Part shown: positions 1 to 54,829 of the stretch, piece after piece | Position numbering within the stretch: position 1 is the stretch's first letter | Layout of the letters: each line of letters starts with the position of its first letter | Source of the DNA: an uncultured Candidatus Saccharibacteria bacterium | GTDB lineage: Bacteria; Patescibacteriota; WWE3; UBA101185; UBA10185 | Length of the DNA: 54,829 nt | Direction of reading: 5' to 3' | Assembly (NCBI GenBank): GCA_964615625.1 | Contig: CAZTQT010000005.1 | Coordinates: forward strand, 1-54,829 | Position numbers and translations under genes: made by a program | Notes under the pieces: generated by a model | Seen by the model: the letters and a program-made list of their open reading frames with translations, nothing else | The model's database searches: none | Told to the model about the DNA's origin: nothing

Positions 1-36
1 CTGCGCTTCCTCTTAGTTGCTACGCAACAGGCTTGC
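1..36. repeat. Truncated copy of the structured repeat found in the second tRNA-Val copy
   Basis: CTGCGCTTCC (1-10) is the reverse complement of GGAAGCGCAG (24115-24124). It is followed by a hairpin GTTGC-TAC-GCAAC and AGG, the same layout as CATCGC-GTA-GCGATG-CAGG in the reverse complement of 24091-24124. Cut by the window edge. Confidence 0.6.
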
Positions 37-91
37 GCCACGATATATTAATTTACTTGTAATAGGTATTGAAAATTTGAAAATTTGAAAA

Positions 92-1813
92 TTAAATAAA
101 GTTAAATTTATCTTCGGGGTGTGGCTCAGTTGGTAGAGTGCGCGGTTTGGGACCGTGAGGTCGGCGGTTCGAGTCCGCCCACCCCGACCATTGTAAAAAC
201 CAATGTTCAAAATCCCCCTTATTTGCTCCCACCATAACTAAATCATCCAGTTCGCTAGTTTCTGAAAAGCTTTCTATAATTTCTTGGCTATTTTTTAACA
301 CAATAAATGGTTTTATAAGGTCAACAATGAGTTTTCCATCTAAAATGTAAAAGTTCGCGCCTAAAGTTCTTAATATTTTAGTTTTTTGTTCAGGAGTTCC
401 TTTTTCAAAAGCTAATTTTGCATTCTTAGTAAACTCAAATGTCCTAATAGCTGTATCCATCCAATCTAAAGTATCGACTTTTAATTTTTCTAACTTTGAT
501 TTCAAATCATTAATGGTATCTTCATATGTTTTTCTAGTTAAATCGTATTCTTCAATATCATTTAGACTTCCACGTGTATATAAATTAGTTAGTCTTACTA
601 TCCCTGCCTGTTCCTTTTCCAAAGTATCTTCTAAATTTCTAATTATTAAAGTTTGTTTATCTTGCTCTTTTTCGTTATTTTGTTTAATCCAGGAAATAGC
701 CCAGTTTGAAAATTCCTCGGATATAGTTATTTGTTCTAATAACTTCTTAACTTGCTTATCTATTTCGTTTATAGATAATTGCTTTTGTGTACATTTAACT
801 TTGGTAATATCATGGTTGCACCTAGCATATGAATAAGGCTTTATAGAACCAGAGGCAAGTTTTTTATTTTTAACATAAGGAATATAACTGCTCCCACACT
901 CACCACACTTGATTAAACCTCTATAGGGAACTTCAGTGTATTTACTAGGTCTAGGACGACCTTTATCTCCTAGAATATCCTGGATTACCCAATATTCTTC
1001 CTCTGTTATCATTCTAGGAATACTCTCATGAATTTTATATGTATTTCCAGCCCATTCATGCATACCAAAGTAATAAGGGTCACGTAAAAACTTGTAGAAA
1101 GTGCTTTTAGCTAAAGGACTATTACCAGTTTTCTTAGTTTTTATAGTTCTAAACCCCCATTCATTATTAAGTATATCTAGTATTTGAGATACCGAATAGC
1201 TTCGGGTCATGAACAGGTCTACTGATTTACGTAAAAGATTAAATCTAACCTCGTCTTTCTCAATTGTAGGCTCTCCATAAGGATTATATTTGTTTATATA
1301 ACCAATCTTAGATTTACCAGGCATCCATCCTCTTAAAACCTTGTCTTGTTGCCCCCGTTTCACATCTACACTCAAATCTTTCACATAAACATGAGAACTA
1401 CTAAATTTATTATAAAGACTAGCAATATCACTAGAATTATCTAAATAGATTTGCTGTGGGGTAACAATTGCAGTAATAAAACCTTTGGATAAAAAATCAA
1501 TTAGTATACCTGCCTCTGTAGCGTTTCTTGATAAACGATTTGGATGCCAACAAGCTATAACTTGATAATCACCTTTCTTTATAGATTCAACTAAAGCATT
1601 AAATATAGGCCTTTGAAAAGCGTCCTTAGCAGATTTAGCCTCCTGTAAAATAGACTGTTTTGAATAAAATAGTCCTAACTCATCGCATATATGTAAGGTT
1701 TGCTTAAGCTGGCTTTCCAAAGATGCAACCTGTCTATCTTCTGATTCAGTGCTTTTCCTAGTATAGATAACGGCTTTTAAGCCTTTTAATTGTGCAGAGT
1801 TAAAAATTTCCAT
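92..1813 (-). CDS. Large serine recombinase (resolvase, recombinase, Zn-ribbon and coiled-coil domains)
   Basis: Catalytic YTRKST motif, RLSRN motif, CGECG...C...C zinc ribbon, C-terminal coiled coil. The last ~32 residues (WSGWADSNRRP...) are the antisense reading of tRNA-Pro and its upstream flank. Confidence 0.93.
   Translation of the reverse strand: MEIFNSAQLKGLKAVIYTRKSTESEDRQVASLESQLKQTLHICDELGLFYSKQSILQEAKSAKDAFQRPIFNALVESIKKGDYQVIACWHPNRLSRNATEAGILIDFLSKGFITAIVTPQQIYLDNSSDIASLYNKFSSSHVYVKDLSVDVKRGQQDKVLRGWMPGKSKIGYINKYNPYGEPTIEKDEVRFNLLRKSVDLFMTRSYSVSQILDILNNEWGFRTIKTKKTGNSPLAKSTFYKFLRDPYYFGMHEWAGNTYKIHESIPRMITEEEYWVIQDILGDKGRPRPSKYTEVPYRGLIKCGECGSSYIPYVKNKKLASGSIKPYSYARCNHDITKVKCTQKQLSINEIDKQVKKLLEQITISEEFSNWAISWIKQNNEKEQDKQTLIIRNLEDTLEKEQAGIVRLTNLYTRGSLNDIEEYDLTRKTYEDTINDLKSKLEKLKVDTLDWMDTAIRTFEFTKNAKLAFEKGTPEQKTKILRTLGANFYILDGKLIVDLIKPFIVLKNSQEIIESFSETSELDDLVMVGANKGDFEHWFLQWSGWADSNRRPHGPKPRTLPTEPHPEDKFNFI
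115..190 (+). tRNA. tRNA-Pro(TGG)
   Basis: 76 nt cloverleaf: acceptor CGGGGTG/CACCCCG, anticodon arm CGCGG-TTTGGGA-CCGTG, GGTTCGAGTCC T-arm, encoded CCA. Confidence 0.97.
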
Positions 1814-1834
1814 AGTCTAATAAAATCCTATCGT

Positions 1835-2020
1835 CTATTTAACTTTTTTAGAGCCCTCTTTTTGAAAATATTCTAAGTCGTAGTAGTCTCCTAAACATTC
1901 CTCTACAAGCTCCCTAATTGACCTCTGAAGTCGTGCAGCTTCTACTTTGAGGAGTTTATGCCATTGCGTATCTATACGTATCTGTTTTGTTAGTTTTGTG
2001 TCACTTTGTCGACTTTTCAT
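1835..2020 (-). CDS. Small ribbon-helix-helix-like DNA-binding protein (possible regulator or directionality factor)
   Basis: 61 aa with beta-strand then two helices (TKQIRID-TQWHKLLKVEAA-RSIRELVEECL). GGGGG RBS, directly upstream of the recombinase. Confidence 0.6.
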   Translation of the reverse strand: MKSRQSDTKLTKQIRIDTQWHKLLKVEAARLQRSIRELVEECLGDYYDLEYFQKEGSKKVK

Positions 2021-2079
2021 AAAACCCCCTTCGGGGAGTTCTCTGGTCCGTGTTCCTACTCTTGAGGCTATATATTTAT

Positions 2080-2100
2080 TAGTAACTAGTTACTAGTAAC
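2080..2100. promoter_or_regulatory. Overlapping perfect palindromes (candidate operator)
   Basis: TAGTAACTAGTTACTA (2080-2095, 16 bp) overlaps GTTACTAGTAAC (2089-2100, 12 bp), 60-80 bp upstream of the RHH-like gene. Confidence 0.5.
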
Positions 2101-2306
2101 ATGTAACTTATTACTAAGAACAAGATACATGTTCTAGAACCTTAGCCTCTGTCGTGAGGTATCCGTCCAGGTGTGGTAAAACATCTTCTATGGCTCCCTT
2201 TCGGAGATGTAGGCTACCCACACAGCCTCTGCCAATTTAATAAAAGTTATTTCTAACCTTTGGTAGACAATCAACAAGATTACCTAACAAAAGTTACAAG
2301 TTTAGT

Positions 2307-2474
2307 TCAACTCTCATTACTCTGATTAACTAAATTAGGTTCTTCTAGTAACATCTTGAAAAACAAAAAAACTCTGGTTGCTTTATCTGTAGCCTCTTGA
2401 AAGGTTAATTCGACACCAAAGTTCTTTTTGTATATTTGTATAAATTCTTTAATTGCTTCTTCTGGTAAAACCAT
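2307..2474 (-). CDS. 55-aa helical hypothetical protein (below the ORF-track cutoff)
   Basis: Hand translation: MVLPEEAIKEFIQIYKKNFGVELTFQEATDKATRVFLFFKMLLEEPNLVNQSNES*. Co-oriented with the recombinase module. Confidence 0.7.
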   Translation of the reverse strand: MVLPEEAIKEFIQIYKKNFGVELTFQEATDKATRVFLFFKMLLEEPNLVNQSNES

Positions 2475-2526
2475 AAAAGCACTATATAGAGAGAAAGTTT
2501 TTATGTATGGGTATATAAGGTGACTC

Positions 2527-3174
2527 TTATGACTCTGAAATACCTGCAGTATTTTTAATGGATTCTAATATTTTATTAATTTGGTCTTCTGACACGACAA
2601 ATAATTTATTAGAATTTTCTTCAGATAAGTTAGCCATATGGATTGCTATTTCTTTATTGGACATTCCAGCAAGGTGACAATTTAGTATTTCTATATCACG
2701 TTCTAAAAGATTTTCATCACGAAGTTTATAGCGTTCTTTTGTAAAGGCGAAATGACTTACTTTTATATCAGATACAAAATCCCAAATTTCTTTTATATCC
2801 TTGATGGTGGTATGGTCCCAAATTTGGATATTCATAGTTAAGTCTTTTTCTCCCTCATTACGCCCATAAGAAACAACTGGTAAATCATCTATATCTATTT
2901 GCTGATTAAAGAGTGTGTAATAAACTAAAAAACGTTGCCAGTACGCAGGAAGATTGTAGTTATTCCTCAAACTTACTACGTGTTGTGAAAACTCTTTTGG
3001 CATTTTTCTAGCAATTGAAAACTGCTTTATTTCTTCTCTTTCAGCATAACCTTCGCTTGGGATACTAAATAACTCTCGAAGTTCTTTAATATCTTCAATA
3101 AATTTTGTTGTACTTAAGAGTATTTTTGCACGTTGCAAAGTAGTAGGTTTATTCATTTGGTAAATCTCCTTCAT
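2527..3174 (-). CDS. Hypothetical protein with C-terminal HTH-like region
   Basis: 215 aa. RDIEILNCHLAGMSNKEIA resembles a LuxR/sigma-4-type HTH. Confidence 0.55.
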   Translation of the reverse strand: MKEIYQMNKPTTLQRAKILLSTTKFIEDIKELRELFSIPSEGYAEREEIKQFSIARKMPKEFSQHVVSLRNNYNLPAYWQRFLVYYTLFNQQIDIDDLPVVSYGRNEGEKDLTMNIQIWDHTTIKDIKEIWDFVSDIKVSHFAFTKERYKLRDENLLERDIEILNCHLAGMSNKEIAIHMANLSEENSNKLFVVSEDQINKILESIKNTAGISES

Positions 3175-3721
3175 AAACTAAGGTAGCTTGGTTGAGGTCT
3201 AAACCAACATCTAAAAATTTTTGCTCAAAATATGCTTTTACAACACCTAACTTTTGTCTATGCGTTAATGAATTTTCATCTTCAAAGATATCAAATATGG
3301 AATCTCTACTTACTTGTTTCATTAAAGCACCATTTTTGACTAGAGTGTCATTTAAAACTTTTCTGTTTTTGGCTAAACTTTGAATGGCTTGAAGTTTCAG
3401 TTGAGTAGTAACGGTTTTATCTGTAATAACGTTCCAAAGTTCTTGTTCAAGTTTATAAAAAGTTCTCGAAAACTCAGCAGAATGCCTCTCAATATCAGTT
3501 TCATTTAATTCTGATTTCCAGCCTTCACGTATTTCTTTAATCCAGTTGTAAACAGTTCTTGGAGTAACACCAAAGTGTTCAGATATTTCAGTTGCAATAT
3601 TTATATCCTTCCTAAAAGGATATCTAACTAACAAGTCTTCCAATGATATTAGAGCTTGTTGTTTCTTGAGTTCTGCAATAGAACCCCCTTGTTTTTTTGA
3701 AACCAATGAATCTGTCTTCAT
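3149..3721 (-). CDS. HTH DNA-binding protein
   Basis: 190 aa. IATEISEHFGVTPRTVYNWIKEIR is a classic HTH, followed by a helical region. Confidence 0.65.
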   Translation of the reverse strand: MKTDSLVSKKQGGSIAELKKQQALISLEDLLVRYPFRKDINIATEISEHFGVTPRTVYNWIKEIREGWKSELNETDIERHSAEFSRTFYKLEQELWNVITDKTVTTQLKLQAIQSLAKNRKVLNDTLVKNGALMKQVSRDSIFDIFEDENSLTHRQKLGVVKAYFEQKFLDVGLDLNQATLVYEGDLPNE

Positions 3722-3744
3722 AGACTCATTATAACCGAAGTGAC

Positions 3745-3774
3745 AAAAAGCATAGGGCAGTATTTCTACTGCCC
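3745..3774 (-). terminator. Intrinsic terminator after the SH3b gene
   Basis: Minus strand GGGCAGTA-GAAA-TACTGCCC followed by TATGCTTTTT. Confidence 0.65.
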
Positions 3775-3781
3775 ATATAAC

Positions 3782-4153
3782 TTACTTAAACGTAACAATG
3801 TTTTGACCGACCCAACCTTCGGTATCTTCATACCTAATCTTGTAGTAAGTAATTTTTTGGTCTAGTTCATTTGTTACTTCTTTTTCATCTATAACAAGAA
3901 CATCACTTTTATTTGGTATTTTTGCAATAGGAGTTTCTTTACCAGGCATCTCTGCAGTTGCCCAAACATTAACTCTAGAATCGGATAGTTCATCTAAATC
4001 ATCACCACCAACCATTGCTGGTTTTTCTATGTAAGCTTCTTGTACTACTTCTTTTGTATCTTCTTTCTTAGTATCAGGAGTAGGGGTGACAATTAACAAA
4101 ATAATAAAACCTAAAAGTATAATTCCAATCCACTTTAGTACTTTTTTCAACAA
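3782..4153 (-). CDS. Membrane-anchored SH3b-like domain protein
   Basis: N-terminal TM helix (WIGIILLGFIILLIV), then VNVW...VLVIDE...YYKIRYEDTEGWV. AGGAGG at 4164-4159 favours a TTG start at 4153 or 4150. Confidence 0.65.
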   Translation of the reverse strand: MLKKVLKWIGIILLGFIILLIVTPTPDTKKEDTKEVVQEAYIEKPAMVGGDDLDELSDSRVNVWATAEMPGKETPIAKIPNKSDVLVIDEKEVTNELDQKITYYKIRYEDTEGWVGQNIVTFK

Positions 4154-4155
4154 AA

Positions 4156-4338
4156 TCACCTCCTTAATTTCAATAAATTTGTTTTTACTGTAAAAATCGG
4201 AAGTAAGGAGCTAAATAACGCTATCTCTGGGAGCTCCAGAACTAGTCGTATGGAATTTTTTGTTGTATTTATGCTGAAATATAGCCATTTGAAATTGGGT
4301 TCCAAATATTGAGTTGTGGTGCTTTTATTGCCAAACAT
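4156..4338 (-). CDS. Possible leader ORF, 60 aa
   Basis: GGAAGG RBS 10 nt before the ATG. Its stop abuts the RBS and start of the SH3b gene, and it lies under a structured leader. No recognisable domain. Confidence 0.3.
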   Translation of the reverse strand: MFGNKSTTTQYLEPNFKWLYFSINTTKNSIRLVLELPEIALFSSLLPIFTVKTNLLKLRR

Positions 4339-4339
4339 A

Positions 4340-4453
4340 AAGGGACAACCTTCCGGTATCCACAGCTTGGCAGCAATAGACCCTATGGAAAGGTTGCCCC
4401 TTCATGGGTCCATTGCTTTTTTAAGCATGTTTAAGTAAAGCTGCCAAGCTGTG
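4340..4453 (-). promoter_or_regulatory. Structured leader with alternative anti-RBS pairing
   Basis: Perfect 14-bp IR CACAGCTTGGCAGC (4361-4374) / GCTGCCAAGCTGTG (4440-4453). 4387-4402 is nearly complementary to the RBS region 4340-4354. Confidence 0.55.
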
Positions 4454-4559
4454 TTTAATTTACTTGTTTATTATATCAGGAGTTTTTGATATTCAATACA
4501 AAAGGATATCTTAAAAAGAAATTGTGGTGGTTAATATTAAGAAATATAATAGTCTTAGC

Positions 4560-7500
4560 ATGACTAAACAGAATACACACGATGAAAGCATAGAAGAAAT
4601 TAAAACGCTGTATAAGAAATACTCTGCTGAAGATGTTTTTAGTGCACTTTTTGCGTCATCCCTCTGGCTCCCTAACAGCACTAGTTATATTCAACACCAA
4701 CTATTTGTAGCTACAGCTCTGGCGCTAAAACAATCAGCATATCAAGAAAAGAACAAAATCAATGAATATAATAAGCTTAAGGAATTCCTTGAAAAACTGT
4801 ATGCGCTAACATCCGGATATCCTACCTTTGAAGACTATATACCAACCTTGGATTGGGGAGAAGTCAAATTTCCATATGAAGATGAACAATACAAAATACT
4901 ATATGGCGGAGAATTGGACAATGCGTATGATTATATGACCCTTTTCAAAATACTTTACTGCAATATGGACGGACACTATCAGGAACAAGTGAAACGCAGT
5001 CCTACAAAGGAATTCGAAGGATTTCTAATACTACAAGATAGTTTGCTAAATAAAATAACCTCCCAAAAGAAACTCACTGAAGAGGTACCTGATATTGAAT
5101 TAATGCACACAGAAGTACCTACTGAGAAATTTTGGAAAGAGTGTATCTCTTTTATTAAAACTTCAGTTATTACCGAGCTATTTCCAGAAGAATCATTAGG
5201 TGAATTGACTATAAACATGGGCAATTTGAATGAAAAGAGTTTAACAGCTAAGAATTTCTTAAATAAGGTCGGGGACGGAAATCTTTTAAAACACCTATTT
5301 GTTCAGGTAGGTACTAAATACATACCAATTTTACCAAGAAGGGGACTAGCAGTATTACTTGATAGGTGGTCGAACTATTGTAAAAAGCTAGTATCAGAAG
5401 GGGAAACCTCTATAGAAAGGAACTATCAAAAGGAAATAACCATTGAACTTGCAAAATATCTACAGGGAAGACTAAATAAACGAGAACTATTTCCATTAAT
5501 TAGTGCCCAAAAAGATAATAGCGAGTCTCTAGATGAAGTTTTTGCTGCAGGCATTTCCACAGAAGAAACATTTATTGCTGTGTATGCCCTACCACCCGTA
5601 ACTGATAGGGAAAAATGCAAAGAATTTATTAGAAAATATGAAGCAGCTATTAAAGAATCAATAAATAACTTAAAAAGAACACCAGTAAAATTTGCATGGC
5701 ATTTGGAAAAAACAGGAATGCAAGCTCCCTATAACCATGAAAAAGTAGAAACTCTAATTGTAATACCACAAGCTACTACTAAAATGTTTGGAGTAGAGAG
5801 CTTTAAAAACTTAAATCCTCGAATAATGTTTTTAGAAGAGTTTTTAGCAATATTGGATGAGATAGAAAGTGCAGAAGATTTAGTAAAGTATTGGGACTAC
5901 TGCGATGATTTAGAAAAAAATAGTCAATTTGTCCCTATAACATCAAACCTTGATAAATTTGCATCCTATATAGATTCTCACGGTGTCCTTGTACCTGGGG
6001 CTAATACACCAAATATGATATTTATGGACCTATCTTGGGGAACCAATTATAGATACAAATCTCTTGCCAGCTTTTGGGAACTTTATCCCCAAGAAAGCTG
6101 GTATGGAAACCCTAGAGAGTGGAACGTTAAAAAAGAAAGGGAAAACAGCGTAAGAGTCACATCAAAAACTGAGAATATGCATTCAGCAATCTACCTTACA
6201 CTAGGTGATAAAAGGATTTTCATCTCTGCGCCATTTGAAAAGTTAGGATATAAAGAAGGCTCACTAGCTAACCTCTTTGTAGAGTGTGTGGGCGATTATT
6301 TTGCTAGATTCAGCGATTTACTAGAGCAACATAGTTTCTTCCAAGGTAGCGCAACTGTACATACACTTATATTTCCAAATAACCTTACAACATCAGAAGA
6401 TTTTAAGCACATAGTTCACTTGAAACCAGAACAGGATGAGCTATGGAAGCTAGATACTGGTTGGTTCCAACCAGGACGTTTTGGAATAAGAATTGTTTTT
6501 AACATAGAAAAAGTCCTAGAAATGTTTGAAGACATTTCAAGTAATGATATTGAAATTGAGTTGATTAAAGATATTGTAAATGCAATAAATGACAGAACAA
6601 CCAGAGAGGATATCAAAAAAATAACAGACGCAATAGAAAAATTAAGGGGCAATCCTGCCAGATTCAGAGCCTTTCATGCGGATAAAAATGCGGCATTCCC
6701 AGACTTTGTTAATACAATGACTCCTGGAATTCATGAGCATAAACTTGCACGTAAAAATATATCCTTTATTGCAAAAGAAGCAGGGTTAGAACAGGGGTTG
6801 TATGAAAAGGATGAGGCTAAAAAACTAATAGTAGACCTCAGAGCTAAAATATTAGAGCTTATTGAAAAAGAAGTGCAAAAATTTGATTGGGAAGACTCAA
6901 TTAGATTTCTAATAACTAGGACAGACGCCCTGGTACATAAATACGAAATGGCCAGAGCACATGCAAAAAATTCATTAGAGCAGGAGGTTGAATACAACCC
7001 AGAAGAACGCCATGCGGAAGCGCACAATGAGTTTGTATTAAACCACAAATGCTACAGATACTTGATAGAAAAATTTTTACAATTGAAACCAAAAGGTCCC
7101 AAAAAGATTGACAGTAAGGAATTTAAATATATGGCAAGCCTGGTGGACAAATTAATAGAAGTATATGCTGCCAGTGACCACTTATTTTATGGTATATACC
7201 CTGCAAAACTACGTGTTTCTTATGACTATGTAACTAGTGTTGAGTATCCTCAAGACATTGACGCAATGCAAAAAAGATACGGAGAAGAAGAATCACAAAT
7301 ACAGCTAGGAATAATAGGTAATAATCAAGATAAAGTAGAATCCCCTACACCATTCGAAGATTATCTAGATGACTTAGATAAAGCCTTTGCCAAAGACCTT
7401 GGTTTTTCTATAGCGGAATTACTAAGTATTCTTCAAATACTCTCTCAATGGGCATATTTTCAAGAAAAAGTAGTAGAGAAAGCTTACTATCAAACTAAGA

Positions 7501-8294
7501 AAGAGACCATTCAAAAAACATGTATGAAACACATCCCCAATTTGACTATAGAAAGCTTCAACAAAATAATTGACTTTCTTACTTTGGAACAGAATGATTT
7601 ACTTAAAGTAATTGGAGAAAATGAACTAGCAGCGGACTTACCTGTATGGGAACATGATTTACGGCCCTTCCGATACACAATAAGACCTCTAATAGAAATA
7701 GAAGACGACATTGTTTGGGGACCTTATTCAGCTTATAAAACACGTATTATATGGGAGAATGTGGCAATTTATAATAAGTTACCCGCAAATATGGATACCT
7801 ATGAAACTAAAAAAGTTATTGATAGAGAAAAGAAATTAATAGAAACAGCGTTAGAGATAAAAACCCTTGAAATCATTAAGAGACACACAAAATTTGCTGA
7901 TAGTATAAATTATTCTAGAGGTACCCATCCCCAAGAACTCGGGGACTACGATACTTTAGCCTACATAAAAGGAAAAAATGTACTACTTAATATTGAGTGT
8001 AAAGACCTATTACCTGTGTACAACTTAAAGAAGGCAAGTGAGCTTAAAGAAAAGATATTTGATGATACAAAGCCAAAGAAATATTTAAAAAGAGTAGAAA
8101 ATAGAGAGGAATATTTGAAGAATAATATCAATGCATTTAATGAAAAACTCGAATGGGATATAAAAAAAGACGCAAAAATAATTTCACTGTTTATTACCAG
8201 ACATAACTATTGGTGGACTAAATTTCCTCCTATAAGAACAAATGTTAAGTTTATGAGAATAGACTTACTTGAAGAATATCTAGAAAGCATTTAA
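4560..8294 (+). CDS. Large hypothetical protein with C-terminal PD-(D/E)xK-like nuclease motif; candidate defence protein
   Basis: Long uninterrupted ORF (track starts at 4524; ATG 4560 preferred, 1,244 aa). GDYDTLAYIKGKNVLLNIECKD fits D...ExK. Located in the island beside the R-M pair. Confidence 0.7.
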   Translation: MTKQNTHDESIEEIKTLYKKYSAEDVFSALFASSLWLPNSTSYIQHQLFVATALALKQSAYQEKNKINEYNKLKEFLEKLYALTSGYPTFEDYIPTLDWGEVKFPYEDEQYKILYGGELDNAYDYMTLFKILYCNMDGHYQEQVKRSPTKEFEGFLILQDSLLNKITSQKKLTEEVPDIELMHTEVPTEKFWKECISFIKTSVITELFPEESLGELTINMGNLNEKSLTAKNFLNKVGDGNLLKHLFVQVGTKYIPILPRRGLAVLLDRWSNYCKKLVSEGETSIERNYQKEITIELAKYLQGRLNKRELFPLISAQKDNSESLDEVFAAGISTEETFIAVYALPPVTDREKCKEFIRKYEAAIKESINNLKRTPVKFAWHLEKTGMQAPYNHEKVETLIVIPQATTKMFGVESFKNLNPRIMFLEEFLAILDEIESAEDLVKYWDYCDDLEKNSQFVPITSNLDKFASYIDSHGVLVPGANTPNMIFMDLSWGTNYRYKSLASFWELYPQESWYGNPREWNVKKERENSVRVTSKTENMHSAIYLTLGDKRIFISAPFEKLGYKEGSLANLFVECVGDYFARFSDLLEQHSFFQGSATVHTLIFPNNLTTSEDFKHIVHLKPEQDELWKLDTGWFQPGRFGIRIVFNIEKVLEMFEDISSNDIEIELIKDIVNAINDRTTREDIKKITDAIEKLRGNPARFRAFHADKNAAFPDFVNTMTPGIHEHKLARKNISFIAKEAGLEQGLYEKDEAKKLIVDLRAKILELIEKEVQKFDWEDSIRFLITRTDALVHKYEMARAHAKNSLEQEVEYNPEERHAEAHNEFVLNHKCYRYLIEKFLQLKPKGPKKIDSKEFKYMASLVDKLIEVYAASDHLFYGIYPAKLRVSYDYVTSVEYPQDIDAMQKRYGEEESQIQLGIIGNNQDKVESPTPFEDYLDDLDKAFAKDLGFSIAELLSILQILSQWAYFQEKVVEKAYYQTKKETIQKTCMKHIPNLTIESFNKIIDFLTLEQNDLLKVIGENELAADLPVWEHDLRPFRYTIRPLIEIEDDIVWGPYSAYKTRIIWENVAIYNKLPANMDTYETKKVIDREKKLIETALEIKTLEIIKRHTKFADSINYSRGTHPQELGDYDTLAYIKGKNVLLNIECKDLLPVYNLKKASELKEKIFDDTKPKKYLKRVENREEYLKNNINAFNEKLEWDIKKDAKIISLFITRHNYWWTKFPPIRTNVKFMRIDLLEEYLESI

Positions 8295-8361
8295 AAATGG
8301 ATTCTTTTCAAAGTTTATTGGGGATACTAAGGCTGAGACATTCCGATGGTAATATCTAAAT

Positions 8362-9114
8362 ATGAATCAACATAAAGCATGTGTTTTTTGTAAAAAAGAA
8401 GTAAAACTAACTAAAGAGCATGTACTCCCAAATTGGTTGTGCTCCTTATATCCAACGGATGAAATGGTAATAAATGAGTTCACGGGTGCTAGCCAATCAC
8501 AATGGAATTCTAAAATCTTTCAACACACAGCAAAAGTGGTATGCGAAAGCTGTAATGGTGGCTGGATGTCTAAGCTCGAAAAGGACATAAAGCCGCTTCT
8601 GACCAAAATGCTTAACTTAGAACCATTACTTATTCAAAAAGCTGAACAAGAGCTACTGGCTTTCTGGGCACAAAAAACATTTTTAATGCTGAACAAGGCA
8701 ATACCGAATGGCTTAAAAATAACACAAGATGCATACGATGATGTATACAATTTGAAGAGTTCTTCAAAAAAGATTTTAGTAAACTTGGGATGGAGAGCAA
8801 ATTTTCAGGGTACAAAACAAAATCCAATTGCTAGTTATGAAATAAAACAAATTACATCCATACAAGTAAAAAAAGAGCTTGGAAAACAAGTGGAAGAAGA
8901 AAAAAATAATGGTGGTTTTGTATGGAAAGGAGTATTTGCAATAGGTCCAGTTATATTCGAGTTAATTGGGCACAATATGCCAATAGTACTCAATGTAGAA
9001 ATACCTAAAAACAGCCTAAAAACCATACAACCCTATAAGGAAAATTTAAATTGGCCAAATGAATGGCCCGCAGAAGCTGAGGGTGGCCTAGATAAAATAA
9101 AAACCAGGGGATAA
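8362..9114 (+). CDS. HNH-type endonuclease-like zinc-finger protein
   Basis: CVFC...TKEHVLP...VVCESCN pattern (CxxC, EH, CxxCN). Confidence 0.7.
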   Translation: MNQHKACVFCKKEVKLTKEHVLPNWLCSLYPTDEMVINEFTGASQSQWNSKIFQHTAKVVCESCNGGWMSKLEKDIKPLLTKMLNLEPLLIQKAEQELLAFWAQKTFLMLNKAIPNGLKITQDAYDDVYNLKSSSKKILVNLGWRANFQGTKQNPIASYEIKQITSIQVKKELGKQVEEEKNNGGFVWKGVFAIGPVIFELIGHNMPIVLNVEIPKNSLKTIQPYKENLNWPNEWPAEAEGGLDKIKTRG

Positions 9115-9157
9115 GGTAACTTTATGCTTTGAGATAGAAATAGTACATAACAAAGAA

Positions 9158-10249
9158 CTATTTGATAAATCTAATCTGTAAATTCAGATTAAATCTCAAA
9201 GAGTTGTCGGAATTATATACATTTCCAAACCCATACCTACTTGTAGAAGGAGTATCGAATTTTGTGTTATTGAACAGGTAATTCTCAAACTCATTCACAT
9301 TGTATATGTGATAACAGACCAGGTCACCGTCATCTTTCACTATTATGTAGCCTCCCGATGCCCAATAATCACCTTCCCAAGCTTTAGCAGGGGTCATCCC
9401 TAGTGCAACAGCAACCAGGAAACGTTTAATTTTATATACATACAATTTGTGCGTATCTGTATGAAAATTCAAAGGATTTTCCTGTTCCAAAAGGGCAACT
9501 AAATCCTTAACTGTAGAAGCTCTGCCAGAGTAGTAATAGAGCACCATATTTGAAATTATTTCGGGTAAACGTGAATCTATCATTCCTAAATTAAGGGTGA
9601 ATATCTCGTTACCTGTAGAAACAAACTCAAAATTATAACCTTGTTCGATTAAACTAGCTATTTTGTCTCTTATTCTTAAACTCTCGTCACCAACATCGTA
9701 ACCTACATCAGATGATTCTCTTACACTATGTTTTTCACTATTGAGATTGTATTCAAAATTTGTAGCATTCCCTGCATTAAGTAAAGTAGAAGCACCTCCC
9801 AATTGAGATTTAATACTAAAACCTAAAGTAGGAGTTAGTCCTGTTCTAAAATCATGAATTATTAAATTGATATCTTCTTTCTTATTTGAATTTGCCTTTA
9901 GTTTTTTTACATGAATAGTTTTCAAGAATTCCTCTACGTCTGCTACGCCAAATGTTCTGCCTTTTATAGCATCGCTTTTTATAGTTTTCAAAACCTTTTC
10001 TGCATTCATTTGGAAAGTATCGAAGGGTATTTCACCTAACACTTTTGAATTATCTCCATCAATAATTTTTACTAAACCTTCCCTTCTATACTCCAAATCT
10101 CTTTCTTCCTTCCTTAAAATACTAATAATCGGGTAATAAATGTCTTTAACTCGTTCCAGGTTTTCGTTTGCAGCATATAATTCACCAGCTCCTAATAGCT
10201 TTAAGAAAGTATAAATTTCACTCCATTCGCCTATATTACCTGTCATCAT
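9158..10249 (-). CDS. Type II restriction endonuclease, HpaII family
   Basis: N-terminus GNIGEWSEIYTFLKLL, GFSIKSQLGGASTLLNA, and C-terminal KFDTPSTSRYGFG...LNLQIRF. Overlaps the MTase gene by 14 nt. Confidence 0.85.
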   Translation of the reverse strand: MMTGNIGEWSEIYTFLKLLGAGELYAANENLERVKDIYYPIISILRKEERDLEYRREGLVKIIDGDNSKVLGEIPFDTFQMNAEKVLKTIKSDAIKGRTFGVADVEEFLKTIHVKKLKANSNKKEDINLIIHDFRTGLTPTLGFSIKSQLGGASTLLNAGNATNFEYNLNSEKHSVRESSDVGYDVGDESLRIRDKIASLIEQGYNFEFVSTGNEIFTLNLGMIDSRLPEIISNMVLYYYSGRASTVKDLVALLEQENPLNFHTDTHKLYVYKIKRFLVAVALGMTPAKAWEGDYWASGGYIIVKDDGDLVCYHIYNVNEFENYLFNNTKFDTPSTSRYGFGNVYNSDNSLRFNLNLQIRFIK

Positions 10250-11252
10250 AAAGTTTATCTCCTAAAATTTTTACTATTTCCTCTGCAGTGGCCTGTATTG
10301 CGGGTACAGCAACAGAATTGCCAAATTGTTTATATGCTTGTGCATCAGATACAGGTATCTTGAAAGAATCAGGAAATCCCTGCAACCTTGCCCATTCCCT
10401 AGGAGTCATCTTTCTAATTCCCTCTCTATTAACCTCACCCTTAATATTTGTTATTGGTACAAAATTTTCAAGTCTAGTATCTATAATCAAGTTTCTCTCC
10501 CTGCCCATACCCCCTACAACTACAGCATTAGCAATATCATCTAGGTCTTTTATTTCATAACCAAAACCATTACCTTTACTTTCATGCCTTTTCTTATGTT
10601 CTCTTAGGGACTCTAGATAAACATCAGATAGATAATACTTCACGGATACGGGTTCTTCCTCAACTATATCTTTAATGGAAACATTAATATTTCTTGGTTT
10701 AGGATACTCAAAAGAATCAATCCCCAGGTCCTTCCTAAAACCAATGATAAAAACTCTTTCTCTGTTTTGAGGAACACCATAATCCTTAGCGTTTACTATT
10801 TGGGGTTCTGGCACATAGTAATCCAGGTCTTCTCGCAATACGTTTAGAATTGTTTTTAGAGTCCTGCCTCTGTCATGATTGGTTAATCCTTTTACATTCT
10901 CTAGAAACACTACTTTAGGTCTCTTGTGTTTAATTATTCTAGCTACTTCAAAAAACAAAGTACCTCGAGTGTCTTCAAAACCCCCTCTTTTACCTGCAAT
11001 TGAGAAGGCTTGGCAAGGAAACCCCGCTAGCAAAATTTCATGGTCTGGAACATCTTGTTCCTTTATTTGTCTTATATCACCGAAGGGAGTTTCACCAAAA
11101 TTGGCATGGTAAGTCTGCTGACTATATTTATCCCATTCAGAGGACATTACTGATTCACCACCAACATTCTCAAAAGCCATTCTGATACCACCGATACCAG
11201 CAAAAAGGTCTATTACTCTGAATTTTTTAATGTCATTAACCATTATTTCCAT
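10236..11252 (-). CDS. DNA (cytosine-5) methyltransferase, cognate of the endonuclease
   Basis: DLFAGIGG (motif I), GFPCQ (IV), LENV (VI), QNRER (VIII), QFGNSV (X). Confidence 0.97.
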   Translation of the reverse strand: MEIMVNDIKKFRVIDLFAGIGGIRMAFENVGGESVMSSEWDKYSQQTYHANFGETPFGDIRQIKEQDVPDHEILLAGFPCQAFSIAGKRGGFEDTRGTLFFEVARIIKHKRPKVVFLENVKGLTNHDRGRTLKTILNVLREDLDYYVPEPQIVNAKDYGVPQNRERVFIIGFRKDLGIDSFEYPKPRNINVSIKDIVEEEPVSVKYYLSDVYLESLREHKKRHESKGNGFGYEIKDLDDIANAVVVGGMGRERNLIIDTRLENFVPITNIKGEVNREGIRKMTPREWARLQGFPDSFKIPVSDAQAYKQFGNSVAVPAIQATAEEIVKILGDKLYDDR

Positions 11253-11287
11253 TATACATTGGTCAATAACAATACATAAAGGTATTA

Positions 11288-11365
11288 TTAGACTAAACTA
11301 GGTATAGAAACTGTAGCAGGACAAGTCATAAAATAGTTACAAACTTCGTCCACTATGCTCGACCA
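11288..11365 (-). other. Detached C-terminal coding segment of the recombinase (rejoined on excision)
   Basis: Reads in frame from the shared TGG TCG core as WS-SIVDEVCNYFMTCPATVSIPSLV*. It has no start codon of its own. Confidence 0.6.
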
Positions 11366-11561
11366 ATGAATTTTGGCTACCGATGTAATTGGTAGACAAA
11401 ATTTATTAGTGGGTGGTAAGGAGTTAACCTAGGCTTTAGCCGTGGTTCCACTTTTGATGCTATAGTGCGGAGCACTATGGCTCAAATGCAAGCTTTGCTT
11501 TGTCCGCCCACCCCGACCAATGAATTTTGGCTACCGATGTAATTGGTAGACAAAATTTATT
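11360..11561 (+). repeat. 48-bp perfect direct repeat (11360-11407, 11514-11561) flanking a structured mini-element with an 18-bp tRNA-Pro 3' copy
   Basis: CGACCAATGAATTTTGGCTACCGATGTAATTGGTAGACAAAATTTATT occurs twice and is itself a hairpin. GTCCGCCCACCCCGACCA at 11502-11519 equals 173-190. Confidence 0.95.
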
Positions 11562-11569
11562 TAACAACA

Positions 11570-12019
11570 ATGACAAAGCCAATAAGAAACAATTTGATAA
11601 TCGAATTGCATATTCCAGATCTTAAAGTGGCTGAAAATTTTTATTCCAAGCTAGGCTTCTCAACCAACATATACGATAAACCAAATGAGGAGGAATTGGG
11701 ATATATGACAATGACTCTAGAAAGTACCTTAGGTAATACAATGCTTAATTTTTATGGCGGAGATGATAGAGTTTATAACCAATCCTACTTTAAACAGTTT
11801 CCAAAAGATACAAAAAGAGGATATGCAACTGGAATTACAATACCAGTAGATAACATAGAGAGTATCTACGATCTAGCAAAAACCAATCTTTCAAATTATA
11901 TTGTTCGTGAACTGGAGGAACTTCAGGATCGTAATTTCAGCTGGAAAGATTTCCGCATAGTGGATCCTTTTGGTTTTTATATTAAATTTACTGAACTTGT
12001 AGATTGGGGACAAGATTAA
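11570..12019 (+). CDS. VOC/glyoxalase-family protein
   Basis: ELHIPDLKVAENFYSKLGF and WKDFRIVDPFGF motifs. ATG 11570 preferred over the track start 11543. Confidence 0.8.
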   Translation: MTKPIRNNLIIELHIPDLKVAENFYSKLGFSTNIYDKPNEEELGYMTMTLESTLGNTMLNFYGGDDRVYNQSYFKQFPKDTKRGYATGITIPVDNIESIYDLAKTNLSNYIVRELEELQDRNFSWKDFRIVDPFGFYIKFTELVDWGQD

Positions 12020-12117
12020 GTTTATTCAAATACTTGGATATTAATAAACTTAGATAGTAAAATTTAAATATAATTAATTTTTAACGGCTTATGTGTTCAG
12101 CCGCATGAGGGGTAAAA

Positions 12118-13287
12118 ATGGAGAATAATCAAACTTCATCAAATATTAGCAACATAGTAGAATCTAACAACCAATTTGCTTTAGATTATTATTTTCAATT
12201 AAAAAATAAGGAAAGTGGAAACGTTTTTTTATCTCCTTTCAGTATTTATAGTATTTTAGCTATGGCTTATGAAGGAGCAAGAGGGCAGACAGCTGAGGAA
12301 ATGAGATCATTACTGCACCTTCCAACAGATGATAGTTTAAGAAGATCTGAGTATGCAACAACAGTTGAAGGTTTAAACAACGATGATAAAAAATATAAAA
12401 TCAGTATTGCTAACGCACTTTGGGCTCAACAAGATTATAAGTTTCTAGATGAATATCTTAATATAGTAGAAAATTTTTATGGTGGAAAAGCCAATAACCT
12501 TGATTTCAAAAAAGACCCGGAAGGCTCTAGAACAACTATAAATAACTGGATAGAAGAACAAACAAACGACAAAATCAAGGATTTAATACCTTTTGGGATA
12601 ATTGATGGATCAACAAGACTTATACTTACAAACGCAATTTATTTTAAAGGTGAATGGGTAAGACAATTCAATGCAGAAGAAACAAGAAATGAAAATTTTA
12701 GAATAAATGCAAACGAATCTATTGATGTCCAAATGATGAGACGTGTTGATGAGGATGCTAAATTTAATTACACCGAAAACGATGATTTACAGATTCTTGA
12801 AATGCCTTATTCAGGCGAAGAACTATCTATGCTAATCCTTCTTCCGAAAAATGATGATCTAGAAACATTAGAAAATTTACTCAGTACAAAAAAACTATCA
12901 GAGTGGAAACAAAATCTAGAAAACCAGCATGTTGTGGTATCTATTCCAAAATTCAAATTTGAGACTAAATACTTTATGGCTAAAGATCTTAAAGCAATGG
13001 GAGTACCTACAGCGTTTGATTGGCCAGGAGCTAATTTTTCTGGAATGGACGGTGCGGAGGAGTTGTTTATCGGAGAGGTTATTCACCAAGCACTTGTTGA
13101 GGTAACTGAAGAAGGAACCGAAGCGGCAGCGGCAACTACAGTAGTTTCATTGAAGGGATCTATGAGAAGTAATAATACCCATACAATCCCTGTTTTCCGT
13201 GCGAATCATCCCTTTATATTTCTAATTCAAGAAAAAACTAATGGGAATATTTTATTTATGGGAAGGGTTGTTAACCCAACCCTATAA
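12118..13287 (+). CDS. Serpin-family protease inhibitor
   Basis: NVFLSPFSI, NAIYFKGEW, hinge EEGTEAAAAT, FRANHPFIFLI, ILFMGRV. GAGGGG RBS. Confidence 0.95.
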   Translation: MENNQTSSNISNIVESNNQFALDYYFQLKNKESGNVFLSPFSIYSILAMAYEGARGQTAEEMRSLLHLPTDDSLRRSEYATTVEGLNNDDKKYKISIANALWAQQDYKFLDEYLNIVENFYGGKANNLDFKKDPEGSRTTINNWIEEQTNDKIKDLIPFGIIDGSTRLILTNAIYFKGEWVRQFNAEETRNENFRINANESIDVQMMRRVDEDAKFNYTENDDLQILEMPYSGEELSMLILLPKNDDLETLENLLSTKKLSEWKQNLENQHVVVSIPKFKFETKYFMAKDLKAMGVPTAFDWPGANFSGMDGAEELFIGEVIHQALVEVTEEGTEAAAATTVVSLKGSMRSNNTHTIPVFRANHPFIFLIQEKTNGNILFMGRVVNPTL

Positions 13288-13359
13288 AATCTATTAGGAA
13301 AACATTTGGTACGTCAATTACGACTCCTTAGTAAAATTTAATTCTAAACTGTGAAACAA

Positions 13360-14277
13360 TCAGTCGTAGAAACACTCACCATATATTTCTTCAGGTACTT
13401 GATTTTCTTCCATCAAGTCACAACGCGGATAATCCTGCCCAGAATAAATTTCAACCCATTTACCATCTACTAATTTAGCAATTACAAAGTGACCTGTACG
13501 CCTATAATTAACATTTATTAAGGCGTAATCATCAACTTTTTTACTAACAGATATAGTTGCGTCTTTGATATCTAAATCTTTCAGGTATTGGGATTGTTCA
13601 GTGTAATTGTTATCGTATGACTCAGTACATGTAAAAGAAAAACTGTTGTAAAACGGCTCTGTTTCTGAAAAAGCTACACAATCAGGATTTGCTCTAAAAA
13701 CACATTTAGAGATGCCTTTTTCATACGCTTGGATATAATCATAAAGATGTGGATCTTCCAATGACTTGGATGAGTTTTTGTAGTTTAAGACATAATCATA
13801 AGACTCCATTATTTCCTTTATATCTGTTGATAATGTAGATACTATTTTGCTAAATAAGGTATCATCGGAAGAAGAAAAGTTATTACAATCATAATTTTTA
13901 TAAACTAACCCTGTTTCCTTATCATTCATAATGTTTAAACCATCGTCCCCAACCCACCAAACAGAAGCCTCGGTATCCAACAAAACGTCACCTTGGTAAA
14001 TATTAGAAACATTGTTAAAACTCTTCTCTATATCAGCACCAAATTCATATTTTTCAGTGAAAATAGAGGTAGGTGATTTTACAGACGTAGACGAATCACC
14101 ATATTTTATATTTTCTATCCCACCAGAATCACTCAAAGATTTTTTATTTTGAAAACAACAGTACACCAGTGTTGCAAAAAACATTAACAAAGAAATTGCT
14201 AAAAGTATTAAAAGAGCCAAATTAAGCTTGTTTTGATTTTTAACACTATTTTCCCGTTTTTTATCTGTTTTATTCAT
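13360..14277 (-). CDS. Membrane-anchored Cys-containing surface protein, unknown function
   Basis: N-terminal TM helix and several Cys in the extracytoplasmic part. Confidence 0.7.
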   Translation of the reverse strand: MNKTDKKRENSVKNQNKLNLALLILLAISLLMFFATLVYCCFQNKKSLSDSGGIENIKYGDSSTSVKSPTSIFTEKYEFGADIEKSFNNVSNIYQGDVLLDTEASVWWVGDDGLNIMNDKETGLVYKNYDCNNFSSSDDTLFSKIVSTLSTDIKEIMESYDYVLNYKNSSKSLEDPHLYDYIQAYEKGISKCVFRANPDCVAFSETEPFYNSFSFTCTESYDNNYTEQSQYLKDLDIKDATISVSKKVDDYALINVNYRRTGHFVIAKLVDGKWVEIYSGQDYPRCDLMEENQVPEEIYGECFYD

Positions 14278-14464
14278 GTTTTACCCTTTAAATAACTTAA
14301 AAAAACCTGCTTTTATAGTAACATATTTGTTATTAAGAAAACCCTGTATAACAATGGAAGATTGGATGGGATACATTCAAAAAGAAAAAATAAAGTCCTC
14401 CCAACCACAGTAGAATTGTCATCTTGTAAGCTAGGTGTCTCTCTGATAATCTATACCTCAAGAT

Positions 14465-15289
14465 ATGGTGAATAACTCATCAAGTAACTACTTTTACAAA
14501 AACGGTAAGAGGATAATAAAAAAGAAGATTCCAAAACAAATTGTTGTAGAAGATATTGATCATATTAGCTCCCTAATCACGGAAGAAGAAAAGTTCACTA
14601 TTGCCCAGCCTGAAATTAAAAAACCTTGGATAAAAACAAAAACTGAAAGAGTAAAAGGTGTAATTTCAAAAATCCAAAATGATAAGAGATCTAACATGGC
14701 TAAAATTAGAGCAGGAGTAACTGGTATATGGGCATCAGCATCAGTTCTAGCCATTTTTACATTTTTAACTTCTTTCATGGTTACGCCCCAAAAAGCAAAA
14801 CCTCAAGATACAAGAAGGTACTCTATATACTCATCTAAACCTTTAACACTGCAAACTGCCACGACATCAATATATTCAAAAGATTCAAGAGCTCAGAAAA
14901 TAAATGCTGTTTATAAAAAATATAATTGTCCGTTAGAAGGTATGGGTGATGTTTTGGTCTATGAAGCTGACAAAAATAATATACCTTGGTGGTTAGTAGC
15001 TGCAGTATCTTTCCAAGAATCAGGATGTGGAAAAGTGACACCAAAAGTAGGAGGTAAGGAATCGTACAACGCGTGGGGTTGGGGAGTGTATGGGAATGTT
15101 GTTGTTACATTTGAAAACTGGGTAAGAGGTATAGAAAGGGTATCAAAATATTTTTCTGACAAGTTCTATTCGAAAGGAGTAGAAGATTTGTGTATAATAA
15201 TGAATACGTACACACCACCTTCAAATGGTTCTTGGTGTAACGGTGTAAAATACTTTGGAGATATGATACAAAACTACGAAACTAAATAA
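14465..15289 (+). CDS. Membrane-anchored lysozyme-fold peptidoglycan hydrolase (glucosaminidase/transglycosylase-like)
   Basis: TM helix, then AAVSFQESGCGK and YNAWGWG motifs. Confidence 0.75.
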   Translation: MVNNSSSNYFYKNGKRIIKKKIPKQIVVEDIDHISSLITEEEKFTIAQPEIKKPWIKTKTERVKGVISKIQNDKRSNMAKIRAGVTGIWASASVLAIFTFLTSFMVTPQKAKPQDTRRYSIYSSKPLTLQTATTSIYSKDSRAQKINAVYKKYNCPLEGMGDVLVYEADKNNIPWWLVAAVSFQESGCGKVTPKVGGKESYNAWGWGVYGNVVVTFENWVRGIERVSKYFSDKFYSKGVEDLCIIMNTYTPPSNGSWCNGVKYFGDMIQNYETK

Positions 15290-15379
15290 ACTGCTCTTTG
15301 GTTTCCCCTATTTAATCCTATGAAACATATCCTATAGCGTTTGCATAAATAGTGAAAAAATGTTAAAATTTTCCCTCGT

Positions 15380-15946
15380 ATGGTCAAAAAACTATCTAAA
15401 ATACAATTTAATTTCTTGCCGGCTATTTTGCTTTTTGTTGGTTTTACAACATTCCTTGGATCTGTAGAGAAAAAACCAACAAAAATGAGGTCTGAATCTA
15501 TAGTAAAAAAGGATGTATCTAAAAAAGAAGAGAAGGTGGAGGCTTTAGAAAAGTTCTTAGAGAGCCAAAAATCTCCTCTTGCCAAGAATGCTCGTACATT
15601 TGTAGATGTAGCCGAAAAATATAATCTAGATTATAGACTTTTACCTGCTATTGCATGCTTAGAGTCTTCTTGCGGTAAAAGGATTATTCCTGGATCTTAT
15701 AACCCATTTGGGTGGGGTATATATGGAAAAAATGCCATTTACTTTAGGTCTTACGATGAGGCTATTGAGATTGTTGGTAAGGGTATAAAAGATAAATATG
15801 TTTCAAAAGGACTAGATACACCTGAAAAAATAGCCCCTGTTTATACTCCTCCTAATCCAGTAGGGTGGAGAAATGGGGTCAATTTCTTTATAAGTAAAAT
15901 AGATGGCCCTGTTACAAAAGATCAGACCACGCTTTTTTCTTGTTAA
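15380..15946 (+). CDS. Second lysozyme-fold hydrolase paralogue
   Basis: Signal or TM segment, then PAIACLESSCGK, YNPFGWG and YTPP, matching the upstream gene. Confidence 0.75.
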   Translation: MVKKLSKIQFNFLPAILLFVGFTTFLGSVEKKPTKMRSESIVKKDVSKKEEKVEALEKFLESQKSPLAKNARTFVDVAEKYNLDYRLLPAIACLESSCGKRIIPGSYNPFGWGIYGKNAIYFRSYDEAIEIVGKGIKDKYVSKGLDTPEKIAPVYTPPNPVGWRNGVNFFISKIDGPVTKDQTTLFSC

Positions 15947-15960
15947 GACGCTAACGGGAG

Positions 15961-16155
15961 TTTGCTGGTGGGCGAGAGAGGACTCGGTCACAAGTCCACG
16001 TATCTCTACGTCACTCCGTTCCTAGAGCTTCGTGGCTCGCGACCCCCTCTCGCTCGCCTTCGGCTCACTGCGAATTATTCTCGTCCTCTCTCATAAGCGA
16101 AAAATATATCGGCATAAAGCCGACACATTTTTGCTGGTGGGCGAGAGAGGACTCG
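15961..16155 (-). repeat. 26-bp direct repeat of the tRNA-Leu 3' end enclosing a 143-bp structured mini-element
   Basis: TTTGCTGGTGGGCGAGAGAGGACTCG at 15961-15986 and 16130-16155. Confidence 0.92.
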
Positions 16156-16217
16156 AACCTCCACCCTTGCGGACACGGTCCTAAGCCGTGCGCGTATGCC
16201 AATTCCGCCACTCGCCC
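16135..16217 (-). tRNA. tRNA-Leu(TAG)
   Basis: 83 nt: acceptor GGGCGAG/CTCGCCC, anticodon arm CACGG-CTTAGGA-CCGTG, long variable arm, encoded CCA. Confidence 0.97.
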
Positions 16218-16360
16218 TTAAACTTCAACTTTTGAGTAACTTAGATTATATACTAACTGAGAAAATGATAAAAATTTCACAAACAACTTACCAAATCCTT
16301 ATACATAAATATTCAAACTATCTCAGCAAAAACTCAGAAAACTATATATAATTGTGCCCA

Positions 16361-17052
16361 ATGAGAATACTGATTGTAGAAGATGAACATAAAATCGCCG
16401 ATTCTATAAAACAAGGTCTTGAACAAGAAAATTTTGCTGTTGACGTTTCATATGACGGATCAGATGGTTATGACATGGCGTTATCTGAAGAATATGATTT
16501 GATAATCCTTGATCTCATGTTACCAAAAATGAACGGGCTTGAAATATGCGAAAAATTGAGAGCAGAAAATAACCACACACCAATACTAATGCTTACCGCT
16601 CTAAATGAAATTGAAGATAAGGTAAGTGGTTTGACAAGTGGGGCAGACGATTATCTGACAAAACCTTTTGCTTTTACTGAACTTCTTGCACGTATCCGAG
16701 CTCTTCTTAGGAGACCAAAGATTATGTTACCGGATGAGATAGTGTGCGGCGATCTTTATATAAATACTAAAAACTTTAAGGTTACACGAGCAGGAAAAGA
16801 TATTAACCTCTCCAAAAAAGAATTTTCCCTTCTTGAGTACTTAGCAAGAAACAAAAATAAGATTGTTACAAAGGATCAAATTATAAGTCATGTTTGGGAT
16901 TATGATTCCGATGTACTTCCAAATACAGTGGAGGTATACATTGGTTATCTAAGAAATAAAATCGATGCTCCCTTTAAGGGAAAAACAAGTTTATAAATAC
17001 TGTTAGAGGATTCGGGTACATATTTAAATATGAGGAGAAAAATAGTGTTTAA
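16361..17052 (+). pseudogene. OmpR-family response regulator, frameshifted near the C-terminus
   Basis: MRILIVEDE...DLIILDLMLP...DDYLTKPF receiver and winged-helix domain. The zero frame stops at 16996 and the conserved TVRGFGY is in the -1 frame, ending at 17052. Confidence 0.8.
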
Positions 17053-17098
17053 ATCAGCAAGAATAAAATTAACTACATACTATCTATTTTCATTATGA
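17030..17098 (+). pseudogene. N-terminal remnant of the cognate sensor kinase
   Basis: MRRKIVFKSARIKLTTYYLFSL* overlaps the regulator end and resembles the basic lead-in to a sensor kinase first TM helix. No kinase domain follows. Confidence 0.5.
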
Positions 17099-17193
17099 AT
17101 ATTGAACAATTGTTGAAAATCGAAAATGATCAAATAATTTTATAAAACAGCCCTCTTCACACACAATCACCAAAAATGTTTTAAAATAACCTT

Positions 17194-18195
17194 ATGGGAA
17201 TAGAGCATATACCAAATACCAACAATGATAATGAATTCCCTTTTCCTTATTTACCTAGTAGAGATACAGAAACAAACGAAGAGAAAATTATAGGTACTGG
17301 GTGGGAATCACAAGTAAAAATGTTAGGACCAGATTGGGTTCTAAAAGAAGTAAACCCATTTACATCTTGGGGTGAAGAAAGATCACAAGAAATGATCAAT
17401 TATCTTAGAAACCCTGAAAGAGTTAGGGCTATCATGGATGATCAAGATAAAATTAGCAAAATATTTGGGGAGGAACACTTTGCTAGATCATATTTTATTT
17501 ATGGAAAAGATCAAAATGGAAAAGAGGGTTACATATTAGTACAAAAATTTATCCCAGGAAAAGCCTTATCAGAAATGATAGGGGTCGATTACAAAAATAC
17601 CGATGAAATGATAAATGAAAATAGAGAACAATTTAAAGATATTGTATGGGGTCTGAAAAAATCGTTTATTGAATTTGGTGTTCCTGTAGATTTTCACCCT
17701 GGAAATTTAATAAAAAATGAAAAGACGGGGAAAATAGTAATCATGGATACAGGCATCCCATCACGAGAATTTAGGACTGTTATGAGCGACGAACGTACAG
17801 AAAAAGCTTTTAATATTTTTGAAAATGCGTACAAAAGATTAGATAGGATGAGTAGATACGAAAGGCTGCTCAAACTAACTGAAGAGGAAAAGCTAGAACT
17901 AGATAATAAATACGATATAACTGACAAGCAATATAACGACCGCTTAGAAAATCTTAACAATATGAAAAACGAAAAAGGTTTTGAAATTAGTGTTGTTAAC
18001 CCTGTAGATAAACTTTTAAATAATATTTTTGGCGGAAGAGACAAGATCGATGGACAAGAATTATTAGACTATGCTTTTAAAACACTAGGTGAAAGAAAAC
18101 CAACTGAAAGTCAGGAAATTATTTTGGATAAATTAAGGGAACAAAGCACTGTTTTAGGAAATAAGGCCTATTGGAAGAATATCATTGAATTATAA
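17194..18195 (+). CDS. Protein-kinase-like fold protein
   Basis: IGTGWES (Gly loop), VLKEV (Lys), LVQKFIPG (hinge), DFHPGN (catalytic loop), IMDTG (DFG equivalent). Confidence 0.7.
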   Translation: MGIEHIPNTNNDNEFPFPYLPSRDTETNEEKIIGTGWESQVKMLGPDWVLKEVNPFTSWGEERSQEMINYLRNPERVRAIMDDQDKISKIFGEEHFARSYFIYGKDQNGKEGYILVQKFIPGKALSEMIGVDYKNTDEMINENREQFKDIVWGLKKSFIEFGVPVDFHPGNLIKNEKTGKIVIMDTGIPSREFRTVMSDERTEKAFNIFENAYKRLDRMSRYERLLKLTEEEKLELDNKYDITDKQYNDRLENLNNMKNEKGFEISVVNPVDKLLNNIFGGRDKIDGQELLDYAFKTLGERKPTESQEIILDKLREQSTVLGNKAYWKNIIEL

Positions 18196-18281
18196 GCAAC
18201 TCTCAATACTAAAATATAATGAAAAATTATATCGTACCTTTAGGGTTTGTATAAGGTATTTACTCGTGTAATAATTTTTAT

Positions 18282-19328
18282 ATGGTTGAAAACCCCTTTT
18301 TACATTACGAGGATACACATGCGGAGACACTTGATAAAATGGATATTGAATCAAAAAACCACACTACTCTTTTTGGGGCAATGGGCAAAGAGAAATATTT
18401 ATCATTTGCTTACGGTGAAGGTTTAAAAAGCAATCCAAAATTGCAAGAAGAATTATCCAAAAACGGCTTCACAGATGCAAAATATTCAATCGGAACATTT
18501 AACAATGAGAGAGGGGAGGAAGAAACCTCACTATTTATTTCACTTGAATTACCTAGCAACAATATCATATATGAATGTGATGTTAATAGTAAAAAAATGT
18601 GGCCATTTGATATGTACGAGGCTAAACATATCTACATTTTAGGAAAAAACGGTGAGGCTACAGATTTAATGGAGGAGCTTAGACCAACTGAAACTAAATT
18701 AATGATATGTCCAAATAAAAGGTTTCCCTTTGCTGGAGCATCTTTCAAAGAAAATATGATTGTCCTGCCTGATCTAAGAAAATTTTCAATTAAAAATCTT
18801 GGAGATGAAATAATGGATTTCCCTGTCATACTGCATGAGATAGGACACATAAAGCACCGGAAAGTAGAGCCAAATATTTTTAATGAGAGAGCACAAGCGG
18901 TAATGAATCTAACTTCCTTAATTGGTCTAGATAGATCCAAAATTGAAAAATTAAAAGGTACTCTCTTTGATAAATTGGCATGTTTTATTGAAGAACGCGC
19001 TCCAATTCTTTTAAGACAAGAGGAAATCGCATCATCTTGGGCATGTAAATGGATTGAGAAAAACAAAGAGCAAGGATTTAATTTTTGGAAAAGTATTACA
19101 GAAAATTACTGGGAACAGCTTGATATAGCACTTGCGACCTATAAAAATTTCTGGACAACAGTAGAAAATAAAGCCTGGTCTTTTGAAAACGATAGTGCTG
19201 ATAAATACATTTTTGAAAATTTAGTAAAACAATGGCAAGAACAATACCCACACCTTAACATTAAAGTAAATTCTGAAATCCCAAATACAATTAATGAAGA
19301 AAATAAAGATATTTCCCCTCTTTTGTAA
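18282..19328 (+). CDS. Hypothetical protein with HExxH zinc-metallopeptidase-like motif
   Basis: VILHEIGH plus a downstream EEIA helix. Confidence 0.6.
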   Translation: MVENPFLHYEDTHAETLDKMDIESKNHTTLFGAMGKEKYLSFAYGEGLKSNPKLQEELSKNGFTDAKYSIGTFNNERGEEETSLFISLELPSNNIIYECDVNSKKMWPFDMYEAKHIYILGKNGEATDLMEELRPTETKLMICPNKRFPFAGASFKENMIVLPDLRKFSIKNLGDEIMDFPVILHEIGHIKHRKVEPNIFNERAQAVMNLTSLIGLDRSKIEKLKGTLFDKLACFIEERAPILLRQEEIASSWACKWIEKNKEQGFNFWKSITENYWEQLDIALATYKNFWTTVENKAWSFENDSADKYIFENLVKQWQEQYPHLNIKVNSEIPNTINEENKDISPLL

Positions 19329-19427
19329 AATCTCTAGCTTTCTCTAATGACTTTTTAAATTCTTGCAAAAATTTTGAAGAAATTATTTAAACTTAACACA
19401 TTGCCTTGTGCTAGAATACCAACGAAT

Positions 19428-20615
19428 ATGAAAAAGCAAGAAAAGAAAAAAAGAATATATATGGACTATGCCGCTACAACACCTGTAGATAAAAAGGTTG
19501 TTAAAGCTATGCTTCCTTACTTTACGGAAAAGTATGGTAACACATCATCAATCCACACAATGGGAACAATTGCCAATACAGCTGTAAACAGAGTTAGAGA
19601 AGAAATTGCCAATTATATAAGCTGTCAAATAAACGAGGTTTATTTCACATCCTCAGCTACAGAAAGTAACAACTGGGCTCTAAAATGTGTAGCGTCTGCA
19701 AATAAAGACAAGGGGGACAAAATAATAATTTCATCTATAGAGCATGATTGTGTTTTAAATAGCGCAGAATGGTTATCAAAAAATGGCTTTAATGTAGAAC
19801 ATGCTCCTGTTGATGAGTTTGGATCAGTTAAGTTAGATGAATTAGAAAAAATGATGACTAAAGACACTATTTTGGTCTCTGTAATGCATTCAAACAATGA
19901 AATTGGAACAATACAACCAATAGAAGAGATAGGGAAAATATGCAAAAAGAAAGGGATATTGTTCCATACAGATGCGTCCCAAAGTTTTGGAAAGATGCCT
20001 ATAAATGTACAAAAACTAAATATAGATTTATTAACGGCTTCATCACATAAAATATATGGTCCTAAGGGTGTCGGCCTTCTTTATATAAAAAACGGCGTAA
20101 AAATAGATACTTTTATCCACGGTGGGGGGCATGAAAGAGGCAAAAGATCATCAACAGTTAATGTTCCTGCAATTGTTGGGTTTGGAAAAGCTTTAGAAAT
20201 CTGCATAAAAGAAATGTACGATGAAAAACTCAGACTCACAAATTTAAGGGATAAAATAATAAAAAGTGTTCTGAAAAATATCCCAGACTCCCATCTAAAT
20301 GGACATTCTACAAAAAGACTACCCAACAACATAGACATGAGATTTGATTTTATAGAAGGGGAGGCCCTGATGATGGAGTTGGACATGAACGGAATAGAAG
20401 TTTCTACAGTGTCGGCATGCTCATCCCCAAAATTACAGGCATCACATGTACTTTTATCCTGCGGTGTTGAGGAAAAATATGCCCAAGGAACAATAAGGAT
20501 AACATTAGGTAGATACACAAAAGAAAGTGAAGTAAAATATTTATTGGAGGTTTTACCAAAAGCCGTTCAAAAGCTTAGGAAAATATCTCCCATGAATATA
20601 CATAATTCAGAATAA
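19428..20615 (+). CDS. iscS: Cysteine desulfurase (IscS/NifS)
   Basis: YMDYAATTP, HTDASQ, SSHKIYGPKG (PLP Lys), SACSS (catalytic Cys). ATG 19428 preferred. Confidence 0.95.
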   Translation: MKKQEKKKRIYMDYAATTPVDKKVVKAMLPYFTEKYGNTSSIHTMGTIANTAVNRVREEIANYISCQINEVYFTSSATESNNWALKCVASANKDKGDKIIISSIEHDCVLNSAEWLSKNGFNVEHAPVDEFGSVKLDELEKMMTKDTILVSVMHSNNEIGTIQPIEEIGKICKKKGILFHTDASQSFGKMPINVQKLNIDLLTASSHKIYGPKGVGLLYIKNGVKIDTFIHGGGHERGKRSSTVNVPAIVGFGKALEICIKEMYDEKLRLTNLRDKIIKSVLKNIPDSHLNGHSTKRLPNNIDMRFDFIEGEALMMELDMNGIEVSTVSACSSPKLQASHVLLSCGVEEKYAQGTIRITLGRYTKESEVKYLLEVLPKAVQKLRKISPMNIHNSE

Positions 20616-20617
20616 AA

Positions 20618-21100
20618 ATGTATACAAAAAAAGTTTTAGATTACTTTAAAAAACCAAAAAACTTAGGAAAAATAAAAAACGCTGATGGTGTTGGAAAAGT
20701 TGGTAACATGGCCTGCGGAGATGTAATGCATCTCTATATAAAAGTAAAAGAAGAAAAAGGAAAAGAAATTATATCGGACATAAAATTCCAAACTTTTGGT
20801 TGTGTTGCGGCTATTGCAACAAGTAGTGCTGTAACAGAAATGGTAAAAGGAAAAACATTTGAGGAAGCATTAAAAGTTGGTAAAGGAGACATCATAGATT
20901 CTTTAGATGGGTTACCTCCAATTAAAATACACTGTTCTGTTCTTGCTACGGAAGCCCTAGCCGAAGCAATTTATGATTATTTGAGCAAAAATAACAAACC
21001 CATACCAGAAATCCTTGAAAAACAACATGAAAAAACAGTTAAAGAAAACGAGATGCTTGAAGAGAGGTACGAGGAATGGACAGAAAATCAGCAAGATTAA
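20618..21100 (+). CDS. iscU: Fe-S scaffold IscU/NifU-N
   Basis: GNMACGD, FGCVAAIA, KIHCS: three conserved Cys. Confidence 0.93.
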   Translation: MYTKKVLDYFKKPKNLGKIKNADGVGKVGNMACGDVMHLYIKVKEEKGKEIISDIKFQTFGCVAAIATSSAVTEMVKGKTFEEALKVGKGDIIDSLDGLPPIKIHCSVLATEALAEAIYDYLSKNNKPIPEILEKQHEKTVKENEMLEERYEEWTENQQD

Positions 21101-22140
21101 AAAACAAAAAAGTAGTTGTAGGTGTATCTGGAGGAGTTGATTCTACCGCCGCGTTAATTCTTCTACAAAAAAGGGGTTACACACCTGTCGGGATTTCTCT
21201 TAAACTTCCAAAATGGCATGGTGATAACAACAATTCAATAAAAAAGGCAGAGGAAATATGTAAAATCCTTAAATGCGAGCACCGTGTTTTAGATATAGAA
21301 AAAGACTTTCAATCAAATGTGGTGGATTATTTTGTTAAAACTTTAACATCAGGAAAAACTCCGAATCCATGCATGGTATGCAATAAAAACACAAAGTTTT
21401 TTCACCTTTTTAAATTCGCTGATGAAAACAATATAAAACACGTTTCAACAGGACATTACGCAAAAATTACAAAAAGTAGAAAACACAAATCTTTTTTCAT
21501 AACTCAACCAAAAGATAAAAATAAAGATCAAACTTATTATTTAAGTCTCCTACCTCAAGAATGGTTAGAAAGAATCATTTTCCCGTTAGGGGAAGTGGTT
21601 AAAGATGATGTTTATAAAATAACTAAAAAAGCAGGATTCCATTTTGAAAACATTTCTCAAAGCCAAGATTTCTGTTATATACCAGATGAATCAATTGATA
21701 GCTTTATTGAAAAAGAAATAAAAGTCAAAGAAGGGCAAATAATTGATAGCGAAAGAAAGGTTATAGGAAAACACAGAGGATTAGAGTATTACACAATAGG
21801 GCAGAGAAAAAAGATAGGATTAGCAGGAGGGCCTTATTACGTTACTAAAAAAGACGTTGGAACAAATAATTTGTTTGTCTCAAAAGATAAAAAAGATTTA
21901 GGAAAAACAGATATATACCTTTCTGATGTCTTTTTTGCAAATAATAAAATGTACGGTAAAAAACTTAAAGTAAAAGCAAAAATAAGATACCAACACAACC
22001 TCGCTCAAGCTATGATATCCCCAACAGAGGGTAGGGAATACCTAATAAAATTTGCAAAACCACAACTAGCAATAACTCCAGGTCAATATTGTGTTTTTTA
22101 TATTAATAAAATGTGTGTAGGATCTGGGATTATTAAGTAA
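21076..22140 (+). CDS. mnmA: tRNA 2-thiouridylase
   Basis: SGGVDS PP-loop, TPNPCMVCN, TGHYA, DQTYYL, SQDFC, ITPGQ. Confidence 0.95.
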   Translation: MDRKSARLKNKKVVVGVSGGVDSTAALILLQKRGYTPVGISLKLPKWHGDNNNSIKKAEEICKILKCEHRVLDIEKDFQSNVVDYFVKTLTSGKTPNPCMVCNKNTKFFHLFKFADENNIKHVSTGHYAKITKSRKHKSFFITQPKDKNKDQTYYLSLLPQEWLERIIFPLGEVVKDDVYKITKKAGFHFENISQSQDFCYIPDESIDSFIEKEIKVKEGQIIDSERKVIGKHRGLEYYTIGQRKKIGLAGGPYYVTKKDVGTNNLFVSKDKKDLGKTDIYLSDVFFANNKMYGKKLKVKAKIRYQHNLAQAMISPTEGREYLIKFAKPQLAITPGQYCVFYINKMCVGSGIIK

Positions 22141-22165
22141 CTCCGTGTGATACAATAACCACATT

Positions 22166-23119
22166 ATGCAAACAAAAATAGAAAAACAACCAAAATCAAC
22201 AATAAAAATGACCGTTGTTATAGAAAACAGCGCAGTTAAAGATTTTTATGAAAAAGAAGTTTCTCATGCTGTAGAATATGTAGAAATACAAGGTTTCAGA
22301 AAGGGAACAGCCCCAAAAGAAATGGTAATAGAAAAAGTTGGTAATTCCAGACTGTATGGAGATACAATAAACAGTCTTTTACAACACTATTACCCACAAG
22401 CTTTAAAGGAAAACCATCTTAACCCGATATCTAACCCAAAAGTGGACATAAAGGAGTTTGATATATCAAAAGACCTCGAGTTCACAGCAGAATTTGCAGT
22501 TAGACCAGAGGTTAAAATTGGAGATTATAAAAAGGCCTTGAAAGATTATTACAAGGAAAAAACAGAAAAACTTGAAGCTGCTAAATTAGAAAAATCAAAA
22601 GAAGAAGGGGATGATAAAAAAGAAGAACAAGAACACGACCACCATCACGATCATGTCCATATTGGTTCAAATGAAGTTATAGATATCCTTATAAAAGAAA
22701 CAAAAACTGAAGTTTCCGATATTTTGTTAGAAGAAGAAACAGACAGAATGATGACAAGATTGGTAGAACAACTGGAAACTATAAAATTGCCATTAGATAA
22801 ATATCTTGAAGCTCAAGGAAAAACTGCAGAAGAGTTAAGAAAAGAATATAACGATATGTCAGAAAAAAATATTAAGGCCGAGCTTGTTATGGCCCATTTA
22901 ATAGAGGTTGAGAAAATTGAGACTACGGATGAAGAAATAGACGAAATGATATCTGCAATAGGAGATCCTACATTAGGAGAAAAATTAGAAGATCCTGTAC
23001 AAAGACTTTATATCAAAAACATTCTTCAAAAAAATAAACTTTTAACCAAATTAATAGAAGAAGTGGAAGGACCAAACTTCCACGGTAATCACGAACATAA
23101 GGAGAAAAAAGATGAATAA
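22166..23119 (+). CDS. tig: Trigger factor lacking the FKBP/PPIase domain
   Basis: GFRKGTAP ribosome-binding motif, N-domain, charged His-rich linker, C-domain; 317 aa. Confidence 0.9.
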   Translation: MQTKIEKQPKSTIKMTVVIENSAVKDFYEKEVSHAVEYVEIQGFRKGTAPKEMVIEKVGNSRLYGDTINSLLQHYYPQALKENHLNPISNPKVDIKEFDISKDLEFTAEFAVRPEVKIGDYKKALKDYYKEKTEKLEAAKLEKSKEEGDDKKEEQEHDHHHDHVHIGSNEVIDILIKETKTEVSDILLEEETDRMMTRLVEQLETIKLPLDKYLEAQGKTAEELRKEYNDMSEKNIKAELVMAHLIEVEKIETTDEEIDEMISAIGDPTLGEKLEDPVQRLYIKNILQKNKLLTKLIEEVEGPNFHGNHEHKEKKDE

Positions 23120-23708
23120 CACATTAGTTCCAATAGTAATAGAAAAAGATCAAGGAGGGATGGAAAGATCCTATGATATATATTCCAGACTTCTTAAAGA
23201 TTTTATAGTTTTTGTTACAGGACCAATAGATATGGGGGTGGCAAATACTTTTATTGCACAACTACTTTTTCTTGAAAGTGTAAATCCTGATAAAGACATA
23301 AGTGTTTACATTAATTCCCCTGGAGGCGAGGTATATGCTGGAATCGCAATGTACGACACTATAAAACACATAAAAAATGACGTGGTTACAATAAATGTGG
23401 GACTCTCAGCTTCAGCTGGGGCTTTAATACTTTCGGCCGGGACAAAAGGTAAAAGATATGCTTTGCCAGGATCTCACACAATGATTCACCAAGTTATAGG
23501 TGGGGTAGAGGGGCAGGCAAGTGATGTTGAAATAACAGCAAAACACATGTTAAGACTTAGAGATCAATATGCTGAAGCTATATCAAAAGAAACGGGTCAA
23601 AAATTAGACAAAGTTAAAGGGGATATGGATAGAGATTACTGGATGGACGCAAACGAATCTGTAAAATATGGAATAATAGATAAAATAATGAATCCAAAGA
23701 AAAAATAG
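23112..23708 (+). CDS. clpP: ATP-dependent Clp protease proteolytic subunit
   Basis: DIYSRLL, YINSPGG, SASAG (Ser), MIHQ (His), DRDYWM (Asp). Confidence 0.97.
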   Translation: MNNTLVPIVIEKDQGGMERSYDIYSRLLKDFIVFVTGPIDMGVANTFIAQLLFLESVNPDKDISVYINSPGGEVYAGIAMYDTIKHIKNDVVTINVGLSASAGALILSAGTKGKRYALPGSHTMIHQVIGGVEGQASDVEITAKHMLRLRDQYAEAISKETGQKLDKVKGDMDRDYWMDANESVKYGIIDKIMNPKKK

Positions 23709-23773
23709 GGTAAAATACCTTCTGTTTATTAATAAAACTAGACTTGGTGGTTTGAAAAATAAAATAATACTTC

Positions 23774-23850
23774 GGGCGGTTAGCTCAGCCGGTTAGAGCG
23801 CCACATTGACATTGTGGAGGTCATAGGTTCGATCCCTGTACCGCCCACCA
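23774..23850 (+). tRNA. tRNA-Val(GAC)
   Basis: 77 nt: acceptor GGGCGGT/ACCGCCC, anticodon arm CCACA-TTGACAT-TGTGG, GGTTCGATCC, encoded CCA. Confidence 0.97.
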
Positions 23851-23902
23851 AAACAACTAAACTAGATTTACGAAAATTTCCAAATAAAAAGATAAAGTAT
23901 CT

Positions 23903-24164
23903 AGGCTGTTAGCTCCTGTTGGAGCGAAGCGACAACCGATCCTAACCAACCTAAAGAATATAGAAATATATTTAAATGAGCCAGTGGCGAATAAGTAGTA
24001 AGAAAATAAAACAAGCAAAAGTACAGAAGAGTTAGGAGAGTCGGTTAGAGCGCCACATTGACATTGTGGAGGTCATTGGTTCGCAAAATTCCTGCATCGC
24101 TACGCGATGTAAAAGGAAGCGCAGCGAGTGAAACGAGCGAGCAAGCTTTTATTACCGCCCACCA
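23903..24164 (+). pseudogene. Second tRNA-Val copy in three pieces, split by 126-nt and 70-nt insertions
   Basis: 23904-23915 matches 23775-23786 at 11/12, 24042-24083 matches 23790-23831 at 41/42, and 24154-24164 matches 23840-23850 at 11/11. Confidence 0.8.
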
Positions 24165-24213
24165 AAAACCTACCATCACTTCAACAAACCTAAAAATCAT
24201 CTATAATAAAATT

Positions 24214-24993
24214 ATGCTAAATGACCTTCAGAAAAAATACCTAGAACTCACAAAATTTGGACCATATCCCTCACCATATTTTTTCCACATCAGAAAAGGC
24301 GGTCAAATAATGTATTACTTAGGATTTGACCATACCTACGACGCAAAAGACTTATCTTGGGGTGTTCTTGATAATTACATGCAAGATTTTATAGATAAAA
24401 CTGACGGTAAAAAACGAATGGTTTTAGTGGAAGGTGGGGAGAAGATACTAGCCTCCGGAAGAAGGGACCAGATAAAAGCAATGGGAGAAGCTTATTACAC
24501 ATGGTACTTAGCTCAATCCTCAGCAATTCCTGTTATATACCCAGAGCCGGCAATCAATGACCAGTTAAAATTCCTTTCAGAAAAATTTCCAAAGGATGTG
24601 ATAATAACAAGCATTTTTGTAGAACAACTGTGCATAAGAAGTAACTACATAAAACCTGACAATATAGAAAGCTCTCTTTTATCTTACTTAGATTACGTTA
24701 AAAATGCTGTTAAATGGGAAGATGGAGTTTTTGACATAAAAAATATATTTGAATGTTATAAAAAAATATCTGGGATAGAACTTGATTACAACAATCTTGA
24801 ATACATAAGAAAAGAAACTGACCCTTATTTAGAAATTAACACTATCAATGAAGTTATTAACACAAAATCACAGTTTAAAGATAAAATAACATTGAAAAAT
24901 ACAAAAGATTTATGGGACAAAGGGTACAATATACTTGCTGTTTTTGGTAAAAGCCACGCTATAATGCATGAGATATCCATAAAAGAGTGGTAA
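24214..24993 (+). CDS. Hypothetical protein
   Basis: Open frame from ATG 24214. The track's upstream extension merely overlies the split tRNA copy. Confidence 0.7.
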   Translation: MLNDLQKKYLELTKFGPYPSPYFFHIRKGGQIMYYLGFDHTYDAKDLSWGVLDNYMQDFIDKTDGKKRMVLVEGGEKILASGRRDQIKAMGEAYYTWYLAQSSAIPVIYPEPAINDQLKFLSEKFPKDVIITSIFVEQLCIRSNYIKPDNIESSLLSYLDYVKNAVKWEDGVFDIKNIFECYKKISGIELDYNNLEYIRKETDPYLEINTINEVINTKSQFKDKITLKNTKDLWDKGYNILAVFGKSHAIMHEISIKEW

Positions 24994-25062
24994 CTGTGAT
25001 ATTATATATGTGATATTATATAAAAGATTTTTAGTAAATATTTATCACTTTAGATAATTAGT

Positions 25063-25536
25063 ATGAGTAAAAAAATCGTAACAATATTTATAGTTTCGGT
25101 TATAGCAATAATGATGGGAATCATAATATCTGATTCAAAAAGGACAAAAAAACTTACAGATGAAATTGATGGGATATTCTCATCCCAAACCCCAACCTAT
25201 TATTATGGAGACACCTGTCCCAATTGCCATAAAATTGATGATTTCATAAAAGAAAACGGTATTGAAGGATCATTTCCCGTAACGAGAAAAGAGGTTTATA
25301 AGAACCAAACAAATGCTCAAGAGTTAACTAAAATAGCTGTAGAGAGATGCGGAATAGAAACTAAAGAGATAGGGGTTCCATTTATGGTAGCTGAAAATAA
25401 ATGTATGGTCGGATATTTAGAAATAGTTGAGTATATAAAAGAAAAAACAGGTTTGGAAACGTCAGAAGAAAATAATGAAGAAGCAGAGAAAGAAAAAGCT
25501 ACAAATTCTGATTCAGAAACACCTGTAGAACAATAA
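25063..25536 (+). CDS. Membrane-anchored thioredoxin/glutaredoxin-fold protein
   Basis: TM helix, YYGDTCPNC active site, cis-Pro motif GVPF, additional Cys pair. Confidence 0.8.
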   Translation: MSKKIVTIFIVSVIAIMMGIIISDSKRTKKLTDEIDGIFSSQTPTYYYGDTCPNCHKIDDFIKENGIEGSFPVTRKEVYKNQTNAQELTKIAVERCGIETKEIGVPFMVAENKCMVGYLEIVEYIKEKTGLETSEENNEEAEKEKATNSDSETPVEQ

Positions 25537-25538
25537 AT

Positions 25539-26054
25539 ATGAAGAAAAATAATCTAAAAATATTTCTTTTTGCTCTATTAACAATACTTATCTTTGACTT
25601 GCAAAAAACTTTTGCAGTATGTCCTATATGTACGGTAGCCATAGGCACAGGGGTTGGTTTTACAAGATACATAGGGATAGATGACACAATTACAGGACTT
25701 TGGATTGGTGGTTTTATTGTATCTAGTGGTCTATGGTTAGCAAGTTTTTTGAAAAATAAAAAAATAAAAATACCTTATATAGAAATTCTATCAGTTATTT
25801 TAATGGCTGCTTTTACAATAATTGCTTTATACTTATCTAAATTTATAGGAGTAACACATAACAAAATATTTGGGGTAGAGAAGATTGTTTTTGGAATAGC
25901 TATTGGAATGATCATTTTCTTTTTTTCAACTAAAACAGACGCTTATTTAAGACAAAAAAATAACGGGAAAGTAATAATTTACTACCAAAAAGTTATAATA
26001 CCCGTGCTTTTTTTGACATTAACAAGTTTTTTATTTTATTTAATAAATTGGTAG
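25539..26054 (+). CDS. Multi-pass membrane protein with N-terminal CPIC motif
   Basis: Signal-like segment, AVCPICTVA, about four TM helices. Confidence 0.75.
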   Translation: MKKNNLKIFLFALLTILIFDLQKTFAVCPICTVAIGTGVGFTRYIGIDDTITGLWIGGFIVSSGLWLASFLKNKKIKIPYIEILSVILMAAFTIIALYLSKFIGVTHNKIFGVEKIVFGIAIGMIIFFFSTKTDAYLRQKNNGKVIIYYQKVIIPVLFLTLTSFLFYLINW

Positions 26055-26064
26055 GAGGATAAAT

Positions 26065-26619
26065 ATGACTCAACAAGAAGAAATACAAAAATTAGTAGAC
26101 AAGGTTAAAGAATTTGAGAAAAATGAAAAAACCGACTTATCTTCTGGAGAAGATTTATCAGTAGCAATAATGAATCTCATAAGCATAGAAGAGCATCTTT
26201 TCTTTACTGGATCCAAAACCGGAAATAAGGAGTATTTGGATATATTACTTCAGATAAGAGAAATGAGAAAAGAGCTGTTGAAAAAAATAGTTAAAAATCC
26301 AGATGGGGAAGTGTGGTGCATAAGCAAACATTTACTTGCAGCCTCAATGAGATTAATGGAAGTGGGAACAAAATATCTTGGAAAAGGTGAAAAAGAAGAA
26401 GCTCAGAAAATGTTCAAAAAATCTTACGATGTTTATAACCTTTTTTGGGGATTAAATTTAGGACTGACAAACATTGAAGATGTAGAACAAGATAAGAATA
26501 ACGACATTAAATTTATAGATGATAAAAAAGAAGATAATATTCATGAAAAAGAGAGCGTGGGTATTTTTGATAAGCTTGGGGAAATAATAAAAAAAGCAGT
26601 TGATTGCTGCAAAGAGTAA
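26065..26619 (+). CDS. Helical hypothetical protein with WC..KH motif and C-terminal CC
   Basis: GGAGG RBS; VWCISKHLL; ends DCCKE. Confidence 0.75.
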   Translation: MTQQEEIQKLVDKVKEFEKNEKTDLSSGEDLSVAIMNLISIEEHLFFTGSKTGNKEYLDILLQIREMRKELLKKIVKNPDGEVWCISKHLLAASMRLMEVGTKYLGKGEKEEAQKMFKKSYDVYNLFWGLNLGLTNIEDVEQDKNNDIKFIDDKKEDNIHEKESVGIFDKLGEIIKKAVDCCKE

Positions 26620-26653
26620 TTAATTAAGTAAAAAATTAACGAAAGGAAATAAC

Positions 26654-27043
26654 ATGCCTATATTCGTAGATAACATAGAGGAACTAACTCTGAGTAATAA
26701 TAATTTTAGAAAGGTCTTATCAACAAATGGCCACAGCCAACTTGTTGTTATGAGCTTAAAAGCTGGGGAAGATATTGGAATGGAAGTCCATAACAACGTA
26801 GATCAATTCTTTAGAATTGATTCTGGACAAGGCAAAGTGATAGCCAATGGAGAAGAGTTTGAGGTCTCAGATGGATTTGCAATAGTTATACCAGCAGGAA
26901 CAGAGCACAACGTAATAAACACTAGCGAGACTGAAGATTTGAAGCTATACACAATATACAGTCCTGCAAATCATCCAGACGGAACAATACATGAAACAAA
27001 AGCTGAAGCTATGGAATATGAAGAATCTCATCACCATGAATAA
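26654..27043 (+). CDS. Cupin-domain protein
   Basis: IGMEVH..VDQFFRIDSGQG and IPAGTEHNVIN cupin motifs. Confidence 0.9.
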   Translation: MPIFVDNIEELTLSNNNFRKVLSTNGHSQLVVMSLKAGEDIGMEVHNNVDQFFRIDSGQGKVIANGEEFEVSDGFAIVIPAGTEHNVINTSETEDLKLYTIYSPANHPDGTIHETKAEAMEYEESHHHE

Positions 27044-27063
27044 GTTGAGTTAAAACAGCTTCG

Positions 27064-27094
27064 GGGGCCCCGCAGAATGCGGGGCCCCTCTTTG
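27064..27094 (+). terminator. Intrinsic terminator
   Basis: GGGGCCCCGCA-GAA-TGCGGGGCCCC followed by TCTTTT. Confidence 0.85.
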
Positions 27095-27128
27095 TTATGC
27101 ACACTTACCACTGATATACTTAAATAAG

Positions 27129-28055
27129 ATGGAAGAAAAACAAAAAGTACCGGAACAAGTAATAAAAAAGGTCATTTTATACGTTATATTTTCGTTATCT
27201 TTAATATCTTTAATCCTCATATCACAAAACTTTATCCAAAAAGAAAGTTTTTTTCCTTCAACAGGAACATTTATTGTCCCATTTATAATCATAATGTTGG
27301 TTTTAATGTGGGTTGTTTCTATAATCTCATTAACAGTCAATAATAAGGAATTGGCTATTCTTGTATTAATTTATTTTCTTATATCGTCTGGGGTTATTAT
27401 ATTTACCCATCCTCAATATTTAGTTGGGCCGGTGGTAACACTCCTTCTCATTTTATCTGGTCTTACTATGTCTAAAAGATTAAAAGAAGACTTTATCAAG
27501 GTAAATATCATAAAAATATCCAAACCTACTATAAAAAGCTTACGAATATCCGTATCAATACTAATATCAGTAATTTTACTTTTTTCTTATTCAAAAACCC
27601 CAGCCTCAGAAATAGATATTGGAGAAAAATTGACAGAGATAGCAGGACCGTCAATAGACAGATTGGTAGAGCAAGGATCTGTTAGTACAGTTACAGAGCA
27701 ACAAGGTAATGAATCAACTATAAATTCCCGAATAAATTCAATTTTTTCTGATATAGGAATATCTCAAGATACCGACATCGGCACATCATCTAAAATAGAA
27801 GATAGTGTAACTCAAAATATAAAGGAAAGTATAAAATCTCAGATATCAAAGCAGATAAACAGAAGAGTGGAACCGTACAAGGATTTATTATTCCCTGCAA
27901 TTGTGATCATTTCTTTTTTTATGATCCAAATATACAGTTACATTTCATATCTTATTTATTTGTTAACAATAAATGTTGTTGTAGAAGTGTTGAAAAAATC
28001 AGGATTTCTTAAGTCTGAAATAAAACAGGTTGAAAAAGAGAACATTGTGTTGTAA
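27129..28055 (+). CDS. Multi-pass membrane protein, unknown function
   Basis: About six hydrophobic helices with a soluble Ser/Thr-rich loop. Confidence 0.75.
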   Translation: MEEKQKVPEQVIKKVILYVIFSLSLISLILISQNFIQKESFFPSTGTFIVPFIIIMLVLMWVVSIISLTVNNKELAILVLIYFLISSGVIIFTHPQYLVGPVVTLLLILSGLTMSKRLKEDFIKVNIIKISKPTIKSLRISVSILISVILLFSYSKTPASEIDIGEKLTEIAGPSIDRLVEQGSVSTVTEQQGNESTINSRINSIFSDIGISQDTDIGTSSKIEDSVTQNIKESIKSQISKQINRRVEPYKDLLFPAIVIISFFMIQIYSYISYLIYLLTINVVVEVLKKSGFLKSEIKQVEKENIVL

Positions 28056-28088
28056 CATTCCAACAAACATTAGAAAAAGGAGAGAAAA

Positions 28089-28418
28089 ATGGAAAGTAAT
28101 AATGATGAAAAGAAATCATTATTTGAGGCCATAGGTTTCAAATACAATGATAATTCCTTAATATTCCTTGATCCTGTTGATCTGGTCAAAACAGATGAAT
28201 CAAGCGAACTCAAAGGCCCTGAGGACGTAATACGAAGATTTAATAAGCAGGGATATCTTGGCATCAACGATGCTGCCTTGTTTGCCGTTTACTTTGGAGT
28301 CCCAAAAGATCCAGATGAGTATCTTAAATGGGAAAAGTTGGAACACGGACACGTAACTGCCTTTGTTATGAATTTGATAATGGAGAGCGGTATCACAAAC
28401 TTCACAAAACTCTTTTGA
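28089..28418 (+). CDS. Orphan hypothetical protein
   Basis: AGGAG RBS, 109 aa, followed by a terminator. Confidence 0.65.
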   Translation: MESNNDEKKSLFEAIGFKYNDNSLIFLDPVDLVKTDESSELKGPEDVIRRFNKQGYLGINDAALFAVYFGVPKDPDEYLKWEKLEHGHVTAFVMNLIMESGITNFTKLF

Positions 28419-28440
28419 GTTTATTTGAAGTTTACACTAC

Positions 28441-28471
28441 AAGCTTCACAGAACTTTTGTGAAGCTTTTTT
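28441..28471 (+). terminator. Intrinsic terminator
   Basis: AAGCTTCACA / TGTGAAGCTT stem plus T-tract. Confidence 0.75.
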
Positions 28472-28655
28472 ATTGATATTAATAAATAAAAATAGTAAAC
28501 TAATATTAGTGTTAATAGATGTTGTGAATACAATTCATAAAACAACCACAACCTCGCCAAGAGCGGGGGAATAATCTTTTAAATCCATATAATCGTATTC
28601 ATTTAAGTAAAATTTAGTTATAATTACGAGTGCGGTCACCAACCGCAGTATTAAA

Positions 28656-30455
28656 ATGAAAAAACAAAAAGTAATAGAAAAATTAAAAGATGATCCGATG
28701 TTCCCACTTAGACATAGTGCGGAACATGTCATGCATTTAGCTGTAGAAAGCCTTTTTCCTGGAGCTAAAAAAGTTATGGGGCCTCCAATAGAAAATGGTT
28801 TTTATGGTGATTTTGATTACGACGGAAAAATAACGGAGGATGATTTCCCAAGAATTGAAGCAAAAATGAAAGAAATAGTTGAAGCTAATCTGCCAATTGT
28901 AATGAAAGAAGTAGATTCTACAGAACTGAAAGAAGTATTTAAAGATAACCCATTTAAAATTGAGATGATTGAAGAAATTGAAAAAAATGGTGAAAAAATA
29001 ACAGCTTGTGAAATAGGAGAAAAAGGTAGTGATGTTTATGACATAGACTTGTGTGCAGGTAACCATGTTGAAAAAACAGGAGATATAGGTGCTTTCAAAC
29101 TTTTAAGTGTTGCTGGAGCTTACTGGCATGGTGATGAGAAAAACAAAATGCTTATCAGAATATACGCTACTAACTTTAAAACAAAGGAAGAGCTTAATGA
29201 ATATTTGGAAGAACAAGAAGAATTAAAAAAGAGAGATCACAGAAATATAAATAAAAATCTTGAAGTATTCTCTTTGTTTGAAGAAATAGGCCCAGGACTT
29301 CCTGTGTGGCTACCAAACGGCATGATTATAAGAGAAGAGTTAGAAAAATGGGGAAAAGAAACCGAAGAAAAATGGGGGTATCAAAGAGTTGCCACACCTT
29401 TTATGACAAAAAGAGATCTATTTGAGCTTTCTGGACACATCTCCTACTTTGGTGATGAAATGTTCAAAGTAGCAGTTCCAAATGAAGAACAGGATGAATA
29501 CTACATAAAGCCAATGAATTGTCCTTTTCATCATTTAATTTACAGATCTAAAACAAGAACTTACAAGGAATTACCTCTTAGACTTGCAGAATATGGGACT
29601 GTTGCAAGATATGAGAACAGGGGTTCCATAAATGGAATTCTTAGACCGAGAGTTTTTTGTCAAAACGATGCTCATGTATATTGTTCAGAAGAACAAGCTG
29701 TGGATGTTTTTGTGGAGATTATAGATTTACACAGATATTATTACGATAAGTTAGGTCTCTCTAATTACAGTGTTGAGTTGAATTTAAGAGATCCTGAAAA
29801 AATGGATAAATATCACGGTGATGAGTCTATGTGGAAAAAAGCCGAAAAAATAACCAGAGAAGCTTTAGATAAATCTGGTATTGAATACACAATGGTAAAT
29901 GAAGGAGCAGCTCATTATGGACCTAAAATGGACCTTAAAATAAAATCTGCTATGGGAACAGAATATGGGATATCAACAAACCAGATAGACTTATATATGC
30001 CCGAAAGATTTGGGTTAAAATACATAGATAAGGACGGAAAAGAGAAACCCATAATAGTTCAGCACAGAGCTCCATTGGGGTCAAGTGAAAGGTTTGTTGG
30101 ATTCTTAATGGAACATTTTGCAGGAGCTTTTCCAGTATGGTTATCTCCTATGCAAGTTCAGATAATACCAATAGGAATCAAGCATTTAGAGTATTCAGAA
30201 AAAATAATGGAAAAAATGAAAGAAGTAGGATTAAGAGCTTATGTTGATGATAGGGCTGAAACAATGCAATCAAAGATTAGAGATGCTCAGGTCAAAAAAA
30301 TACCATACATGTTAATAATTGGTGATAGAGAAGTTGAAAGTAATGAAGTTAGCGTAAGATTAAGAACAGGTGAAAATATAGGATCAAAACCTGTTGAAGA
30401 GGTGGTTGAAAAGATAAAGGAAATGTATTTGACCAAATCTCTCAATTTATGGTAA
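28656..30455 (+). CDS. thrS: Threonyl-tRNA synthetase
   Basis: RHSAEH, DLCAGNH, GAYWHG, KPMNCP, class II motifs and anticodon-binding domain. Confidence 0.97.
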   Translation: MKKQKVIEKLKDDPMFPLRHSAEHVMHLAVESLFPGAKKVMGPPIENGFYGDFDYDGKITEDDFPRIEAKMKEIVEANLPIVMKEVDSTELKEVFKDNPFKIEMIEEIEKNGEKITACEIGEKGSDVYDIDLCAGNHVEKTGDIGAFKLLSVAGAYWHGDEKNKMLIRIYATNFKTKEELNEYLEEQEELKKRDHRNINKNLEVFSLFEEIGPGLPVWLPNGMIIREELEKWGKETEEKWGYQRVATPFMTKRDLFELSGHISYFGDEMFKVAVPNEEQDEYYIKPMNCPFHHLIYRSKTRTYKELPLRLAEYGTVARYENRGSINGILRPRVFCQNDAHVYCSEEQAVDVFVEIIDLHRYYYDKLGLSNYSVELNLRDPEKMDKYHGDESMWKKAEKITREALDKSGIEYTMVNEGAAHYGPKMDLKIKSAMGTEYGISTNQIDLYMPERFGLKYIDKDGKEKPIIVQHRAPLGSSERFVGFLMEHFAGAFPVWLSPMQVQIIPIGIKHLEYSEKIMEKMKEVGLRAYVDDRAETMQSKIRDAQVKKIPYMLIIGDREVESNEVSVRLRTGENIGSKPVEEVVEKIKEMYLTKSLNLW

Positions 30456-30482
30456 TTTACATAAGTTTCAGGAGGAAAGCAT

Positions 30483-30989
30483 ATACCAAACTGGTACACA
30501 AAGAATGAACAAATAAAATCTGACGAAGTCAGGGTCATATCTCATAAAGGAGAAAACCTTGGCGTTATGAAGAAAAATGAGGCTATAGATTTAGCAAGAA
30601 AAGAGGAGATGGACTTGGTATTAATGGTCCCACATGCAAATCCGCCTGTTACAAAAATAGTTGATTTTACAAAGTTTTTGTACGAGGAAAAGAAGAAAGC
30701 TAGCTCTGCTAAATCAAAGAGTAGAAAAACAGACATAAAAGAGTTAAGATTAGGACCTACAACTGGAAGTGGTGACATACAAAGATTTGTAAAAAGAGCC
30801 AGAGATTTTATAGATGATGGAGACAAGGTTAAAATAACAGTAAAAATGAAGGGAAGGGAAGCAATGTTCCCTGAGGTGGCGGTAGATAAGATTAAAACTA
30901 TAGAAAAAGAATTAATTGATGTAGTTAAGATGGAAAACGAGCCTAAGAGAGCTGGAAATATAATTTGGGCTATATTTGTAGGAAAGTAA
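30483..30989 (+). CDS. infC: Translation initiation factor IF-3 with ATA start
   Basis: In-frame NEQIKSDEVRVI lies upstream of the track ATG (30567). AGGAGG at 30470-30475 is 7 nt before ATA 30483, and an in-frame stop at 30462 excludes longer starts. Confidence 0.9.
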   Translation: MPNWYTKNEQIKSDEVRVISHKGENLGVMKKNEAIDLARKEEMDLVLMVPHANPPVTKIVDFTKFLYEEKKKASSAKSKSRKTDIKELRLGPTTGSGDIQRFVKRARDFIDDGDKVKITVKMKGREAMFPEVAVDKIKTIEKELIDVVKMENEPKRAGNIIWAIFVGK

Positions 30990-31001
30990 GAAGGAAATAA
31001 A

Positions 31002-31235
31002 ATGGCAAAAGAAAAGCTAAAAACAAAAAAGACTTTACTCAGAAGAGTAAAAATAACAAAAGGTGGTAAAATTATGAAGAAAAGTATAGGTATGGGACAC
31101 TTAAAAGTTAAAAAAAGTGTTACCAACAAACAAAGAAACTCTTCTTTTTCTGAACAAGAAAATAAAGGTCATAGAAAAATGTTTCGTAAGTTGCTTAATA
31201 AGCACGGGAAAGGAATAAAACATGCCAAGAGTTAA
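31002..31235 (+). CDS. rpmI: 50S ribosomal protein L35
   Basis: KLKTKK..RRVKITKGGK...HL motif; infC-rpmI-rplT order. Confidence 0.9.
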   Translation: MAKEKLKTKKTLLRRVKITKGGKIMKKSIGMGHLKVKKSVTNKQRNSSFSEQENKGHRKMFRKLLNKHGKGIKHAKS

Positions 31236-31575
31236 AGGTGGGTTTAAAACCAATAGAAGACATAAAAAAATTTTAAAGCTTGCAAAAGGATATAGAGGTA
31301 CAAGAAGTAAGCTGATAAAAAGAGCTAATGAGGCTGTTCTTAGAGCTGGTGAACATGCTTTTGAAGGCAGAAGAAAAAGAAAAGGCGATATGAGACAGTT
31401 ATGGATATCCAGAATAAACGCTGCTTTAAGAAAACATGACATTATGTACAGCAGATTCATAAATGGCTTGAAAAAATCAAAAATAGAATTAAACAAGAAG
31501 ATGTTGTCTGAGATAGCTATAAACGACCCAAATTCATTTGATGAAATAGTAGTTAAAGTAAAGCAAAACCTCTAA
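31222..31575 (+). CDS. rplT: 50S ribosomal protein L20
   Basis: MPRVKGG, AKGYRG, RQLWISRINAA, YSRFINGL. Confidence 0.98.
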   Translation: MPRVKGGFKTNRRHKKILKLAKGYRGTRSKLIKRANEAVLRAGEHAFEGRRKRKGDMRQLWISRINAALRKHDIMYSRFINGLKKSKIELNKKMLSEIAINDPNSFDEIVVKVKQNL

Positions 31576-32861
31576 ATATTAAGGTTAATATCACTCTCTG
31601 CCAGATCCCCGCATGCAGAAAGATATATGTTGTCTTGAGTGAAATATTTCTTGGAAACACTTACTACATCATTGATACAAACTCTTTCTATTTCATTTAA
31701 TACTTCTGCTATATCTTTTGGTGCTTCTGTGTTAAAAAACACCTCTGACAAATGAGCACCCACCCATGAATCAGATGTCTGTAAATCTCTTATCTTAGAC
31801 TTCATTATTTTATTTTTTGCTAGTTCTAACTCATCTTCACGTATATCACCATTTCTAAGTCTTTCAAACTCATCACTTATAACCTTTAAAACTTTTTTAA
31901 CCTTATCTTTTGATGTAGATGTAGTAGTTGAAAAGTAACCACGATCAAACGATCCTTCCGATGAAACACTAAGAGAATAAACAAGCCCGTTTTCAGTTCT
32001 TAATTTCCTAAATAATGAAGAGGAAAAACCACTTCCAATCATTTTTCTTATAACAGATAACACCGCATTATCATCATTATTGTAATTACATGTTCTAAAC
32101 GAAAAATTGAGAAATACTTGATCTGTATCTTTATAAACTTTTATTTTTGATCTTTCATCGGTTGAAAAAGATAAATCTGGTTTAACAATATTAATTTCAG
32201 GAAATTTTTCATTATTAAAAGCGTTGTTAAAGAGACTGACAGTATCATTAAACTCTATGCCCCCGGCTACAATAATTATCATGTTGCTGTTCGCTATCCT
32301 TGAACTATAAAAATTAAATAAATCATCTCTAGATATATCTAAAACCGTTTCTCTTGTTCCTGCTATAGATCTTGAAGCGTATGTACTCTGAAACAATAAT
32401 TGTTGATTCAAGTCTTGGATATAAAAAGCTGGGTTAGATTCATAATCAGCAATTTCCCCAAGGATAGTGCCTCTTTCAATATCTATTCTTTCTTCTTCAA
32501 ATAAAGATTTTCTAACTAATTCGTGTATAAACTCTACAACTTTAGGATAATCAGACTTTACTCCAACTTCAGCGGTAACACCTAGTAAATCAACTCCCGT
32601 AAAAGCATTTGCTTGACCACCAATACTTTCTAAAAATAAACCAGCTTCAGTCTCATCTCTAAATTTTTGGGTACTTTTAAAAAGTATGTGTTCAGCAAAA
32701 TGGGCTAAACCTTCTTTACCAACAGGATCGTGAGAAGAACCAGCATCAAACAAAACAGCCGTAGAAATAGGCATGTTTGGTCTGTAGTAGTGAAATATTT
32801 TTGATCCGTTACTTAAAACACCTGAGTTTTTTTCAACTCCAAAATCCTCTATCTTCAACAT
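31572..32861 (-). CDS. M16-family zinc peptidase
   Basis: Inverted zincin motif GLAHFAEH; NAFT; LFRKLRTENGLVY. Confidence 0.9.
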   Translation of the reverse strand: MLKIEDFGVEKNSGVLSNGSKIFHYYRPNMPISTAVLFDAGSSHDPVGKEGLAHFAEHILFKSTQKFRDETEAGLFLESIGGQANAFTGVDLLGVTAEVGVKSDYPKVVEFIHELVRKSLFEEERIDIERGTILGEIADYESNPAFYIQDLNQQLLFQSTYASRSIAGTRETVLDISRDDLFNFYSSRIANSNMIIIVAGGIEFNDTVSLFNNAFNNEKFPEINIVKPDLSFSTDERSKIKVYKDTDQVFLNFSFRTCNYNNDDNAVLSVIRKMIGSGFSSSLFRKLRTENGLVYSLSVSSEGSFDRGYFSTTTSTSKDKVKKVLKVISDEFERLRNGDIREDELELAKNKIMKSKIRDLQTSDSWVGAHLSEVFFNTEAPKDIAEVLNEIERVCINDVVSVSKKYFTQDNIYLSACGDLAESDINLNI

Positions 32862-32866
32862 AAAAA

Positions 32867-34768
32867 TTATACTTTCAATGTAACCCCAATTTTTTCTAGG
32901 TTTTTAAATATCTTTTTTCTTATCTCCTGTGTATCTTCTGATGATATTTGTTTTTTATTATCAAGATATTCAATTGAAAATGTAAGATAGTTATTATAAA
33001 TATCTTTAAATTCTAATTTATCAATTCTTTCATCAGAATCCATTATTATTTTTTTGATTTGTGGGTATAAAACTCCCGCAGGCACCTCAAATGTCAGATC
33101 TTCTTTAATAAAATTAAAATTTGTTATTGGAGTGTAAACCCTATCTTTTGTGGCATTTTCTATTAAAGAATAAAAATCTATTTCCACACTCAAAACATCA
33201 TCCCCACGCTCCTTTATAGGACTTGCAGATAATATCTCCTCACTTTTTTCATAGGGCAGTCCAATATTTTGTACCAAAGAACTTAAAATCCCCCTAAGAT
33301 CTTTGTAATCAACTCCCTTTGTAACAATTCCTATTTTTATTGGTTGATCTGGTATCTTGTTAACATCATTAAATGAATTCTTATAAACAGATGCGATTTC
33401 AAAAACTTTTATAACCTCTGAAAAACCACTATTCTTTTCAACAACCTCCAAAAGCTGGGGTATTAAAGAGGTCTTTAGATGAGACATATCCTCACTTAAT
33501 GGGTTCTGAATTTTTAAAGCACTTTCATCAACATTTTTTACAGAAGTAGCGGAATATGTATAGCACTCAAAAAACCCATTATATTTAAGAAAATATTTAA
33601 TTACCTTTTCCCAATAAAAAGAGTTATCTTTCTTCTTTAGAGGTATTTCCCCAGATAAACTCACTTCTGGTAATTCGTGATACCCATAAATTCTTATTAC
33701 TTCCTCAGCTATATCCTCAGCTATATCAATATCTTCATATCTCCAAGATGGGATCTTTATCAAATCCTCATCTTTCTTTTCAAAACCAAGAGAATCTAAG
33801 ATAGAGAAGATCTTATTTTCATCTATATTAACCCCCGATATTTTGTTTATTCTACCTACATCTATTTTTATTAACTTCTCAGGTCTTTCAAAATTTACTA
33901 TATCAATTAACTCAGATGAGACCGTTGCACCAGACAATTTTTCAACCATGCTAACAGACTCACATAAAGCGGGGATAACACCATCATAATCTATACCTTT
34001 TTCAAATCTTAAAGCAGCATCTGTTCTATGACCTAAACTCATAGAAGCTTTTCTTATTTTTACTGGATCATATACTTGAACAAATAAGAGTATTTTTTTG
34101 GTATTTTCATCAACCTCACTGTTTTTGGCACCCATTATTCCGCACAAATCTATTAATCTACCATCACCATCTTCAATAACAATGACCCCAGCAGGCAATT
34201 TTCTTTCAACCCCATCAAGAGTTTGTATAACCTCACCTTCAGAAGACTCTCTAACTATCATTTTATGACCTAATATTTTGTCGTAATCAAAAACATGCAT
34301 TGGTTGCCCACGATCTACCATCATATAGTTTGTAACATCTATAACGTTCCCTAAGGGCCTTATACCAACTTTTTCAAGCCTACTTCTTACTATCTTTGGA
34401 GATTGTCCATATTTAACATTGTCCATAACAACAGCACTAAATCTAGGAACCAAAGTCTTATCACTTATTGAAACCTCTATGGTGTCTTTATTCTCTTTTG
34501 TCTCAAATTTTGGAGCGTTTTCTTTTACCCACTCACATTTAAACCCTTGCCTTGGTAAAACTACCATTAATTCTCTTGCAACACCTAAAATTGATAAAGC
34601 ATCGCCCCTGTTTGGCGTAACTTCTATTTCAAATATATTATCGTCATCAACATCTGTTATTTTTTCCACACTAAAAGAATGTAAAGACAGTGCCTCTGCT
34701 ATAGCCTCGGGCTTTGCGTCTGTTTTTATATAATCTTTTAACCAAGAGTAGGGTATAGATATATTCAT
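32867..34768 (-). CDS. pheT: Phenylalanyl-tRNA synthetase beta subunit (short form; B2 OB-fold apparently absent)
   Basis: YSWLKDY, VTPNRGD, RFEKG, DIAEEVIRIYGY; 633 aa. Confidence 0.93.
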   Translation of the reverse strand: MNISIPYSWLKDYIKTDAKPEAIAEALSLHSFSVEKITDVDDDNIFEIEVTPNRGDALSILGVARELMVVLPRQGFKCEWVKENAPKFETKENKDTIEVSISDKTLVPRFSAVVMDNVKYGQSPKIVRSRLEKVGIRPLGNVIDVTNYMMVDRGQPMHVFDYDKILGHKMIVRESSEGEVIQTLDGVERKLPAGVIVIEDGDGRLIDLCGIMGAKNSEVDENTKKILLFVQVYDPVKIRKASMSLGHRTDAALRFEKGIDYDGVIPALCESVSMVEKLSGATVSSELIDIVNFERPEKLIKIDVGRINKISGVNIDENKIFSILDSLGFEKKDEDLIKIPSWRYEDIDIAEDIAEEVIRIYGYHELPEVSLSGEIPLKKKDNSFYWEKVIKYFLKYNGFFECYTYSATSVKNVDESALKIQNPLSEDMSHLKTSLIPQLLEVVEKNSGFSEVIKVFEIASVYKNSFNDVNKIPDQPIKIGIVTKGVDYKDLRGILSSLVQNIGLPYEKSEEILSASPIKERGDDVLSVEIDFYSLIENATKDRVYTPITNFNFIKEDLTFEVPAGVLYPQIKKIIMDSDERIDKLEFKDIYNNYLTFSIEYLDNKKQISSEDTQEIRKKIFKNLEKIGVTLKV

Positions 34769-34769
34769 A

Positions 34770-35807
34770 TTAAAATTGCTCCAAAAATCTTAAATCATTT
34801 GAAAAAAGATGTCTTATATCATCTATCTTCGTTCCTGACTTCATCATGTAAGTTCTTTCTACTCCCCATCCAAAAGCAAATCCTGTGTAAATTTCAGGGT
34901 CTATATTACCAGCCTTTAGAACGTTAGGATGGACCATTCCCGCACCTCCAAGCTCTAACCAACCACTTTTACATAACCTACAACCTTTCCCATGGCAAAC
35001 GCCGCAGTCTATATCTACCTCAAAACTAGGCTCTGTGAACCTAAAGTGATAAGGTCTCAAACGGATTTTTCTATCAGGTCCAAAAAAGTTTCTGGCAAAG
35101 TAATTAAGAACTCCAATTAAATGAGTTATATTTATATCTTTATCAACAACCAAACCTTCAAACTGATAAAAACTTGGCACATGACTAACATCTATCTGTC
35201 TTCTCCCACATCTTGAAATATTAAGCATTCTTATAGGCAAATCTCCTTTTAACATTTCTTTAACTTGTCCACTGGATGTATGTGGGGTAATTACTAATTT
35301 TCCAAGTTTTTCGTCAACAGGGGAGTCTATAAAAAAGGTTTCCCATTCATCTCTTGCAGGATGTGTTTCAGGCATATTTAAGGCTTCAAAAGCAAAATAA
35401 TCCCTTTCAATTTCAGGGTACCTTCTTCGTGTGAAACCAAGAGGGATAAAAACTCCAGTTATTTCTGTTATTGCGGTTGTTATTATGTGTAAATGTCCTA
35501 TATCTGGTCTTTTACCAGGCAAAGATTTATAAAGATCACTATACTTTGAGATAGAAGAACCATCGTATTTCTTACTATGTAGATCTATCACCCCCTCTAT
35601 CTCATTTTTTAAAGAATTTATTTTAATGCCGTATTCTTTCCTTTTTTCAGGAGGAACTTTAGATATGTCGGCCAACATTTTGCTAATAAACCCCTTTTTA
35701 CCAAGGAACTCTAGTTTAATCTTTAGAACATCTTCAGCCGAGCTTGCATTATCAAGCCTATCATCAAGATATTTTTTAATACTTTCAATATCACCTAAGT
35801 TGTCCAT
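34770..35807 (-). CDS. pheS: Phenylalanyl-tRNA synthetase alpha subunit
   Basis: HPARDEWETF, YHFRFTEPS, C4 motif CGVC..GCRLC, FAFGWGVER. Confidence 0.97.
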   Translation of the reverse strand: MDNLGDIESIKKYLDDRLDNASSAEDVLKIKLEFLGKKGFISKMLADISKVPPEKRKEYGIKINSLKNEIEGVIDLHSKKYDGSSISKYSDLYKSLPGKRPDIGHLHIITTAITEITGVFIPLGFTRRRYPEIERDYFAFEALNMPETHPARDEWETFFIDSPVDEKLGKLVITPHTSSGQVKEMLKGDLPIRMLNISRCGRRQIDVSHVPSFYQFEGLVVDKDINITHLIGVLNYFARNFFGPDRKIRLRPYHFRFTEPSFEVDIDCGVCHGKGCRLCKSGWLELGGAGMVHPNVLKAGNIDPEIYTGFAFGWGVERTYMMKSGTKIDDIRHLFSNDLRFLEQF

Positions 35808-35852
35808 AATATATTACAAATATAACAATTATAGGAAAAAGTGCCAATAAGA

Positions 35853-38588
35853 CTAATCTCTAGCATACCCTTTAACTTCTAACTCAACCTCGTCAGATCC
35901 TTTATTACCACTTTTATCTGTTGCAACGGCCTTAAAGGTATGTTTTCCTATTTTACCTGGAGACAGAGAAAAAGAGTAACCATAGGGGGCTGTTTCATCT
36001 TCTGATACTTTTTCGCCATCCATATAGAATGTTACTCTTTTTATATCTCTATAGCACGAAACCTCTGCATTTAATCTAAAATCCAAGTTTACTGAATCAC
36101 CATCTTTTAATCCTACTATTTCAGTGTAAACATCATCTTTATTGCTCACGCTACCACCATCAAACTCTAATTTTGATACCATTTCAGGAGGGTAGTACAA
36201 AGAATCGTCCTGATAAGTATCTTTAACCCAAGAATCAACGGAGCTTTGCCATTCTGGCAACTCGGCTTTTATTTTTATAAAACTTTTTTCATCAGACCTG
36301 TCAGCGTCAATACAAGCTTGGTTTGCTATCCTACCATCTGCTTTGCATATTCTTAGCCTTTGGTACCAATCACTTTGAGTGGTAGGTTTAGTATTTTTAA
36401 TGAACCACTCTTTTCTTGTATCAAAATCCCTATACGGCAAACCACCTGTTAATCTATCAATATCTATCTTTTCTACATCATCAGGATTTTCAAATTTTTC
36501 AACAGGTTTATCTTTAAGGTATTCAATCATAAACTCTCTCCATATAGGAGTAGCACCAGAAATACCAGAAGCAACATACGGATTCATAGGCTCATTATTA
36601 CTATTACCAACCCAAACTCCTACCACAACCGATGGGGTATAGCCCACAGCGTAGTTATCTTTTTTATCGTTAGTTGTTCCTGTCTTAACAGCTACTTGTC
36701 TGTTAGGTATGTTTAATAAACTCCCAGCTCCAAAGACCTCTGATCTCGCACCATCATCAGACAATATGTCTGATATTAAAAAGGCAACACCTTTACTTAA
36801 AACTCTTTCTTCTGGTTTAGATGGTTTATAAACAACTCTTCCTTTTTGATCTGTTACTTCTAATATAGGATTAGGAGTTCTATAAATACCTTCTGCACCA
36901 AAAACTGCAAATGCTCCTGTTAATTCTAAAAGTTTAGTTTCCGCACCACCAAGAGTAAGTGCTAAACCATATTTATCTCTTTCTGTAAAAGTGGTGATTC
37001 CCATCTTTTCAGCTAAATCTATCATATTATCTATACCGGCTATTTTTAATGCTTTAACAGCGGTAACATTTATAGAGTTAGCTAAAGATTTCCTTAATGA
37101 AAGTACACCTCTGTAAGTCCCATCATAATTTGTAGGTTCATATGGAACTCCTGGAGCAGCACCCTCAAACTTTGTGGGAACATCTAAAAATGGGTAAGCC
37201 GCTGTATATCCTTGAGACAACATTGTAGCGTATGTAATAGGCTTTATTGCAGACCCCGGCTGCCTTTTTGATAAAGCTACGTTAACATAAGGATCAAACT
37301 TACAACTATTTTCCCCAACGGCTCCAGAGACACATCCTTCTGGGTAAGGATCTAAGTTGTACCCTTTTGAACCGACCATAGCTAATATCTCACCATTCCT
37401 AGGATCAAGAACTACCATGCTTCCATTGTGTATATTCAAACTACCTGAAGAAGCGTCTATTTCTTTTGTAACTATATCCTGAGCCATTTTTTGAGTATCA
37501 AGGTCTAAGGTTGTTTTTACTTTTAACCCTCCCATTTCAACTGCTTCTTCACCTAAAATATCTGTTAGATATTGCTTCACATAGTAGGTAAAATGTGGAG
37601 CCTCCAGTGGTATTTTTGCAGTATCAAAATCTAACACCTCATTTTTTGCTTTTTCATAATCTTCATCACTTAAGTAATGTCTTTTACCATCTTTTTCAAC
37701 CCACCCACGCTCATGCATAAGATATAGAACGTAGTTTTTTCTTTCTATACCTGCCTCAGGATTAGACCCAAACTGTGAGTAGTAAGACGGGCTTTGAGTC
37801 AAACCTGCAAGATAAGCCGACTCAGCTATAGTTAACTCTTTTGGTTCTTTATTAAAGTAAGCCTTAGAAGCACTGTACACACCGTAGTTCATACCTCCAT
37901 AAGGACTTTCATTTAAATACATCTGCAATATTTCATCTTTTGTATATCTGTTTTCAATTTGCAGTGATAAGATAAGTTCTTTTATTTTTCTTACCATGGT
38001 TCTCTCTTGAGTCAAAAGGGTGTTTTTTATGGCCTGTTGGGTGATTGTGGAACCTCCCTGTAAGCCACTTCCAAAAATAGTGTTTCTCACTGCTCTTATT
38101 ATTCCCCTTAAGGAGTATCCTTTGTGAATATAAAACTCAGAGTCTTCTGTTGATAGGGTAGCGTGAGCAACATGTGGAGAAACATCTTCCAATTTAACTA
38201 AAGTACGGTTTTTATCTCCGTATACTTCGTACAATAAGTGGTCATTTCTGTCATAAAACCTAGTTGAAAGCTCAAAACTTCTTTCTAAAAGTTGGTTTGG
38301 ATTTGGCAAATCCCTAGAAAAATAGGCAAATACAAAAATAACTGAAAATAAACCAAAAACCATCAAAATTAAAAGAACAGAAGCTAGTTTTGACATTGTA
38401 TCTAGCTTTCTTTTTCTTTGAATAGAGGTTAAATTTCTATTTCTCTCATCAAAATCAAAAATTCCAAATACCCACTCAAATATGGATTTAATGATTTTTA
38501 CAATTTTATTAAAAAATTTAGATACAACATTCCCACCATCTTTTAAATTTCTTAAGGATTTGTATCTTGATTTACCTGTTCTATACAT
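35853..38588 (-). CDS. Bifunctional transglycosylase/transpeptidase (PBP1A family) with C-terminal Ig-like domain
   Basis: TM helix, EDSEF, GGSTITQQ, RKIKE, QPGSAIKP (SxxK), SIN, KTGT, C-terminal APYGYSF...HTFKAVATD. The start may lie up to 38618. Confidence 0.93.
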   Translation of the reverse strand: MYRTGKSRYKSLRNLKDGGNVVSKFFNKIVKIIKSIFEWVFGIFDFDERNRNLTSIQRKRKLDTMSKLASVLLILMVFGLFSVIFVFAYFSRDLPNPNQLLERSFELSTRFYDRNDHLLYEVYGDKNRTLVKLEDVSPHVAHATLSTEDSEFYIHKGYSLRGIIRAVRNTIFGSGLQGGSTITQQAIKNTLLTQERTMVRKIKELILSLQIENRYTKDEILQMYLNESPYGGMNYGVYSASKAYFNKEPKELTIAESAYLAGLTQSPSYYSQFGSNPEAGIERKNYVLYLMHERGWVEKDGKRHYLSDEDYEKAKNEVLDFDTAKIPLEAPHFTYYVKQYLTDILGEEAVEMGGLKVKTTLDLDTQKMAQDIVTKEIDASSGSLNIHNGSMVVLDPRNGEILAMVGSKGYNLDPYPEGCVSGAVGENSCKFDPYVNVALSKRQPGSAIKPITYATMLSQGYTAAYPFLDVPTKFEGAAPGVPYEPTNYDGTYRGVLSLRKSLANSINVTAVKALKIAGIDNMIDLAEKMGITTFTERDKYGLALTLGGAETKLLELTGAFAVFGAEGIYRTPNPILEVTDQKGRVVYKPSKPEERVLSKGVAFLISDILSDDGARSEVFGAGSLLNIPNRQVAVKTGTTNDKKDNYAVGYTPSVVVGVWVGNSNNEPMNPYVASGISGATPIWREFMIEYLKDKPVEKFENPDDVEKIDIDRLTGGLPYRDFDTRKEWFIKNTKPTTQSDWYQRLRICKADGRIANQACIDADRSDEKSFIKIKAELPEWQSSVDSWVKDTYQDDSLYYPPEMVSKLEFDGGSVSNKDDVYTEIVGLKDGDSVNLDFRLNAEVSCYRDIKRVTFYMDGEKVSEDETAPYGYSFSLSPGKIGKHTFKAVATDKSGNKGSDEVELEVKGYARD

Positions 38589-38635
38589 CAATTTATTATA
38601 ACAAAGTTGTATACTCATTACTGTATCTATAAACC

Positions 38636-38664
38636 TTGATTTAGCAGCAACCTTATAGTATAAT
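38636..38664 (+). promoter_or_regulatory. Sigma70-type promoter for the 38698 ORF
   Basis: TTGATT-17 bp-TATAAT. Confidence 0.65.
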
Positions 38665-38697
38665 TTTCAGCAAATCTTAAAATAAAAAGGAGAAATA

Positions 38698-38964
38698 ATG
38701 GAAAAAAAGTATAACGTGATTGTTAAAGACAGAGGAAACAAATGTAACGGGGTACTGAAATTCAATGAAGCCGAATGGCCACAAGAAACATCGGCCACGC
38801 TTGAAATGGCGTGCCCTATAAGCGGTCCCAACTTGGATCTGGTATCAAAAACAAAGAGGACCGTGAGGAGATGGACGGTACAACTCCTAAGTGGTAAAAA
38901 ATCCCATAACAACCATGGGCACAGTATCTTGATTCTGGATTACCAGAAAACAAAAACTGAATAA
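38698..38964 (+). CDS. Orphan hypothetical protein, 88 aa
   Basis: Own promoter, AGGAG RBS and terminator. Confidence 0.65.
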   Translation: MEKKYNVIVKDRGNKCNGVLKFNEAEWPQETSATLEMACPISGPNLDLVSKTKRTVRRWTVQLLSGKKSHNNHGHSILILDYQKTKTE

Positions 38965-38977
38965 GTAAGGCATCAAC

Positions 38978-39010
38978 AGGCTCCTGAATTTTTATTCTTC
39001 AGGAGCCTTT
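38978..39010 (+). terminator. Intrinsic terminator
   Basis: AGGCTCCTGAA / TTCAGGAGCCT stem plus T-rich tail. Confidence 0.7.
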
Positions 39011-39071
39011 CCTTTTACTACTAAATCTATAATTTATTCAACCTGTTTAAACAAAATGGTATACTCAAAAC

Positions 39072-40283
39072 ATGCCAAAAGTCCTAAAAGATGAAAATTT
39101 AATTGAAAAATTCTTAACCAGAGGAGTTGAAACTATTGTTCCATCAAAAGAAGCTTTAAAAGAAAAACTTATGTCGGGTGAAAGAATAAGAGCATATCAA
39201 GGGTACGATCCATCAGGACCTCATTTACACGTAGGGCATGCAATGGGAATAAGAGCTTTAAGAATACTCCAGCAACTTGGTCATGAAGTAATATTTTTGG
39301 CAGGTGATTTTACAGCTATAGCAGGAGATCCCAGAGCAGACATGACAAGAAAACTAAAAACAGAGGAAGAAATAGAAGAAAACATGCAAAATTGGAAAAA
39401 AGAGGCTTCTCAATTAATAGATTTTGAAGGCGATAATCCTGCAAAATTTATGAGAAATTCAGAATGGCTATCAAAACTCAACCTTAGGGAGATAATAGAT
39501 CTTATGTCTAAGGTTACAGTTCAACAAATGCTAGAAAGAGATCTTTTCCAAAAGAAATTAAAAGAATTAAGTCCGATAGGTTTGCAAGAATTTATATACC
39601 CAATAATGCAAGGGTACGATGCTGTTGCCATGGAGGTTGATCTACAACTTGGCGGGAGTGATCAAATTTTCAACATGTTGGTTGGTAGAAACTTTTCCAA
39701 GACAATGAGAAATAAGGAATTATTTATAAGAGGAAACGAGCTTATGGAAGCGCCAGATGCCGTGACAATGAGTAAAACAAAAGGAAACGGAATAAATTTA
39801 GGAGACTCACCAGAAGATGTTTACGGTAAGGCCATGTCATACCCAGATGAGTTGATTCTTAAAGGTCTGAGACTTTTAACAGATGTTCCTCTTGAAGATA
39901 TTTGGGGAGCTCAAGAGAGAATGAAGGCGGGAGAAAACCCAATGCAATTTAAGAAACTTATGGCTTACGAGATTACAAAAGTTCTAAAGGGTAAGGAAAG
40001 TGCAGATAAGGCTCAAAGATTTTTTGAGGAAACAGTACAAAATAAAAATATAGGAGAAGATGCCACAACAAAAATTAACGTGTCTGGAACTCTACAATTA
40101 ATAGAATTTCTTAAAAAAGTTGATACAGGAGAATCATCTTTAAGTGCAATAAGAAGGGTTATTGAACAGGGCGGTGTAGAGGTAAATGGGAACAAAATAA
40201 CGGATCCGTTCTTAATGGTTAATTTTGAAGAAGGTACGGTAGTAAAGTTTGGAAAAAGAAAATTCTTTGAGGTTACAAAATGA
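39072..40283 (+). CDS. tyrS: Tyrosyl-tRNA synthetase
   Basis: GYDPSG..LHVGH (HIGH), YPIMQGYD, GGSDQ, TMSKT at the KMSKS position, C-terminal S4 domain. Confidence 0.96.
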   Translation: MPKVLKDENLIEKFLTRGVETIVPSKEALKEKLMSGERIRAYQGYDPSGPHLHVGHAMGIRALRILQQLGHEVIFLAGDFTAIAGDPRADMTRKLKTEEEIEENMQNWKKEASQLIDFEGDNPAKFMRNSEWLSKLNLREIIDLMSKVTVQQMLERDLFQKKLKELSPIGLQEFIYPIMQGYDAVAMEVDLQLGGSDQIFNMLVGRNFSKTMRNKELFIRGNELMEAPDAVTMSKTKGNGINLGDSPEDVYGKAMSYPDELILKGLRLLTDVPLEDIWGAQERMKAGENPMQFKKLMAYEITKVLKGKESADKAQRFFEETVQNKNIGEDATTKINVSGTLQLIEFLKKVDTGESSLSAIRRVIEQGGVEVNGNKITDPFLMVNFEEGTVVKFGKRKFFEVTK

Positions 40284-40438
40284 TCAAGAAAGATTTAGAA
40301 AACAAGGATAGTAAAAAACAAATTAAAAAGAAAATCAGGAAAATATTTAAAAAAGATAATATTGTGAAGATTATTCTTGTGTTAGCCACTATCACTTTAA
40401 TACTGTCTTCAATACTTCCTTACCTTCTTTTAGGTTAG
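40280..40438 (+). CDS. 52-aa basic protein with a C-terminal TM helix
   Basis: ATGA overlap with the tyrS stop: MIKKDLENKDSKKQIKKKIRKIFKKDNIVKIILVLATITLILSSILPYLLLG*. Confidence 0.7.
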   Translation: MIKKDLENKDSKKQIKKKIRKIFKKDNIVKIILVLATITLILSSILPYLLLG

Positions 40439-40458
40439 TAAAAGTCTTATAAAAACAA

Positions 40459-40497
40459 AAAGACCGAGATACTTTAATTATAAGTAAATCGGTCTTT
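40459..40497 (-). terminator. Terminator between convergent units
   Basis: AAAGACCGA / TCGGTCTTT stem; T-tract on the minus strand. Confidence 0.6.
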
Positions 40498-40521
40498 AAA
40501 ATTTTAGGAACAATCAAACAA

Positions 40522-40998
40522 TCAACAGGTTTTAAGAATTACCTCTTCTCCCTGGACTAAACCGTCATCCTCAAAAGAAAGACGTGTATATATAAACCTT
40601 GAGAAAACCTCAAATAAACCCGTATCATCAAAAACGGGTAGGTACACCGGCCCGGAGGTGGTAGCAATTCTTTCAGTGTGATAACCACCACAAGGATCTA
40701 TGTAGTGATCTGGTGCCATATTGTTAAATTTTTCAATAGCTTTTTCCAGAAAGTCCTCCGATTTAAATCCACGAACAGTGCCAGTAACATTAACTTCTTC
40801 AAAATATTTTTTGTACCGACCTTTTAGAACAAAGGCCACAAACTGGCTAACCGCAGATCTGCAATCATCCAAGAAGAAATAATGATTACCATCACCTTCT
40901 AAGAAATCATCGGGATCTATTACCTCCTTCCCTATGATTTTGTGGAAAGCACTCAACACACTACTAAGATCTTCCTCACAACACATTAATGCCAACAT
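40522..40998 (-). CDS. Orphan hypothetical protein, 158 aa
   Basis: AGGAG RBS; no recognised domain. Confidence 0.65.
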   Translation of the reverse strand: MLALMCCEEDLSSVLSAFHKIIGKEVIDPDDFLEGDGNHYFFLDDCRSAVSQFVAFVLKGRYKKYFEEVNVTGTVRGFKSEDFLEKAIEKFNNMAPDHYIDPCGGYHTERIATTSGPVYLPVFDDTGLFEVFSRFIYTRLSFEDDGLVQGEEVILKTC

Positions 40999-41043
40999 TT
41001 TTCTCTCCTTTTTCTGGGCATGAAAACGCCCTTTTATTGGTAT

Positions 41044-41235
41044 TTAAATTTTTGTAAAAGTACCTACGTACCTTTTTCCTGATTTTTCATCTTTTTCAGC
41101 AAAATAATCTCTTTCTGAGATGAAAAATATCCTACACCGTGGGTTAGAAGCTTCGGCCATCATTTGAAACAGTTCCTTAAGTAACTGTTTGCGTGTTCCC
41201 ACAATTACCAAAGGTTCTAATTTCTTTTTCTCCAC
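41044..41235 (-). CDS. Orphan hypothetical protein, 63 aa
   Basis: GGAGG 6 nt before the GTG start. Confidence 0.55.
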   Translation of the reverse strand: MEKKKLEPLVIVGTRKQLLKELFQMMAEASNPRCRIFFISERDYFAEKDEKSGKRYVGTFTKI

Positions 41236-41309
41236 AACATACCTCCTTGTGTTTTTGTATATTTTTTTGTAAATGTTCCTGTATTTCCTAAAATTGGTAG
41301 AATAATAAC

Positions 41310-43343
41310 ATGTTTGATGTTAATTTACCAATCTCCGTTGTACCAAAAATAGGACCCAAATACCAAAAACTGCTCGAAAAACTTGAAATATACAAAATAG
41401 AAGATCTTCTTTATCATTTTCCCTTTAGATACAACGATTATTCAAAGGTTAAAAATATAAAAGAACTTTCTGAAAATGATGTCGTTACAGTTAAAGCAAC
41501 TTTAGGCTCTATTAACAATATTTACACTAAAAATAGGAAGAGAATTACTAAAGCTAAAGTTTTAGATCATACAGGAGAACTGGACATAATATGGTTTAAC
41601 CAACACTACATAAAAAATACATTAAATGTTGGGAAAACATACAACATAAGTGGAAAAGTGGGGATATTTGACAGAAAAATATGTTTTATAAGCCCAGAAA
41701 TGGAAGAAACTTCAGATGTTTTTTCAACAGGAACAAAAAATAATGTAAATACAGGTAGATTAGTACCAATTTACCCCGAAACTTTTGGTGTGTCTTCAAA
41801 ATGGTTAAGAGGAAAAATTAAATTTCTTTTAGATTCCGAAACCAACTTAAAAGAGTTCTTACCAAAAGAAATGATAAAAGAAAAAGGATTTGAAGAAATA
41901 AATAAAAGTTTAAACAATATACATTTTCCAGATTCTGTAGAATCAGCCCAAACATACAGAAAACGTTTTGAATTTGAGGAAATGTTTATAGAGCTTTTAA
42001 ATATTGAAAAAAGAAAACATGAATGGTCAAAAAAATCATCTTCTTATAAATTAAAGCCTTTTGATAAAGAAGTTAAAAAATTTATTGAAGAATTACCTTT
42101 TCAACTAACAAACTCTCAAAAAGATGCTTTAAAAGAAATAACAAAAGATATGGGTAGTGATGTTCCAATGAATAGACTATTAGAAGGAGATGTAGGGACT
42201 GGTAAAACTATTGTTGCCATAATATCAGCATATATAGCTTATTTAAATGGAATGAAAGTTCTGTATATGGCTCCAACAGAAATATTAGCAAAACAACACA
42301 AAGAAACTTTTGAAAAAATTTTACAAAATAATGGTGTTAAAACTATTCTTGAAACAGGAAGTAAAAAAGAAAATAAAACAGATGACTGGGATATTTTGAT
42401 AGGGACTCATACCCTTTTATTCACTGAAAAATATAAAAACATAGGTTTGGTAATTATAGACGAGCAACACAGATTCGGAGTAGAGCAGAGAGGTAAAATT
42501 TTAGATTTAGCAAAAGAAAAAAGCACCCCGCATCTTCTCACCATGACGGCAACTCCTATTCCTAGAACTTTGGCTTTAACACTTTATGGAGATTTATCAA
42601 TTTCAATTCTAAAAGATTTTCCATTTAAAGAAAGAGTGGTCACCACTAAGGTAATCCCAGAGAAAAACAGGGAAAGCGCCTACAAATGGATAAAAGATAA
42701 AAATGAACCAACTTTTATAGTCTGTCCACTTATTAACGTTTCAGAAAGTTTAAGTATGGAAAACGTAAAAGCCGCCGAAGAAGAATATGAAATATTAAAA
42801 AACGGTATATTCAAGGATAAAAAGCTGGGACTTTTACACGGAAGGATGAAATCAAAAGAAAAAGAAGAGGTAATTGAAAAATTCAAATCGGGAGAAATAC
42901 AAATACTAGTCTCTACTCCTGTAATAGAGGTAGGGATAGATGTTCCGGAAGCAAGCATAATAGTTATAGAAAGTTCAGAAAGGTACGGACTTGCTAGCTT
43001 ACATCAGTTAAGGGGTAGAGTAGGTAGATCAGAAAAAGAGGGTTTTTGTTTTGCTTTTATGAGCGATAACTCAAGAAACTCTTATAGAAGATTAAAATAT
43101 CTTGAAGAGTTAAACAGTGGGATAGAACTTGCAGAAGTAGATCTTAAAATGAGGGGGCAGGGGGATATTTTTGGTTCAATGCAACACGGGTTTAAAAAAC
43201 TAAAAATAGCTGACATAAATAATATAAAAATGTTAGAAGACGCGAAAGTTCAAGCTCAAAAGTATTACCCAAATTTAAATAAATATCCTATGCTTAAAGA
43301 AAAATTGACGCAAAGGAAGGGTTCGTATATAACATCAAATTAG
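41310..43343 (+). CDS. recG: ATP-dependent DNA helicase RecG
   Basis: Wedge domain, GDVGTGKT, DEQH, MTATPIPRT, QLRGRVGR. Confidence 0.97.
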   Translation: MFDVNLPISVVPKIGPKYQKLLEKLEIYKIEDLLYHFPFRYNDYSKVKNIKELSENDVVTVKATLGSINNIYTKNRKRITKAKVLDHTGELDIIWFNQHYIKNTLNVGKTYNISGKVGIFDRKICFISPEMEETSDVFSTGTKNNVNTGRLVPIYPETFGVSSKWLRGKIKFLLDSETNLKEFLPKEMIKEKGFEEINKSLNNIHFPDSVESAQTYRKRFEFEEMFIELLNIEKRKHEWSKKSSSYKLKPFDKEVKKFIEELPFQLTNSQKDALKEITKDMGSDVPMNRLLEGDVGTGKTIVAIISAYIAYLNGMKVLYMAPTEILAKQHKETFEKILQNNGVKTILETGSKKENKTDDWDILIGTHTLLFTEKYKNIGLVIIDEQHRFGVEQRGKILDLAKEKSTPHLLTMTATPIPRTLALTLYGDLSISILKDFPFKERVVTTKVIPEKNRESAYKWIKDKNEPTFIVCPLINVSESLSMENVKAAEEEYEILKNGIFKDKKLGLLHGRMKSKEKEEVIEKFKSGEIQILVSTPVIEVGIDVPEASIIVIESSERYGLASLHQLRGRVGRSEKEGFCFAFMSDNSRNSYRRLKYLEELNSGIELAEVDLKMRGQGDIFGSMQHGFKKLKIADINNIKMLEDAKVQAQKYYPNLNKYPMLKEKLTQRKGSYITSN

Positions 43344-43344
43344 T

Positions 43345-43911
43345 ATGAAAAAGGAAAAAGATAAAAAACTAGAATTAAGAGTATCTTCTGGGATAGTGAA
43401 AAATAAAAAATTAAAAATACCAGAAATTGATGATTTTAGAGCAGTTCAAGAAGTAGCTAAATCAGCAGTTTTTTCTATTATTGGAGATAAAATAGATGGA
43501 GCAGTGTGTTTAGATATTTTTGCAGGTAGTGGGAACATGGGGATAGAGGCTTTAAGTAGGGGAGCAGAATGGTGTGATTTTGTAGACAATAATTCAATAA
43601 GTGTAGATGTAATAAAAGAAAATATTATTAATTGCGGATTTTTAGAGAAATCAGAAGTTTTTAGAAAAGACAGTGTTAAATATGTTGGTAAAACAGAAAA
43701 AAAGTACGACATCATCTTTGTAGACCCTTTTTATAAAGACACTGCCCAAAAACATTTAATATCTAACATTAAAAATATATTAAGTGAGGGCGGGTTAGTT
43801 GTATTTTTCCACGGAGATAACTTAAATCTTCAAGAAATGGTAAAGGGAACAGATCTATCTATAGTAGACGAAAGAAAGTTTGGAAACAGCTTTTTTACAA
43901 TACTTTCATAA
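43345..43911 (+). CDS. rsmD: 16S rRNA m2G966 methyltransferase (RsmD family)
   Basis: LDIFAGSGNMGIEALSRGA; DIIFVDPFY. Confidence 0.9.
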   Translation: MKKEKDKKLELRVSSGIVKNKKLKIPEIDDFRAVQEVAKSAVFSIIGDKIDGAVCLDIFAGSGNMGIEALSRGAEWCDFVDNNSISVDVIKENIINCGFLEKSEVFRKDSVKYVGKTEKKYDIIFVDPFYKDTAQKHLISNIKNILSEGGLVVFFHGDNLNLQEMVKGTDLSIVDERKFGNSFFTILS

Positions 43912-44012
43912 TTTCAAGCTTTTTACATTTATATCTTATAGTATTTGCTATTACCTTGATTTTATGGTATAAACTAGGAACTCAAAATCAGAGAATAAGA
44001 AAAGGAGAAAAA

Positions 44013-44528
44013 ATGGCAACGCCAAAAATTAAAGTAAAGAAGATAATGTTGGGGGATGATCGTTTGTGGGTTATAAAGGAAAGGTTTTTCAATCCACAAA
44101 AAACAACCCCCTATTACAAAATGGACCCCATGGAGATGGTGGAGCACATAACCGTAGTAATCAGACTATGGTTCGACAAAAACCCATCAACATACAAGTT
44201 GGTGATGGAGATTGAAGAATTCGAAAACTTCGTTGGTAATTATGAAAAACCAATAAACCTGGCCCGAGATATTAGTGGGCTAAAATCAATCCTCCATTGG
44301 AAGACATATGGTGGTACCTCCTTACTAACATGGCTATACAAGCTATCAGAAGGAAGTTACCTGTGCCCAACTGACAAAGATAGAACGGGAGGGGAGACGT
44401 ACTATCAAGTGAGGATGGAAGAGTGGAGACAGGAAAGAGCGGGCTTGAAGAACCGAAGTTATCACTCCTCTCTTGAAAATTTTAACAAAGCGCTTAGTCA
44501 AAAACTTGAAAGCACTGTGTTAATATAA
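44013..44528 (+). CDS. Orphan hypothetical protein
   Basis: Promoter TTGCTA-17-TATAAA (43945-43973), AGGAG RBS before ATG 44013, IR terminator 44534-44570. Confidence 0.65.
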   Translation: MATPKIKVKKIMLGDDRLWVIKERFFNPQKTTPYYKMDPMEMVEHITVVIRLWFDKNPSTYKLVMEIEEFENFVGNYEKPINLARDISGLKSILHWKTYGGTSLLTWLYKLSEGSYLCPTDKDRTGGETYYQVRMEEWRQERAGLKNRSYHSSLENFNKALSQKLESTVLI

Positions 44529-44675
44529 ATAAGAACCGGTTACGAACACTTAGTTCCTAACCGGTTTTTTGTATCTTATTAACAATTGACACGTTTCAAA
44601 ATCATATGTATATTTCACTCCGAGCTAATTACTGATAGAATAAGCTTATAAGAAAATATTTAAGAAAGTAAATAA

Positions 44676-44822
44676 ATGGCAGTACCAAAAAGAAAAACTT
44701 CTAAAGGACGTACTAGAAGGAAAAGAAATATTCATTATAAAAGGCAAGAAATTCAAGTAGTTCCTACAAAGAACAAAAAAGGTTTTAAAAGACCTCATGT
44801 AGAGGAATCTATTGAGATATAA
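44676..44822 (+). CDS. rpmF: 50S ribosomal protein L32 (48 aa, no Zn-binding Cys); missed by the ORF track
   Basis: MAVPKRKTSKGRTRRKR...RPH; heads the nusB-rnc block. Confidence 0.92.
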   Translation: MAVPKRKTSKGRTRRKRNIHYKRQEIQVVPTKNKKGFKRPHVEESIEI

Positions 44823-44826
44823 ATAA

Positions 44827-45294
44827 ATGATATCTGATACAGATCCAAGACATACATCTCGCAAATTGGCACTATCTTCTATATTTTCATGGCTTTTTTC
44901 TGAATCTAGGCCAGAAGAAGATATATCTGTTTCAGCTGAAATACTTGAAGAAGAAGGAATAGAATATGATGATGAGCTTACAAAATTTATAGTTGATGGA
45001 GTTAGAAATCATATAGATGAAATAGATAAGATTATAGAGGAATGTGCACCAGACTGGCCTATTGACAAAATAGCTAAAATTGATTTAGTAATATTAAGAA
45101 TAGCTATATTTGAAGTGTTATTTGGTAAAGTAACACCTGTAAAAGTAGCTATAGACGAAGCTGTAGAAATTGCCAAAGACTTTGGTAATGATACATCTCA
45201 TAAATTTATAAACGGGGTTATGGGAACAGTGGTAGAAAGATATTTACCATCTGAAAAACCCCAAGAAGAAATTTTAGAGGAAGATAAAAAATGA
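44827..45294 (+). CDS. nusB: Transcription antitermination factor NusB
   Basis: SRKLAL, DWPIDKIAKIDLVILR, AIDEAVEIAK, KFINGVMG. Confidence 0.95.
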   Translation: MISDTDPRHTSRKLALSSIFSWLFSESRPEEDISVSAEILEEEGIEYDDELTKFIVDGVRNHIDEIDKIIEECAPDWPIDKIAKIDLVILRIAIFEVLFGKVTPVKVAIDEAVEIAKDFGNDTSHKFINGVMGTVVERYLPSEKPQEEILEEDKK

Positions 45295-45524
45295 GTGATT
45301 ATTTAAATAAAATTAAAAAAATAGTATCTGAAAAAACAGGGATAGAGTTGTCTGAAATAAGCGAAGATTCTTTTATTGGAGATGACCTAAATATAGGAGA
45401 AATGGATTTAATAGAAATGTTGGAGGAAATGGAAGAGGTTTTTCAGGTTAATTTAGTAGAAAAAGCGGATTCTTTTGAGACTATCCAAGACATAATTGAT
45501 GCCTTGGAAGAAAAAATACAGTAA
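45291..45524 (+). CDS. Acyl-carrier-protein-like protein lacking the phosphopantetheine Ser
   Basis: 77 aa, acidic, ACP layout. DDLNIGEMDLIEM occupies the DLGxDSLDxVE position. Confidence 0.75.
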   Translation: MSDYLNKIKKIVSEKTGIELSEISEDSFIGDDLNIGEMDLIEMLEEMEEVFQVNLVEKADSFETIQDIIDALEEKIQ

Positions 45525-45591
45525 ATATTTGGCTGAGAAAAAACCGAAGTGTTCTTCTTTTAAGAATCTTTCGTTTTTTTCCCAGAAAAAC

Positions 45592-54829: not shown

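Follow-up and report, generated by a model that had tools for sequence, protein, structure and literature searches.

A serine recombinase island at tRNA-Pro with its attachment site in the 3' end of the recombinase gene

The window analyzed here, a 54,829-nucleotide stretch from an uncultured Candidatus Saccharibacteria bacterium (GCA_964615625.1, contig CAZTQT010000005.1), carries an island at a tRNA-Pro gene. Our main reading is that this ~11.2-kb island is moved by its own large serine recombinase (LSR), that the 3' end of the LSR gene contains attP, and that integration swaps the C-terminal tail of the protein as set out below; we give this statement as a whole a probability of roughly 0.6. 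The underlying anatomy is almost certain: the recombination site lies within the last LSR codons, and chromosomal insertion therefore swaps a conserved 23-residue tail.

Boundaries and gene content of the island

The island was delimited by comparison with two contigs that lack it at tRNA-Pro, L121 and L122. L121, a near-identical metagenome contig (99.3-99.5% identity on both sides; 99.3% to window 11502-15722), provides the empty-site relative that a preliminary description of this DNA had proposed to seek. In both contigs, the tRNA ending in CGACCA directly abuts ATGAATTTTGG. Relative to them, the window contains an 11,175-bp insertion whose edges are CGACCA at 185-190 and 11360-11365, and the island body (191..11359; 11,175 bp counting one core copy, equal to the repeat spacing) is missing from both. 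The attL core (185..190), which reads TGGTCG on the minus strand and encodes W-S, is the sole stretch common to both junctions, while the attR core (11360..11365) is followed by native downstream flank. tRNA-Pro(TGG) (115..190, plus strand) is unbroken after integration (ARAGORN; Rfam, 65.8 bits) and identical to the tRNA at the empty site of L121. A scan of one sequence collection for the circular junction gave zero matches.

Based on Pfam and PADLOC matches, the island encodes, in addition to the LSR (92..1813, minus strand), small HTH/RHH-like genes (1835-3721), a 1256-aa ORF (4524-8294), an HNH-like ORF (8362-9114), an HpaII-type restriction enzyme (9158-10249), and a C5 methyltransferase (10236-11252). 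The small conserved ORFs beside the LSR gene (61 aa RHH-like, 55 aa, 215 aa, and 190 aa HTH), which are present in L001 as well, are candidates only for recombination directionality factors.

The recombinase ORF and its displaced tail

The LSR ORF encodes 573 aa, ends ...GDFEHWFLQWSGWADSNRRPHGPKPRTLPTEPHPEDKFNFI*, and has no stop ahead of the island boundary. As the preliminary description had stated, it instead passes antisense through tRNA-Pro, with its W codon TGG being the antisense of the tRNA CCA end. The residues beyond W-S derive from the antisense tRNA, and the codons from 184 down to 92, which consist of antisense tRNA and upstream spacer, are non-native. The displaced LSR 3' end is located 11 kb away at 11288..11359 (minus strand), where 23 codons, SIVDEVCNYFMTCPATVSIPSLV, and a TAA stop (11290-11288) stand in the same phase as CGACCA, again as had been claimed. 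Its P' arm carries the zinc-ribbon-type motif GTTTGTAAC (11336-11344), and IPSL, encoded at 11294-11305, is the second motif of the peptide. The displaced share is 23 of about 569 native codons, and all Pfam domains remain in the 92-1813 ORF.

When the island ends are joined, they read ...QWS-SIVDEVCNYFMTCPATVSIPSLV*, and the rejoined tail fits the native C-terminus W-x3-V-[DE]-[DE]-V-R-T-[FYW] of relatives located away from tRNAs. When the 53 kb upstream of the LSR gene were scanned with a position matrix derived from the tails of relatives not at tRNAs, the best same-strand match (score 12.9) was to the displaced-tail junction in the same frame; the best opposite-strand match scored 10.4. 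The homologue P0016 ends in WSSTVDDVRTWF, compared with WSSIVDEVCNYF in the window (8/12 identical), and the island of P0004, whose LSR is 47% identical, encodes WSTIADDVCNYFITLKDLVYIPSYN*, which is equal in length (25 codons). The W..IVD.V...F ending suggested in the preliminary description is real, as seen in the aligned tails of relatives, the matrix match, and the P0016 and P0004 tails, and the L121 empty site, L122, and the family motif bear out the proposal that circularization at CGACCA restores a related C-terminus.

The LSR has an N-terminal resolvase-type catalytic domain (PF00239, E = 1.6e-11, residues 14-114), also matches PF07508 (Recombinase) and PF13408 (Zn_ribbon_recom) in Pfam, and matches a PHROG integrase at 2e-58. 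We found 96 homologues; in alignment A1, R19-K20-S21, with the nucleophilic serine, is invariant, and the aligned zinc-ribbon cysteines C303, C306, C332, and C341 are likewise invariant. An AlphaFold2 model of P0016, a homologue rather than the window protein, shows a coiled-coil in the zinc-ribbon domain (helices 342-389 and 395-446), and its closest PDB structures are the full-length SPbeta, Bxb1, and phiC31 integrases together with LI integrase. The same model predicts a helix across the junction (508-530, pLDDT 88-92). The domain set and fold are shared with LSRs of phages and mobile elements (LI/A118, Bxb1, phiC31, and SPbeta SprA), which the short cores also appear to resemble; unlike in those systems, a ~60-residue C-terminal extension (linker and helix) follows the zinc-ribbon domain, and the recombination site is inside the last ~25 codons of the LSR.

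tRNA genes as targets across the family

Among 86 full-length relatives, 55 run into an antisense tRNA, and 13 isotypes are represented. The tRNA is antisense to the LSR ORF in 55/55 of these, and in 54/55 the ORF keeps the same phase with respect to the T-loop. The tails gained on integration, 2-58 residues of antisense tRNA, have nothing in common. Sixteen relatives without a tRNA at the gene 3' end carry a native tail, so that tRNA-free homologues do have the IVDEV-like ending that the preliminary description had expected, and in-frame tails could be rebuilt from 11 attL/attR pairs. L008 and L020 share 87% identity across 6.4 kb ending in ...TCGATGGGGT, beyond which one continues into tRNA-His and the other into a native tail. 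The anatomy extends to the whole family, in which the crossover lies in the 3' end of the ORF and integration at a tRNA 3' end exchanges the C-terminus. L020 and L035 have intact-tail LSRs within long chromosomal contigs in a tRNA-free vicinity, which tandem or nested arrangements only partly explain. The hosts of the family are mostly candidate-phyla bacteria.

Characterized serine integrases mostly target protein-coding genes, in contrast with the tRNA 3' ends of many isotypes targeted here. Islands inserted at tRNA genes by tyrosine integrases contain a long stretch copied from the tRNA 3' end, typically with tens of bp of identity. Although the LSR islands likewise insert at the tRNA 3' end and preserve the tRNA, their identity spans only 3-11 bp, and the tRNA would be recognized by motif rather than by homology. 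We found no earlier description in the literature of such a tail exchange in serine recombinases.

A motif in attP mimics the tRNA T-loop

The attB half-site corresponds to the 3' half of tRNA-Pro(TGG) (within 115..190), in which the T-loop motif reads ACTCGAACC on the minus strand and occupies nt 17-25, counting from the T of TGG (the antisense of CCA). The V-R-T codons of the native tail (GTTMGAACY) copy this T-loop motif, but in attP it is placed exactly 5 bp farther from the crossover: the attP motif occupies nt 22-30 in 25/25 sites, and the attB T-loop nt 17-25 in 11/11. GTTMGMACY is present in 18/25 attP sites, and the other 7 are single-base variants, including GTTTGTAAC in the window. 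While the window motif deviates from the family consensus, L124 has GTTTGCAAC; this type of departure is common to both and is therefore probably a clade variant. In LI integrase, the zinc-ribbon motif is shifted by 5 bp, being closer to the center in attB than in attP (PMC3783163), and the displacement observed here agrees with this rule for serine integrases, as does the presence of a distal motif common to the attP and attB half-sites. The zinc-ribbon domain probably binds the T-loop-like motif, judging from this agreement.

Core lengths range from 3 to 11 bp in the 11 attL/attR pairs, and nt 4-6 are present in every core. We infer that the crossover dinucleotide lies at nt 4-6 of TGGTCG, which correspond to the discriminator and the last acceptor-stem bases. 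By analogy with the LI half-sites (PMC3783163), the P arm of attP would extend over 191..216 (minus strand), within the last native codons (GDFEHWFLQ) and with GTTCAAAA at 205-212. The DNA of this arm is almost unchanged in L001, L123, and L124 despite 47-79% protein identity, with synonymous differences (GAT/GAC, TTT/TTC).

The tail is conserved as DNA and as protein

Although the hosts vary widely in composition, the Val codon is nearly always GTT and the third base of the Arg codon hardly changes. Such DNA-level constraint would preserve motif 1 (V-[DE]-[DE]-V-R-T) even with an inert peptide, and on these comparisons much of the conservation of motif 1 is explained by its role as an attP half-site. 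The same anatomy would be expected if the tail were a mere translation of the attP P' arm, conserved for DNA recognition by the recombinase, and if its exchange on integration had no selected effect. The T-loop mimicry with its canonical 5-bp shift fits this explanation, as do the many native tails that terminate 5-10 residues past motif 1 without motif 2 and the integrated copies in 55 genomes, which stay full-length ORFs despite their arbitrary tails. However, motif 2 ([YF]x[YFHS][IV]Px[LY]; IPSL in the window) is found at a fixed position (+20) in 10 tails, 55-70 nt from the crossover and beyond any known LSR half-site. Furthermore, the window and L124 tails are equal in length and differ by 5 synonymous codon changes, including AGT/TCA for Ser, the conservation profile of the tail has codon periodicity, and the helix predicted across the junction is a confident one. 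We consider an exchange without selected effect possible but doubtful.

The tail Arg is retained through either CGA or AGA, and third positions vary freely at the x and [DE] codons. On this comparative evidence, the tail is under protein-level as well as DNA-level constraint, and its exchange therefore probably matters biologically. How the exchange might act can be compared with the integration-dependent immunity of the mycobacteriophages BPs and Brujita, in which the repressor gene contains attP, a C-terminal degradation tag is removed, and integration is carried out by a tyrosine recombinase. In these phages, as here, attP lies within a gene, so integration alters the C-terminus of a protein, but the interrupted gene here encodes the recombinase and not a repressor. 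The tails also differ from those of the phages in that no conserved degron-like, ssrA-like, or other extreme C-terminus was found among the native tails compared.

Proposed mechanism of tail exchange

In the mechanism that we propose, the ORF of the circular form would read from the P arm across the crossover into the P' arm and stop 23 codons on (...QWS|SIVDEVCNYFMTCPATVSIPSLV*). Integration would proceed by crossover at the discriminator or last acceptor-stem bases of tRNA-Pro and leave the tRNA unharmed, after which the LSR gene would be fused to the antisense tRNA with its native tail segment at the far end of the island. Recognition would depend on the zinc-ribbon domain reading the T-loop-like motif, whose sequence is GTTMGAACY for the majority of relatives and GTTTGTAAC for this island; such recognition would explain the spread of the family over its 13 tRNA isotypes. 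The tail codons would be dual-coded, with motif 1 overlapping the P' half-site and motif 2, past the half-site, being under protein-only constraint. A dual-coded tail combined with an att site in the gene would therefore yield two isoforms: a full-length protein that only the circular (or attP-like) form can encode and, from the integrated copy, a tail-less protein with an arbitrary extension.

Loss of the tail may alter LSR activity, and the built-in directionality or stability switch suggested in the preliminary description is a putative one. It seems to us about an even chance that the swap is used biologically, for example with the full-length protein favoring or regulating integration and the tail-less protein serving or limiting excision. 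A stronger version, in which the C-terminal helix and IPxL form a built-in directionality module that locks the full-length protein in attP x attB recombination and frees the tail-less protein for attL x attR excision with little or no need for a factor, is unlikely. If it were true, the position of attP inside the LSR gene would itself be a directionality switch, and the clade would provide serine integrases that recognize the universal tRNA T-loop, a natural toolkit.

The exchange could alternatively act at the RNA level, since the LSR 3' end is antisense to a strongly transcribed tRNA and integration parts this tRNA from its hairpin; read-through would then dampen LSR expression only when the island is integrated. 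The invariant orientation (55/55) and the displacement by 11 kb of the 42-bp hairpin, which at the empty site comes after the tRNA, are consistent with such an effect. Nevertheless, the orientation is already fixed by the att geometry, a simple terminator scan gives the hairpin no intrinsic-terminator score, and the protein-level constraint on the tail is left unexplained, making this explanation very unlikely.

The closest analogue of the tail exchange that we propose is provided by the archaeal SSV-type "suicidal" tyrosine integrases (SSV1, pT26-2; PMC7253208), in which integration splits the gene into two inactive pseudogenes. These systems share with the LSR islands an att site inside the integrase ORF, a tRNA target, and partition of the gene on integration. 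In addition, an adjacent gene can receive parts from tandem or relic copies, in parallel with the hybrid origins described in PMC7253208. They differ in recombinase type (tyrosine rather than serine) and in host (archaea rather than mostly candidate-phyla bacteria). Moreover, only the last 23 codons are displaced here, with the catalytic and DNA-binding domains kept in one ORF.

A separate 154-bp unit next to the island

A 154-bp unit outside the LSR island (11366..11519, plus strand) is made up of a copy of the 42-bp tRNA-downstream hairpin at 11366-11407, a 94-bp stretch, and, at 11502-11519, 18 bp copied from the tRNA-Pro 3' end; it has strong predicted structure (z = -6.3). It is absent from L121 and present after tRNA-Pro without the island in L122 (99.4% identity). 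Because of this unit, CGACCA and the 42 bp of tRNA-downstream sequence occur in two copies (11360-11407 and 11514-11561), a duplication that the preliminary description does not mention.

The preliminary description, whose att crossover in the LSR ORF and C-terminus exchange hold, had offered the 18-bp repeat at 11502-11519 as an alternative island end, with a circular form encoding ...WSGWADKAKLAFEP*. The repeat is identical to the tRNA 3' end (18/18), and the resulting tail has AKLAFE in common with an internal LSR segment. L122, however, carries window 11360-11524 (99.4%) right after tRNA-Pro and is free of the island, so the repeat is older than or independent of the island. The predicted tail also has no counterpart in relatives, whereas joining at CGACCA brings back the motif of the family. 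An island ending at the repeat is thus so improbable that we rejected it.

The native downstream flank of tRNA-Pro (11520..11561, plus strand) contains the hairpin ATGAATTTTGGCTACCGATGTAATTGGTAGACAAAATTTATT, followed by chromosomal genes, and its counterpart in L121 (3768-3809) directly follows the tRNA. The tRNA-Pro locus holds relics typical of a tRNA-island hotspot.

The attP site lies within the recombinase gene

The ORF encoding the large serine recombinase (LSR; 92-1813, minus strand, 573 residues) carries resolvase, recombinase and zinc-ribbon domains, is classed as an integrase by PHROG, and has no stop codon ahead of tRNA-Pro(TGG) (115-190, plus strand). Its TGG TCG codons (W-S) are the antisense of the ...CGACCA end of the tRNA, and the 30 residues past W-S translate antisense tRNA and spacer. 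A second CGACCA at 11360-11365 is followed on the minus strand, in phase, by SIVDEVCNYFMTCPATVSIPSLV and a TAA stop at 11290-11288. The sequence statements of the preliminary description, namely the ORF translation, tRNA-Pro, the CGACCA repeat and the in-phase displaced segment, were all correct when rechecked. Gene callers will give such recombinases spurious antisense-tRNA tails. An 8-bp tandem repeat, GAAAATTT, is present in three copies just upstream of tRNA-Pro (67-99) and overlaps the sole promoter-like match on that strand (85-114).

Scanning public metagenome contigs with the hairpin downstream of tRNA-Pro, for which a simple scan made no terminator call, yielded two contigs, L121 and L122. 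L121, from sample ERZ795031, is 99.5% identical to window positions 1-193 and 99.3% identical to 11502-15722, and because its tRNA-Pro CGACCA runs directly into ATGAATTTTGG... (the flank also being read as ATGAATTTT), it is an empty site. L122 is less closely related (88-89% chromosomal identity); there tRNA-Pro is directly followed by the equivalent of window 11360-11524 (99.4% identity) and the recombinase island is absent. Given these two arrangements, the window has the L121 layout, into which two pieces of DNA were inserted separately. One is an island of 11,175 bp with CGACCA at both ends (185-190 and 11360-11365); the other is a 154-bp unit (11366-11519) in which a 42-bp hairpin copy is followed by 94 bp and then by an 18-bp repeat of the tRNA 3' end. 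The comparison thus bears out the CGACCA core that had been preferred from the sequence. The alternative then offered, recombination at the 18-bp repeat (11502-11519) as attR, fails, since this repeat is a tRNA 3' copy inside the separate 154-bp unit, which L122 carries without the island. Joining the ends at CGACCA gives ...TTTTTACAATGGTCGAGCATAGTGG... as the attP junction of the window element; searches of viral contigs for this circle junction and for the tRNA-Pro flank returned no match. An in-frame ACCAATG core (199-205 and 11362-11368), which would give ...FEHW-SSIVDEV, was ruled out by the CGACCA-ATGAATTTT join in L121 and by the conservation of HWFL[QK]W in the homologous proteins P0002-P0004.

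Joining the island ends restores a C-terminal tail native to the family

Most of 96 LSR homologues end like W.G..[DE]SN[PLRQ], which are antisense-tRNA translations, and a minority end in W-x3-V-[DE]-[DE]-V-R-T-[FYW]. Comparison with these homologues, including P0016 (C-terminus WSSTVDDVRTWF versus WSSIVDEVCNYF in the window reconstruction), and with relatives lacking a tRNA at the 3' end identified the C-terminus proposed in the preliminary description, obtained by joining the island ends, as the native tail of the family. We retrieved 80 loci from genomes of species representatives plus 38 from viral contigs, and 86 relatives were full-length. The gene enters an antisense tRNA called by ARAGORN in 55 of these, across 13 isotypes (Asn, His, Trp, Gln, Ser, Gly, Pro, Ile, Leu, Asp, Ala, Cys and Lys), and four more have antisense-tRNA-type tails without a tRNA call; 16 have the native tail and no tRNA at the 3' end of the gene. 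Of the other 11, six extend past the contig end and five are unclassified. Relative to the T-loop, 54 of the 55 tRNA-joined relatives are read in one and the same phase. Two loci, L008 and L020, share 87% identity over 6.4 kb as far as ...TCGATGGGGT, beyond which L008 enters tRNA-His and L020 enters HIVEVVRTAI...; the left boundary of this homology was ruled out as an att junction.

When a position matrix made from native tails was used to scan upstream of tRNA-joined genes, same-strand tail relics were found there, and in the window the top hit in 53 kb coincided exactly with the predicted displaced segment. To pair attL with attR, the end of the tRNA and the frame of the tail served as anchors; longest-common-substring pairing had given spurious cores. 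Matrix hits in two loci (L047 and L081) could not be paired with any core and were excluded, and no tail relic was found within the DNA available for L123 and L001. Junctions were paired for the window and ten other loci, delimiting islands of 4-11 kb, and all 11 joins restore an in-frame native tail. The attP site is embedded within the LSR gene, and after integration the catalytic and DNA-binding domains all remain within one ORF.

Site geometry points to recognition of the tRNA T-loop

We numbered att positions from the T of TGG (CCA antisense). Since the cores common to both junctions (3-11 bp) all include nt 4-6, crossover probably occurs at the discriminator and last acceptor-stem bases, and it is the element that provides the terminal N-CCA of attL. 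At nt 22-30, all 25 attP sequences (13 native, 11 reconstructed and one attP-like site in L124, the island encoding P0004) have GTT[CA]GAAC[CT], or a sequence close to it, as their V-R-T codons, and the T-loop, [AG]NT[CT]GAAC[CT], occupies nt 17-25 in all 11 reconstructed attB sites; in the window element the motif is GTTTGTAAC in attP and ACTCGAAC in attB. The motif lies exactly 5 bp farther from the centre in attP than in attB. Rutherford et al. placed the zinc-ribbon-domain motif of LI integrase at 16-24 in attP and 11-19 in attB and proposed the same offset relation for other serine integrases (PMC3783163). Because the offset here equals the LI integrase relation, the zinc-ribbon domain of this clade is predicted, by analogy, to read the T-loop, which would explain the spread of the clade over many tRNA isotypes: no part of a tRNA gene is more conserved than the T-loop, which would let one clade hop among at least 13 isotypes. 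The 5-bp offset, coming from natural variation, lends independent support to the Rutherford-Van Duyne site model. In the P arm, an inverted GTTCGAAC was sought across the family and had no consistent position, and GTTCAAAA/GTTCGAAA was found 19-26 nt out only in the clade of the window LSR; because of this inconsistency the exact centre is ambiguous between nt 4-5 and nt 5-6.

The tail is constrained both as DNA and as peptide

The tail shows constraint at both levels. At the DNA level, Val is almost always encoded by GTT and the Arg codon almost always ends in A, across hosts as diverse as candidate-phyla bacteria, Nitrospira and Aminicenantes. This level bears on the main rival explanation, in which a compact att site brings the overlap with it as a neutral by-product; we regard this as possible but the weaker reading. 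At the protein level, Arg is conserved via CGA/AGA alternation, and variable and acidic codons have free third positions. The tail of the P0004 island, whose LSR is 47% identical, equals the window tail in length; of its codons, 9 are identical to those of the window, 5 differ synonymously (serine AGT/TCA among them) and 11 encode another residue. A second motif, [YF]x[YFHS][IV]Px[LY], is fixed at +20 from the junction W in 10 tails, about a quarter of native tails (P0018, P0043, P0069, L020, L004, L027, L030, L072, L124 and the window, where IPSL is encoded at 11294-11305), and lies 55-70 nt from the crossover, beyond any described half-site. The P0014/P0021/P0024 subclade has LPDIL at +23 instead. 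In the AlphaFold2 model of P0016, which has the native tail, a flexible linker (pLDDT about 60) precedes a predicted helix, 508-530, that spans the junction W517 and VDDVRTWF with pLDDT 88-92; the top PDB matches of this model are full-length SPbeta, Bxb1, phiC31 and LI integrases.

Integration swaps the second half of this conserved, predicted C-terminal helix and the following peptide (in the window, codons 11288-11359) for 2-58 arbitrary residues. A circular or attP-like form would then be the only source of full-length enzyme, and the chromosomal copy would produce a tail-less one. Because the tail is under purifying selection as a peptide, we favor the reading that the difference between the two forms is used biologically, at a probability of roughly 0.5. 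That the selected effect is instead antisense transcription from the tRNA gene seems unlikely. The native tails have no conserved extreme C-terminus that would support the proposed stability switch. Serine integrases are valued because their direction is governed by the sites and a separate factor; with the att site inside its own gene, every recombination event rewrites the enzyme, providing a natural, simple case in which to ask what a C-terminal extension does to direction, activity or turnover.

Relation to known integrases

The window LSR resembles other large serine recombinases in domains, fold and site logic, and is a member of that class, but differs in having attP inside the ORF, tRNA targets and a C-terminal extension. 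Its closest functional analogue is the archaeal SSV-type 'suicidal' tyrosine integrase, which also has att in its ORF and a tRNA-gene target, although the two enzymes are unrelated and the archaeal one is left in two inactive halves (PMC7253208). The LSR is a bacterial serine-recombinase counterpart, pointing to convergent att-in-ORF designs at tRNA genes. Open-access text, searched with regard to attP inside serine-integrase genes, tRNA targets and Patescibacteria, yielded no prior account of such an arrangement in serine recombinases, and the large survey of Durrant et al. makes no mention of tRNA targets or ORF-att overlap.

Intact-tail copies and tandem arrays

Genes with an intact tail also occur within long chromosomal contigs (L020, 759 kb; L035, 4.3 Mb), and arrays explain some of them. 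In L029 the first gene is followed, about 9 kb downstream, by another serine recombinase next to tRNA-Asn; in L049 tRNA-Asn lies about 9.5 kb downstream, with no second recombinase detected there. L052 has an upstream tail copy besides the intact one (4785; 11560-11640), and the matrix scan suggests the same in L025 and L054. The attR of L124 is preceded by a 30-nt P-arm fragment without a gene (655-700), and mobile-element genes flank P0048 on both sides. Such arrays imply either that attP has recombined with relics of attL or attR type or that islands have undergone homologous exchange. Their formation is puzzling because canonical serine integrases are not known to recombine attP with either attL or attR.

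Island cargo and the tRNA-Pro hotspot

The island cargo (4524-11252) looks defensive, with a restriction-modification system made up of an HpaII-type restriction enzyme (9158-10249) and a C5 cytosine methyltransferase (10236-11252), a 250-aa HNH-like ORF and a 1256-aa ORF whose PADLOC 'Upx' match is only weak, though length-consistent (E 3e-5). The P0004 island carries cation transporters instead. Adjoining the LSR, a conserved module at 1835-3721 encodes four proteins, of 190 aa (HTH), 215 aa (weak LuxR-type HTH), 55 aa and 61 aa (Omega-repressor-like); it is syntenic in a 79%-identical relative (L001, 684-2603), and its products are candidate regulators or a directionality factor. Small cargo islands of this class are common in candidate-phyla bacteria, a group in which little is known of mobile elements.

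The 154-nt unit (L122 4066-4230) lies at the tRNA-Pro 3' end as an insertion independent of the island, and the 18-nt tRNA copy inside it ends in CCA. It folds with an energy of -61.5 kcal/mol (z = -6.3) and is 99.4% identical between the window and L122, whose flanks share only 88-89%; it may encode a small RNA resembling a tRNA, or be what is left of a different integrating element. The tRNA-Pro locus is an integration hotspot, used repeatedly: further tRNA-Pro 3'-half fragments (...gggaccgtgaggtc...gcagaatgcgggatcaccccgacca) occur in L121 (3400-3600) and L122 (3700-3760 and 4230-4300), and duplicated upstream segments of the tRNA also surround the site in both contigs. The rejected tail KAKLAFEP (11470-11519, minus strand) shares the hexapeptide AKLAFE with NAKLAFEKG in the LSR interior (residues ~470-480), a match that we take as coincidence.

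Follow-up and report, generated by a model that had tools for sequence, protein, structure and literature searches.

What is the sequence enclosed by a long direct repeat behind a tRNA-Pro gene, and was it already there when a genomic island entered the same site? The question is raised by a contig of an uncultured Candidatus Saccharibacteria bacterium (the window, i.e. the whole 54,829-nt stretch of DNA analysed here), in which the last 18 nt of tRNA-Pro (positions 59-76, GTCCGCCCACCCCGACCA) recur exactly at 11502-11519, and a degenerate copy (12/18) is found at 11348-11365. In the window as assembled, the exact repeat measures 48 nt (11360-11407 = 11514-11561) and extends to 64 nt at 89% identity; in silico removal of positions 191-11365 makes it grow to 60 nt, with a spacing of 154 bp. 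A preliminary description of the locus, drawn up from the letters alone, had proposed that the tRNA-Pro end plus a 42-nt hairpin recurs exactly at 11502-11561, and all these coordinates hold. The multi-hairpin body of 94 bp that it placed between the repeat copies (11408-11501) is borne out as well, together with a 15-bp stem carrying a GGA loop (11453-11486, fold of -18.2 kcal/mol) and the pairing of GGGTGG (11411-11416) with CCACCC (11508-11513) in the predicted fold. The features of the locus are listed in Table 1.

Table 1. Features of the tRNA-Pro locus, in coordinates of the window
Feature	Position	Strand	Support or remark
tRNA-Pro(TGG) gene, encoded CCA	115..190	+	ARAGORN; Rfam tRNA model 65.8 bits
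Island, 11.2 kb (context only, outside the cassette)	191..11365		Pfam: Resolvase, Recombinase, Zn_ribbon_recom, RE_HpaII, DNA_methylase
Island right-end arm (attP-derived), ending in GTCCACTATGCTCGACCA, which resembles the tRNA end at 12/18 positions	11336..11365	+	Same arm in L004
Trailer hairpin, copy 1 (18 pairs, A-tract/T-tract flanks)	11366..11407	+	-16.1 kcal/mol, z = -7.1
Cassette body, 94 bp, ORF-less	11408..11501	+	Fold with replica -45.4 kcal/mol, z = -3.6
Closing-helix 5' strand, G(T)GGGTGG	11409-11416	+	Within cassette body
Sub-hairpin 1	11426-11447	+	Within cassette body
43-nt hairpin module, dispersed repeat	11450..11492	+	Summed contig depth; copies in L001-L006
Long hairpin	11453-11486	+	Within cassette body
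Small hairpin	11488-11498	+	Within cassette body
18-nt replica of tRNA-Pro positions 59-76	11502..11519	+	Exact copy
Trailer hairpin, copy 2 (identical to copy 1)	11520..11561	+	Exact repeat

An origin of the repeat by chance is excluded, since an exact repeat of 48-60 nt is not expected at random and 100 shuffles contained no match to the module pattern. No ORF of at least 60 aa is present within the 94-bp body. The first trailer hairpin lies directly 3' of the CCA in island-free genomes, and the second ends shortly before the next ORF, whose ATG is at 11570. Among relatives, another hairpin or another flank is found 3' of the replica, and the repeat covers only 18-26 nt in L002, L001, L003 and L006. 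Folding of the whole 196-nt unit is uninformative, since its two identical hairpins pair with each other.

The island that now separates the tRNA gene from this unit carries a large serine recombinase gene, which adjoins the tRNA, and an HpaII-type restriction-modification pair. It is inserted exactly between the tRNA CCA and the cassette hairpin, and it is missing from the L006 contig and from the X5-X20 contigs. In L004, a related serine-recombinase island ends in the same right arm (AGTTACAAACATCGCTCACTATAGTCGGCCA) and occupies the same CCA/hairpin junction in front of a homologous cassette. The arm at 11336-11365 is therefore part of the island itself rather than the remains of a host copy of the tRNA end.

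The preliminary description had named two ways in which the unit could be trivial, namely a mis-assembly or the eroded end of a former large island. Duplication by assembly is ruled out, as independent contigs cross both junctions and the depth in X16 fits two copies. The same unitigs were recovered in the k=31 Logan graphs of four independent runs, and in the island-free X16 the 60-nt unit has a depth of 60.5 vs 25.5-32.3 for its flanks, i.e. twice. A 366-nt contig of X26 runs from the upstream region through tRNA-Pro, hairpin and body to position 11529, while contigs of X25 (254 nt) and X18 (940 nt) span 11434-11686 and 11463-12100, respectively. Moreover, an independent JGI contig that is free of the island (L006) contains tRNA-Pro, hairpin, 94-bp body and 18-nt replica, identical to the window over 154 of 154 nt, and in the Logan contigs of X16 and X26, which are likewise free of the island, the unit immediately follows the tRNA body. 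The comparison with island-free relatives thus finds the unit present (L006, X16, X26) and joined to tRNA-Pro, in agreement with the earlier proposal that a small element was attached to this gene before the island arrived. The cassette is older than the 11-kb serine-recombinase island, and the CCA/hairpin junction served as the attachment site of the latter.

That the unit is the right end of an earlier large island would be in keeping with the habit of tRNA genes to gather stacked island remnants, with its position next to a live island and with the motif CTTYGTCC...CGACCA, which is common to the island right arm and the cassette right end. However, random erosion would not account for a 94-bp body that reappears with unchanged ends in genomes lacking the island, behind a second isoacceptor and in further lineages: identical boundaries were found in five distinct sequences and at two tRNA-Pro isoacceptors. 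Together with an assembly duplication, against which stand the independent assemblies and contigs spanning both repeat copies and the two-copy depth, we consider this reading highly improbable.

What lies at 11366-11519 is a single copy of a tRNA-trailer cassette, a discrete element without an ORF that is located directly behind tRNA-Pro genes of WWE3/Patescibacteria and that we call type B. Pattern scans gave 2 loci in genome contigs and 4 loci in metagenome contigs; both patterns contain the 43-nt module, so that only module-bearing relatives were sampled. Five distinct type B sequences (that of the window and four further ones from other contigs) share the same boundaries. Each is built of the trailer hairpin, a stretch antisense to the acceptor strand, a single variable hairpin, one or two highly conserved 43-nt modules and the 18-nt replica of positions 59-76. 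The cassette follows tRNA-Pro(TGG) in the window, in the identical L006 and in L002, and it follows tRNA-Pro(GGG), or ends in a GGG-type replica, in L001 (identical to L005), L003 and L004. Each copy ends in a replica matching a tRNA-Pro tail, and in the other genomes this replica matches the resident tRNA or, in L004, a GGG-type tail, with the exception of one base in L006. Cassettes are arranged in tandem in L001/L005.

According to the preliminary description, the unit has the same layout as one at tRNA-Leu. This stands for the architecture, since in both a hairpin is followed by an antisense piece, then by a body and finally by a sense replica that extends from the T-loop to the CCA, but not for the subfamily. 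The tRNA-Leu cassette belongs to another group, type A, whose replica starts at position 56 instead of 59, whose closing helix uses the T-stem strand instead of the acceptor strand, and whose antisense piece is a perfect complement of the tRNA 3' strand. In the T-loop, the replica has a fixed inner boundary, which is position 59 for every type B copy and position 56 for every type A copy, whereas the outer limit ranges from 18 to 70 nt.

The 43-nt module is a repeat in its own right. With copy number read from Logan contig depth, its summed depth amounts to 328 vs 39-42 in X1 and 199 vs 29 in X16, with several different flanks, and there are ∼7-8 module copies per genome and 1-2 per type B cassette. 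Copies in L001-L006 are 95-100% identical, and their loops read GGA, GAA, GTA, GAGA or GGAA. In L002, a module follows a truncated 5' piece of tRNA-Arg (nt 1-21), and the module also occurs in antisense upstream of tRNA-Arg. This antisense copy cannot be explained by a tRNA-driven transcript. The multi-copy inner module, the widespread family and the likeness in layout to the enterobacterial RtT repeats (see later in the text) are absent from the preliminary description.

Several observations bear on the presence, absence and movement of the cassettes. While the cassettes of the window and L006 are identical, their flanks are 86-89% identical, the neighbouring coding region is 88.6% identical and the two tRNA-Pro genes differ at 3 of 76 positions. 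At tRNA-Leu(TAG), a cassette is present in the window only, none being found in five relatives. In L011, tRNA-Pro(TGG) is followed by a type A cassette in place of type B, and L009 has an orphan cassette with a Pro replica far from any tRNA-Pro. At the orthologous loci of L003 and L005, where the neighbouring gene has 52% amino-acid identity, the number of cassettes and their modules differ, the module itself being ∼97% identical. As cassette content thus differs between orthologous tRNA loci, these are discrete cassettes and not an eroded island end. No tRNA-Pro site of the same species was seen to be cleanly empty, and the depth in X16 fits two repeat copies in all cells. Neither a recombinase nor a reverse transcriptase was found near the cassette copies, the neighbours of which are housekeeping genes. 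The two module patterns had no match in viral contigs, with no sign of the body acting as a phage attP. Rfam offered no credible family for region 11200-11700 with E values up to 10, and we found no literature report of tRNA-trailing repeats in CPR bacteria.

The conservation of the cassette indicates a fold on the tRNA-sense strand. In the consensus structure of the five type B sequences, 94.4% of the cells are paired, with 10 compensatory pairs; such values were reached by only 1-6 of 500 shuffles, and slid controls pair 34-49%. The wobble on the tRNA-sense strand comprises 30 G·U vs 3 A·C cells, in a set of five sequences that were all found via the module; their consensus was predicted for the sense strand, a choice that favours G·U. 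Antisense folds are weaker than sense folds by 4-6 kcal/mol; the trailer hairpin at 11366-11407, for example, reaches -10.5 kcal/mol in antisense against the value of Table 1 in sense, and shows six compensatory pairs across homologues. The long helix of the module is invariant and hence uninformative for covariation. The closing helix (helix 2, 11409-11416/11508-11514) is 94% paired over the five sequences and persists in all of them, with G·U changes where the tRNA differs. In the predicted fold, replica bases 11508-11514 form its 3' strand and bases 11515-11519 (GACCA) are single-stranded; on the tRNA-sense strand, the body is thereby closed by a mimic of the acceptor stem with an unpaired GACCA tail.

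Transcription of the cassette is suggested by three low-depth, unstranded contigs, two of them from 'metagenomic RNA-Seq' libraries, which may contain DNA. The X26 contig, from an RNA library, runs from upstream of tRNA-Pro through the cassette. The X27 contig, from a metatranscriptome (211 nt, 100% identical), covers the cassette of an L006-type strain and continues downstream, while the flanking ORFs have a depth of 0. Both have a depth of 4-5 and carry no strand or end information; the raw RNA run X31 yielded no reads. X27 extends beyond the CCA of the replica, which indicates that at least some transcripts are uncut there. The hairpin in front of the body is terminator-like (A-tract, stem, T-tract) and would limit read-through; a simple terminator scan made no call.

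The explanation that we prefer, with a probability of roughly one half, is that the cassette encodes an RtT-like trailer RNA that is co-transcribed with the tRNA and also spreads as a DNA cassette. It would be transcribed as the distal part of the tRNA-Pro precursor, and its mimic of the tRNA end would direct the tRNA-maturation machinery (an RNase P-type 5' cut and trimming of the CCA end) to free a structured RNA of ∼111-154 nt. Such a release is reported for the rtT RNA of the E. coli tyrT operon, whose repeats share this architecture. As DNA, the cassette would duplicate, swap and move between tRNA loci and co-resident lineages via recombination through the tRNA-end replica, which would restore an attachment-site-like sequence behind the tRNA.

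It is possible, if rather unlikely, that the cassette is instead nothing but a selfish, integrative mini-element (CIME-like or MITE-like) that is non-autonomous and depends on a site-specific recombinase acting in trans at the T-loop or 3' end of tRNA genes; its folds would then be recombination-site or ssDNA structures, and its transcription incidental read-through without RNA function. A fixed inner boundary in the T-loop (59 in type B, 56 in type A) combined with a variable outer one is the pattern of site-specific integration into tRNA genes, and the tandem stacking in L001/L005, the presence/absence differences, the perfect identity across diverged genomes and the inverted module on the 5' side of tRNA-Arg point the same way. 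The bias of 30 G·U vs 3 A·C and the compensatory changes suggest, however, selection on one folded strand, which an ssDNA intermediate could match too. No recombinase is linked to any copy, no copy occurs in the viral contigs scanned, and a double-stranded circle of 154 bp would be a poor recombination substrate. Movement by the neighbouring large serine recombinase was also considered and rejected: both cassette junctions are attB-like, and the island right arm is a distinct conserved sequence. With ends of this kind, and not hybrid attL/attR sites, the enzyme would not be usable in its usual way.

Another conceivable origin is a tandem duplication of tRNA-Pro in which the second copy, equipped with a trailer hairpin of its own, is dead. 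Everything from the D-arm to T-loop position 58 would have been replaced by hairpin modules, so that only the 5' acceptor strand (G(T)GGGTG, which matches GGGGTG) and the 18 nt of the 3' end would be left. The closing-helix 5' strand does read as tRNA-Pro positions 2-7 plus one T, a tandem gene duplication would yield the 60-nt repeat of tRNA end and hairpin, and broken tRNA copies occur nearby (pseudo-tRNA-Pro pieces in L006 at 3686-3755 and 4241-4298; the truncated tRNA-Arg in L002). Against this, no D-arm, anticodon arm or 5' strand of a T-arm is recognizable, and ARAGORN and the Rfam tRNA model (E up to 10) find nothing at 11408-11519, ARAGORN reporting only the three true tRNAs in the window. 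Decay would not keep identical boundaries, compensatory changes and a module identity of ∼95% where the neighbouring protein is 52% identical, and the antisense piece of type A is a perfect complement of the 3' strand and not a copy of the tRNA's own 5' context. We regard this origin as improbable.

Comparable arrangements have been described among mobile elements. In Dehalococcoides, tandem ssrA-specific islands encode CcrB-like large serine recombinases and include gene-less 'cis-mobilizable' segments between repeats (PMC3146451). In these islands, a reverse-strand recombinase gene lies next to a tRNA-like gene, with a boundary in the T-loop and 20-bp direct repeats of the 3' end, and several att-bounded segments, some without integration genes, are stacked behind one gene (PMC3146451). 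The 11-kb island of the window fits this pattern, and the shared T-loop boundary, 20-bp repeat and gene-less att-flanked segments favour a selfish mini-element. However, the Dehalococcoides segments measure kilobases and bear genes, whereas the cassette is 154 bp long, has no ORF, folds on one strand and begins with a stretch antisense to its target. Moreover, both cassette ends resemble an empty site (attB-like), a pair that a large serine recombinase is not expected to recombine.

As in a CIME, direct repeats of the 3' part of the target are present, with a fixed inner loop position. MITEs, REP/BIME, Rickettsia palindromic elements and Correia elements are, like the cassette, ∼100-150 bp long, gene-less, hairpin-rich and multi-copy, and vary in presence between relatives. 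Elements of the MITE/REP type have terminal inverted repeats with short, fixed target duplications, or many kinds of insertion site; unlike them, the cassette sits at tRNA gene ends, its flanking repeat is a long, variable piece of tRNA, and one arm of its closing helix is tailored to the target. If mobile DNA, the cassettes would represent a very small type of tRNA-targeted element with a target-tailored arm, and they would shape the landing sites of islands, those of the window and L004 being located exactly at the tRNA/cassette junction. When metagenome-assembled genomes are annotated, the replicas also account for spurious 'extra att sites' and for breaks in contigs beside tRNA genes.

The closest likeness in layout is with the RtT repeats of E. 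coli K-12 tyrT/tyrV (Rfam RF00391). As checked on K-12 DNA, these are ∼178-bp units behind a tRNA gene, single or in tandem, each opening with an antisense piece of the tRNA 3' strand (GGGGAAGGAT), which precedes a GC-rich multi-hairpin body and an exact 19-nt sense replica of the tRNA-Tyr end from T-loop to CCA. The same closing helix, with an unpaired ...CCACCA after it, is part of the Rfam consensus structure. The rtT RNA, described as a product of the tRNA transcript or as an element in its processing, has a reported role in processing of the adjacent tyrT transcript (bioRxiv 10.1101/2024.07.17.603846). Similarly, the tRNA-Pro cassette and four other homologues lie directly behind a tRNA gene and contain an exact 18-nt replica from T-loop to CCA, and the antisense piece and replica are predicted to form a closing helix with a free CCA tail. 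The cassettes differ from RtT in that the closing helix at tRNA-Pro uses the acceptor strand (the T-stem strand in RtT), the replica starts at position 59, a 42-nt hairpin stands in front, a dispersed 43-nt module lies inside, and the hosts are Patescibacteria and not enterobacteria. The Rfam RtT model, which scores four E. coli units at 133-138 bits, gave no match at E up to 10 in 11200-11700 and none at its gathering score (45 bits) in the window; the tRNA-Leu cassette gave a full-length, sub-threshold match (19.2 bits, E = 0.2, model positions 1-130), and other type A copies (L005, L009) gave none. The layouts are alike, and homology of the tRNA-trailer cassettes with RtT is only a possibility. 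It is worth noting that Patescibacteria have tiny genomes and yet carry several folded, gene-less cassettes each, conserved almost like their tRNAs. If processed RNAs, these would make up a hitherto undescribed family of RNAs with a link to tRNA maturation in one of the major uncultured radiations, and would offer a comparative framework for the 40-year-old puzzle of E. coli RtT.

A broader reading, which we judge unlikely, is that type B, type A and the enterobacterial RtT repeats constitute one old and still active class of mobile non-coding RNA genes. Such genes would borrow the promoter of a host tRNA, combine both strands of the tRNA end into a minihelix seen by processing enzymes and use the CCA-ended mimic as a handle for copying and re-insertion behind tRNA genes. 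By analogy with the retroplasmids of Neurospora, which join cDNAs to tRNA ends, a CCA-recognizing reverse transcriptase or recombinase might provide the route; the primer-binding sites of retroviruses copy the same tRNA span (positions 59-76). The exact 18-nt replica and the 154/154 identity across genomes whose neighbouring coding region is 88.6% identical would then be footprints of this process.

The last 18 nt of tRNA-Pro(TGG) (GTCCGCCCACCCCGACCA, tRNA positions 59-76) have an exact second copy at 11502-11519. This replica comprises the last two T-loop bases, the 3' strands of the T-stem and of the acceptor stem, the discriminator and CCA. The preliminary description had placed a duplicate of the 18-nt tRNA end plus the 42-nt hairpin at 11502-11561, and these coordinates hold. 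In the window, the exact repeat measures 48 nt (11360-11407 and 11514-11561), a length reached because the island (191-11365) ends in CGACCA; with 191-11365 taken out, the repeat extends to 60 nt and its copies lie 154 bp apart. The features attributed to the 94-bp body were also recovered, namely the GGA-loop stem and the arm GGGTGG (11411-11416), which pairs with CCACCC (11508-11513). Trailer hairpin, body and replica (11366-11519) are called here a type B cassette, and the kind found at tRNA-Leu type A.

Features of the tRNA-Pro unit in the window, with predicted folding energies of both strands (kcal/mol)
Feature	Position	Sense	Antisense	Remark
tRNA-Pro(TGG)	115-190			
Trailer hairpin, 42 nt	11366-11407 and 11520-11561	-16.1	-10.5	Both copies identical; second directly after replica
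15-bp stem, GGA loop	11453-11486			Inside 94-bp body
Inner hairpin module	11450-11492	-18.2	-14.6	
Body + replica		-45.4	-39.0	

The stretch occurs in 20 public sequencing runs, with 98% of sampled words in X1-X4, 56-65% in X5-X19 and 53% in X20; the words found in X5-X20 correspond roughly to the region right of the island. In the island-free run X16, the loose end of one contig links the tRNA-Pro body straight to the 60-nt unit, whose depth (60.5 vs 25.5-32.3 for four unique neighbours) therefore indicates two copies. Contigs from other runs cross each repeat copy: that of X26 (366 nt) leads from upstream of the tRNA through tRNA and hairpin into the body, ending at 11529, and those of X25 (254 nt, 11434-11686) and X18 (940 nt, 11463-12100) also cross a copy, which together with the X16 depth excludes a mis-assembly. 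The JGI contig L006 represents a syntenic relative without the island (coding flank 88.6% and upstream spacer 86% identical, tRNA-Pro 73/76), in which the unit is complete and identical at 154/154 positions. The in-silico deletion thus matches a real genome state, and the proposal that a small element was present at tRNA-Pro before the island arrived is borne out by X16 and L006.

A large serine recombinase gene of the island adjoins the tRNA, and a restriction-modification pair of HpaII type is also encoded there. Its right end (...AGTTACAAACTTCGTCCACTATGCTCGACCA, 11336-11365) has a counterpart in the locus L004 (...AGTTACAAACATCGCTCACTATAGTCGGCCA, 1160-1190), with ∼30 nt conserved, and in L004 the island arm also directly precedes a homologous hairpin and cassette. 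In the window the island sits at tRNA-Pro(TGG), and its counterpart in L004 at another tRNA-Pro locus, which has a GGG-type replica. Since the arm recurs in L004, 11348-11365 is the island's own arm, and its reading as a decayed host copy of the tRNA end (12/18) was rejected. The island target is the junction between CCA and the hairpin. As the island lies directly before the type B hairpin in both cases, this hairpin may be half of the attachment site. The Dehalococcoides ssrA islands show a parallel arrangement (PMC3146451).

One scan each of genome and metagenome contigs with inner-hairpin patterns yielded six loci. Type B cassettes stand behind tRNA-Pro(TGG) in L002 and L006 and behind tRNA-Pro(GGG) in L001 (= L005) and L003; that of L004 has a GGG-type replica, the resident tRNA lying outside the contig. 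All five distinct sequences share one order: CCA, a hairpin of conserved shape and differing sequence, AGTGGGT..., a variable hairpin, one or two modules ACTTTTGATGCTATAGTGCG-N-AGCACTATGGCTCAAATGCAAG, then CTTTGCTTT and a replica starting at position 59. The replica agrees with the resident tRNA (CCGCC for TGG, CCTGT for GGG, CCGCCT in L002) except in L006, where the tRNA has changed to AGCGG/CCGCT and the replica still reads CCGCC. Neither a recombinase nor a reverse transcriptase was found near type B copies, whose neighbours are housekeeping genes. The cassettes form a discrete, ORF-less family trailing tRNA genes.

The consensus structure of the five sequences, all found via the module, has 54 pairs, with 94.4% of cells paired and 10 pairs changed on both sides; the observed pairing and covariation values were reached by 1-6 of 500 shuffles, and sliding the partners left 34-49% paired. 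Covariation falls in the trailer hairpin (six pairs) and the variable hairpin (three pairs); the long module helix is invariant and hence uninformative in this respect. Non-Watson-Crick cells comprise 30 G·U vs 3 A·C. For this structure, predicted on the sense strand, the data demonstrate selection on the modelled fold in the tRNA-sense strand. The closing helix, G(T)GGGTGG/CCACCCC, reproduces acceptor positions 2-7 with 66-71, extended by one pair that involves T-stem position 65; GACCA stays unpaired. As modelled, it is an acceptor-stem mimic, and one cassette arm mimics the tRNA end.

Cassette content varies among relatives. Window and L006 share an identical cassette, while the flanks differ by 11-14%, tRNA-Pro by 3/76 and tRNA-Leu by 1/83; by our arithmetic, the chance of zero change in 154 nt is ∼1e-7 at the neutral rate and ∼0.02 at a tRNA-like rate. 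The two lineage types co-occur in sample X16, and the unit has probably been exchanged between lineages. L011 carries type A behind tRNA-Pro(TGG) instead of type B, and none of five relatives (L006, L009, L011, L012 and L013) has a cassette at the orthologous tRNA-Leu(TAG). At the orthologous tRNA-Pro(GGG) loci L003 and L005 (neighbouring methyltransferase 52% identical), L005 combines a type A cassette with a type B cassette that has two modules, and L003 has one type B with another variable hairpin; their module and 3' part are ∼97% identical. In L009, an orphan type A cassette (3100-3300), ending in a tRNA-Pro 3' replica and a partial trailer hairpin, sits between two protein-coding genes; ARAGORN found no tRNA-Pro within 10 kb or on the 20.8-kb locus. 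Together, these data rule out the alternative raised earlier, a randomly eroded end of a former large island, and the sequence comparisons point to a discrete unit subject to gain, loss and swapping.

The inner module is repeated beyond the cassette. Over 11463-11486, contig depths add up to 328 in X1 (unique sequence 39-42) and to 199 in X16 (29), which suggests ∼7-8 copies per genome, these contig depths also summing other organisms. The module adjoins five or more distinct sequences on its left or right and has GGA, GAA or GTA loops, with one-base insertions giving GAGA or GGAA. In L002 (1463-1726) it lies upstream of and antisense to tRNA-Arg(TCT), within a 69-nt body placed between a truncated tRNA copy (nt 1-21) and the full gene. 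The 70-nt direct repeat on either side of this body consists of tRNA positions 1-21 and the 49 nt preceding them. Loose ends with GAAGGCGGGACGGTTCTTATCCTCTGAGCT in X1, X5, X16 and X18 suggest that the window's genome itself, or one close to it, has a near-identical arrangement.

On the minus strand at window 15961-16155, a hairpin comes after tRNA-Leu(TAG), then a GC-rich body (143 bp, 15987-16129) that begins with GAGAGAGGAC, which is antisense to GTCCTCTCTC of the tRNA, and last a 26-nt replica whose start corresponds to T-loop position 56. Upstream of tRNA-Pro, a GC-rich block (CTGCGCTTCCTCTTAGTTGCTACGCAACAGGCTTGCGCCACG...; window 1-66, L006 3890-3954) is identical over 65 aligned positions, the next 50 nt being ∼68% identical; in L001, a copy of the tRNA 5' end (TCGTCGGGGTGT) stands on each side of a related block, and by sequence the block looks like a 5'-side cassette type. 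L006 also has two partial tRNA-Pro copies (3686-3755 and 4241-4298), of which one begins within the D-loop and the other within the anticodon, both with the T-arm exchanged for an equal-length hairpin, TCCCGCAGAATGCGGGA; after the second come the 14 initial nt of the trailer hairpin. Repeat modules from the broken tRNA-Val region of the window (23912-24053) occur twice upstream of L006 tRNA-Pro (3361-3439 and 3564-3703, 82-90% identity), so tRNA-associated modules move between different tRNA loci. A full-length serpin gene (12118-13287; Pfam Serpin, E = 1e-120) lies shortly downstream of the cassette, and with its neighbours (11562-14370) has no counterpart at the L006 syntenic position.

A metatranscriptome contig of X27 (211 nt, depth 4) matches L006 4097-4307 exactly, spanning the hairpin end, body, replica and 82 nt further, and depth is 0 over the following kilobase, in which most of the next ORF (4490-4945) lies. 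Its continuation past CCA means that some molecules are uncut there. The X26 contig (tRNA-Pro plus cassette) and the X25 contig (cassette plus downstream sequence) come from libraries labelled RNA-Seq of metagenomic source, where DNA carry-over is possible. These contigs, which carry neither strand nor end information, are compatible with co-transcription with the tRNA.

We favour, with a probability of about 0.5, a trailer RNA that also spreads as a DNA cassette: the cassette would be co-transcribed with the tRNA and processed to a small RNA via the acceptor mimic, it would spread as DNA through the replica, and replica and hairpin may offer a landing place that resembles an attachment site. 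The chief alternative, which we consider rather unlikely, is a mini integrative element of purely selfish nature, with folds acting at the DNA level. It is favoured by the antisense module at tRNA-Arg and by the fixed T-loop boundaries, the RNA reading by the wobble asymmetry and the precedent of the E. coli RtT repeats; the two are compatible with each other.

E. coli K-12 has one RtT unit behind tyrT and three behind tyrV. In each, a GC-rich body of hairpins lies between an antisense piece (GGGGAAGGAT, or GGGGAAGG in the tyrT unit) and a sense replica that repeats the last 19 nt of tRNA-Tyr exactly (AATCCTTCCCCCACCACCA). In the Rfam model (RF00391), antisense piece and replica pair in a closing helix that leaves CCACCA free as a tail; the E. 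coli units score 133-138 bits. The tRNA-Leu cassette of the window matches this model over its full length but below threshold (19.2 bits, E = 0.2), with TTTTTC-C-TATG in the leader, GGA-GAGAA and the replica in common. No match was obtained for two further type A copies or for the tRNA-Pro cassette, which places type B outside the Rfam family. RtT has been described as acting in tyrT transcript processing and possibly in the stringent response (bioRxiv 10.1101/2024.07.17.603846). By analogy, type B would work like RtT, yet it falls outside RF00391.

Follow-up and report, generated by a model that had tools for sequence, protein, structure and literature searches.

The window, meaning the whole 54,829-nucleotide stretch analysed here, comes from a small, low-GC bacterial genome and contains exactly three tRNA genes, for proline, leucine and valine, as called with ARAGORN and Rfam over its entire length. 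Each of the three is adjoined by one or more non-coding hairpin modules of 60-170 bp, and each module is joined to an extra copy of the tRNA end. A preliminary description had reported a short non-coding insert and a duplicated tRNA piece at all three genes, which the tRNA calls and repeat coordinates confirm. These arrangements are identical across independent assemblies (ENA, JGI, NCBI and Logan) and hence are not assembly artefacts. The features are listed below; the names of modules A, B and C and of the Pro module were coined in this analysis.

1-46, minus strand: tail of a module-B copy, cut at the window edge
115-190, plus strand: intact tRNA-Pro(UGG), with the attL of an island at its CCA end (ARAGORN/Rfam)
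191-11365, no strand assigned: genomic island of 11.2 kb (Pfam; missing in strains L021 and L022)
11366-11407, plus strand: native 42-nt trailer/terminator of tRNA-Pro
11408-11501, plus strand: Pro mini-element insert, 94 nt
11502-11561, plus strand: orphan tRNA-Pro 3' fragment (G59 to CCA) and second copy of the 42-nt trailer
15961-15984, minus strand: orphan tRNA-Leu 3' fragment (A58 to CCA plus GCAAA), the distal direct repeat
15985-16082, minus strand: body of the Leu element, C-type (by identity to elements at other tRNAs)
16083-16092, minus strand: target-specific inverted arm GAGAGAGGAC, reverse complement of tRNA-Leu 59-68
16093-16129, minus strand: spacer X, a terminator-like hairpin (GTCGGC-TTTA-TGCCGAT) and then a T-run, directly after the functional tRNA-Leu
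16135-16217, minus strand: intact tRNA-Leu(UAG); proximal direct repeat at 16153-16130 (ARAGORN/Rfam)
23774-23850, plus strand: intact tRNA-Val(GAC) (ARAGORN/Rfam)
23904-23915, plus strand: degenerate 5' fragment of pseudo-tRNA-Val, GGCtGTTAGCTC
23916-24040, plus strand: module A in the D-loop of pseudo-tRNA-Val, CTGTTGGAGCGAAGCGACAACCGATCC ... AGTTAGGAGAG
24041-24083, plus strand: body of pseudo-tRNA-Val, D-loop to T-loop G57 (repeat, 91% identity)
24084-24153, plus strand: hairpin hp1 and module B, in the T-loop after G57
24154-24164, plus strand: orphan 3' end of pseudo-tRNA-Val, ACCGCCCACCA

Architecture of the three tRNA loci

At tRNA-Leu, the segment running from A58 through the CCA end and GCAAA is present twice on the minus strand (16153-16130 and 15984-15961), and a 145-nt insert (16129-15985) lies between the two copies. 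Positions 59-68 of the second tRNA-Leu copy are matched exactly, as reverse complement, by the arm GAGAGAGGAC (16092-16083). Thus, an inverted copy of the orphan's first nucleotides sits at the distal end and the whole unit can fold, with a stem made of target sequence. By our own estimate (~2,100 possible pairings × 4^-10) about 0.002 such 10-mer arms are expected by chance, and folding the unit as DNA gave z = -3.9, with 0 of 200 shuffles equally good. The complementarity noted earlier between the 5' part of the Leu insert and the tRNA beyond its 3' junction is this exact 10-nt match. The body consists, in order, of GAGAAT, a B-like core (CGCAG..GCC-GAA-GGC..CGAGCGAG), GGGGGTCGCGAGCC and a long hairpin (loop GGAACGGAGTGACG), and it ends in GTGACCG right next to A58. 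Over 97 nt it shares 98% identity with an element at tRNA-Asp in locus L274, and its identity to elements at tRNA-Pro and tRNA-Gln is 93-95%.

The Pro insert has been split from its tRNA in the window strain by the 11.2-kb island. The island encodes a large serine recombinase (ORF 1813-92, minus strand), which runs antisense through tRNA-Pro, together with an HTH protein, a 1256-aa ORF, an HNH-like ORF and an HpaII-type restriction-modification pair (Pfam), and the same island is carried by L199, from another sample. Its right-end attR P-arm is CTTCGTCCACTATGCTCGACCA (11344-11365), which had been taken for a "degenerate" upstream Pro copy belonging to the mini-element. The island is a separate, ordinary and conventional integration that is unrelated to the mini-elements. 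It had been overlooked, as had an array of B modules upstream of tRNA-Pro that is split by the window edge. This array, of which the window holds the tail (core GAAGCGCAG as reverse complement at 1-9, P1 at 10-15 and hairpin GTTGC-GTA-GCAAC at 16-28), is flanked on one side by the orphan 5' fragment CGGGGTGT and on the other by the functional gene. The full array is seen in L021 and L022, with one copy of a 61-bp unit in the former and three in the latter.

The native Pro trailer is part of the first copy of a 60-nt direct repeat, the tRNA part of which was displaced by the island to 173-190; the insert is followed by GTCCGCCCACCCCGACCA and the second trailer copy. The closing stem is formed by GTGGGTGG (11409-11416) and CCGCCCAC (11504-11511), with z = -3.7. 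GTGGGTGG is complementary to tRNA positions 61-68 of the Pro orphan and is the 8-bp equivalent of the Leu inverted arm. The GGGTGG/CCACCC pairing proposed previously was in a register slightly off this stem. The Pro module (11454-11492), containing the hairpin CTATAGTGC-GGA-GCACTATGG, also occurs twice at tRNA-Gly in L274.

Downstream of the intact tRNA-Val gene, a pseudo-tRNA-Val (23904-24164) is interrupted twice, with 125 nt inserted in its D-loop (23916-24040) and a further 70 nt in its T-loop (24084-24153). The pseudo-tRNA ends in ACCGCCCACCA. Its T-loop insert carries hp1 (GCATCGC-TAC-GCGATG, 24094-24109) and module B, which is composed of P1 (TAAAAG, 24110-24115), GAAGCGCAG (24116-24124), a variable region (24125-24137), CGAGCAAG (24138-24145) and P1' (CTTTTA, 24146-24151). 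Module A is also found in the D-loops of a pseudo-tRNA-Ile (L229) and of pseudo-tRNA-Pro (L021/L022, L300 and L263), with a variant upstream of tRNA-Val in L002, and the composite of A in the D-loop and B in the T-loop occurs at both Val and Ile. The AACCGA/TCGGTT complementarity suggested at Val is a 6-nt match that is not significant alone (~1 expected by chance), and the fold signal there is weak (z = -1.7).

Distribution, junctions and structure of the modules

The B-core pattern matched 105 metagenome stretches with a total of 127 copies, almost all of them in contigs with 32-46% GC. About half (63/127) lie ≤300 nt from a tRNA or tmRNA gene, and others lie at protein-gene starts; the exact B cores in the window are at tRNA loci only. 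Copies at tRNAs are antisense on the 5' side (28), sense on the 3' side (15) or antisense on the 3' side (16), and 31 of the loci surveyed contain hp1 plus B. In a scan of reference genomes, low-GC matches with a paired P1 belonged mainly to Saccharibacteria, WWE3 and Patescibacteria; four were in MAGs labelled Gammaproteobacteria. Most of the low-GC matches adjoin a tRNA or tmRNA gene or a gene start. The family is spread widely across Saccharibacteria, WWE3 and other Patescibacteria. Among the low-GC loci, which were chosen for containing B so that frequencies are biased, an end fragment lies near 37 of the 82 tRNAs whose flanks are complete; the non-Patescibacteria control comprised only four tRNAs. 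Half of the 37 have no canonical B core, indicating that other modules are involved. The survey around tRNAs of related genomes that was proposed earlier thus finds such units at other tRNAs, and the modules common to the inserts and their non-tRNA targets are additions to the preliminary description. Modules recur, and bodies at different tRNAs share as much as 98% identity, so the inserts are related to one another and do not represent independent scars of unrelated islands.

Strain-level differences, another check suggested at the outset, are precise. The Leu unit is exactly missing in the near-identical strain L017 and the Pro unit in L022, while L002 has an additional 5' unit at Val and L021 additional 5' units at Leu. 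The 61-bp B unit occurs once or three times depending on the strain, and modules are shuffled among related strains (L220 vs L253).

The junctions are also precise, falling mainly at T-loop G57/A58 and otherwise in the D-loop, at position 9/10 or in the anticodon loop. In 3'-side sense copies the direct repeat begins at A58 or within 1-2 nt of it, as seen at tRNA-Glu, Lys, Phe, Ile, Ser, Thr and Val and at two tmRNAs, whereas in 5'-side antisense copies it extends from position 9 to a few nucleotides upstream of the gene. Elements also lie at the first codons of some protein genes, and repeats of 10-18 nt are found at tRNA 5' ends and across the dnaK and yebC start codons. For each insertion the gene end is present a second time, starting at the junction and stopping 0-45 nt past the gene, so that one intact gene survives beside the orphan fragment. 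In 3'-side elements a terminator-like hairpin often directly follows the functional tRNA. In Leu-type elements, the far end carries an 8-10-nt reverse complement of positions 59-68 of the local tRNA, immediately 5' of the conserved GAGAAT, and this holds at six different tRNAs; of 10 positions, 10 match at Gln, 10 and 9 at Pro, 10 at Leu, 8 at Asp, 7 at Ser and 4 at Ala (~2.7 by chance). In B-type copies the outer-arm complementarity is modest overall (p = 0.02).

The stems covary, a property on which the preliminary description had made its case depend. Pair 3 of P1 is GC in 65 copies and AT in 22, pair 4 is AT in 33, CG in 19 and TA in 14, and the C-body stem occurs as CCACG/CGTGG, CCAAG/CTTGG and CCACA/TGTGG. 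P2, with 82 distinct sequences, forms a hairpin in 62% of cases vs 26% of shuffles, and hp1 in 45% of copies vs 11% of shuffles. Most hp1 and P2 loops have 3 nt, the commonest being GAA in hp1 and GAA and AAA jointly in P2; d(GCGNAGC) mini-hairpins are exceptionally stable as DNA (PMC13037366).

At protein genes, the yebC orphans (L052/L109) and the dnaK orphan (L215) show only synonymous differences from the functional start and keep the Shine-Dalgarno sequence; the yebC orphans are more conserved than the functional gene's synonymous sites. Away from tRNAs, many B copies terminate with the extended -10 box CTTGTATAAT, which lies 6-10 nt ahead of an ATG.

Proposed mobility and alternative origins

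Their recurrence at many tRNA, tmRNA and gene-start sites, combined with presence or absence between strains, makes the units look like an undescribed mobile family. With moderate confidence we interpret the inserts as a modular family of tiny, non-coding hairpin mobile DNA elements that are non-autonomous and mobilised in trans; they would be apparently undescribed miniature elements able to enter essential genes without destroying them. The preliminary description had recognised no described family, in agreement with our finding no Rfam family for the units at E≤1 and no publication on such elements in a literature search. The units would move, or have recently moved, as DNA, by structure-specific recombination or transposition at the loop, with the folded single strand as the probable substrate. 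The inserts had been judged too small for a recombinase, and indeed no coding capacity was found; because the elements encode nothing, the reaction would be catalysed in trans. Their target-specific direct and inverted repeats may arise by templated synthesis at integration, or the element may bring them along as an att-like identity block. The occurrence of different local repeats beside nearly identical bodies speaks for generation in situ, while the protein-gene orphans look like an allele brought in or displaced, and spacer X at Leu, found neither in the empty allele of L017 nor in the conserved body, complicates the origin of the repeats. Unit loss, module shuffling and tandem amplification could proceed via homologous recombination between repeats.

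Mobilisation in trans was one of the readings put forward earlier, and multi-copy modules, strain polymorphism, covarying hairpins and the non-coding nature of the inserts favour it; the helpers proposed fared worse. No linked enzyme was found. The only recombinases near the sites are large serine recombinases, which cross over at the CCA end and not at G57/A58, and the resident one belongs to an independent event; no HUH/Y1 enzyme was seen. We observed no excised forms, no circular junctions and no de novo insertions. All presence/absence differences could reflect deletion between direct repeats rather than insertion, and the "empty" Leu allele, which has no terminator at all, may be the derived state. 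The suggestion that the orphans serve as decoy att sites is not supported, as serine-recombinase islands (window, L125 and L294) use the functional tRNA CCA end despite the orphan copies.

It is unlikely, in our assessment, that the orphans are attR/attL scars of decayed integrase islands or prophages (T-loop or 3' end) on which MITE- or REP-like repeats landed later, surviving in dispensable fragments because insertions in a functional tRNA are lethal. tRNA fragments from mobile-element integration are common (PMC9897764; 10.1101/2020.12.28.424599), tycheposon islands carry partial tRNAs and remnants (10.1101/2020.12.28.424599) and serine-recombinase islands use these very tRNAs (window; L012, L125, L294 and L299). 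Furthermore, hp1 plus B often lies in a T-arm-like context between GGTTCG and A58, resembling a simple post-TTCG insertion into an existing fragment, and B is also found away from tRNAs. However, the observed islands cross over at the CCA end, not at 57/58, and no kb-scale element bounded by a module and a direct repeat was found. Such scars would also leave unexplained the GAGAAT-adjoining inverted arm at six tRNAs, the A and B composite shared by Val and Ile, and the 10-18-nt repeats at tRNA 5' ends and at the dnaK and yebC start codons.

We regard it as distinctly improbable that the units are selected, immobile functional RNAs co-transcribed with the tRNA, such as extensions, terminators, processing signals or promoter cassettes. 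The covarying stems, the terminator-like hairpins that start the 3'-side units, the conservation of the yebC orphans and the CTTGTATAAT box before the ATG, which suggests promoter activity, would suit such a role. Yet the units occur in both orientations relative to the tRNA, have no Rfam match, are dispensable in sister strains and vary in tandem copy number. Their loops are mostly triloops typical of DNA hairpins, including the GNA type that is stable in DNA and not in RNA, and the pseudo-tRNAs, whose 5' acceptor strands are degenerate, go unrecognised as tRNA. The two orientations, the lack of an Rfam match, the degenerate acceptor strands and the triloops likewise lend no support to the processed tRNA-like RNAs envisaged previously.

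Least credible, and very unlikely, is an origin as by-products of error-prone repair or replication at tRNA genes (hairpin-induced template switching, tandem duplication or quasipalindrome correction), with no dedicated mobility machinery and with common modules spreading only via homologous exchange between strains: arrays, copy-number changes, shuffling between L220 and L253, the perfectly templated inverted arm and the type IV pilus components PilN/PilO encoded in the window are consistent with it, but it cannot put 94-98%-identical bodies at different tRNAs or one B core at dozens of unrelated sites in different phylum-level lineages, and the junction positions are too precise. Type IV pili are often linked to DNA uptake.

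Comparison with known systems

Integrative elements that target tRNA or tmRNA genes (prophages, islands, ICEs and tycheposons, with CIME-type and satellite derivatives) likewise leave an intact tRNA at one end and a partial tRNA repeat at the other (PMC9897764; 10.1101/2020.12.28.424599). They share with the present elements an identity block that starts in a tRNA loop and extends past the 3' end, fragment arrays from repeated integration, presence/absence polymorphism between strains and, on the 3' side, often a terminator-like hairpin right after the functional tRNA. Williams reportedly defined, in 2002, a T-loop sublocation class of tRNA integration sites. By contrast, our elements measure 60-170 bp rather than kilobases, carry no integrase and have none linked, have covarying hairpins, a target-specific inverted arm and one body at many tRNAs, and also occupy tRNA 5' ends, D-loops and protein start codons.

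MITEs and Correia, BOX, RUP, REP, BIME and Rickettsia palindromic elements are also small, non-coding, multi-copy, hairpin-forming and modular; tandem amplification of internal modules is shared with BOX (boxB), and a position near gene starts with possible outward -10 boxes is shared with Correia elements. Our elements differ in having no intrinsic terminal inverted repeats, no fixed-length target duplication (repeats are 8-75 nt) and an arm copied from the target, and in inserting within essential RNA genes with the gene end regenerated. SINE/LINE-like target-primed retroposition resembles them in its variable-length target duplications and non-autonomous, tRNA-related elements; snap-back synthesis could explain the inverted arm, and spacer X could be extra sequence at the 5' junction. 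No reverse transcriptase, tail or internal promoter was found here, the hairpin loops look DNA-type, and we know of no bacterial SINEs.

IS200/IS605 elements, PATEs and REP-RAYT systems share subterminal DNA hairpins, possible mobilisation in trans, insertion immediately 3' of a short conserved sequence (here between TTCG and A in the T-loop) and internal sequence complementary to flanking DNA. IS200/IS605-type elements make no target duplication, and the ~4 nt of their guide-target pairing are not a copy of target sequence; we saw no Y1 transposase. Integron attC sites and the CTX-phi attP recombined by XerCD are similarly bulged hairpins, with a stem that mimics a duplex target, only structure and a few bases conserved and a variable terminal loop. 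They differ in that their targets are attI or dif, whereas those of our elements are tRNA loops and the stem sequence follows the target.

Inserts and duplicated tRNA sequence at the Pro, Leu and Val loci

The window is chromosomal DNA of 33% GC that carries housekeeping genes (trigger factor, ClpP, ThrRS, PheST, TyrRS, PBP, RecG, NusB, RNase III, TrmD and PilN/O), and three tRNA genes were found in it by both ARAGORN and Rfam. It makes up the final 54.8 kb of a 97-kb metagenome contig, and a related locus, L276, shares about 70% amino-acid identity with it. The preliminary description had reported that tRNA-Pro, tRNA-Leu and tRNA-Val each lie beside a short non-coding insert and a duplicated piece of tRNA, and re-examination of all three loci showed this to be real. 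The Val locus has the same sequence in five independent assemblies, and the observation is confirmed, with a correction at Pro.

tRNA genes of the window and parts of the tRNA-Leu unit
115–190, + strand: tRNA-Pro (ARAGORN and Rfam)
16135–16217, − strand: tRNA-Leu (ARAGORN and Rfam)
23774–23850, + strand: tRNA-Val (ARAGORN and Rfam)
16129–16093, − strand: spacer X of the Leu unit, terminator-like
16092–16083, − strand: inverted arm of the Leu unit, GAGAGAGGAC
16082–15985, − strand: GC-rich 98-nt body of the Leu unit, its GTGACCG end abutting A58

Two copies of the sequence that begins at A58, passes through CCA and ends with GCAAA lie on the tRNA-Leu strand, at 16153–16130 and 15984–15961, and the 145 nt that separate the copies comprise three parts, spacer X, GAGAGAGGAC and the body. 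GAGAGAGGAC is the perfect reverse complement of tRNA-Leu positions 59–68 in the distal copy, a match for which we estimate a chance expectation of ~0.002. The predicted DNA fold of the unit has an energy of −25 kcal/mol (z = −3.9). The unit is precisely missing from a near-identical strain, L017.

Downstream of the intact tRNA-Val lies a pseudo-tRNA-Val, not detected as a tRNA, which is interrupted by 125 nt in the D-loop (module A) and by 70 nt in the T-loop, after G57. The T-loop insert is composed of a hairpin, hp1, followed by module B: stem strand P1, GAAGCGCAG, a variable hairpin P2, CGAGCAAG and the returning strand P1'. A tRNA intron, whether group I or archaeal bulge-helix-bulge, was rejected because an intact copy adjoins the interrupted one and because removal of both inserts leaves the 3' strand of the T-stem missing and the acceptor stem mismatched.

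The correction at Pro concerns positions 11344–11365, which had been read as a degenerate tRNA copy and are the attR arm of an 11.2-kb island integrated in the window at the CCA end of the functional tRNA-Pro. The Pro mini-unit is seen in strain L021, where the order is tRNA-Pro, a 42-nt trailer, a 94-nt insert and a second copy running from G59 to CCA with the same trailer, giving a perfect direct repeat of 60 nt. This site is empty in the near-identical strain L022, from which the unit is missing. The 94-nt insert starts with GTGGGTGG, which pairs with positions 61–68 of the orphan (the partial tRNA copy; z = −3.7). Bases 1–46 of the window are the tail of a further B copy upstream of tRNA-Pro; a 61-bp B unit upstream of this tRNA is present three times in L022 and once in L021. 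Close downstream of the tRNA-Pro locus, and kept in all strains, is a full-length gene for a serpin, a serine protease inhibitor (12118–13287, +). Serpin genes are uncommon in bacteria.

Recurrence of the modules and their junctions

The four window inserts were compared with all other loci by blastn. The Leu body (module C) shares 98% identity over 97 nt with an element at tRNA-Asp (locus L274) and 93–95% identity with elements at tRNA-Pro (L125, L271) and tRNA-Gln (L220, L253). Two copies of the hairpin at the centre of the Pro insert lie in the D-loop of a pseudo-tRNA-Gly in L274, module A recurs in the D-loops of a pseudo-tRNA-Ile and a pseudo-tRNA-Pro, and the Val composite, with A in the D-loop and B in the T-loop, was seen again at tRNA-Ile in L229. 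The inserts are thus built of modules that recur at other loci. The preliminary description had allowed that each might be an independent scar of an unrelated island; bodies up to 98% identical across tRNAs show that they are not. A purine-rich GARCGRAGYGA motif (for example, GAGCGAAGCGA or GAACGAAGTGA), which includes a GCGAAGC mini-hairpin, lies inside modules C (16010–16022) and A (23921–23933) and, in tRNA trailers (L253, L283, L125, L220), also forms the loops of long hairpins.

A scan of metagenomes for the B core returned 127 copies on 105 stretches, almost all on contigs of 32–46% GC, and the core was also present in reference genomes carrying the labels Saccharibacteria, WWE3 and Patescibacteria; this recurrence suggests the window's own taxon. 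The 51 matches among viral contigs were all chance ones in high-GC coding DNA, with no evidence of a phage origin. Four MAGs labelled Gammaproteobacteria (L034, L052, L109 and L112; GC 38–53%) also contain canonical B elements whose end repeats come from a tRNA or yebC; either the family reaches beyond Patescibacteria or these contigs are mis-binned.

Half of the B copies (63/127) have a tRNA no more than 300 nt away: 28 are on the 5' side in antisense, 15 on the 3' side in sense, 16 on the 3' side in antisense and 4 on the 5' side in sense. In the 3'-side sense copies, P1' is followed after 0–4 nt by a tRNA copy that starts at A58, or 1–2 nt off, and extends through CCA plus 0–15 nt, a pattern found at Glu, Lys, Phe, Ile, Ser and Thr tRNAs and at two tmRNAs. 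A short GGTTCG usually stands to the left of hp1, which places the module in a T-arm-like frame, and a terminator-like hairpin often directly follows the functional tRNA. For 5'-side copies in antisense, the repeat covers 9–46 nt, from position 9 back to a point a few nucleotides ahead of the gene. Overall, the direct repeats that accompany the units measure 8 to 75 nt.

Fragments of tRNA ends, which the preliminary description had suggested seeking at other tRNAs of related genomes, are present there: 37 of 82 tRNAs with full flanks have one within 350–450 nt, in a biased sample of low-GC loci selected on B, with too small a control set for comparison. Half of these 37 have no canonical B core between tRNA and fragment. 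At L274 (4640–5010), the pseudo-tRNA-Gly, whose two D-loop modules are in antisense, is cut exactly at T-loop G57, where it meets a diverged second copy of the upstream flank together with the functional tRNA-Gly. Duplications on the 5' side thus also use the 57/58 breakpoint.

Some B copies are found immediately upstream of protein genes. In the cases of dnaK and yebC, the start codon falls within the repeat, and an orphan made up of a Shine-Dalgarno sequence and the first codons comes first, then the module and finally the intact gene. Only synonymous differences, including a serine AGT/TCA switch, distinguish these orphans from the functional starts. The orphan N-terminal fragments at the yebC-like gene (L052, L109) and at dnaK (L215, L244) encode the same amino acids; the dnaK orphans keep the Shine-Dalgarno sequence, and the yebC orphans are more conserved between L052 and L109 than are the synonymous sites of the functional copy. 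Many protein-gene copies end in CTTGTATAAT, 6–10 nt before the ATG. In nine non-tRNA copies (L208, L228, L231, L255, L256, L267, L272, L276 and L295), CTTGTATAAT is made of the 3' stem plus flank and forms an extended −10 box; judged from this sequence, module B may be a source of promoters for leaderless mRNAs. Repeated ATGTACTCA motifs that resemble operator sites precede several of these nine copies.

Strains also differ in additional units. L002 has one with a 13-nt 5' fragment of tRNA-Val, and L021 has two that carry the 5' half of tRNA-Leu with an anticodon-loop junction, together with a 39-nt D-loop insert. The latter are tandem units of ~110 bp upstream of tRNA-Leu (L021, 8100–8460) that contain its 5' half and upstream flank, the outermost fragment holding the 39-nt insert as a double hairpin in the D-loop region. 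Between L220 and L253, the modules at tRNA-Gln are shuffled.

A target-matched arm and the nature of the units

The most interesting feature is the arm. C-type elements have a conserved GAGAAT, and the 8–10 nt directly 5' of it form the reverse complement of local tRNA positions 59–68, compared with 2.7/10 matches for mismatched partners.

Arms of C-type elements by target tRNA
tRNA-Gln: GGACAGGGAT
tRNA-Pro: GTGACAGGAC and GTGATAGGAC
tRNA-Leu: GAGAGAGGAC
tRNA-Asp: GACGGGAC
tRNA-Ser: 7/10 match
tRNA-Ala: 4/10 match

Elements whose bodies are 94–98% identical have different arms and repeats, so the arm is specific to the target and is no fixed component of the conserved body. B copies in antisense on the 3' side have an arm that perfectly repeats positions 54–63 in inverted orientation (for example, GGGATTCGAAT). 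Among B copies overall, the complementarity of the outer arm is weaker (p = 0.02) and is clear in a subset. Priming of reverse transcription by tRNA from a PBS-like arm was rejected, since the arm spans positions 59–68 and not the 3'-terminal 69–76. If integration generates or uses the arm, the target would be set by a short copied sequence, which would matter for the study of recombination mechanisms and possibly as a tool.

The units form a modular, multi-copy family of non-coding hairpins with fixed junctions in conserved tRNA loops, in which the gene end is regenerated, the inverted arm matches its target and strains are polymorphic. The most likely reading, at about even odds, is of mobile but non-autonomous DNA on which factors act in trans. 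In this general model, the substrate would be a hairpin whose stem reproduces the target duplex, by analogy with integron attC or CTX-phi attP, and the repeats would be either synthesised from the target at integration or brought as an att-like identity block. The mini-units (94–168 bp) contain no ORF and no recombinase gene, the only one being that of the separate 11-kb island. Each locus was searched throughout for B-adjacent sequence repeated in direct or inverted orientation, and no kb-scale or autonomous version was found. ORF clustering of 125 module-bearing loci recovered, as recurrent genes, only syntenic housekeeping genes and large serine recombinases, and no transposase recurs near modules in the module-bearing loci compared. 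The resident serine recombinase had been put forward as a mobiliser; it is rejected as the direct cause because the island junctions fall after CGACCA, at the CCA end, and the attP arm is only loosely tRNA-like.

That the units are ordinary island scars with secondary repeat insertions is unlikely, an explanation by functional RNA is less probable again, and least likely is that they are pure by-products of repair or replication.

Both the 11-kb island and the mini-units resemble tRNA-integrating islands in having an intact tRNA at one end, a partial tRNA repeat at the other and precise empty sites, the intact-gene-plus-partial-repeat logic of such islands (PMC9897764; 10.1101/2020.12.28.424599). 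However, the internal integrase that defines those islands is missing from the mini-units. The mini-units are small, non-coding and multi-copy, as are MITE, BOX and Correia-type repeats, but they have neither intrinsic terminal inverted repeats nor a fixed-length target duplication, and their arm is target-derived. With miniature IS200/IS605 elements and REP sequences they share subterminal imperfect hairpins on one strand (hp1 and P1/P2, above shuffles) and possibly insertion after a short motif, yet duplications accompany the mini-units and no Y1 (HUH) transposase or RAYT is present in the 54.8-kb window. The T-loop copies sit after TTCG and gene-end repeats accompany the units; the 5'-side copies have no common preceding motif. 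The folded single-stranded attC and CTX attP sites are alike in that the hairpin stem copies the duplex target and structure is conserved above sequence. As regards retroposons that move by target-primed reverse transcription, neither a partner reverse transcriptase nor a 3' tail or RNA-polymerase promoter was noticed. We rate the mini-units as a variant of miniature integrative or repeat elements. No description of such elements was found in the literature on Saccharibacteria and Patescibacteria.

The preliminary description had looked to covariation in the inserts, and it is seen in P1, at pair 3 (GC 65 vs AT 22) and pair 4 (AT 33, CG 19, TA 14); the C-body stem occurs as CCACG/CGTGG, CCAAG/CTTGG and CCACA/TGTGG. 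Among the 82 distinct sequences of P2, 62% form hairpins of at least 3 bp vs 26% of shuffles, and hp1 is a hairpin in 45% of copies vs 11% of shuffles. The loops are mostly 3 nt, GAA being commonest in hp1 and GAA and AAA jointly in P2, and mini-hairpins of the GCGAAGC type are exceptionally stable in DNA (PMC13037366). Relative to the tRNA, the modules are found in either direction, and covariance models of Rfam 15, at gathering and permissive (E ≤ 1 to 5) thresholds, matched only tRNAs in the window and L022. From the DNA-stable triloop hairpins, the two orientations and the Rfam result, we infer that the folded DNA strand, rather than RNA, is what matters. Hammerhead and other small ribozymes, tRNA introns, split or permuted tRNAs, DNA-uptake sequences and decoy att sites, the last an earlier suggestion, were set aside on inspection, the grounds across this set being missing core motifs, an adjacent intact gene, low copy density and orphans that islands ignore.

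All unit losses could be deletions between repeats, and neither an excised form nor a gain event was seen among the loci and strains compared; near-identical bodies at different targets argue for movement.

On the origin of the repeats the evidence conflicts. Generation in situ is favoured by identical bodies with different local repeats and by repeat lengths that cluster just above the minimum for rebuilding the gene. By contrast, imported or displaced alleles are favoured by the yebC and dnaK orphans, with their synonymous differences and retained Shine-Dalgarno sequence, and by the absence of spacer X from the empty allele at Leu. The palindromic T-loop sequence TTCGAA could permit a symmetric crossover.

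It is doubtful that the family is something mechanistically new. A specific version, to which we likewise assign a low probability, is a new class of miniature element that enters a nick in conserved tRNA loops as a single strand in folded form, either DNA or RNA that is copied back to DNA, and copies the adjacent target directly and inverted. Each copy would then rebuild the interrupted essential gene and gain a target-matched hairpin stem. Were this folded-strand reading true, the intermediate would decide whether the element is an att site that reprograms itself or a SINE-like element of prokaryotes.

Bacteria of the candidate phyla radiation have tiny genomes and, as far as is known, few described mobile elements. 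Elements of 60–170 bp inside the ends of tRNA, tmRNA and protein genes that do not inactivate them would be an unrecognised source of genome change; they differ by strain, occur in tandem arrays and are possible sources of terminators and promoters. Pseudo-tRNAs and repeated sequence can arise from them, and strain differences at these loci may contribute to assembly breaks, such as the ends of contig L199. The reading of L199 as an excised circle was ruled out, its ends being integrated attL and attR flanks.

Gene content of the tRNA-Pro island

The island encodes a large serine recombinase (Resolvase, Recombinase and Zn_ribbon_recom domains), an HpaII-type restriction-modification pair and other proteins. 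Its cargo includes a 1256-aa ORF without a Pfam match (4524–8294, +), a weak HNH-like ORF (8362–9114, +) and the pair itself, an HpaII-type restriction endonuclease and a C5 cytosine methylase (9158–11252, −), and looks like the defence cargo of a tRNA-integrated island. The serine recombinase ORFs of the tRNA-Pro and tRNA-Leu islands cross the whole tRNA gene in antisense (window 92–1813, −; L012, 828–2528; L299), so that their last ~25–30 codons come from tRNA antisense (for example, ...GDRIRTCDL... in L299); as predicted from these ORFs, the recombinase would have one C-terminus when the island is integrated and another when it is excised. A GC-rich non-coding stretch of ~210 nt (2022–2235) lies in the gap separating the recombinase gene from the next ORF of the island; it has several windows of at least 58% GC in a 33% GC genome and hairpins of the CCCCCTTCGGGG type. 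This stretch, for which Rfam gave no match at E ≤ 1, may represent a structured island RNA.

Follow-up and report, generated by a model that had tools for sequence, protein, structure and literature searches.

The tRNA-Leu(UAG) gene, with its CCA encoded, lies on the minus strand at positions 16135 to 16217 of the window, by which we mean the whole 54,829-nucleotide stretch of DNA that was analyzed, and is recognized by both ARAGORN and the Rfam tRNA model (55.2 bits). Upstream of the gene on the same strand, the hexamers TTGGTA and TATCAT are found 18 nucleotides apart at 16265 to 16294. They are promoter-like by consensus match only, and promoter-like matches around the gene number two against 2.0 expected. 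Starting from the base after the CCA is a repeated unit of 169 bp that runs from 16134 down to 15966, as far as the next CCA. At its end is a direct duplicate of the tRNA 3′ end (15961 to 15986, minus strand), which reproduces C56 to A76 plus GCAAA. This gives an exact 26-nt direct repeat, 15961 to 15986 and 16130 to 16155, with a spacing of 169 nt. The cassette is a GC island of 50-60% GC in surrounding DNA of approximately 34% GC, and the 180 nt fold with a minimum free energy (MFE) of -76.4 kcal/mol (z = -5.9), a value equaled by none of 200 shuffled sequences. Both the repeat and the fold are beyond chance. Three simple identities were considered and rejected: a coding region, as only short overlapping open reading frames are present; a split or permuted tRNA, as the upstream tRNA-Leu is complete; and a tmRNA, as the cassette is multi-copy.

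All parts of the cassette lie on the minus strand and are described in the orientation of the tRNA. The first part of the repeated unit, directly after the CCA, is P0 (16097 to 16134), a terminator-like hairpin in the MFE structure with an A-run on its 5′ side and a U-run on its 3′ side. The hairpin core, which is also the terminator-like site, is at 16109 to 16123; the scan places its T run on the plus strand, and on the tRNA strand AUAUUUUU follows the stem. RNAfold pairs the A-run of P0 with its U-run, and therefore P0 may be a plain long hairpin. Next is the arm GAGAGAGGAC (16083 to 16092), an inverted copy of tRNA nt 59-68 that is complementary at ten of ten positions to 15974 to 15983 inside the duplicate, so that arm and duplicate would supply the 5′ and 3′ strands of a helix, P1. 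The joining segment J12, GAGAAU (16077 to 16082), places its first GA opposite G57-A58 of the duplicate, where tandem G.A pairs would prolong P1. The P2 module (16047 to 16076) consists of a 3-bp helix X (UUC:GAG), an internal loop GCA/GA and then a hairpin, in which the string CGC-AGU-GA-GCC-GAA-GGC-GA-GCG occupies 16051 to 16072. The P3 domain (15984 to 16046) is closed by GGGGUCG and UGACCGA around a variable module, in this copy of type alpha (CCACG:CGUGG and CUCUA:UAGAG), and includes ACGUA-GAGA-UACGU at 15998 to 16011. The strings listed in the initial annotation, namely the hairpin, the arm, the kink-turn-like string, ACGUA-GAGA-UACGU and the duplicate, were all found on the minus strand. 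The complementarity of arm and duplicate had been missed there.

The window unit belongs to a family of tRNA-linked cassettes that is present in many copies. The source genome is 725 kb in 30 contigs and is 94.29% complete. BLAST within it found five loci including the one in the window, and at each of the four others a different tRNA gene immediately precedes the match. Nineteen copies, the window copy not among them, were used to build a covariance model, which scores the window copy at 62.6 bits and detects nine copies in the genome, all nine just 3′ of tRNA genes. More broadly, at least 13 of the 38 tRNA genes have some nearby downstream copy of their tail. The covariance-model search, a check proposed in the initial annotation, also recovered 63 distinct copies in related genomes. 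Cassettes are present in seven of 13 genomes of the genus, BLAST matches in 17 of 86 genomes of the family, and across 89 genomes from the order an exact gapped pattern matches 54 times, in 29 of them, where the reversed-pattern control matches once; at class level the pattern is found in 31 of 134 genomes. In genomes drawn evenly from the phylum, the covariance model gives hits in eight of 151, three of which belong to other classes. A same-strand tRNA lies within 300 nt upstream of 51 of the 63 copies, covering 25 anticodons, and the copies share one order: tRNA, spacer, arm, GAGAAU or UCGAAU, conserved core, and the tRNA 3′-end copy. One locus (L028) is a tandem array of 1.3 units. At gathering score, an Rfam scan of the window region found only tRNAs; at E values up to 10 it returned only a weak match to the RtT family and chance hits, with no ribozyme family among them. 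A hammerhead or other small ribozyme was accordingly rejected, and the junction strands also do not fit one. Our search of the literature, conducted outside subscription journals, found no report of such cassettes in Patescibacteria.

In every copy the arm changes with the tRNA, being complementary to the T-stem and acceptor 3′ strand of that particular tRNA. It is an inverted copy of nt 59-68, extended to nt 54-65 or further in pristine copies, and in copies with UCGAAU the arm and junction are the exact reverse complement of the tRNA from nt 54 onward. The duplicate is a direct copy of nt 56-76, beginning at the CGA of the T loop and typically 21 nt long in the family. The tRNA is identifiable upstream of 39 of 46 parsed copies, and in these the repeat ends at the CCA in 18, one nucleotide beyond it in five and further on in eight, and is shorter or diverged in the remaining eight. 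Positions at which the T-stem of the tRNA is not Watson-Crick paired are informative about the source of the arm. Of 23 such positions, 16 have in the arm a base that is Watson-Crick complementary to the 3′ strand, four have the 5′ base of the tRNA and three have neither, which indicates that it is the 3′ strand from which the arm derives or against which it is selected. As judged from these positions, the arm is not a copy of the 5′ half of the tRNA.

Integration at a tRNA gene classically leaves the 3′ end of that tRNA duplicated, and the two 26-nt copies could be read as the attL and attR sites of a tRNA-targeting island that has since been almost wholly deleted, leaving 143 functionless nucleotides between them. 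The genome does contain two large serine recombinases, and an island at tRNA-Pro has a copy of the 3′ end of that tRNA 11.3 kb away. Two features resemble attachment sites: the 3′ part of the tRNA is directly repeated from within the T loop onward, and the genomes concerned do carry tRNA-targeting serine-recombinase islands. The 143 nt between the repeats are unlike such a site, however, being gene-free and holding a conserved, covarying core and an inverted arm. Remnants of a recombinase or island were sought between and beside the repeats and none were found, the nearest recombinase matches being at C5:971-1237 and on other contigs. A scar would not account for an arm tailored to each tRNA, nor for the recurrence after 25 kinds of tRNA of one core of approximately 100 nt, every helix of which shows compensatory changes. 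We therefore regard this origin as extremely unlikely.

Alignment of the copies supports a predicted three-way junction in which P1 is formed by arm and duplicate, P2 by the hairpin module, and P3 by GGUCG...YGACC together with a second module. In a MAFFT alignment of 19 copies, 90.2% of cells at paired positions are paired compared to 75.7% after shuffling, and two-sided changes are seen in 20 of 29 pairs. When all 63 distinct copies are aligned with the model, the corresponding values are 90.8% and 68.0%, compensatory changes are seen in 26 of 28 pairs, the covariation score is 0.602 against 0.186, and slid controls reach 35-41%. Because this larger alignment was fitted to the model structure, which inflates pairing counts, and because the copies are kin, so that shuffle controls overstate significance, the 63-copy values should be taken as maxima. 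G.U pairs outnumber A.C pairs by 114 to 35 overall and by 86 to 7 outside P1, indicating that the fold belongs to the tRNA-sense strand. The suggestion in the initial annotation of a folded RNA is therefore upheld as far as a folded nucleic acid on the tRNA strand is concerned.

The individual helices differ in how they vary. Double changes occur in nine of the ten P1 pairs among the 63 copies. Among the parsed copies, the contiguous length of P1 ranges from 0 to 12 bp, the helix being short or broken in many. The two nucleotides that follow the arm face the two that precede the GU of the duplicate, as GA/GA in 54 of the 63 copies, UC/GA in six and UU/AA in one, so P1 would be prolonged by either tandem G.A or Watson-Crick pairs. 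The P2 parse X - G(N)A - hairpin - GA - X′ fits 60 of the 63 copies, with N being G in 36, C in 19, U in four and missing in one. Helix X is 100% paired in the 19-copy alignment, with two of its three pairs compensatory. For P3, the helix at 93-107/180-195 is 95.6% paired in the 63 copies, with compensatory changes in 12 of 13 pairs, and one G.U pair is retained in 59 of the 63; the P3-domain helix of copies with the type alpha module is 93.5% paired, with seven of 14 pairs compensatory. The P2 and P3 modules come in several interchangeable types that occur in varied combinations. The spacer between tRNA and core behaves differently, in that it is conserved as a design and not as a sequence. 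From the 46 parsed copies we took the 37 in which a tRNA lies upstream and the spacer does not exceed 110 nt. Spacer length is nearly constant, and with the arm included 29 of the 37 fold at -13 kcal/mol or better, whereas an all-against-all comparison of these 37 found similarity across tRNAs only among proline tRNAs. By eye, the copies on contigs C4 and C11, which fall outside this set, have a hairpin in common.

In a kink-turn, a stem is followed by a 3-nt bulge, tandem G.A pairs and then another stem. The initial annotation had seen this motif in the cassette, with a GNRA-capped hairpin alongside; on such a reading CGC-AGU-GA...GA-GCG would kink and bind an L7Ae-type protein. The window copy has these elements in the right order, RNAfold selects the kink-turn register in its MFE structure, and tandem G.A pairs are frequent in the P2 module, the inner pairs being present in 41 of the 60 parsed copies. 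They are absent from the other 19, however, which does not agree with the conservation that had been anticipated. Sorting the 60 P2 hairpins by type gives 19 that are compatible with a simple kink-turn register (the window copy and 18 others), 22 that have G.A pairs without the register of a 3-nt bulge, and 19 plain GC hairpins; 41 of the 60 are unable to form a kink-turn. The C-stem is 72.4% paired in the 19-copy alignment with compensatory changes in none of four pairs, whereas the overlapping helix X covaries. The string itself is at chance frequency: a minimal pattern (3-bp stem, 3-nt bulge, GA, 3-bp hairpin, GA) matches 10 times on both strands of the window compared to 8.8 ± 3.0 in 100 first-order Markov shuffles. 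A search for the L7Ae family, PF01248, gave no match in the 94.29% complete genome, and the same search was positive in seven of 14 control genomes. The GNRA hairpin fares no better. Its pair 101:112 holds in four of the 11 copies with an alpha-type module and is broken in seven, and compensatory changes accompany a different pairing of the 3′ columns of ACGUA-GAGA-UACGU, that with CCAMG, which is found in 11 of 11 and 10 of 11 copies. Pairing of ACGUA with UACGU can be drawn in the window copy; judged by the alignment, it is not the conserved pairing. In the cassette family, then, the kink-turn register is neither conserved nor covarying, and the conserved non-Watson-Crick elements are the 3 × 2 loop G(N)A/GA and the bulge-free tandem G.A at the junction. 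It is highly unlikely that the element is a kink-turn RNA; one in the type A subfamily of P2 modules is conceivable, with no observation in its favor.

Several features are evidence for turnover of the cassettes. Within the genome, the Leu and Asp copies have 98% identity in their cores, yet tRNA-Leu(UAG) and tRNA-Asp are both present without a cassette in five sister genomes, and where sister genomes do have a cassette at the same tRNA it can carry other module types. Because these sister tRNAs are bare, the cassette is dispensable. A clean insertion boundary was sought at the bare tRNA-Leu(UAG) and tRNA-Asp loci of the five sister genomes and none was found, the flanks being non-syntenic. 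The tRNA-Leu gene is even inverted relative to a neighboring open reading frame in sister genomes. Either transposition or gene conversion between resident copies could be behind the turnover.

The cassettes could also be non-autonomous mobile DNA, either REP- or MITE-like or moving as folded single-stranded DNA. Such an element would target tRNA genes at the T loop or the 3′ end and depend on enzymes supplied in trans, and its fold would act as a DNA hairpin signal and not as an RNA. The near-identical Leu and Asp cores beside sister genomes that lack them, the patchy distribution across the genus, the shuffled modules, and the small hairpin elements nested inside the duplicates of two copies (L015 and L031) all fit such an origin, and folded single-stranded DNA also tolerates strand-specific G.T pairs. 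Against it, none of the copies has a transposase or a Y1 or Xer-type partner linked to it. The genome has two tyrosine recombinases, and the only one nearby, on contig C6, is Xer-like; none of the serine and tyrosine recombinases of the genome, nor its reverse transcriptase, is adjacent to the window cassette. Furthermore, the end of the unit coincides exactly with the CCA of the mature RNA, and we know of no transposition chemistry that would duplicate nt 56-76 in direct orientation and, alongside, nt 54-68 in inverted orientation. We consider a mobile DNA origin unlikely, although it deserves more weight than the accounts set out above.

A different way of arriving at copies of a tRNA end is through reverse transcription. 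Retroviruses renew their primer-binding site by copying it from the tRNA that primes them, and the cassettes could be retro-derived in a comparable manner, with the mature tRNA 3′ end serving as primer or template and each new copy carrying sequence back to the T loop. The duplicate indeed begins in the T loop and reaches the mature end, and in the 18 of 39 copies noted above its last bases are precisely the CCA. In addition, a variant T loop, UUCAAGU, in one copy (L093) is followed by both the arm (..GGACUUGAA) and the duplicate (CAAGUCC..), and the genome has one reverse transcriptase gene. That gene, however, adjoins hsdS, a type I restriction specificity gene, and is unlinked to any cassette. 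Because the tRNA genes of this genome all encode CCA, a DNA origin fits equally well, and no priming scheme that we could devise gives the inverted arm. The repeats linked to tRNA and rRNA genes in E. coli likewise copy mature ends, those of tRNA and of 5S rRNA, according to a report on them (PMC8144298). Overall, we judge a retro-derived origin to be quite improbable.

The alignments show a predicted fold that is modular, strand-specific, tied to the tRNA 3′ end and present in many copies. The account of it that we favor, and which we think somewhat likelier to be right than wrong, is a family of folded tRNA-linked cassettes that are transcribed by read-through and cut out at the tRNA 3′ end, and that are spread and kept by tRNA-anchored recombination. 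Reading from the sequence, the cassette would be transcribed from the tRNA promoter; because a terminator-like hairpin precedes the folded part, this would require read-through of P0, which would limit co-transcription. As the cassette ends in the same helix-held ...NCCA tail as a tRNA, the enzymes that process tRNA 3′ ends may release it as a small stable RNA. A role in 3′ processing has likewise been proposed for the E. coli repeats (PMC8144298). Persistence and spread of the cassette would depend upon recombination anchored on the tRNA sequence, and recombination between the two direct copies could account for its loss. Cores would be homogenized or swapped between copies, and templated correction may keep the arm complementary to its tRNA. 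As for the putative RNA, it is about as likely to be a selfish or neutral passenger as to mimic the tRNA tail or act as a processing module. Several observations sit uneasily with our favored account. P1 leaves the last eight 3′ nucleotides unpaired (four acceptor nucleotides plus ACCA), and therefore the cassette is not a canonical substrate for RNase P or a canonical minihelix. P1 is also short or broken in many copies, sister tRNAs are bare, and the steps above leave unexplained how a new arm and a new duplicate originate at a new tRNA.

The closest known relatives of the cassette are the tRNA-linked repeats (TLRs) of E. coli, which include the Rfam family RtT (RF00391; rttR at tyrT) and the repeats rrA, rrB and rrF behind 5S rRNA. 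[quoted passage not shown] Those linked to 5S rRNA are transcribed via read-through of the T1 terminator, and there the repeat has been proposed to direct 3′ processing (PMC8144298). The likenesses are extensive. Like a TLR, the cassette follows immediately after a stable-RNA gene and shares its strand, the window copy starting at the base after the tRNA-Leu CCA, and it ends in a copy of the tail of the upstream RNA, of 18-19 nt in E. coli and 21-26 nt in the cassettes. Tandem units occur in both. A hairpin with an A-run and a U-run can lie between gene and repeat in both, as at rrnB, where the order is the 5S end, the T1 hairpin with its A- and U-runs, the core, the duplicate and T2. An arm complementary to the tail copy and followed by GAGAA is found in the E. 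coli tyrT units too: in K-12 the arm is GGGGAAGGAU and the unit ends in the tRNA tail. Apart from the UC-to-GA change also seen in the cassettes, arm and junction there are the reverse complement of nt 54-69 of tRNA-Tyr. With the cassette model, four tyrT units rank next after the true copy, at 22.2, 19.3, 17.6 and 13.6 bits, each aligning over its full length and in register, and the same model detects no arm or GAGAA in rrB.

On a bolder reading, a single broad and old class of elements, extending from enterobacteria to Patescibacteria, would copy itself onto the mature 3′ ends of stable RNAs. The tRNA tail would be the template or primer for this spread, or else the RNA would mimic the acceptor end. 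Its plan would be an inverted nt 54-68 with the UC-to-GA change, a folded core, and a direct nt 56-76 ending in CCA. We offer both the class and its plan tentatively, as a doubtful possibility; were they correct, an RNA that mimics the acceptor end would serve as a decoy or processing module. Cassettes are found on approximately a quarter to a third of the tRNA genes of a 725-kb genome, a sizeable share of tRNA genes to carry such passengers in a minimal genome. They form a large, well-supported structured family that is absent from Rfam. As a second, unrelated-looking family with the plan of TLRs, with many diverged copies behind 25 tRNA species, they give comparative leverage that E. coli alone does not. 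The comparison separates the freely exchanged modules from the constrained parts, which are P1 with its arm and duplicate, the G.A pairs of the junction, the G(N)A/GA loop and P3, and it points to an arm templated on the tRNA 3′ strand. It also advises caution in annotation, where such units should not be taken for att scars, tRNA pseudogenes or kink-turn RNAs.

Tags with a tRNA-like 3′ end are known from other systems. In mascRNA, the tRNA-like structures of plant viruses and the Mauriceville retroplasmid, 3′-terminal tRNA-like ends serve as tags for processing or replication. The cassette resembles these as a putative non-tRNA RNA with a tRNA-derived ...NCCA tail held in a helix, and differs in being tRNA-like only in its last 21 nt; neither the Rfam tRNA model nor ARAGORN detects a tRNA shape in it.

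Differences from the E. coli repeats are also evident. On sequence and structure the cassettes fall short of membership in Rfam RtT. The RF00391 model gives 19.2 bits (E = 0.29) against the window, where its gathering score is 45 bits, and of 20 other loci it matches one, at 29.3 bits, also below that score. The cassette core is a three-way junction with a G(N)A/GA loop and GGUCG...GACC, which sets it apart, as does the phylum. The cassettes are also far more pervasive, with nine model hits and at least 13 of 38 tRNA genes with a tail copy in only 725 kb. The window element, then, works like a TLR and has a junction design in common with the E. coli repeats, yet it lies outside their Rfam family.

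The CCA is encoded by 37 of the 38 tRNA genes found across all contigs of the own genome, and at least 13 of the 38 have their last 17 nt repeated exactly, on the same strand, within approximately 350 nt downstream. The folded, gene-less cassettes studied here account for only some of these tail copies, indicating that several cassette families coexist in this genome. The hairpin module that forms P2 of the studied cassette is also present in another cassette family, located behind Glu, Phe and Ile tRNAs. Furthermore, a hairpin of this type (GC-GCA-GC-GA-GU-GAA-AC-GA-GC-GA-GC) lies within a dead tRNA-Val copy at 24104-24167 (+) of the window, where it gives a partial match of 12.1 bits to our covariance model. 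A third kind of unit precedes a tRNA-Pro tail copy at the far end of a serine-recombinase island (window 11350-11560, +). An identical 41-nt A-run/U-run hairpin flanks the pair, standing once ahead of the unit and once behind the tail copy.

Within the studied family, two own-genome copies (contig C1, 87014-87119, and contig C4, 57737-57843) carry a variant of P3 in which GGGGCCG...GUGGCCGA replaces GGGGUCG...GUGACCGA. This difference is a compensatory change, from U-A to C-G. Other cassette loci show further variants. At L015 and L031, a small nested hairpin element of approximately 40 nt splits the duplicated tRNA tail between the T-stem and acceptor strands. At L011 and L029, the units are of the tRNA-Leu(UAG)-specific type and the tRNA is replaced upstream by a sequence ending ...GGCCCACCA, in which ARAGORN called no tRNA; this may represent a second array unit or the end of another RNA. 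The cassette at L049 is located behind tRNA-Ala, and a 23S rRNA match begins approximately 270 nt downstream of it; the cassette therefore may lie inside the rRNA operon spacer, a placement judged from the tRNA-Ala and the 23S rRNA match.

In the sister genomes G034, G035 and G040, tRNA-Leu(UAG) follows the same ORF as in the window but in the opposite orientation (compared over window 15380-16217), and the right flank of this region is located elsewhere. In addition, contigs of a related strain, from sequencing runs X19 and X20 (probably DNA), link window position 15955 to position 16255, with the two sides lying on opposite strands. The tRNA-Leu(UAG) locus is a rearrangement point.

Elsewhere in the own genome, an ORF for a reverse transcriptase of 466 aa (L086; contig C12, 2343-3743) overlaps an HsdS gene (type I restriction specificity) at that gene's end, which looks like a defence-type arrangement.

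Follow-up and report, generated by a model that had tools for sequence, protein, structure and literature searches.

Background

The tRNA-linked repeats (TLRs) of E. coli have been known since 1978, and their function and origin are described as unexplained (PMC8144298). A TLR is defined by its 3' terminal 18-19 nt, which match the upstream gene's 3' end exactly (PMC8144298). The TLRs comprise rtT/RttR of the tyrT operon, which is Rfam family RF00391, and RrA/B/F, which lie after 5S rRNA. The E. coli tyrT locus has an anti stem, an 18-19 nt copy of the tRNA end and, in the tyrT-tyrV spacer, the string GA-GC-GAA-GC-GA.

The window analyzed here is a 54,829-nt stretch of contig CAZTQT010000005.1 from an uncultured Candidatus Saccharibacteria bacterium (GCA_964615625.1). 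A sequence-only reading had drawn attention to a recurrent, tRNA-linked, sense-strand hairpin bracketed by GA in the inserts next to a tRNA-Leu and a tRNA-Val. This claim is supported: all four hairpin strings lie at the coordinates it gave, each on the strand of its tRNA (Table 1). The larger structure was missed. The inserts are tRNA-linked repeats, each finishing with a copied tRNA 3' end, and the GA motifs, rather than standing alone as signals, form the hairpin tips of these modular repeats. In the papers searched, no account of elements like these in Patescibacteria turned up.

The Leu and Val elements

The anti segment of the Leu element is a perfect complement to positions 59-68 of tRNA-Leu. 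The core is matched by model R1 at 59.4 bits (E 1.4e-15) and folds with a z of -4.87. It shows 98% identity over 107 nt with the copy behind a tRNA-Asp on another contig, and in both units the anti segment and the tRNA-end copy fit the unit's own tRNA. The 148 nt between the direct repeats contain no gene of a known mobility family.

An empty Leu allele is present in a metagenome contig of 2548 nt. It joins 15960 to 16130, skipping exactly 169 nt, and is otherwise identical; the two sides share 26 letters. The spacer with the terminator-like hairpin is part of the absent block. Among congeners the Leu site is filled in two and empty in five.

The Val insert is a second, decayed copy of tRNA-Val, with modules at the D-loop position and in the T-loop. 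The degenerate 5'-end copy is the start of this interrupted gene copy. The module at the D-loop position, whose own ends pair together, has a seven-copy alignment with compensatory changes, among them GA/GA to AT/AT, and a fold z of -3.29. The family-2 core is found in 10 copies in the genome and in 78 units in metagenomes; in one metagenome contig 13 different letters replace 24084-24157. Between the Val direct repeats there are 302 nt, which again lack genes from any known mobility family. A listed open reading frame (24058-24993) overlaps the 3' part of the Val element.

Table 1. Positions in the window of the tRNA genes, element parts and GA hairpins
Feature	Position	Strand	Remarks
tRNA-Leu(tag), intact	16135..16217	-	CCA encoded; ARAGORN; Rfam tRNA 55.2 bits
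Leu spacer	16093..16134	-	terminator-like hairpin, stem 16109-16123
Leu anti segment	16083..16092	-	5' strand of closing stem P1
Leu family-1 core	15987..16082	-	junction GAGAAU, P2, then P3
Leu P2	16051-16072	-	CGC-AGU-GA-GCC-GAA-GGC-GA-GCG
Leu GA hairpin	16054-16066	-	GA-GCC-GAA-GGC-GA, within CGC-AGT-GA...GA-GCG (16051-16072)
Leu P3 tip	about 16010-16022	-	GA-AC-GGA-GU-GA
Copy of tRNA-Leu 3' end	15966..15986	-	exact, 21 nt, T-loop C56 to CCA; 3' strand of P1
tRNA-Val(gac), intact	23774..23850	+	ARAGORN; Rfam tRNA
Degenerate tRNA 5'-end copy	23904..23915	+	acceptor 5' strand and D-stem 5' strand
D-loop-position module	23916..24041	+	
Module hairpin	23918-23936	+	GUUG-GA-GC-GAA-GC-GA-CAAC
Val GA hairpin	23922-23932	+	GA-GC-GAA-GC-GA
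Val GA hairpin (also module hairpin)	23978-23990	+	GA-GCC-AGT-GGC-GA (RNA: GA-GCC-AGU-GGC-GA)
tRNA-Val body copy	24042..24083	+	D-arm to T-loop G57
Family-2 core	24084..24152	+	inside T-loop of second tRNA-Val copy
Family-2 core hairpin	about 24095-24111	+	
Family-2 core hairpin	24120-24141	+	CGC-AGC-GA-GU-GAA-AC-GA-GCG
Val GA hairpin	24126-24136	+	GA-GT-GAA-AC-GA, within CGC-AGC-GA...GA-GCG (24120-24141)
Copy of tRNA-Val 3' end	24153..24164	+	12 nt, acceptor 3' strand and CCA

Comparison with the E. coli repeats

Both systems consist of multi-copy units directly downstream of a tRNA and on the same strand; the Leu and Val elements both lie immediately downstream of their tRNAs in the same orientation. 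In both systems the final 18-21 nt match the 3' end of the upstream gene (PMC8144298). The end copy measures 21 nt in the Leu element and 12 nt in the Val element. The closing stem of the TLRs, made of an upstream segment and the tRNA-end copy and followed by GAGAA, is found here as well. The cores in both systems are purine-rich and carry GA-bracketed mini-hairpins of 2 bp. Some units are flanked by two terminator-like hairpins, comparable to what PMC8144298 reports for rrnB.

The RF00391 consensus aligns over its full length (anti stem, GAGAA, about 83 nt, tRNA 3' end), with a score of 19.2 bits against a gathering cut-off of 45 bits (E 0.11-0.23). There was no RtT match at 20 other tRNA-flank loci. 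Conversely, model R1 gave a non-significant 8.9 bits (E 2) on E. coli tyrT, and a blastn search of the elements against E. coli returned no match.

The two systems also differ. Core sequence and fold are without detectable kinship. The copy begins at C56 here and at A58/A59 in TLRs, and modules on the D-loop side and inside the T-loop are a feature of the elements described here. They reside in a 0.7-Mb Patescibacteria genome, and their density is far higher (16 of 38 tRNAs). The likeness in build to TLR/RtT is shown; membership of RtT by score is not. The likeness may be convergent.

Occurrence of the repeats

An exact 12-21 nt copy of the gene's own 3' end, running mostly from T-loop to CCA, is found 38-302 nt downstream of 16 of the 38 tRNA genes. 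At these 16 loci the sequence between the tRNA and its end copy comes from a few repeat families. The family-1 core alone stands behind nine different tRNAs, each time with a matching stem. Near-identical cores at different tRNAs could stem from gene conversion between old units rather than from new insertion.

Model R1 matches 8 of 151 sampled genomes of the phylum, with 1-10 copies each. When a single genome of each species was scanned for family 1, 73 units at 70 loci came up. Fifty-five of these units have a sense tRNA just upstream, and in 39 of the 55 the unit closes with an exact repeat of the 3' end of that tRNA. None of the 42 tRNAs of a 95%-complete congener has a 3'-end copy.

The tRNA-end copy often extends 1-8 nt beyond the tRNA end. 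At three loci with tRNA-Ser, the copy disagrees with the upstream gene at the CCA position, which fits copying of DNA, unlike a mature tRNA.

A three-helix fold

The Leu-type family consists of three helices. P1 is formed between the upstream segment and the copied tRNA end, and its sequence changes with each tRNA. Over 59 sequences, 88.6% of cells are paired vs 72.6% in shuffled controls, a value that 0 of 500 shuffles reach. The covariation score is 0.449 vs 0.160, and slid controls are 35-43% paired. In P1, read in a fixed register, at least 8 of 10 positions pair with the unit's own tRNA end in 36 of the 59 units, as compared with 23% when the ends of other units are substituted. The pattern with which the units were collected fixed part of P2 and P3, where any invariance is built in; at the P2 base pair left free by the pattern, 70 of the 73 units have C-G or U-A.

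A-C mismatches are about as frequent as G-U in outer P1, so P1 alone cannot tell the strand. The z scores of the sense-strand folds are -4.87, -2.41 and -3.29 vs -3.43, -1.09 and -0.83. The three-way-junction fold of the tRNA-sense strand is supported by covariation.

The GA hairpin tips

Both strands of the 725-kb genome were searched with a pattern of seven fixed letters, GA-stem-GAA-stem-GA, with stems of 2-3 pairs and G-T allowed. It occurs 42 times vs 24.4 +/- 4.9 (maximum 36) in 100 dinucleotide shuffles, the 42 matches being copies from a few repeat families and not independent events. Eighteen of them lie within 350 nt of a tRNA, in zones that make up 3.4% of bases, and 16 of the 18 are in tRNA sense. 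The possibility that the motif is no commoner near tRNAs, which the sequence-only reading had held out against itself, is contradicted by this concentration.

That reading had also claimed compensatory stem changes. These are real and are seen across module copies and metagenome tips. The inner stem of the D-loop-side module reads GC/GC, GC/GT, GT/GC or AC/GT depending on the copy, and in one congener AT/AT stands in place of the bracketing GA/GA. Among 45 distinct metagenome tips of the Val-type core, 12 are GA-bracketed; their inner stems are GT/AC (5), AC/GT (3), AT/AT (2), GC/GC (1) and a 3-bp stem (1). The variable tips in other genomes hold 12 GA micro-motifs in 3381 nt vs 0.075 expected.

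Mini-hairpins with a GNA triloop, of the d(GCGAAGC) type, and tandem sheared G.A helices have been defined using synthetic DNA oligomers. The tips resemble them in their C-GNA-G closing, Py-GA-Pu contexts and self-pairing (NNGA)n strings; C-GNA-G triloops dominate (CGAAG 11, CGTAG 5). They differ in that the motif here sits within a larger covarying fold on the putatively transcribed strand.

Proposed explanation and alternatives

The architecture, the covarying sense-strand fold, the multi-copy and patchy occurrence and the presence or absence of whole units are observed. The best explanation overall, and in our judgment probably the right one, is that the GA motifs are the tips of short (about 60-170 nt), non-coding, modular tRNA-linked repeats. 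A tip of this kind would be a ladder built of steps of 2-3 Watson-Crick pairs, tandem G.A/A.G brackets and a GNA-type triloop cap. The Leu element would form a three-way junction in which P1 joins a locus-specific upstream segment to the T-loop-to-CCA copy of its own tRNA. P2 would end in an exchangeable tip above a conserved basal N-GA/GA internal loop, and P3 would be stacked directly on P1. The units would be made as read-through transcripts of the tRNA operon, and the copied tRNA tail together with P1 would give them a stable 3' end that resembles a tRNA and can be processed. Units could be lost precisely through the direct repeat, which could also let a naive tRNA allele gain one by homologous recombination. 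The tips of the GA ladder would be compact, very stable caps rather than a specific protein address.

These repeats bring the TLR build into a minimal Patescibacteria genome at a much higher density than in E. coli. They add testable handles: the core is conserved, the fold covaries, the closing stem is rewritten tRNA by tRNA, and natural populations contain both filled and empty alleles. In practical terms the units break assemblies, several contigs terminating in them, and yield tRNA fragments that confuse tRNA annotation.

Less likely is the broader proposal of phylum-spanning "self-addressed" elements, which would combine a conserved three-way-junction core with stem strands that both derive from the T-arm and 3' end of the host tRNA. 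They might be mobile elements of a new kind, enzyme-less or driven by host enzymes, that insert at the palindromic T-loop through template switching and pass from cell to cell by recombining via the built-in tRNA homology arm. Alternatively, they might be tRNA-tail mimics that tap the machinery of tRNA 3'-end maturation and repair. Either version, if true, would also account for the E. coli TLRs.

The hairpins could instead function as single-stranded DNA, offering a handle to a hairpin-recognizing transposase or to template switching during replication; the units would then be mobile DNA elements resembling REP or IS200-type miniatures. The dominant C-GNA-G triloops, which Hirao and colleagues are said to have found extra stable in DNA, are consistent with this, as are the copies running 1-8 nt past the tRNA end, the CCA-position mismatch at the three tRNA-Ser loci, the location of both junctions within the palindromic T-loop and the unit-wise indels. 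However, a search for Y1 (HUH), TnpB-type, IS110 and Cas1 genes found none, and two complete carriers, which have 9-10 copies each, lack reverse transcriptase. The inverted segment derives from the target and differs for each tRNA, unlike the element-borne terminal inverted repeats of a MITE or REP-like element with a matching transposase. Wobble pairs and the better sense-strand folds suit RNA equally, and we regard the DNA reading as unlikely.

Scars of integrase-mediated integration, with the tRNA-end copies as attR/attL and decayed remains between them, are quite unlikely. The direct repeat does run from T-loop to tRNA 3' end as in a tRNA att site, and this T-loop sublocation is, as Williams reportedly set out in 2002, classic for integration at tRNA genes. 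The window even offers a genuine example, a large serine recombinase gene (92-1813, -) beside a tRNA-Pro, with a 15-nt copy of the tRNA-Pro end 11.3 kb away from that tRNA, and on another contig a 290-aa open reading frame lies between two tRNA-Gln end copies. At the Leu and Val loci, unlike at the separate tRNA-Pro island, neither cargo nor integrase is present between the repeats. One conserved, covarying core stands behind nine different tRNAs with a matching stem each, the same fold recurs across the phylum, and the search for recombinases turned up no more than two Xer-like enzymes and one serine recombinase. Recombination at an att site would not leave behind an inverted segment derived from the target.

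The sequence-only reading itself saw in the GA hairpins a protein-recognition signal acting in RNA or in an ssDNA intermediate; read as kink-turns, they would be recognition signals for a specific RNA-binding protein. Two copies in the window (16051-16072, -; 24120-24141, +) do fit the k-turn sequence pattern and resemble the Kt-7 type, with a C-stem, a 3-nt bulge, tandem G.A/A.G and a short stem-loop, and an N-GA/GA internal loop is present at the base of P2 in 9 of 9 family-1 copies of the genome. The pattern is not conserved among homologues. The bulge is 1 nt rather than 3 nt in most family-1 units, and the proposed C-stem is not retained in Val-type variants, for example in four units with a U...AC flank. 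GA-type tips make up only 12 of the 45 Val-type tips; 25 of the other 33 are a plain helix of at least 4 bp, and Leu-type P2 tips likewise mix GA and ordinary hairpins. The L7Ae family (PF01248) had 0 matches in the 94%-complete genome and was detected in seven control genomes. Since ordinary hairpins take the place of GA tips in homologues and the search for an L7Ae-family gene came up empty, a dedicated protein signal of the k-turn kind is unsupported, and we consider it very improbable.

The idea that a short string of low complexity recurs by chance among purine-rich spacers, for which the seven fixed letters and the 24 copies predicted from composition alone might speak, has next to no credibility and was rejected on the shuffle counts, the concentration of tRNA-sense motifs around tRNAs, the more than 100-fold excess in homologous tips of other genomes and the compensatory changes in the D-loop-side module and Val-type tips.

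The GA motif near tRNA genes

The elements linked to tRNA genes are modular, tRNA-addressed repeats that are structured on the sense strand and are gained or lost as units. A sequence-only reading of the window had drawn attention to four mini-hairpins of the form GA-stem-loop-stem-GA near tRNA-Leu and tRNA-Val, and all four strings were found, each in the orientation of its tRNA. The longer pattern that it described, CGC-AGY-GA...GA-GCG, is present in two copies at 16051-16072 (minus) and 24120-24141 (plus). In the whole genome (725 kb in 30 contigs, 33% G+C, 94% complete) GA-stem(2-3)-GAA-stem-GA occurs 42 times against 24.4 +/- 4.9 (maximum 36) in 100 dinucleotide shuffles, the 42 matches being copies of a few repeat families and hence non-independent. 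As that reading predicted, the motif is commoner near tRNAs: 18 of the 42 copies are no more than 350 nt from a tRNA, a region that makes up 3.4% of the bases, and 16 of these 18 are in the tRNA sense.

Build of the Leu and Val elements

An exact copy of the tRNA's own last 12-21 nt is found 38-302 nt downstream at 16 of the 38 tRNA genes examined (a 39th ARAGORN call, which wraps a contig end, was left out), and all 16 copies reach the CCA. Thirteen are 18-21 nt long and start in the T-loop (C56 to about position 59), and three 12-nt copies (Gly, Pro-cgg, Val-gac) begin in the acceptor 3' strand. The DNA between a tRNA and the copy of its tail belongs to a few repeat families. The Leu element represents family 1, in which a core of three helices (P1, P2, P3) is closed by P1, with an "anti" segment as its 5' strand and the tail copy as its 3' strand. 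The Val "insert" consists of a decayed second copy of tRNA-Val, which carries the family-2 core. At the tRNA-Ile locus this family-2 core is placed precisely between G57 and A58, and all the T-loop letters are retained. Metagenome contigs have tandem joints that go back 55 nt (24092-24146) and 98 nt (23912-24009) inside the Val element, and the module copy number of this element differs among strains. A long autonomous element with family-1 ends was not found in the genome.

tRNA genes of the window and parts of the Leu and Val elements
Feature	Position	Strand	Length	Remarks
tRNA-Pro(tgg)	115-190			ARAGORN
tRNA-Leu(tag)	16135-16217	minus		ARAGORN
Leu spacer				terminator-like hairpin; upstream of anti segment
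Leu anti segment	16083-16092		10 nt	perfect complement of tRNA positions 59-68
Leu core	15987-16082			
Leu 3'-end copy	15966-15986		21 nt	
tRNA-Val(gac)	23774-23850			ARAGORN
Val second copy, degenerate 5' end	23904-23915			
Val module	23916-24041			at D-loop position
Val tRNA body	24042-24083			up to T-loop G57
Val family-2 core	24084-24152		69 nt	in T-loop
Val tRNA end	24153-24164			last 12 tRNA nt

The closing stem and its target tRNA

The target tRNA supplies the sequence of the closing stem. A copy of the Leu-type core behind tRNA-Asp, at a contig end, is 98% identical over 107 nt, and its anti segment and 21-nt tail copy fit tRNA-Asp, not tRNA-Leu; the spacers of the two units are also unlike. 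At two tRNAs, real G.U pairs of the T-stem are represented by A-U in the anti segment. Thus the segment complements the 3' strand and does not descend from the 5' strands of the tRNA. In a fixed register at least 8 of 10 positions pair with the unit's own tRNA end in 36 of 59 units, as compared to 23% with the ends of other units. The fixed-register tests discriminated own ends from others; a helix test of the anti segment with free register did not (own, 33/66; cross pairs, 36%).

Fold and spread across the phylum

Scanning one genome per species for the exact pattern returned 70 loci, nearly all in Patescibacteria classes. A few are labelled as other phyla; some of these are GC-rich chance matches, and those on short contigs may be due to mis-binning. 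A sense tRNA lies just upstream of 55 of 73 units, and in 39 of these 55 the unit ends in an exact copy of the tRNA 3' end.

The three-helix structure, applied to 59 distinct sequences, is 88.6% paired versus 72.6% in shuffles (none of 500 reaching it) and 35-43% in slid controls. The covariation score of the fold is 0.449 versus 0.160. Double changes were seen in P1 (8 of 10 pairs), in P3 (6 of 13 pairs) and at both of the distal pairs in P2, parts of P2 and P3 being fixed by the search pattern; the sole P2 pair not so fixed is C-G or U-A in 70 of the 73 units. The junction between P3 and P1 has no unpaired letters. A model of family 1 (R1) was run on a sample of 151 genomes of the phylum and matched 8 of them, at 1-10 copies per genome; the genome of the window has nine.

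Hairpin tips

The tips of P2 and P3 are interchangeable, being either plain hairpins or GA-ladders such as ((..((...))..)) and longer forms, the latter capped mostly by C-GNA-G (CGAAG, 11; CGTAG, 5). In the 3381 nt of distinct tips, 12 occurrences of the strict motif were counted where 0.075 would be expected. The 78 metagenome units of the Val-type core have 45 distinct tips. Twelve are GA-bracketed with covarying inner stems, and 25 of the 33 others are plain helices of at least 4 bp. The module on the D-loop side has AT/AT in one congener and GA/GA in others, thus the bracketing GA positions behave like helix positions. These data support a structural cap. A protein-recognition signal had been proposed at the outset; the data speak against a fixed protein address, and an L7Ae-family gene was not found in the 94% complete genome. 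As to a self-cleaving ribozyme, no Rfam ribozyme was matched, and by eye the junction letters did not resemble the hammerhead core.

Comparison with the E. coli tRNA-linked repeats

Rfam, at the gathering score, matches nothing in the window but the three tRNAs. At the E-value level it adds chance miRNA or plastid matches and a weak, sub-threshold match of the Leu element to RtT (RF00391; 19.2 bits versus a cut-off of 45 bits), the sole Rfam lead. Aligned over its full length, RtT has the build of the Leu element: a U-run, the anti stem, GAGAA, some 83 nt, and the tRNA-Tyr 3' end. The E. coli tRNA-linked repeats (TLRs) are described in PMC8144298 as 22 copies at ten loci, their 3' 18-19 bp the same as in the tRNA or rRNA upstream and their function not known. 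Every unit of the K-12 tyrT locus has an anti stem and a tRNA-end copy, and GA-bracketed 2-bp hairpins, GA-GC-GAA-GC-GA among them, are present. Homology of the cores was not detectable: a family-1 unit gave no blastn match in all complete E. coli genomes, and R1 scored 8.9 bits (E 2) on E. coli tyrT.

Gain, loss and candidate drivers

Occurrence varies among relatives. None of 42 tRNAs examined in a 95% complete congener (4 contigs) has a 3'-end copy within 420 nt. At the orthologous tRNA-Leu(tag) the element is absent in five congeners and present in two, with different spacer and tips. An independent activated-sludge run yielded a 2548-nt contig that matches the window letter for letter to either side of a joint from 15960 to 16130, where a block of exactly 169 nt is skipped; 26 letters are common to both sides. 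In another metagenome run 13 other letters replace 24084-24157, the family-2 core. Thus loss through direct-repeat recombination is directly compatible with the data.

The tRNA-end copy often runs 1-8 nt past the tRNA end, and at three tRNA-Ser loci gene and copy are unlike at the CCA position. These sequence features point to DNA, rather than mature tRNA, as what was copied.

Reverse transcriptase is encoded in 6 of 8 carrier genomes versus 50 of 143 non-carriers. As a required driver it was rejected, since two complete carriers, holding 9 and 10 copies, lack it. The single one in the genome of the window, a 466-aa ORF on contig C12 (locus L013, 1033-3331), adjoins an ORF resembling type I restriction specificity subunits, and the pair looks defence-type rather than a retroelement tied to the repeats. 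The two Xer-like tyrosine recombinases of this genome are uninformative on the repeats. Y1 transposase, TnpB-type zinc-ribbon domain, IS110 transposase, tRNA-splicing endonuclease and Cas1 were looked for in the genome and not found.

If the E. coli units described in PMC8144298 are a guide, P1 together with the copied tail would give the unit a tRNA-like 3' end. The 21-nt copy could also provide a homology arm by which a fragment with tRNA and unit converts a naive allele, and both arms of P1 could be written through strand switches mediated by the palindromic T-loop. The tRNA-linked-repeat reading as a whole, these functional steps included, appears somewhat favored; the TLR-like identification is rated higher and the functional steps lower.

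Other features of the window and genome

Contig C5, which forms the window, begins (1-15) within a family-2 core that lies inverted upstream of tRNA-Pro. Other contig edges in these repeats are the ends of C4 and C17 and the starts of C13 and C20; with several contigs starting or stopping in them, the repeats evidently break assembly.

On the strand opposite to tRNA-Pro, and overlapping it, is a gene for a 573-aa large serine recombinase (92-1813, minus; Resolvase, Recombinase and zinc-ribbon domains). The 3' end of this tRNA is repeated in a 15-nt copy at 11504-11519, 11.3 kb downstream, and the region resembles an integrated island some 11 kb in size. It includes an HTH/terminase-like ORF (3149-3721), a 1256-aa ORF lacking a Pfam family (4524-8294), and an HpaII-type restriction endonuclease beside a C-5 cytosine methylase (9158-11252, minus). 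A direct repeat of ~46 nt, consisting of CCA and a hairpin-forming stretch (11361-11407 and 11517-11562), surrounds a ~110-nt unit that terminates in the tRNA-Pro 3' copy. This appears to be a further tRNA-linked unit, parted from its tRNA by the island.

On contig C11 of the same genome (locus L147, 9337-10246), a 290-aa ORF with no Pfam family lies between the second and third copies of the tRNA-Gln 3' end, and looks like a gene-sized insert between tRNA-end copies. ARAGORN also called a tRNA with anticodon UUA, which would read UAA, in a congener (genome G012, locus L055, 1666-1743) and a "tRNA-Tyr(ata)" on contig C22 of the present genome (2788-2862); both may be suppressor-like or mis-called. 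The window further encodes, in a genome of 0.7 Mb, a full-length serpin (12118-13287, plus; Pfam Serpin, E 1.4e-120).

Follow-up and report, generated by a model that had tools for sequence, protein, structure and literature searches.

Is the second tRNA-Val gene of this contig an intron-bearing bacterial tRNA, or is it the remains of something else? In the 54,829-nt stretch of DNA analysed here (the window), an intact tRNA-Val(GAC) gene is followed by a copy whose parts are all in order and separated by inserted sequence. A preliminary description of the locus left two readings side by side: an intron-like or processed RNA, and a dead copy hit twice by a mini-element. Both inserts, small repeats able to form hairpins, recur at fixed tRNA-gene positions in related tiny-genome bacteria, and the locus is for this reason most likely a mobile-element scar rather than an intron-bearing bacterial tRNA. 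More specifically, we lean towards reading the second tRNA-Val as a paralogue, without function, of the gene that lies 52 nt upstream. It is interrupted by two non-coding repeat families, here called Z and H, which target fixed structural positions in tRNA and tmRNA genes. From the second of the earlier readings we keep the dead copy and the repeat-family inserts, and replace the one mini-element by two different ones. Interest in the locus moves accordingly from the tRNA itself to modules Z and H.

Anatomy of the interrupted tRNA-Val copy

The tRNA-Val region contains the following features:

23774-23850 (+): intact tRNA-Val(GAC), the functional paralogue (ARAGORN; Rfam RF00005, 68.3 bits)
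23851-23902 (+): A-rich spacer of 52 nt between the intact gene and the broken copy
23903-23915 (+): piece 1 of the broken copy, AGGCTGTTAGCTC, tRNA positions 1-13
23916-24038 (+): module Z, 123 nt, between tRNA positions 13/14
24031-24046 (+): 3' partner of a long-range helix, GTTAGGA + GAG bulge + TCGGTT (minimum-free-energy fold; covariation)
24039-24083 (+): piece 2, tRNA positions 14-57
24084-24087 (+): CAAA, a 4-nt T-loop insertion between positions 57/58
24088-24094 (+): piece 3, ATTCCTG, tRNA positions 58-64 (end of the T-loop and 3' T-stem)
24095-24152 (+): module H, 58 nt, after the T-stem at positions 64/65
24153-24167 (+): piece 4, TACCGCCCACCA, tRNA positions 65-76, plus AAA (piece proper 24153-24164)

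The broken copy begins 52 nt downstream of the intact gene. Three segments in order had been reported at this distance, and alignment recovers all of them with the identities given: 11/12 at 23904-23915, 41/42 at 24042-24083 and 12/12 at 24153-24164 (15/15 with AAA). The copy is in fact in four pieces, since ATTCCTG (24088-24094) has to be added. This piece matches the intact gene at 6/7 positions (gapped alignment against the next 350 nt) and contains the 3' T-stem that the preliminary description had found unclear. Joined, the four pieces make 77 nt, all in order, which ARAGORN calls as tRNA-Val(GAC); it makes no tRNA call either for the earlier three pieces joined or for the joined sequence retaining CAAA. 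As found, with its inserts in place, the broken copy is called by neither ARAGORN nor Infernal, and RF00005 and ARAGORN give 23774-23850 only in the region.

The inserts also have to be redrawn. The D-side insert measures 123 nt (23916-24038) instead of 126 and lies exactly between positions 13/14, and what had been taken for a single T-loop insert is really CAAA at 57/58 and a 58-nt module at 64/65. BLAST likeness to the intact gene runs from 24031 (83% over 70 nt, with a 4-nt gap); it extends back this far because the last 8 nt of Z, GTTAGGAG, are a mutated copy of tRNA positions 6-13. Piece 1 matches the intact gene at 11/13 positions; its two mismatches, positions 1 and 5, fall in the acceptor stem. 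Piece 2 runs from the D-loop through the GAC anticodon arm and the variable loop to the 5' T-stem ATTGG and TTCG. Piece 4 belongs to a 15-nt direct repeat, in which the intact gene's last 12 nt and AAA (23839-23853) recur at 24153-24167; the flank on its 3' side leads into a 259-aa ORF at 24214.

Between the joined copy and the intact gene, positions 1, 5, 16, 51 and 60 differ; between the joined copy and the tRNA-Val of relative L011, positions 1, 5, 63 and 64 do. The copy has T16 and T51 (both in piece 2) and T60 in common with L011, and T63 and G64 in common with the intact neighbour, where only the neighbour has the compensating A51. The joined copy is thereby left with mismatches A1-C72 and T5-C68 in the acceptor stem, the two that the preliminary description had counted, and T51-T63 in the T-stem. 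Because the copy shares states with both L011 and the neighbour, it resembles a paralogue frozen mid-way while the functional copy evolved on.

The full structure is present in five independent assemblies (L001-L005) and is therefore not an assembly artefact. The tRNA body varies among these strains, with G46A in L001 and L003-L005, and strain L002 has one additional Z unit compared with the window. In relatives L011-L013 (neighbouring protein at ~70% identity), a single tRNA-Val follows ClpP, and a second tRNA-Val, Z or H is absent from the locus, so the same split, which the preliminary description had suggested seeking in relatives, is missing at this distance. In relative L016, ~35 nt separate the 3' end of tRNA-Val from the orthologous ORF. 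As the relatives are without it, the broken copy is young and specific to its lineage. Neither a precise empty site of the Val structure, among the strains and relatives compared, nor an excised circle was found. The genes next door are bacterial (IscS, IscU, MnmA, trigger factor and ClpP). The leaning towards non-function in the preliminary description is borne out by the paralogue upstream, the acceptor mismatches and the absence in the ~70% relatives.

The structure also bears on annotation and assembly. Broken tRNA copies can pass for intron-bearing or extra tRNA genes and mislead gene callers, and in one assembly the neighbouring ORF is annotated as 311 aa and stretched over module H. The repeated tRNA body breaks assemblies: several contigs terminate within it.

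Modules Z and H at tRNA and tmRNA genes

Module Z starts with a mimic of the D-arm, GCTC-CTGTTG-GAGC (23912-23925). Next come a segment in antisense to the D-arm (23934-23946) and a centre rich in A/T, and the module ends with a leader-like stretch and GTTAGGAG. The antisense segment, AACCGATCCTAAC, pairs with GTTAGGA-GAG-TCGGTT, that is, with the mutated 5' tRNA part and the D-loop. The preliminary description had already pointed out this helix, and it is both present in the minimum-free-energy fold (z = -3.9; 0/200 shuffles fold equally well) and kept in six homologous copies, where 90% of cells are paired versus 20-47% in slid controls. Four pairs are changed on both sides, including C-G to G-C and U-A to A-U exchanges that go with the GCTC/GGAG difference. 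At its 3' end, Z joins the tRNA (24038/24039) within the 3-nt bulge of the helix; the 5' junction (23915/23916) falls inside the stem GCTCC/GGAGC, ~18 nt away. The antisense segment of Z is complementary to the D-arm of the tRNA that follows, and a 5' decoy copy flanks it.

Z is present in six copies, in two genomes, at tRNA-Val, tRNA-Pro, tRNA-Ile and tRNA-Ala genes, and the copies share 67-87% identity with that of the window. Three of them are on the contig of another organism (L127), two at tRNA-Ile and one at tRNA-Ala, with identities of 87% (Ile) and 81% (Ala). The copy at the tRNA-Pro locus of the window's own contig, just upstream of the window (L021), is 78% identical, includes a 31-nt identical stretch and is followed by a pseudo-tRNA-Pro that starts with the same GTTAGGAG; of this genome, the analysis covered the 54.8-kb window and 5.9 kb on its upstream side. 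TAGCTC (positions 8-13) directly precedes Z in 5/6 copies; the tRNA-Pro copy follows another sequence. The extra unit of L002, 125 nt long, lies upstream of the intact tRNA-Val and consists of GGGGCGGTTAGCTC, a Z homologue and a leader, followed by the gene. Where Z lies upstream of functional tRNAs (L002 Val and L127 Ile), exact copies of positions 1-13 flank it.

The L127 tRNA-Ile locus has the order and spacing of the Val locus: intact gene, spacer, TTAGCTC, Z, GTTAGGAG, tRNA body, H and 3' end. Its anticodon arm is Ile-specific, the piece in front of Z fails to match the Ile acceptor, and the 3' part of the Val spacer (23851-23902) is ~75% like the Ile spacer at the equivalent place (27/36, by eye). 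The site that CAAA occupies in the window (57/58) is the place of module H in L127 and other loci.

Module H comprises a hairpin, P0, CATCGC-TAC-GCGATG (24095-24109), an outer stem TAAAAG/CTTTTA, a conserved core of AGGAAGCGCAG (24114-24124) and GAGCAAGCT (24139-24147), and an inner element, CGAGTGAAACGAGC. It was searched for with a pattern built from this genome's two copies, AGGAAGCGCAG-N(8-32)-GAGCAAGCT, with exact core matches, which gave over 119 loci in metagenomes and over 111 in species-representative genomes. As the search used exact cores and the copies come from the matches listed, all counts of H are lower bounds and biased to one subfamily. The high-GC matches show no stem pairing, mostly read as coding sequence and are taken as chance. 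We read the two matches in IMG/VR viral contigs in the same way: Both are without a complementary outer stem and apparently lie in coding sequence.

The low-GC matches share a fold: their outer stem covaries (TAAG/CTTA, TACA/TGTA, TATG/CATA, TACG/CGTA or TAAA/TTTA), their internal loop is conserved, and the sequence of their inner hairpin is free. They amount to at least 65 distinct structured copies, both on low-GC metagenome contigs and in genomes that carry the labels Saccharibacteria, WWE3 and Patescibacteria. As a guard against circular selection, copies were classed by the inner hairpin alone and pairs were counted at fixed offsets. The first outer pair is formed in 93% of the 54 hairpin-class copies listed, with GC, AT and CG types (shuffled mean 64%), and 48 different inner hairpins are found among the same 54. 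The 305 inner-stem pairs include 6 G-T versus 2 A-C, and the outer stem 19 G-T versus 30 A-C; in this weak test, the nearly pure Watson-Crick stems fit folded DNA at least as well as RNA.

Rfam 15 returned nothing over Z or H in the window and nothing for H in nine loci with a well-formed H (E <= 1): Scans of the region, the whole window and the nine loci gave tRNAs and rRNAs only. No published description of H-like elements was found in the literature searched, and Z and H together appear to be a tRNA-associated repeat system without a description there. By eye, neither Z nor H has terminal inverted repeats at its ends. Many H copies end in TATAAT, and H also occurs in tandem arrays and far from tRNAs.

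Of the 65 H copies listed, 32 are within 400 nt of a tRNA or tmRNA gene, and in 15 the 3' flank (at least 11/12 nt) is repeated in the nearby tRNA or tmRNA gene. Same-strand repeats start in the T-loop, and opposite-strand repeats are the reverse complement of positions 1-8. In the same-strand layout, an intact tRNA is followed by 100-300 nt, H and a tRNA copy from T-loop to CCA; it was found for Glu, Phe, Ser, Gly, Ile, Ala and a tmRNA (L167). In the opposite-strand layout, H lies 25-40 nt upstream of the tRNA and adjoins the reverse complement of positions 1-8; it was found for Pro in at least 10 genomes or contigs, some of them labelled WWE3 or Saccharibacteria, and also for Leu, Val, Gly and Thr. 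Many H copies lie directly 3' of TTCG or TTCA in T-loop-like sequence. At L193, two tandem mini-inserts each end at a copy of the tRNA-Glu 3' end. The 3' repeat at L060, L132, L246 and L193 is identical to the intact tRNA, with a pseudo 5' part that is almost unrecognisable.

H-bearing copies at loci other than that of tRNA-Val are 3' fragments or have a 5' piece that does not match. When H was removed in silico at 63 H loci, no H-bearing copy became a valid tRNA and only opposite-strand intact tRNAs were called. The direct repeats range from 8 to 60 nt overall (18-60 nt at the other loci) and sometimes include flank beyond the tRNA. The tRNA body beside Z or H matches the local gene: Val in the window, Ile in L127 and Pro upstream of the window.

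Each of the window's three tRNAs (Val, Pro and Leu) has a duplicated 3' end, and three further features of the window belong to this picture:

1-47 (-): second H copy of the genome, continuing upstream of the window; upstream of tRNA-Pro (L021)
11408-11519 (+): mini-insert downstream of tRNA-Pro, with a pseudo-tRNA-Pro, an H remnant and a 3'-end copy
15961-16154 (-): tRNA-Leu(TAG) 3' end with a direct repeat, two 25-nt copies around an insert

The H copy at 1-47 adjoins a duplicated tRNA-Pro leader and positions 1-7, and the Z copy and pseudo-tRNA-Pro described above lie just upstream of the window. The mini-insert of tRNA-Pro, 95 nt, consists of a decayed pseudo-tRNA-Pro and an H remnant whose core is deleted, with a hairpin at 11462-11478 and GCAAGCTTT at 11488-11496; by eye, the remnant resembles the H type of L022. 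Positions 59-76 of tRNA-Pro are copied at 11502-11519 and a 42-nt flank is duplicated (11366-11407 and 11520-11561), so the mini-insert is bounded by an 18+42-nt repeat. The tRNA-Leu repeat, GAGTCCTCTCTCGCCCACCAGCAAA, covers 25 nt from the T-loop to CCA plus 5 nt; its copies, at 16130-16154 and 15961-15985, enclose a GA-rich insert of 144 nt.

Explanations for the modules

Z and H are families of repeats with covarying stems, their insertion positions are fixed, and the tRNA ends beside them are duplicated. Fixed junctions, duplicated tRNA ends, a retained intact gene and pile-ups of fragments give the picture of tRNA-integrating elements, here miniature and gene-less. We infer that the elements are mobile, act at the DNA level and are mobilised in trans. 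Z and H would then be miniature integrated elements that carry no genes and depend for movement on a recombinase or transposase encoded elsewhere. Z sits after position 13 and comes with its own leader and a copy of positions 1-13, the three together forming the putative Z unit. H, an imperfect hairpin with a conserved internal loop, lies in or just after the T-arm and adjoins a copy of the tRNA 3' end; the H unit would be body, H and tRNA 3' end. Insertion inside a tRNA gene would duplicate the displaced end or import a copy of it; as the end is duplicated or supplied, one copy would stay intact and the displaced or element-borne copy would be left as a fragment. Repeated events could heap such fragments on either side of the gene. 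The hairpin of H and the long-range helix of Z would bring or mark the junctions and are the likely recognition structures.

In its most specific form we offer this explanation tentatively, as one possibility: Z and H may be the recognition structures of undescribed, gene-less, folded-hairpin integrative cassettes, widespread in genomes labelled Patescibacteria, that home to 8/9, 13/14, 57/58 and 64/65, regenerate the gene by providing or doubling its displaced end, with a new promoter on the 5' side, and are moved in trans by an enzyme of the host or of an element. Several observations speak against the explanation as a whole. No recombinase or transposase accompanies the Val structure or is among the 25 commonest Pfam families around H in 52 loci, and no homologue of the window's serine recombinase is near any H; neither IMG/VR match proved to be an H; the Val structure showed no empty site or excised circle; and H lacks terminal inverted repeats by eye. 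The local identity of the tRNA body calls for local duplication or gene conversion, for which a freely moving element alone is insufficient. Repeats of 8-60 nt, sometimes with flank, fit neither a fixed target-site duplication nor a simple att core. Finally, with half of the H copies listed away from tRNAs and many ending in TATAAT, H may have a host function, for example as a promoter.

With no recombinase linked to H, a local tRNA body and repeats of variable length, a history in which duplication came first remains a substantial rival, which we nevertheless regard as rather unlikely. Here a tandem duplication would have been followed by independent hits on the spare copy by two MITE/PATE-like hairpin repeats (IS200/IS605-like single-strand transposases), inserting 3' of TTCR or TAGCTC without duplication; insertions into single-copy tRNAs would be lethal and therefore never seen. 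The intermediate sequence state of the broken copy, like that of an in-lineage paralogue, agrees with such a history, as do the architecture of H (P0 as a subterminal hairpin on the left, another hairpin on the right, and stems almost wholly of Watson-Crick pairs), the many H copies directly after TTCG or TTCA and five of six Z copies after TAGCTC, and the lack of both terminal inverted repeats and a fixed-length target duplication. However, the identical order and spacing at the L127 tRNA-Ile is improbable for independent events, decay at L060, L132, L246 and L193 is uneven between the identical 3' repeat and the almost unrecognisable 5' part, Z upstream of functional tRNAs is flanked by exactly positions 1-13, and no Y1 transposase is among the 25 commonest Pfam families of the 148 ORFs near H. 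The modules might instead be cis-acting RNA leader or trailer elements of tRNA operons, with roles in processing, transcription or stability, whose fragments act as decoy and anti-decoy and which place the broken tRNA-Val in a processed non-tRNA transcript. We consider this improbable. The region does fold better than its shuffles (z = -3.9) and its stems covary, a Z segment is antisense to the D-arm of the following tRNA and has a 5' decoy copy, an antisense H lies just upstream of tRNA-Pro in at least 10 genomes or contigs, and many H copies have TATAAT ends. Against this, the Val structure is missing in relatives at 70% identity and copy number varies by strain, G-U pairs are nearly absent from the stems, H is found in tandem arrays and far from tRNAs, and a promoter and terminator scan placed its only site upstream of the intact tRNA and none inside the structure.

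It is very unlikely that the broken copy works as a tRNA-Val gene whose D-loop and T-arm introns are removed by an endonuclease and ligase or by self-splicing. Every tRNA nucleotide is kept in order and the joined product is called tRNA-Val, the CCA and anticodon are intact, and the Z 3' junction lies in the 3-nt bulge of a conserved helix. But a spliced product would have mismatches at A1-C72 and T5-C68 and another in the T-stem, and three excisions would be required, one of a mere 4 nt. The pre-Z piece of L127 mismatches the Ile acceptor, other H-bearing copies are 3' fragments only, strains vary in the tRNA body (G46A), and an intact gene lies 52 nt away. In a bulge-helix-bulge, both splice sites lie in 3-nt bulges with a 4-bp helix between them; here the Z 5' junction is within a stem and there is no second bulge, and therefore no such motif. 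Group I and group II intron models gave no match in 23000-25000 (E <= 10), where the inserts are 123 and 58 nt. The intron-like reading of the preliminary description is for these reasons given up in favour of the mobile-element scar. Two kinds of candidate were also set aside: MITEs derived from DDE transposases, as no terminal inverted repeats were seen by eye and the flanking repeats are 8-60 nt, and hammerhead (the start of Z is CUGAUGA-like), k-turn and attC-box motifs, whose defining bases are by eye not present.

Known systems and the search for a mobilising enzyme

Partial tRNA genes are known to arise from integrating elements such as prophages and genomic islands, which can also form tandem arrays (PMC9897764), att cores in the T-loop exist, for example that of Ms6 (PMC1762012), and ssrA islands of Dehalococcoides carry serine recombinases (PMC3146451). 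The loci described here resemble tRNA- and tmRNA-targeting integrative elements in having an intact tRNA at one end and a direct repeat from the T-loop to the 3' end. As at att sites, the insert is bounded by a direct repeat of the tRNA end with the intact tRNA on one side. As with tRNA-targeting islands, tmRNA is also a target (L167), tandem pile-ups occur (L193) and fragments mimic a second gene. Unlike integrative elements, the inserts are ~60-300 nt long, without an integrase or any gene; insertions at the 5' end (8/9 and 13/14) mirror those at the 3' end and supply a new leader; and a conserved imperfect hairpin lies exactly at the junction, with repeats that sometimes extend beyond the tRNA by up to 42 nt.

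Small dispersed hairpin repeats of bacteria include REP/BIME, Correia, RUP/BOX and the palindrome-associated elements derived from IS200/IS605 (reviewed in PMC3184786). H is like REP/BIME, Correia and RUP/BOX in being short, non-coding, intergenic, multi-copy and hairpin-forming without an adjacent transposase, and some copies have promoter-like ends. It differs from REP/BIME-type repeats by its strictly conserved asymmetric internal loop with a variable inner hairpin, by its strong tie to tRNA and tmRNA ends at fixed positions with duplicated tRNA segments, and by the lack of an identified RAYT or TnpA partner. H can also be compared with integron attC sites, which share the imperfect hairpin, conserved unpaired bases, a variable terminal stem and a junction at the 3' foot. 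Small gene-poor units, tandem accumulation and the need for an enzyme in trans recall integron cassettes, a likeness that serves as a lead only. Unlike attC, H ends without RYYYAAC/GTTRRRY boxes, no integron integrase is nearby, and the target is a tRNA gene and not attI.

In bacterial tRNA genes, group I introns normally sit in the anticodon loop. The Val copy is likewise an interrupted bacterial tRNA gene, but its inserts are not in the anticodon loop, are far too short for a group I core and have no Rfam intron match. Archaeal tRNAs can have non-canonical and multiple introns or be split (PMC4090602, PMC3218864), and the Val copy resembles multi-intron tRNAs in its D- and T-arm interruptions, its parts in order and the helix with a 3-nt bulge at one junction. 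It differs from them in its bacterial host, the absence of a bulge-helix-bulge, the acceptor mismatches and the adjacent intact paralogue, and because its inserts are members of repeat families that also occur outside tRNAs.

The modules suggest very small structured non-coding elements that land on conserved tRNA architecture, in bacteria with minimal and mostly single-copy tRNA sets. If mobile, they would be among the smallest site-specific elements known and could reshape tRNA promoters and trailers, and the hairpin core would help to trace the enzyme behind their movement. Should they be host RNA elements instead, they would be a new conserved motif of Patescibacteria tRNA operons.

No recombinase or transposase gene lies within or beside the Val structure, and the 299 nt between the two 15-nt repeats hold no ORF with a family match. 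The neighbourhoods of H (52 loci, 148 ORFs within 3 kb) give the same result for integrases and transposases, none of which is among the 25 most frequent Pfam families; these are housekeeping families such as DnaB, EF-P and Hsp70. The window itself encodes a large serine recombinase (92-1813), next to tRNA-Pro, which we rejected as the mover of H because no homologue is found near any H. This gene is part of a separate 11-kb island, whose own crossover appears to lie near CGACCA, apart from the H mini-insert, with its right junction read by eye.

Strain variation at tRNA-Val and the adjacent reading frame

The G at position 46 of the variable loop (window 24072) is changed to A in the broken tRNA-Val copy of four strains (L001 and L003-L005). 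The same change is found in the broken tRNA-Ile copy of L127, a contig from another organism, whereas the intact genes keep G46. One further strain (L002, in which 3640-3800 is the variant of window ~23750) carries an extra unit upstream of intact tRNA-Val, composed of tRNA-Val positions 1-13 and Z, the 123-nt repeat module. The shorter tRNA-Val leader in the window looks like the product of a deletion between two TTGAAAATA repeats. Three short-read contigs (L006, L007 and L009) stop at window ~23819-23981, within the part of tRNA-Val (body or T-arm) that is repeated, and the contig of L016, a relative at ~70% protein identity, starts within that part of the gene: an assembly break at this duplication would be expected to look like this.

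Beside the broken copy lies a reading frame:

24058-24993: region of the 259-aa ORF, ATG at 24214

Gene calling in one of the assemblies, L001, lengthens this ORF to 311 aa from a TTG start at 24058, a reading that crosses the pseudo-tRNA and H, the 58-nt hairpin module; the extension is likely an annotation artefact. No Pfam family matches the 259-aa protein, which has only 12 homologues.

Arrangements of H and other inserts at RNA genes

H also occurs in tandem, with three units at a 54-nt period in contig L105 (minus strand, ~8818-8960) and pairs in L049, L034 and L029/L094. Many H copies terminate in a perfect -10 hexamer, TGTATAAT or CGTATAAT; in some cases, as in L037, a tRNA gene follows ~30 nt further downstream. 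In L167, H adjoins a duplicated 3' end of a gene that ARAGORN identifies as tmRNA, and the pseudo T-arm directly before it, TAGCTTTAGCTGGGTTCG, is common to L167 and L073.

In L127 (4840-5390), two truncated 5' copies lie ahead of the rRNA-operon tRNA-Ala: one stops at position 13, with Z after it, and the other at about position 27, with a different module after it. Downstream of the gene, a 3'-end repeat surrounds a 110-nt insert that lacks an H core. This arrangement suggests that more module families and junction positions exist.

A 3'-end duplication is also present in the window:

15961-16154, minus: duplicated tRNA-Leu(TAG) 3' end, 25 nt, T-loop to CCA plus 5 nt

The two copies are separated by a 144-nt GA-rich insert. 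Part of this insert (15980-16086) matches a segment of L079, a metagenome contig that carries an H copy as well, at 97% identity.

The island at tRNA-Pro

At its 3' end, tRNA-Pro (115-190) carries an integrated island of ~11 kb (window 92-11348), whose large serine recombinase has a reading frame that extends into the tRNA. No family match was found for the island's 1256-aa ORF. Other features of the island are:

92-1813, minus: large serine recombinase gene (Resolvase, Recombinase and Zn_ribbon_recom domains)
within 92-11348: HTH protein
9161-10249 and 10239-11252: HpaII-type restriction-methylase pair
11348-11365: right junction, altered repeat GTCCACTATGCTCGACCA
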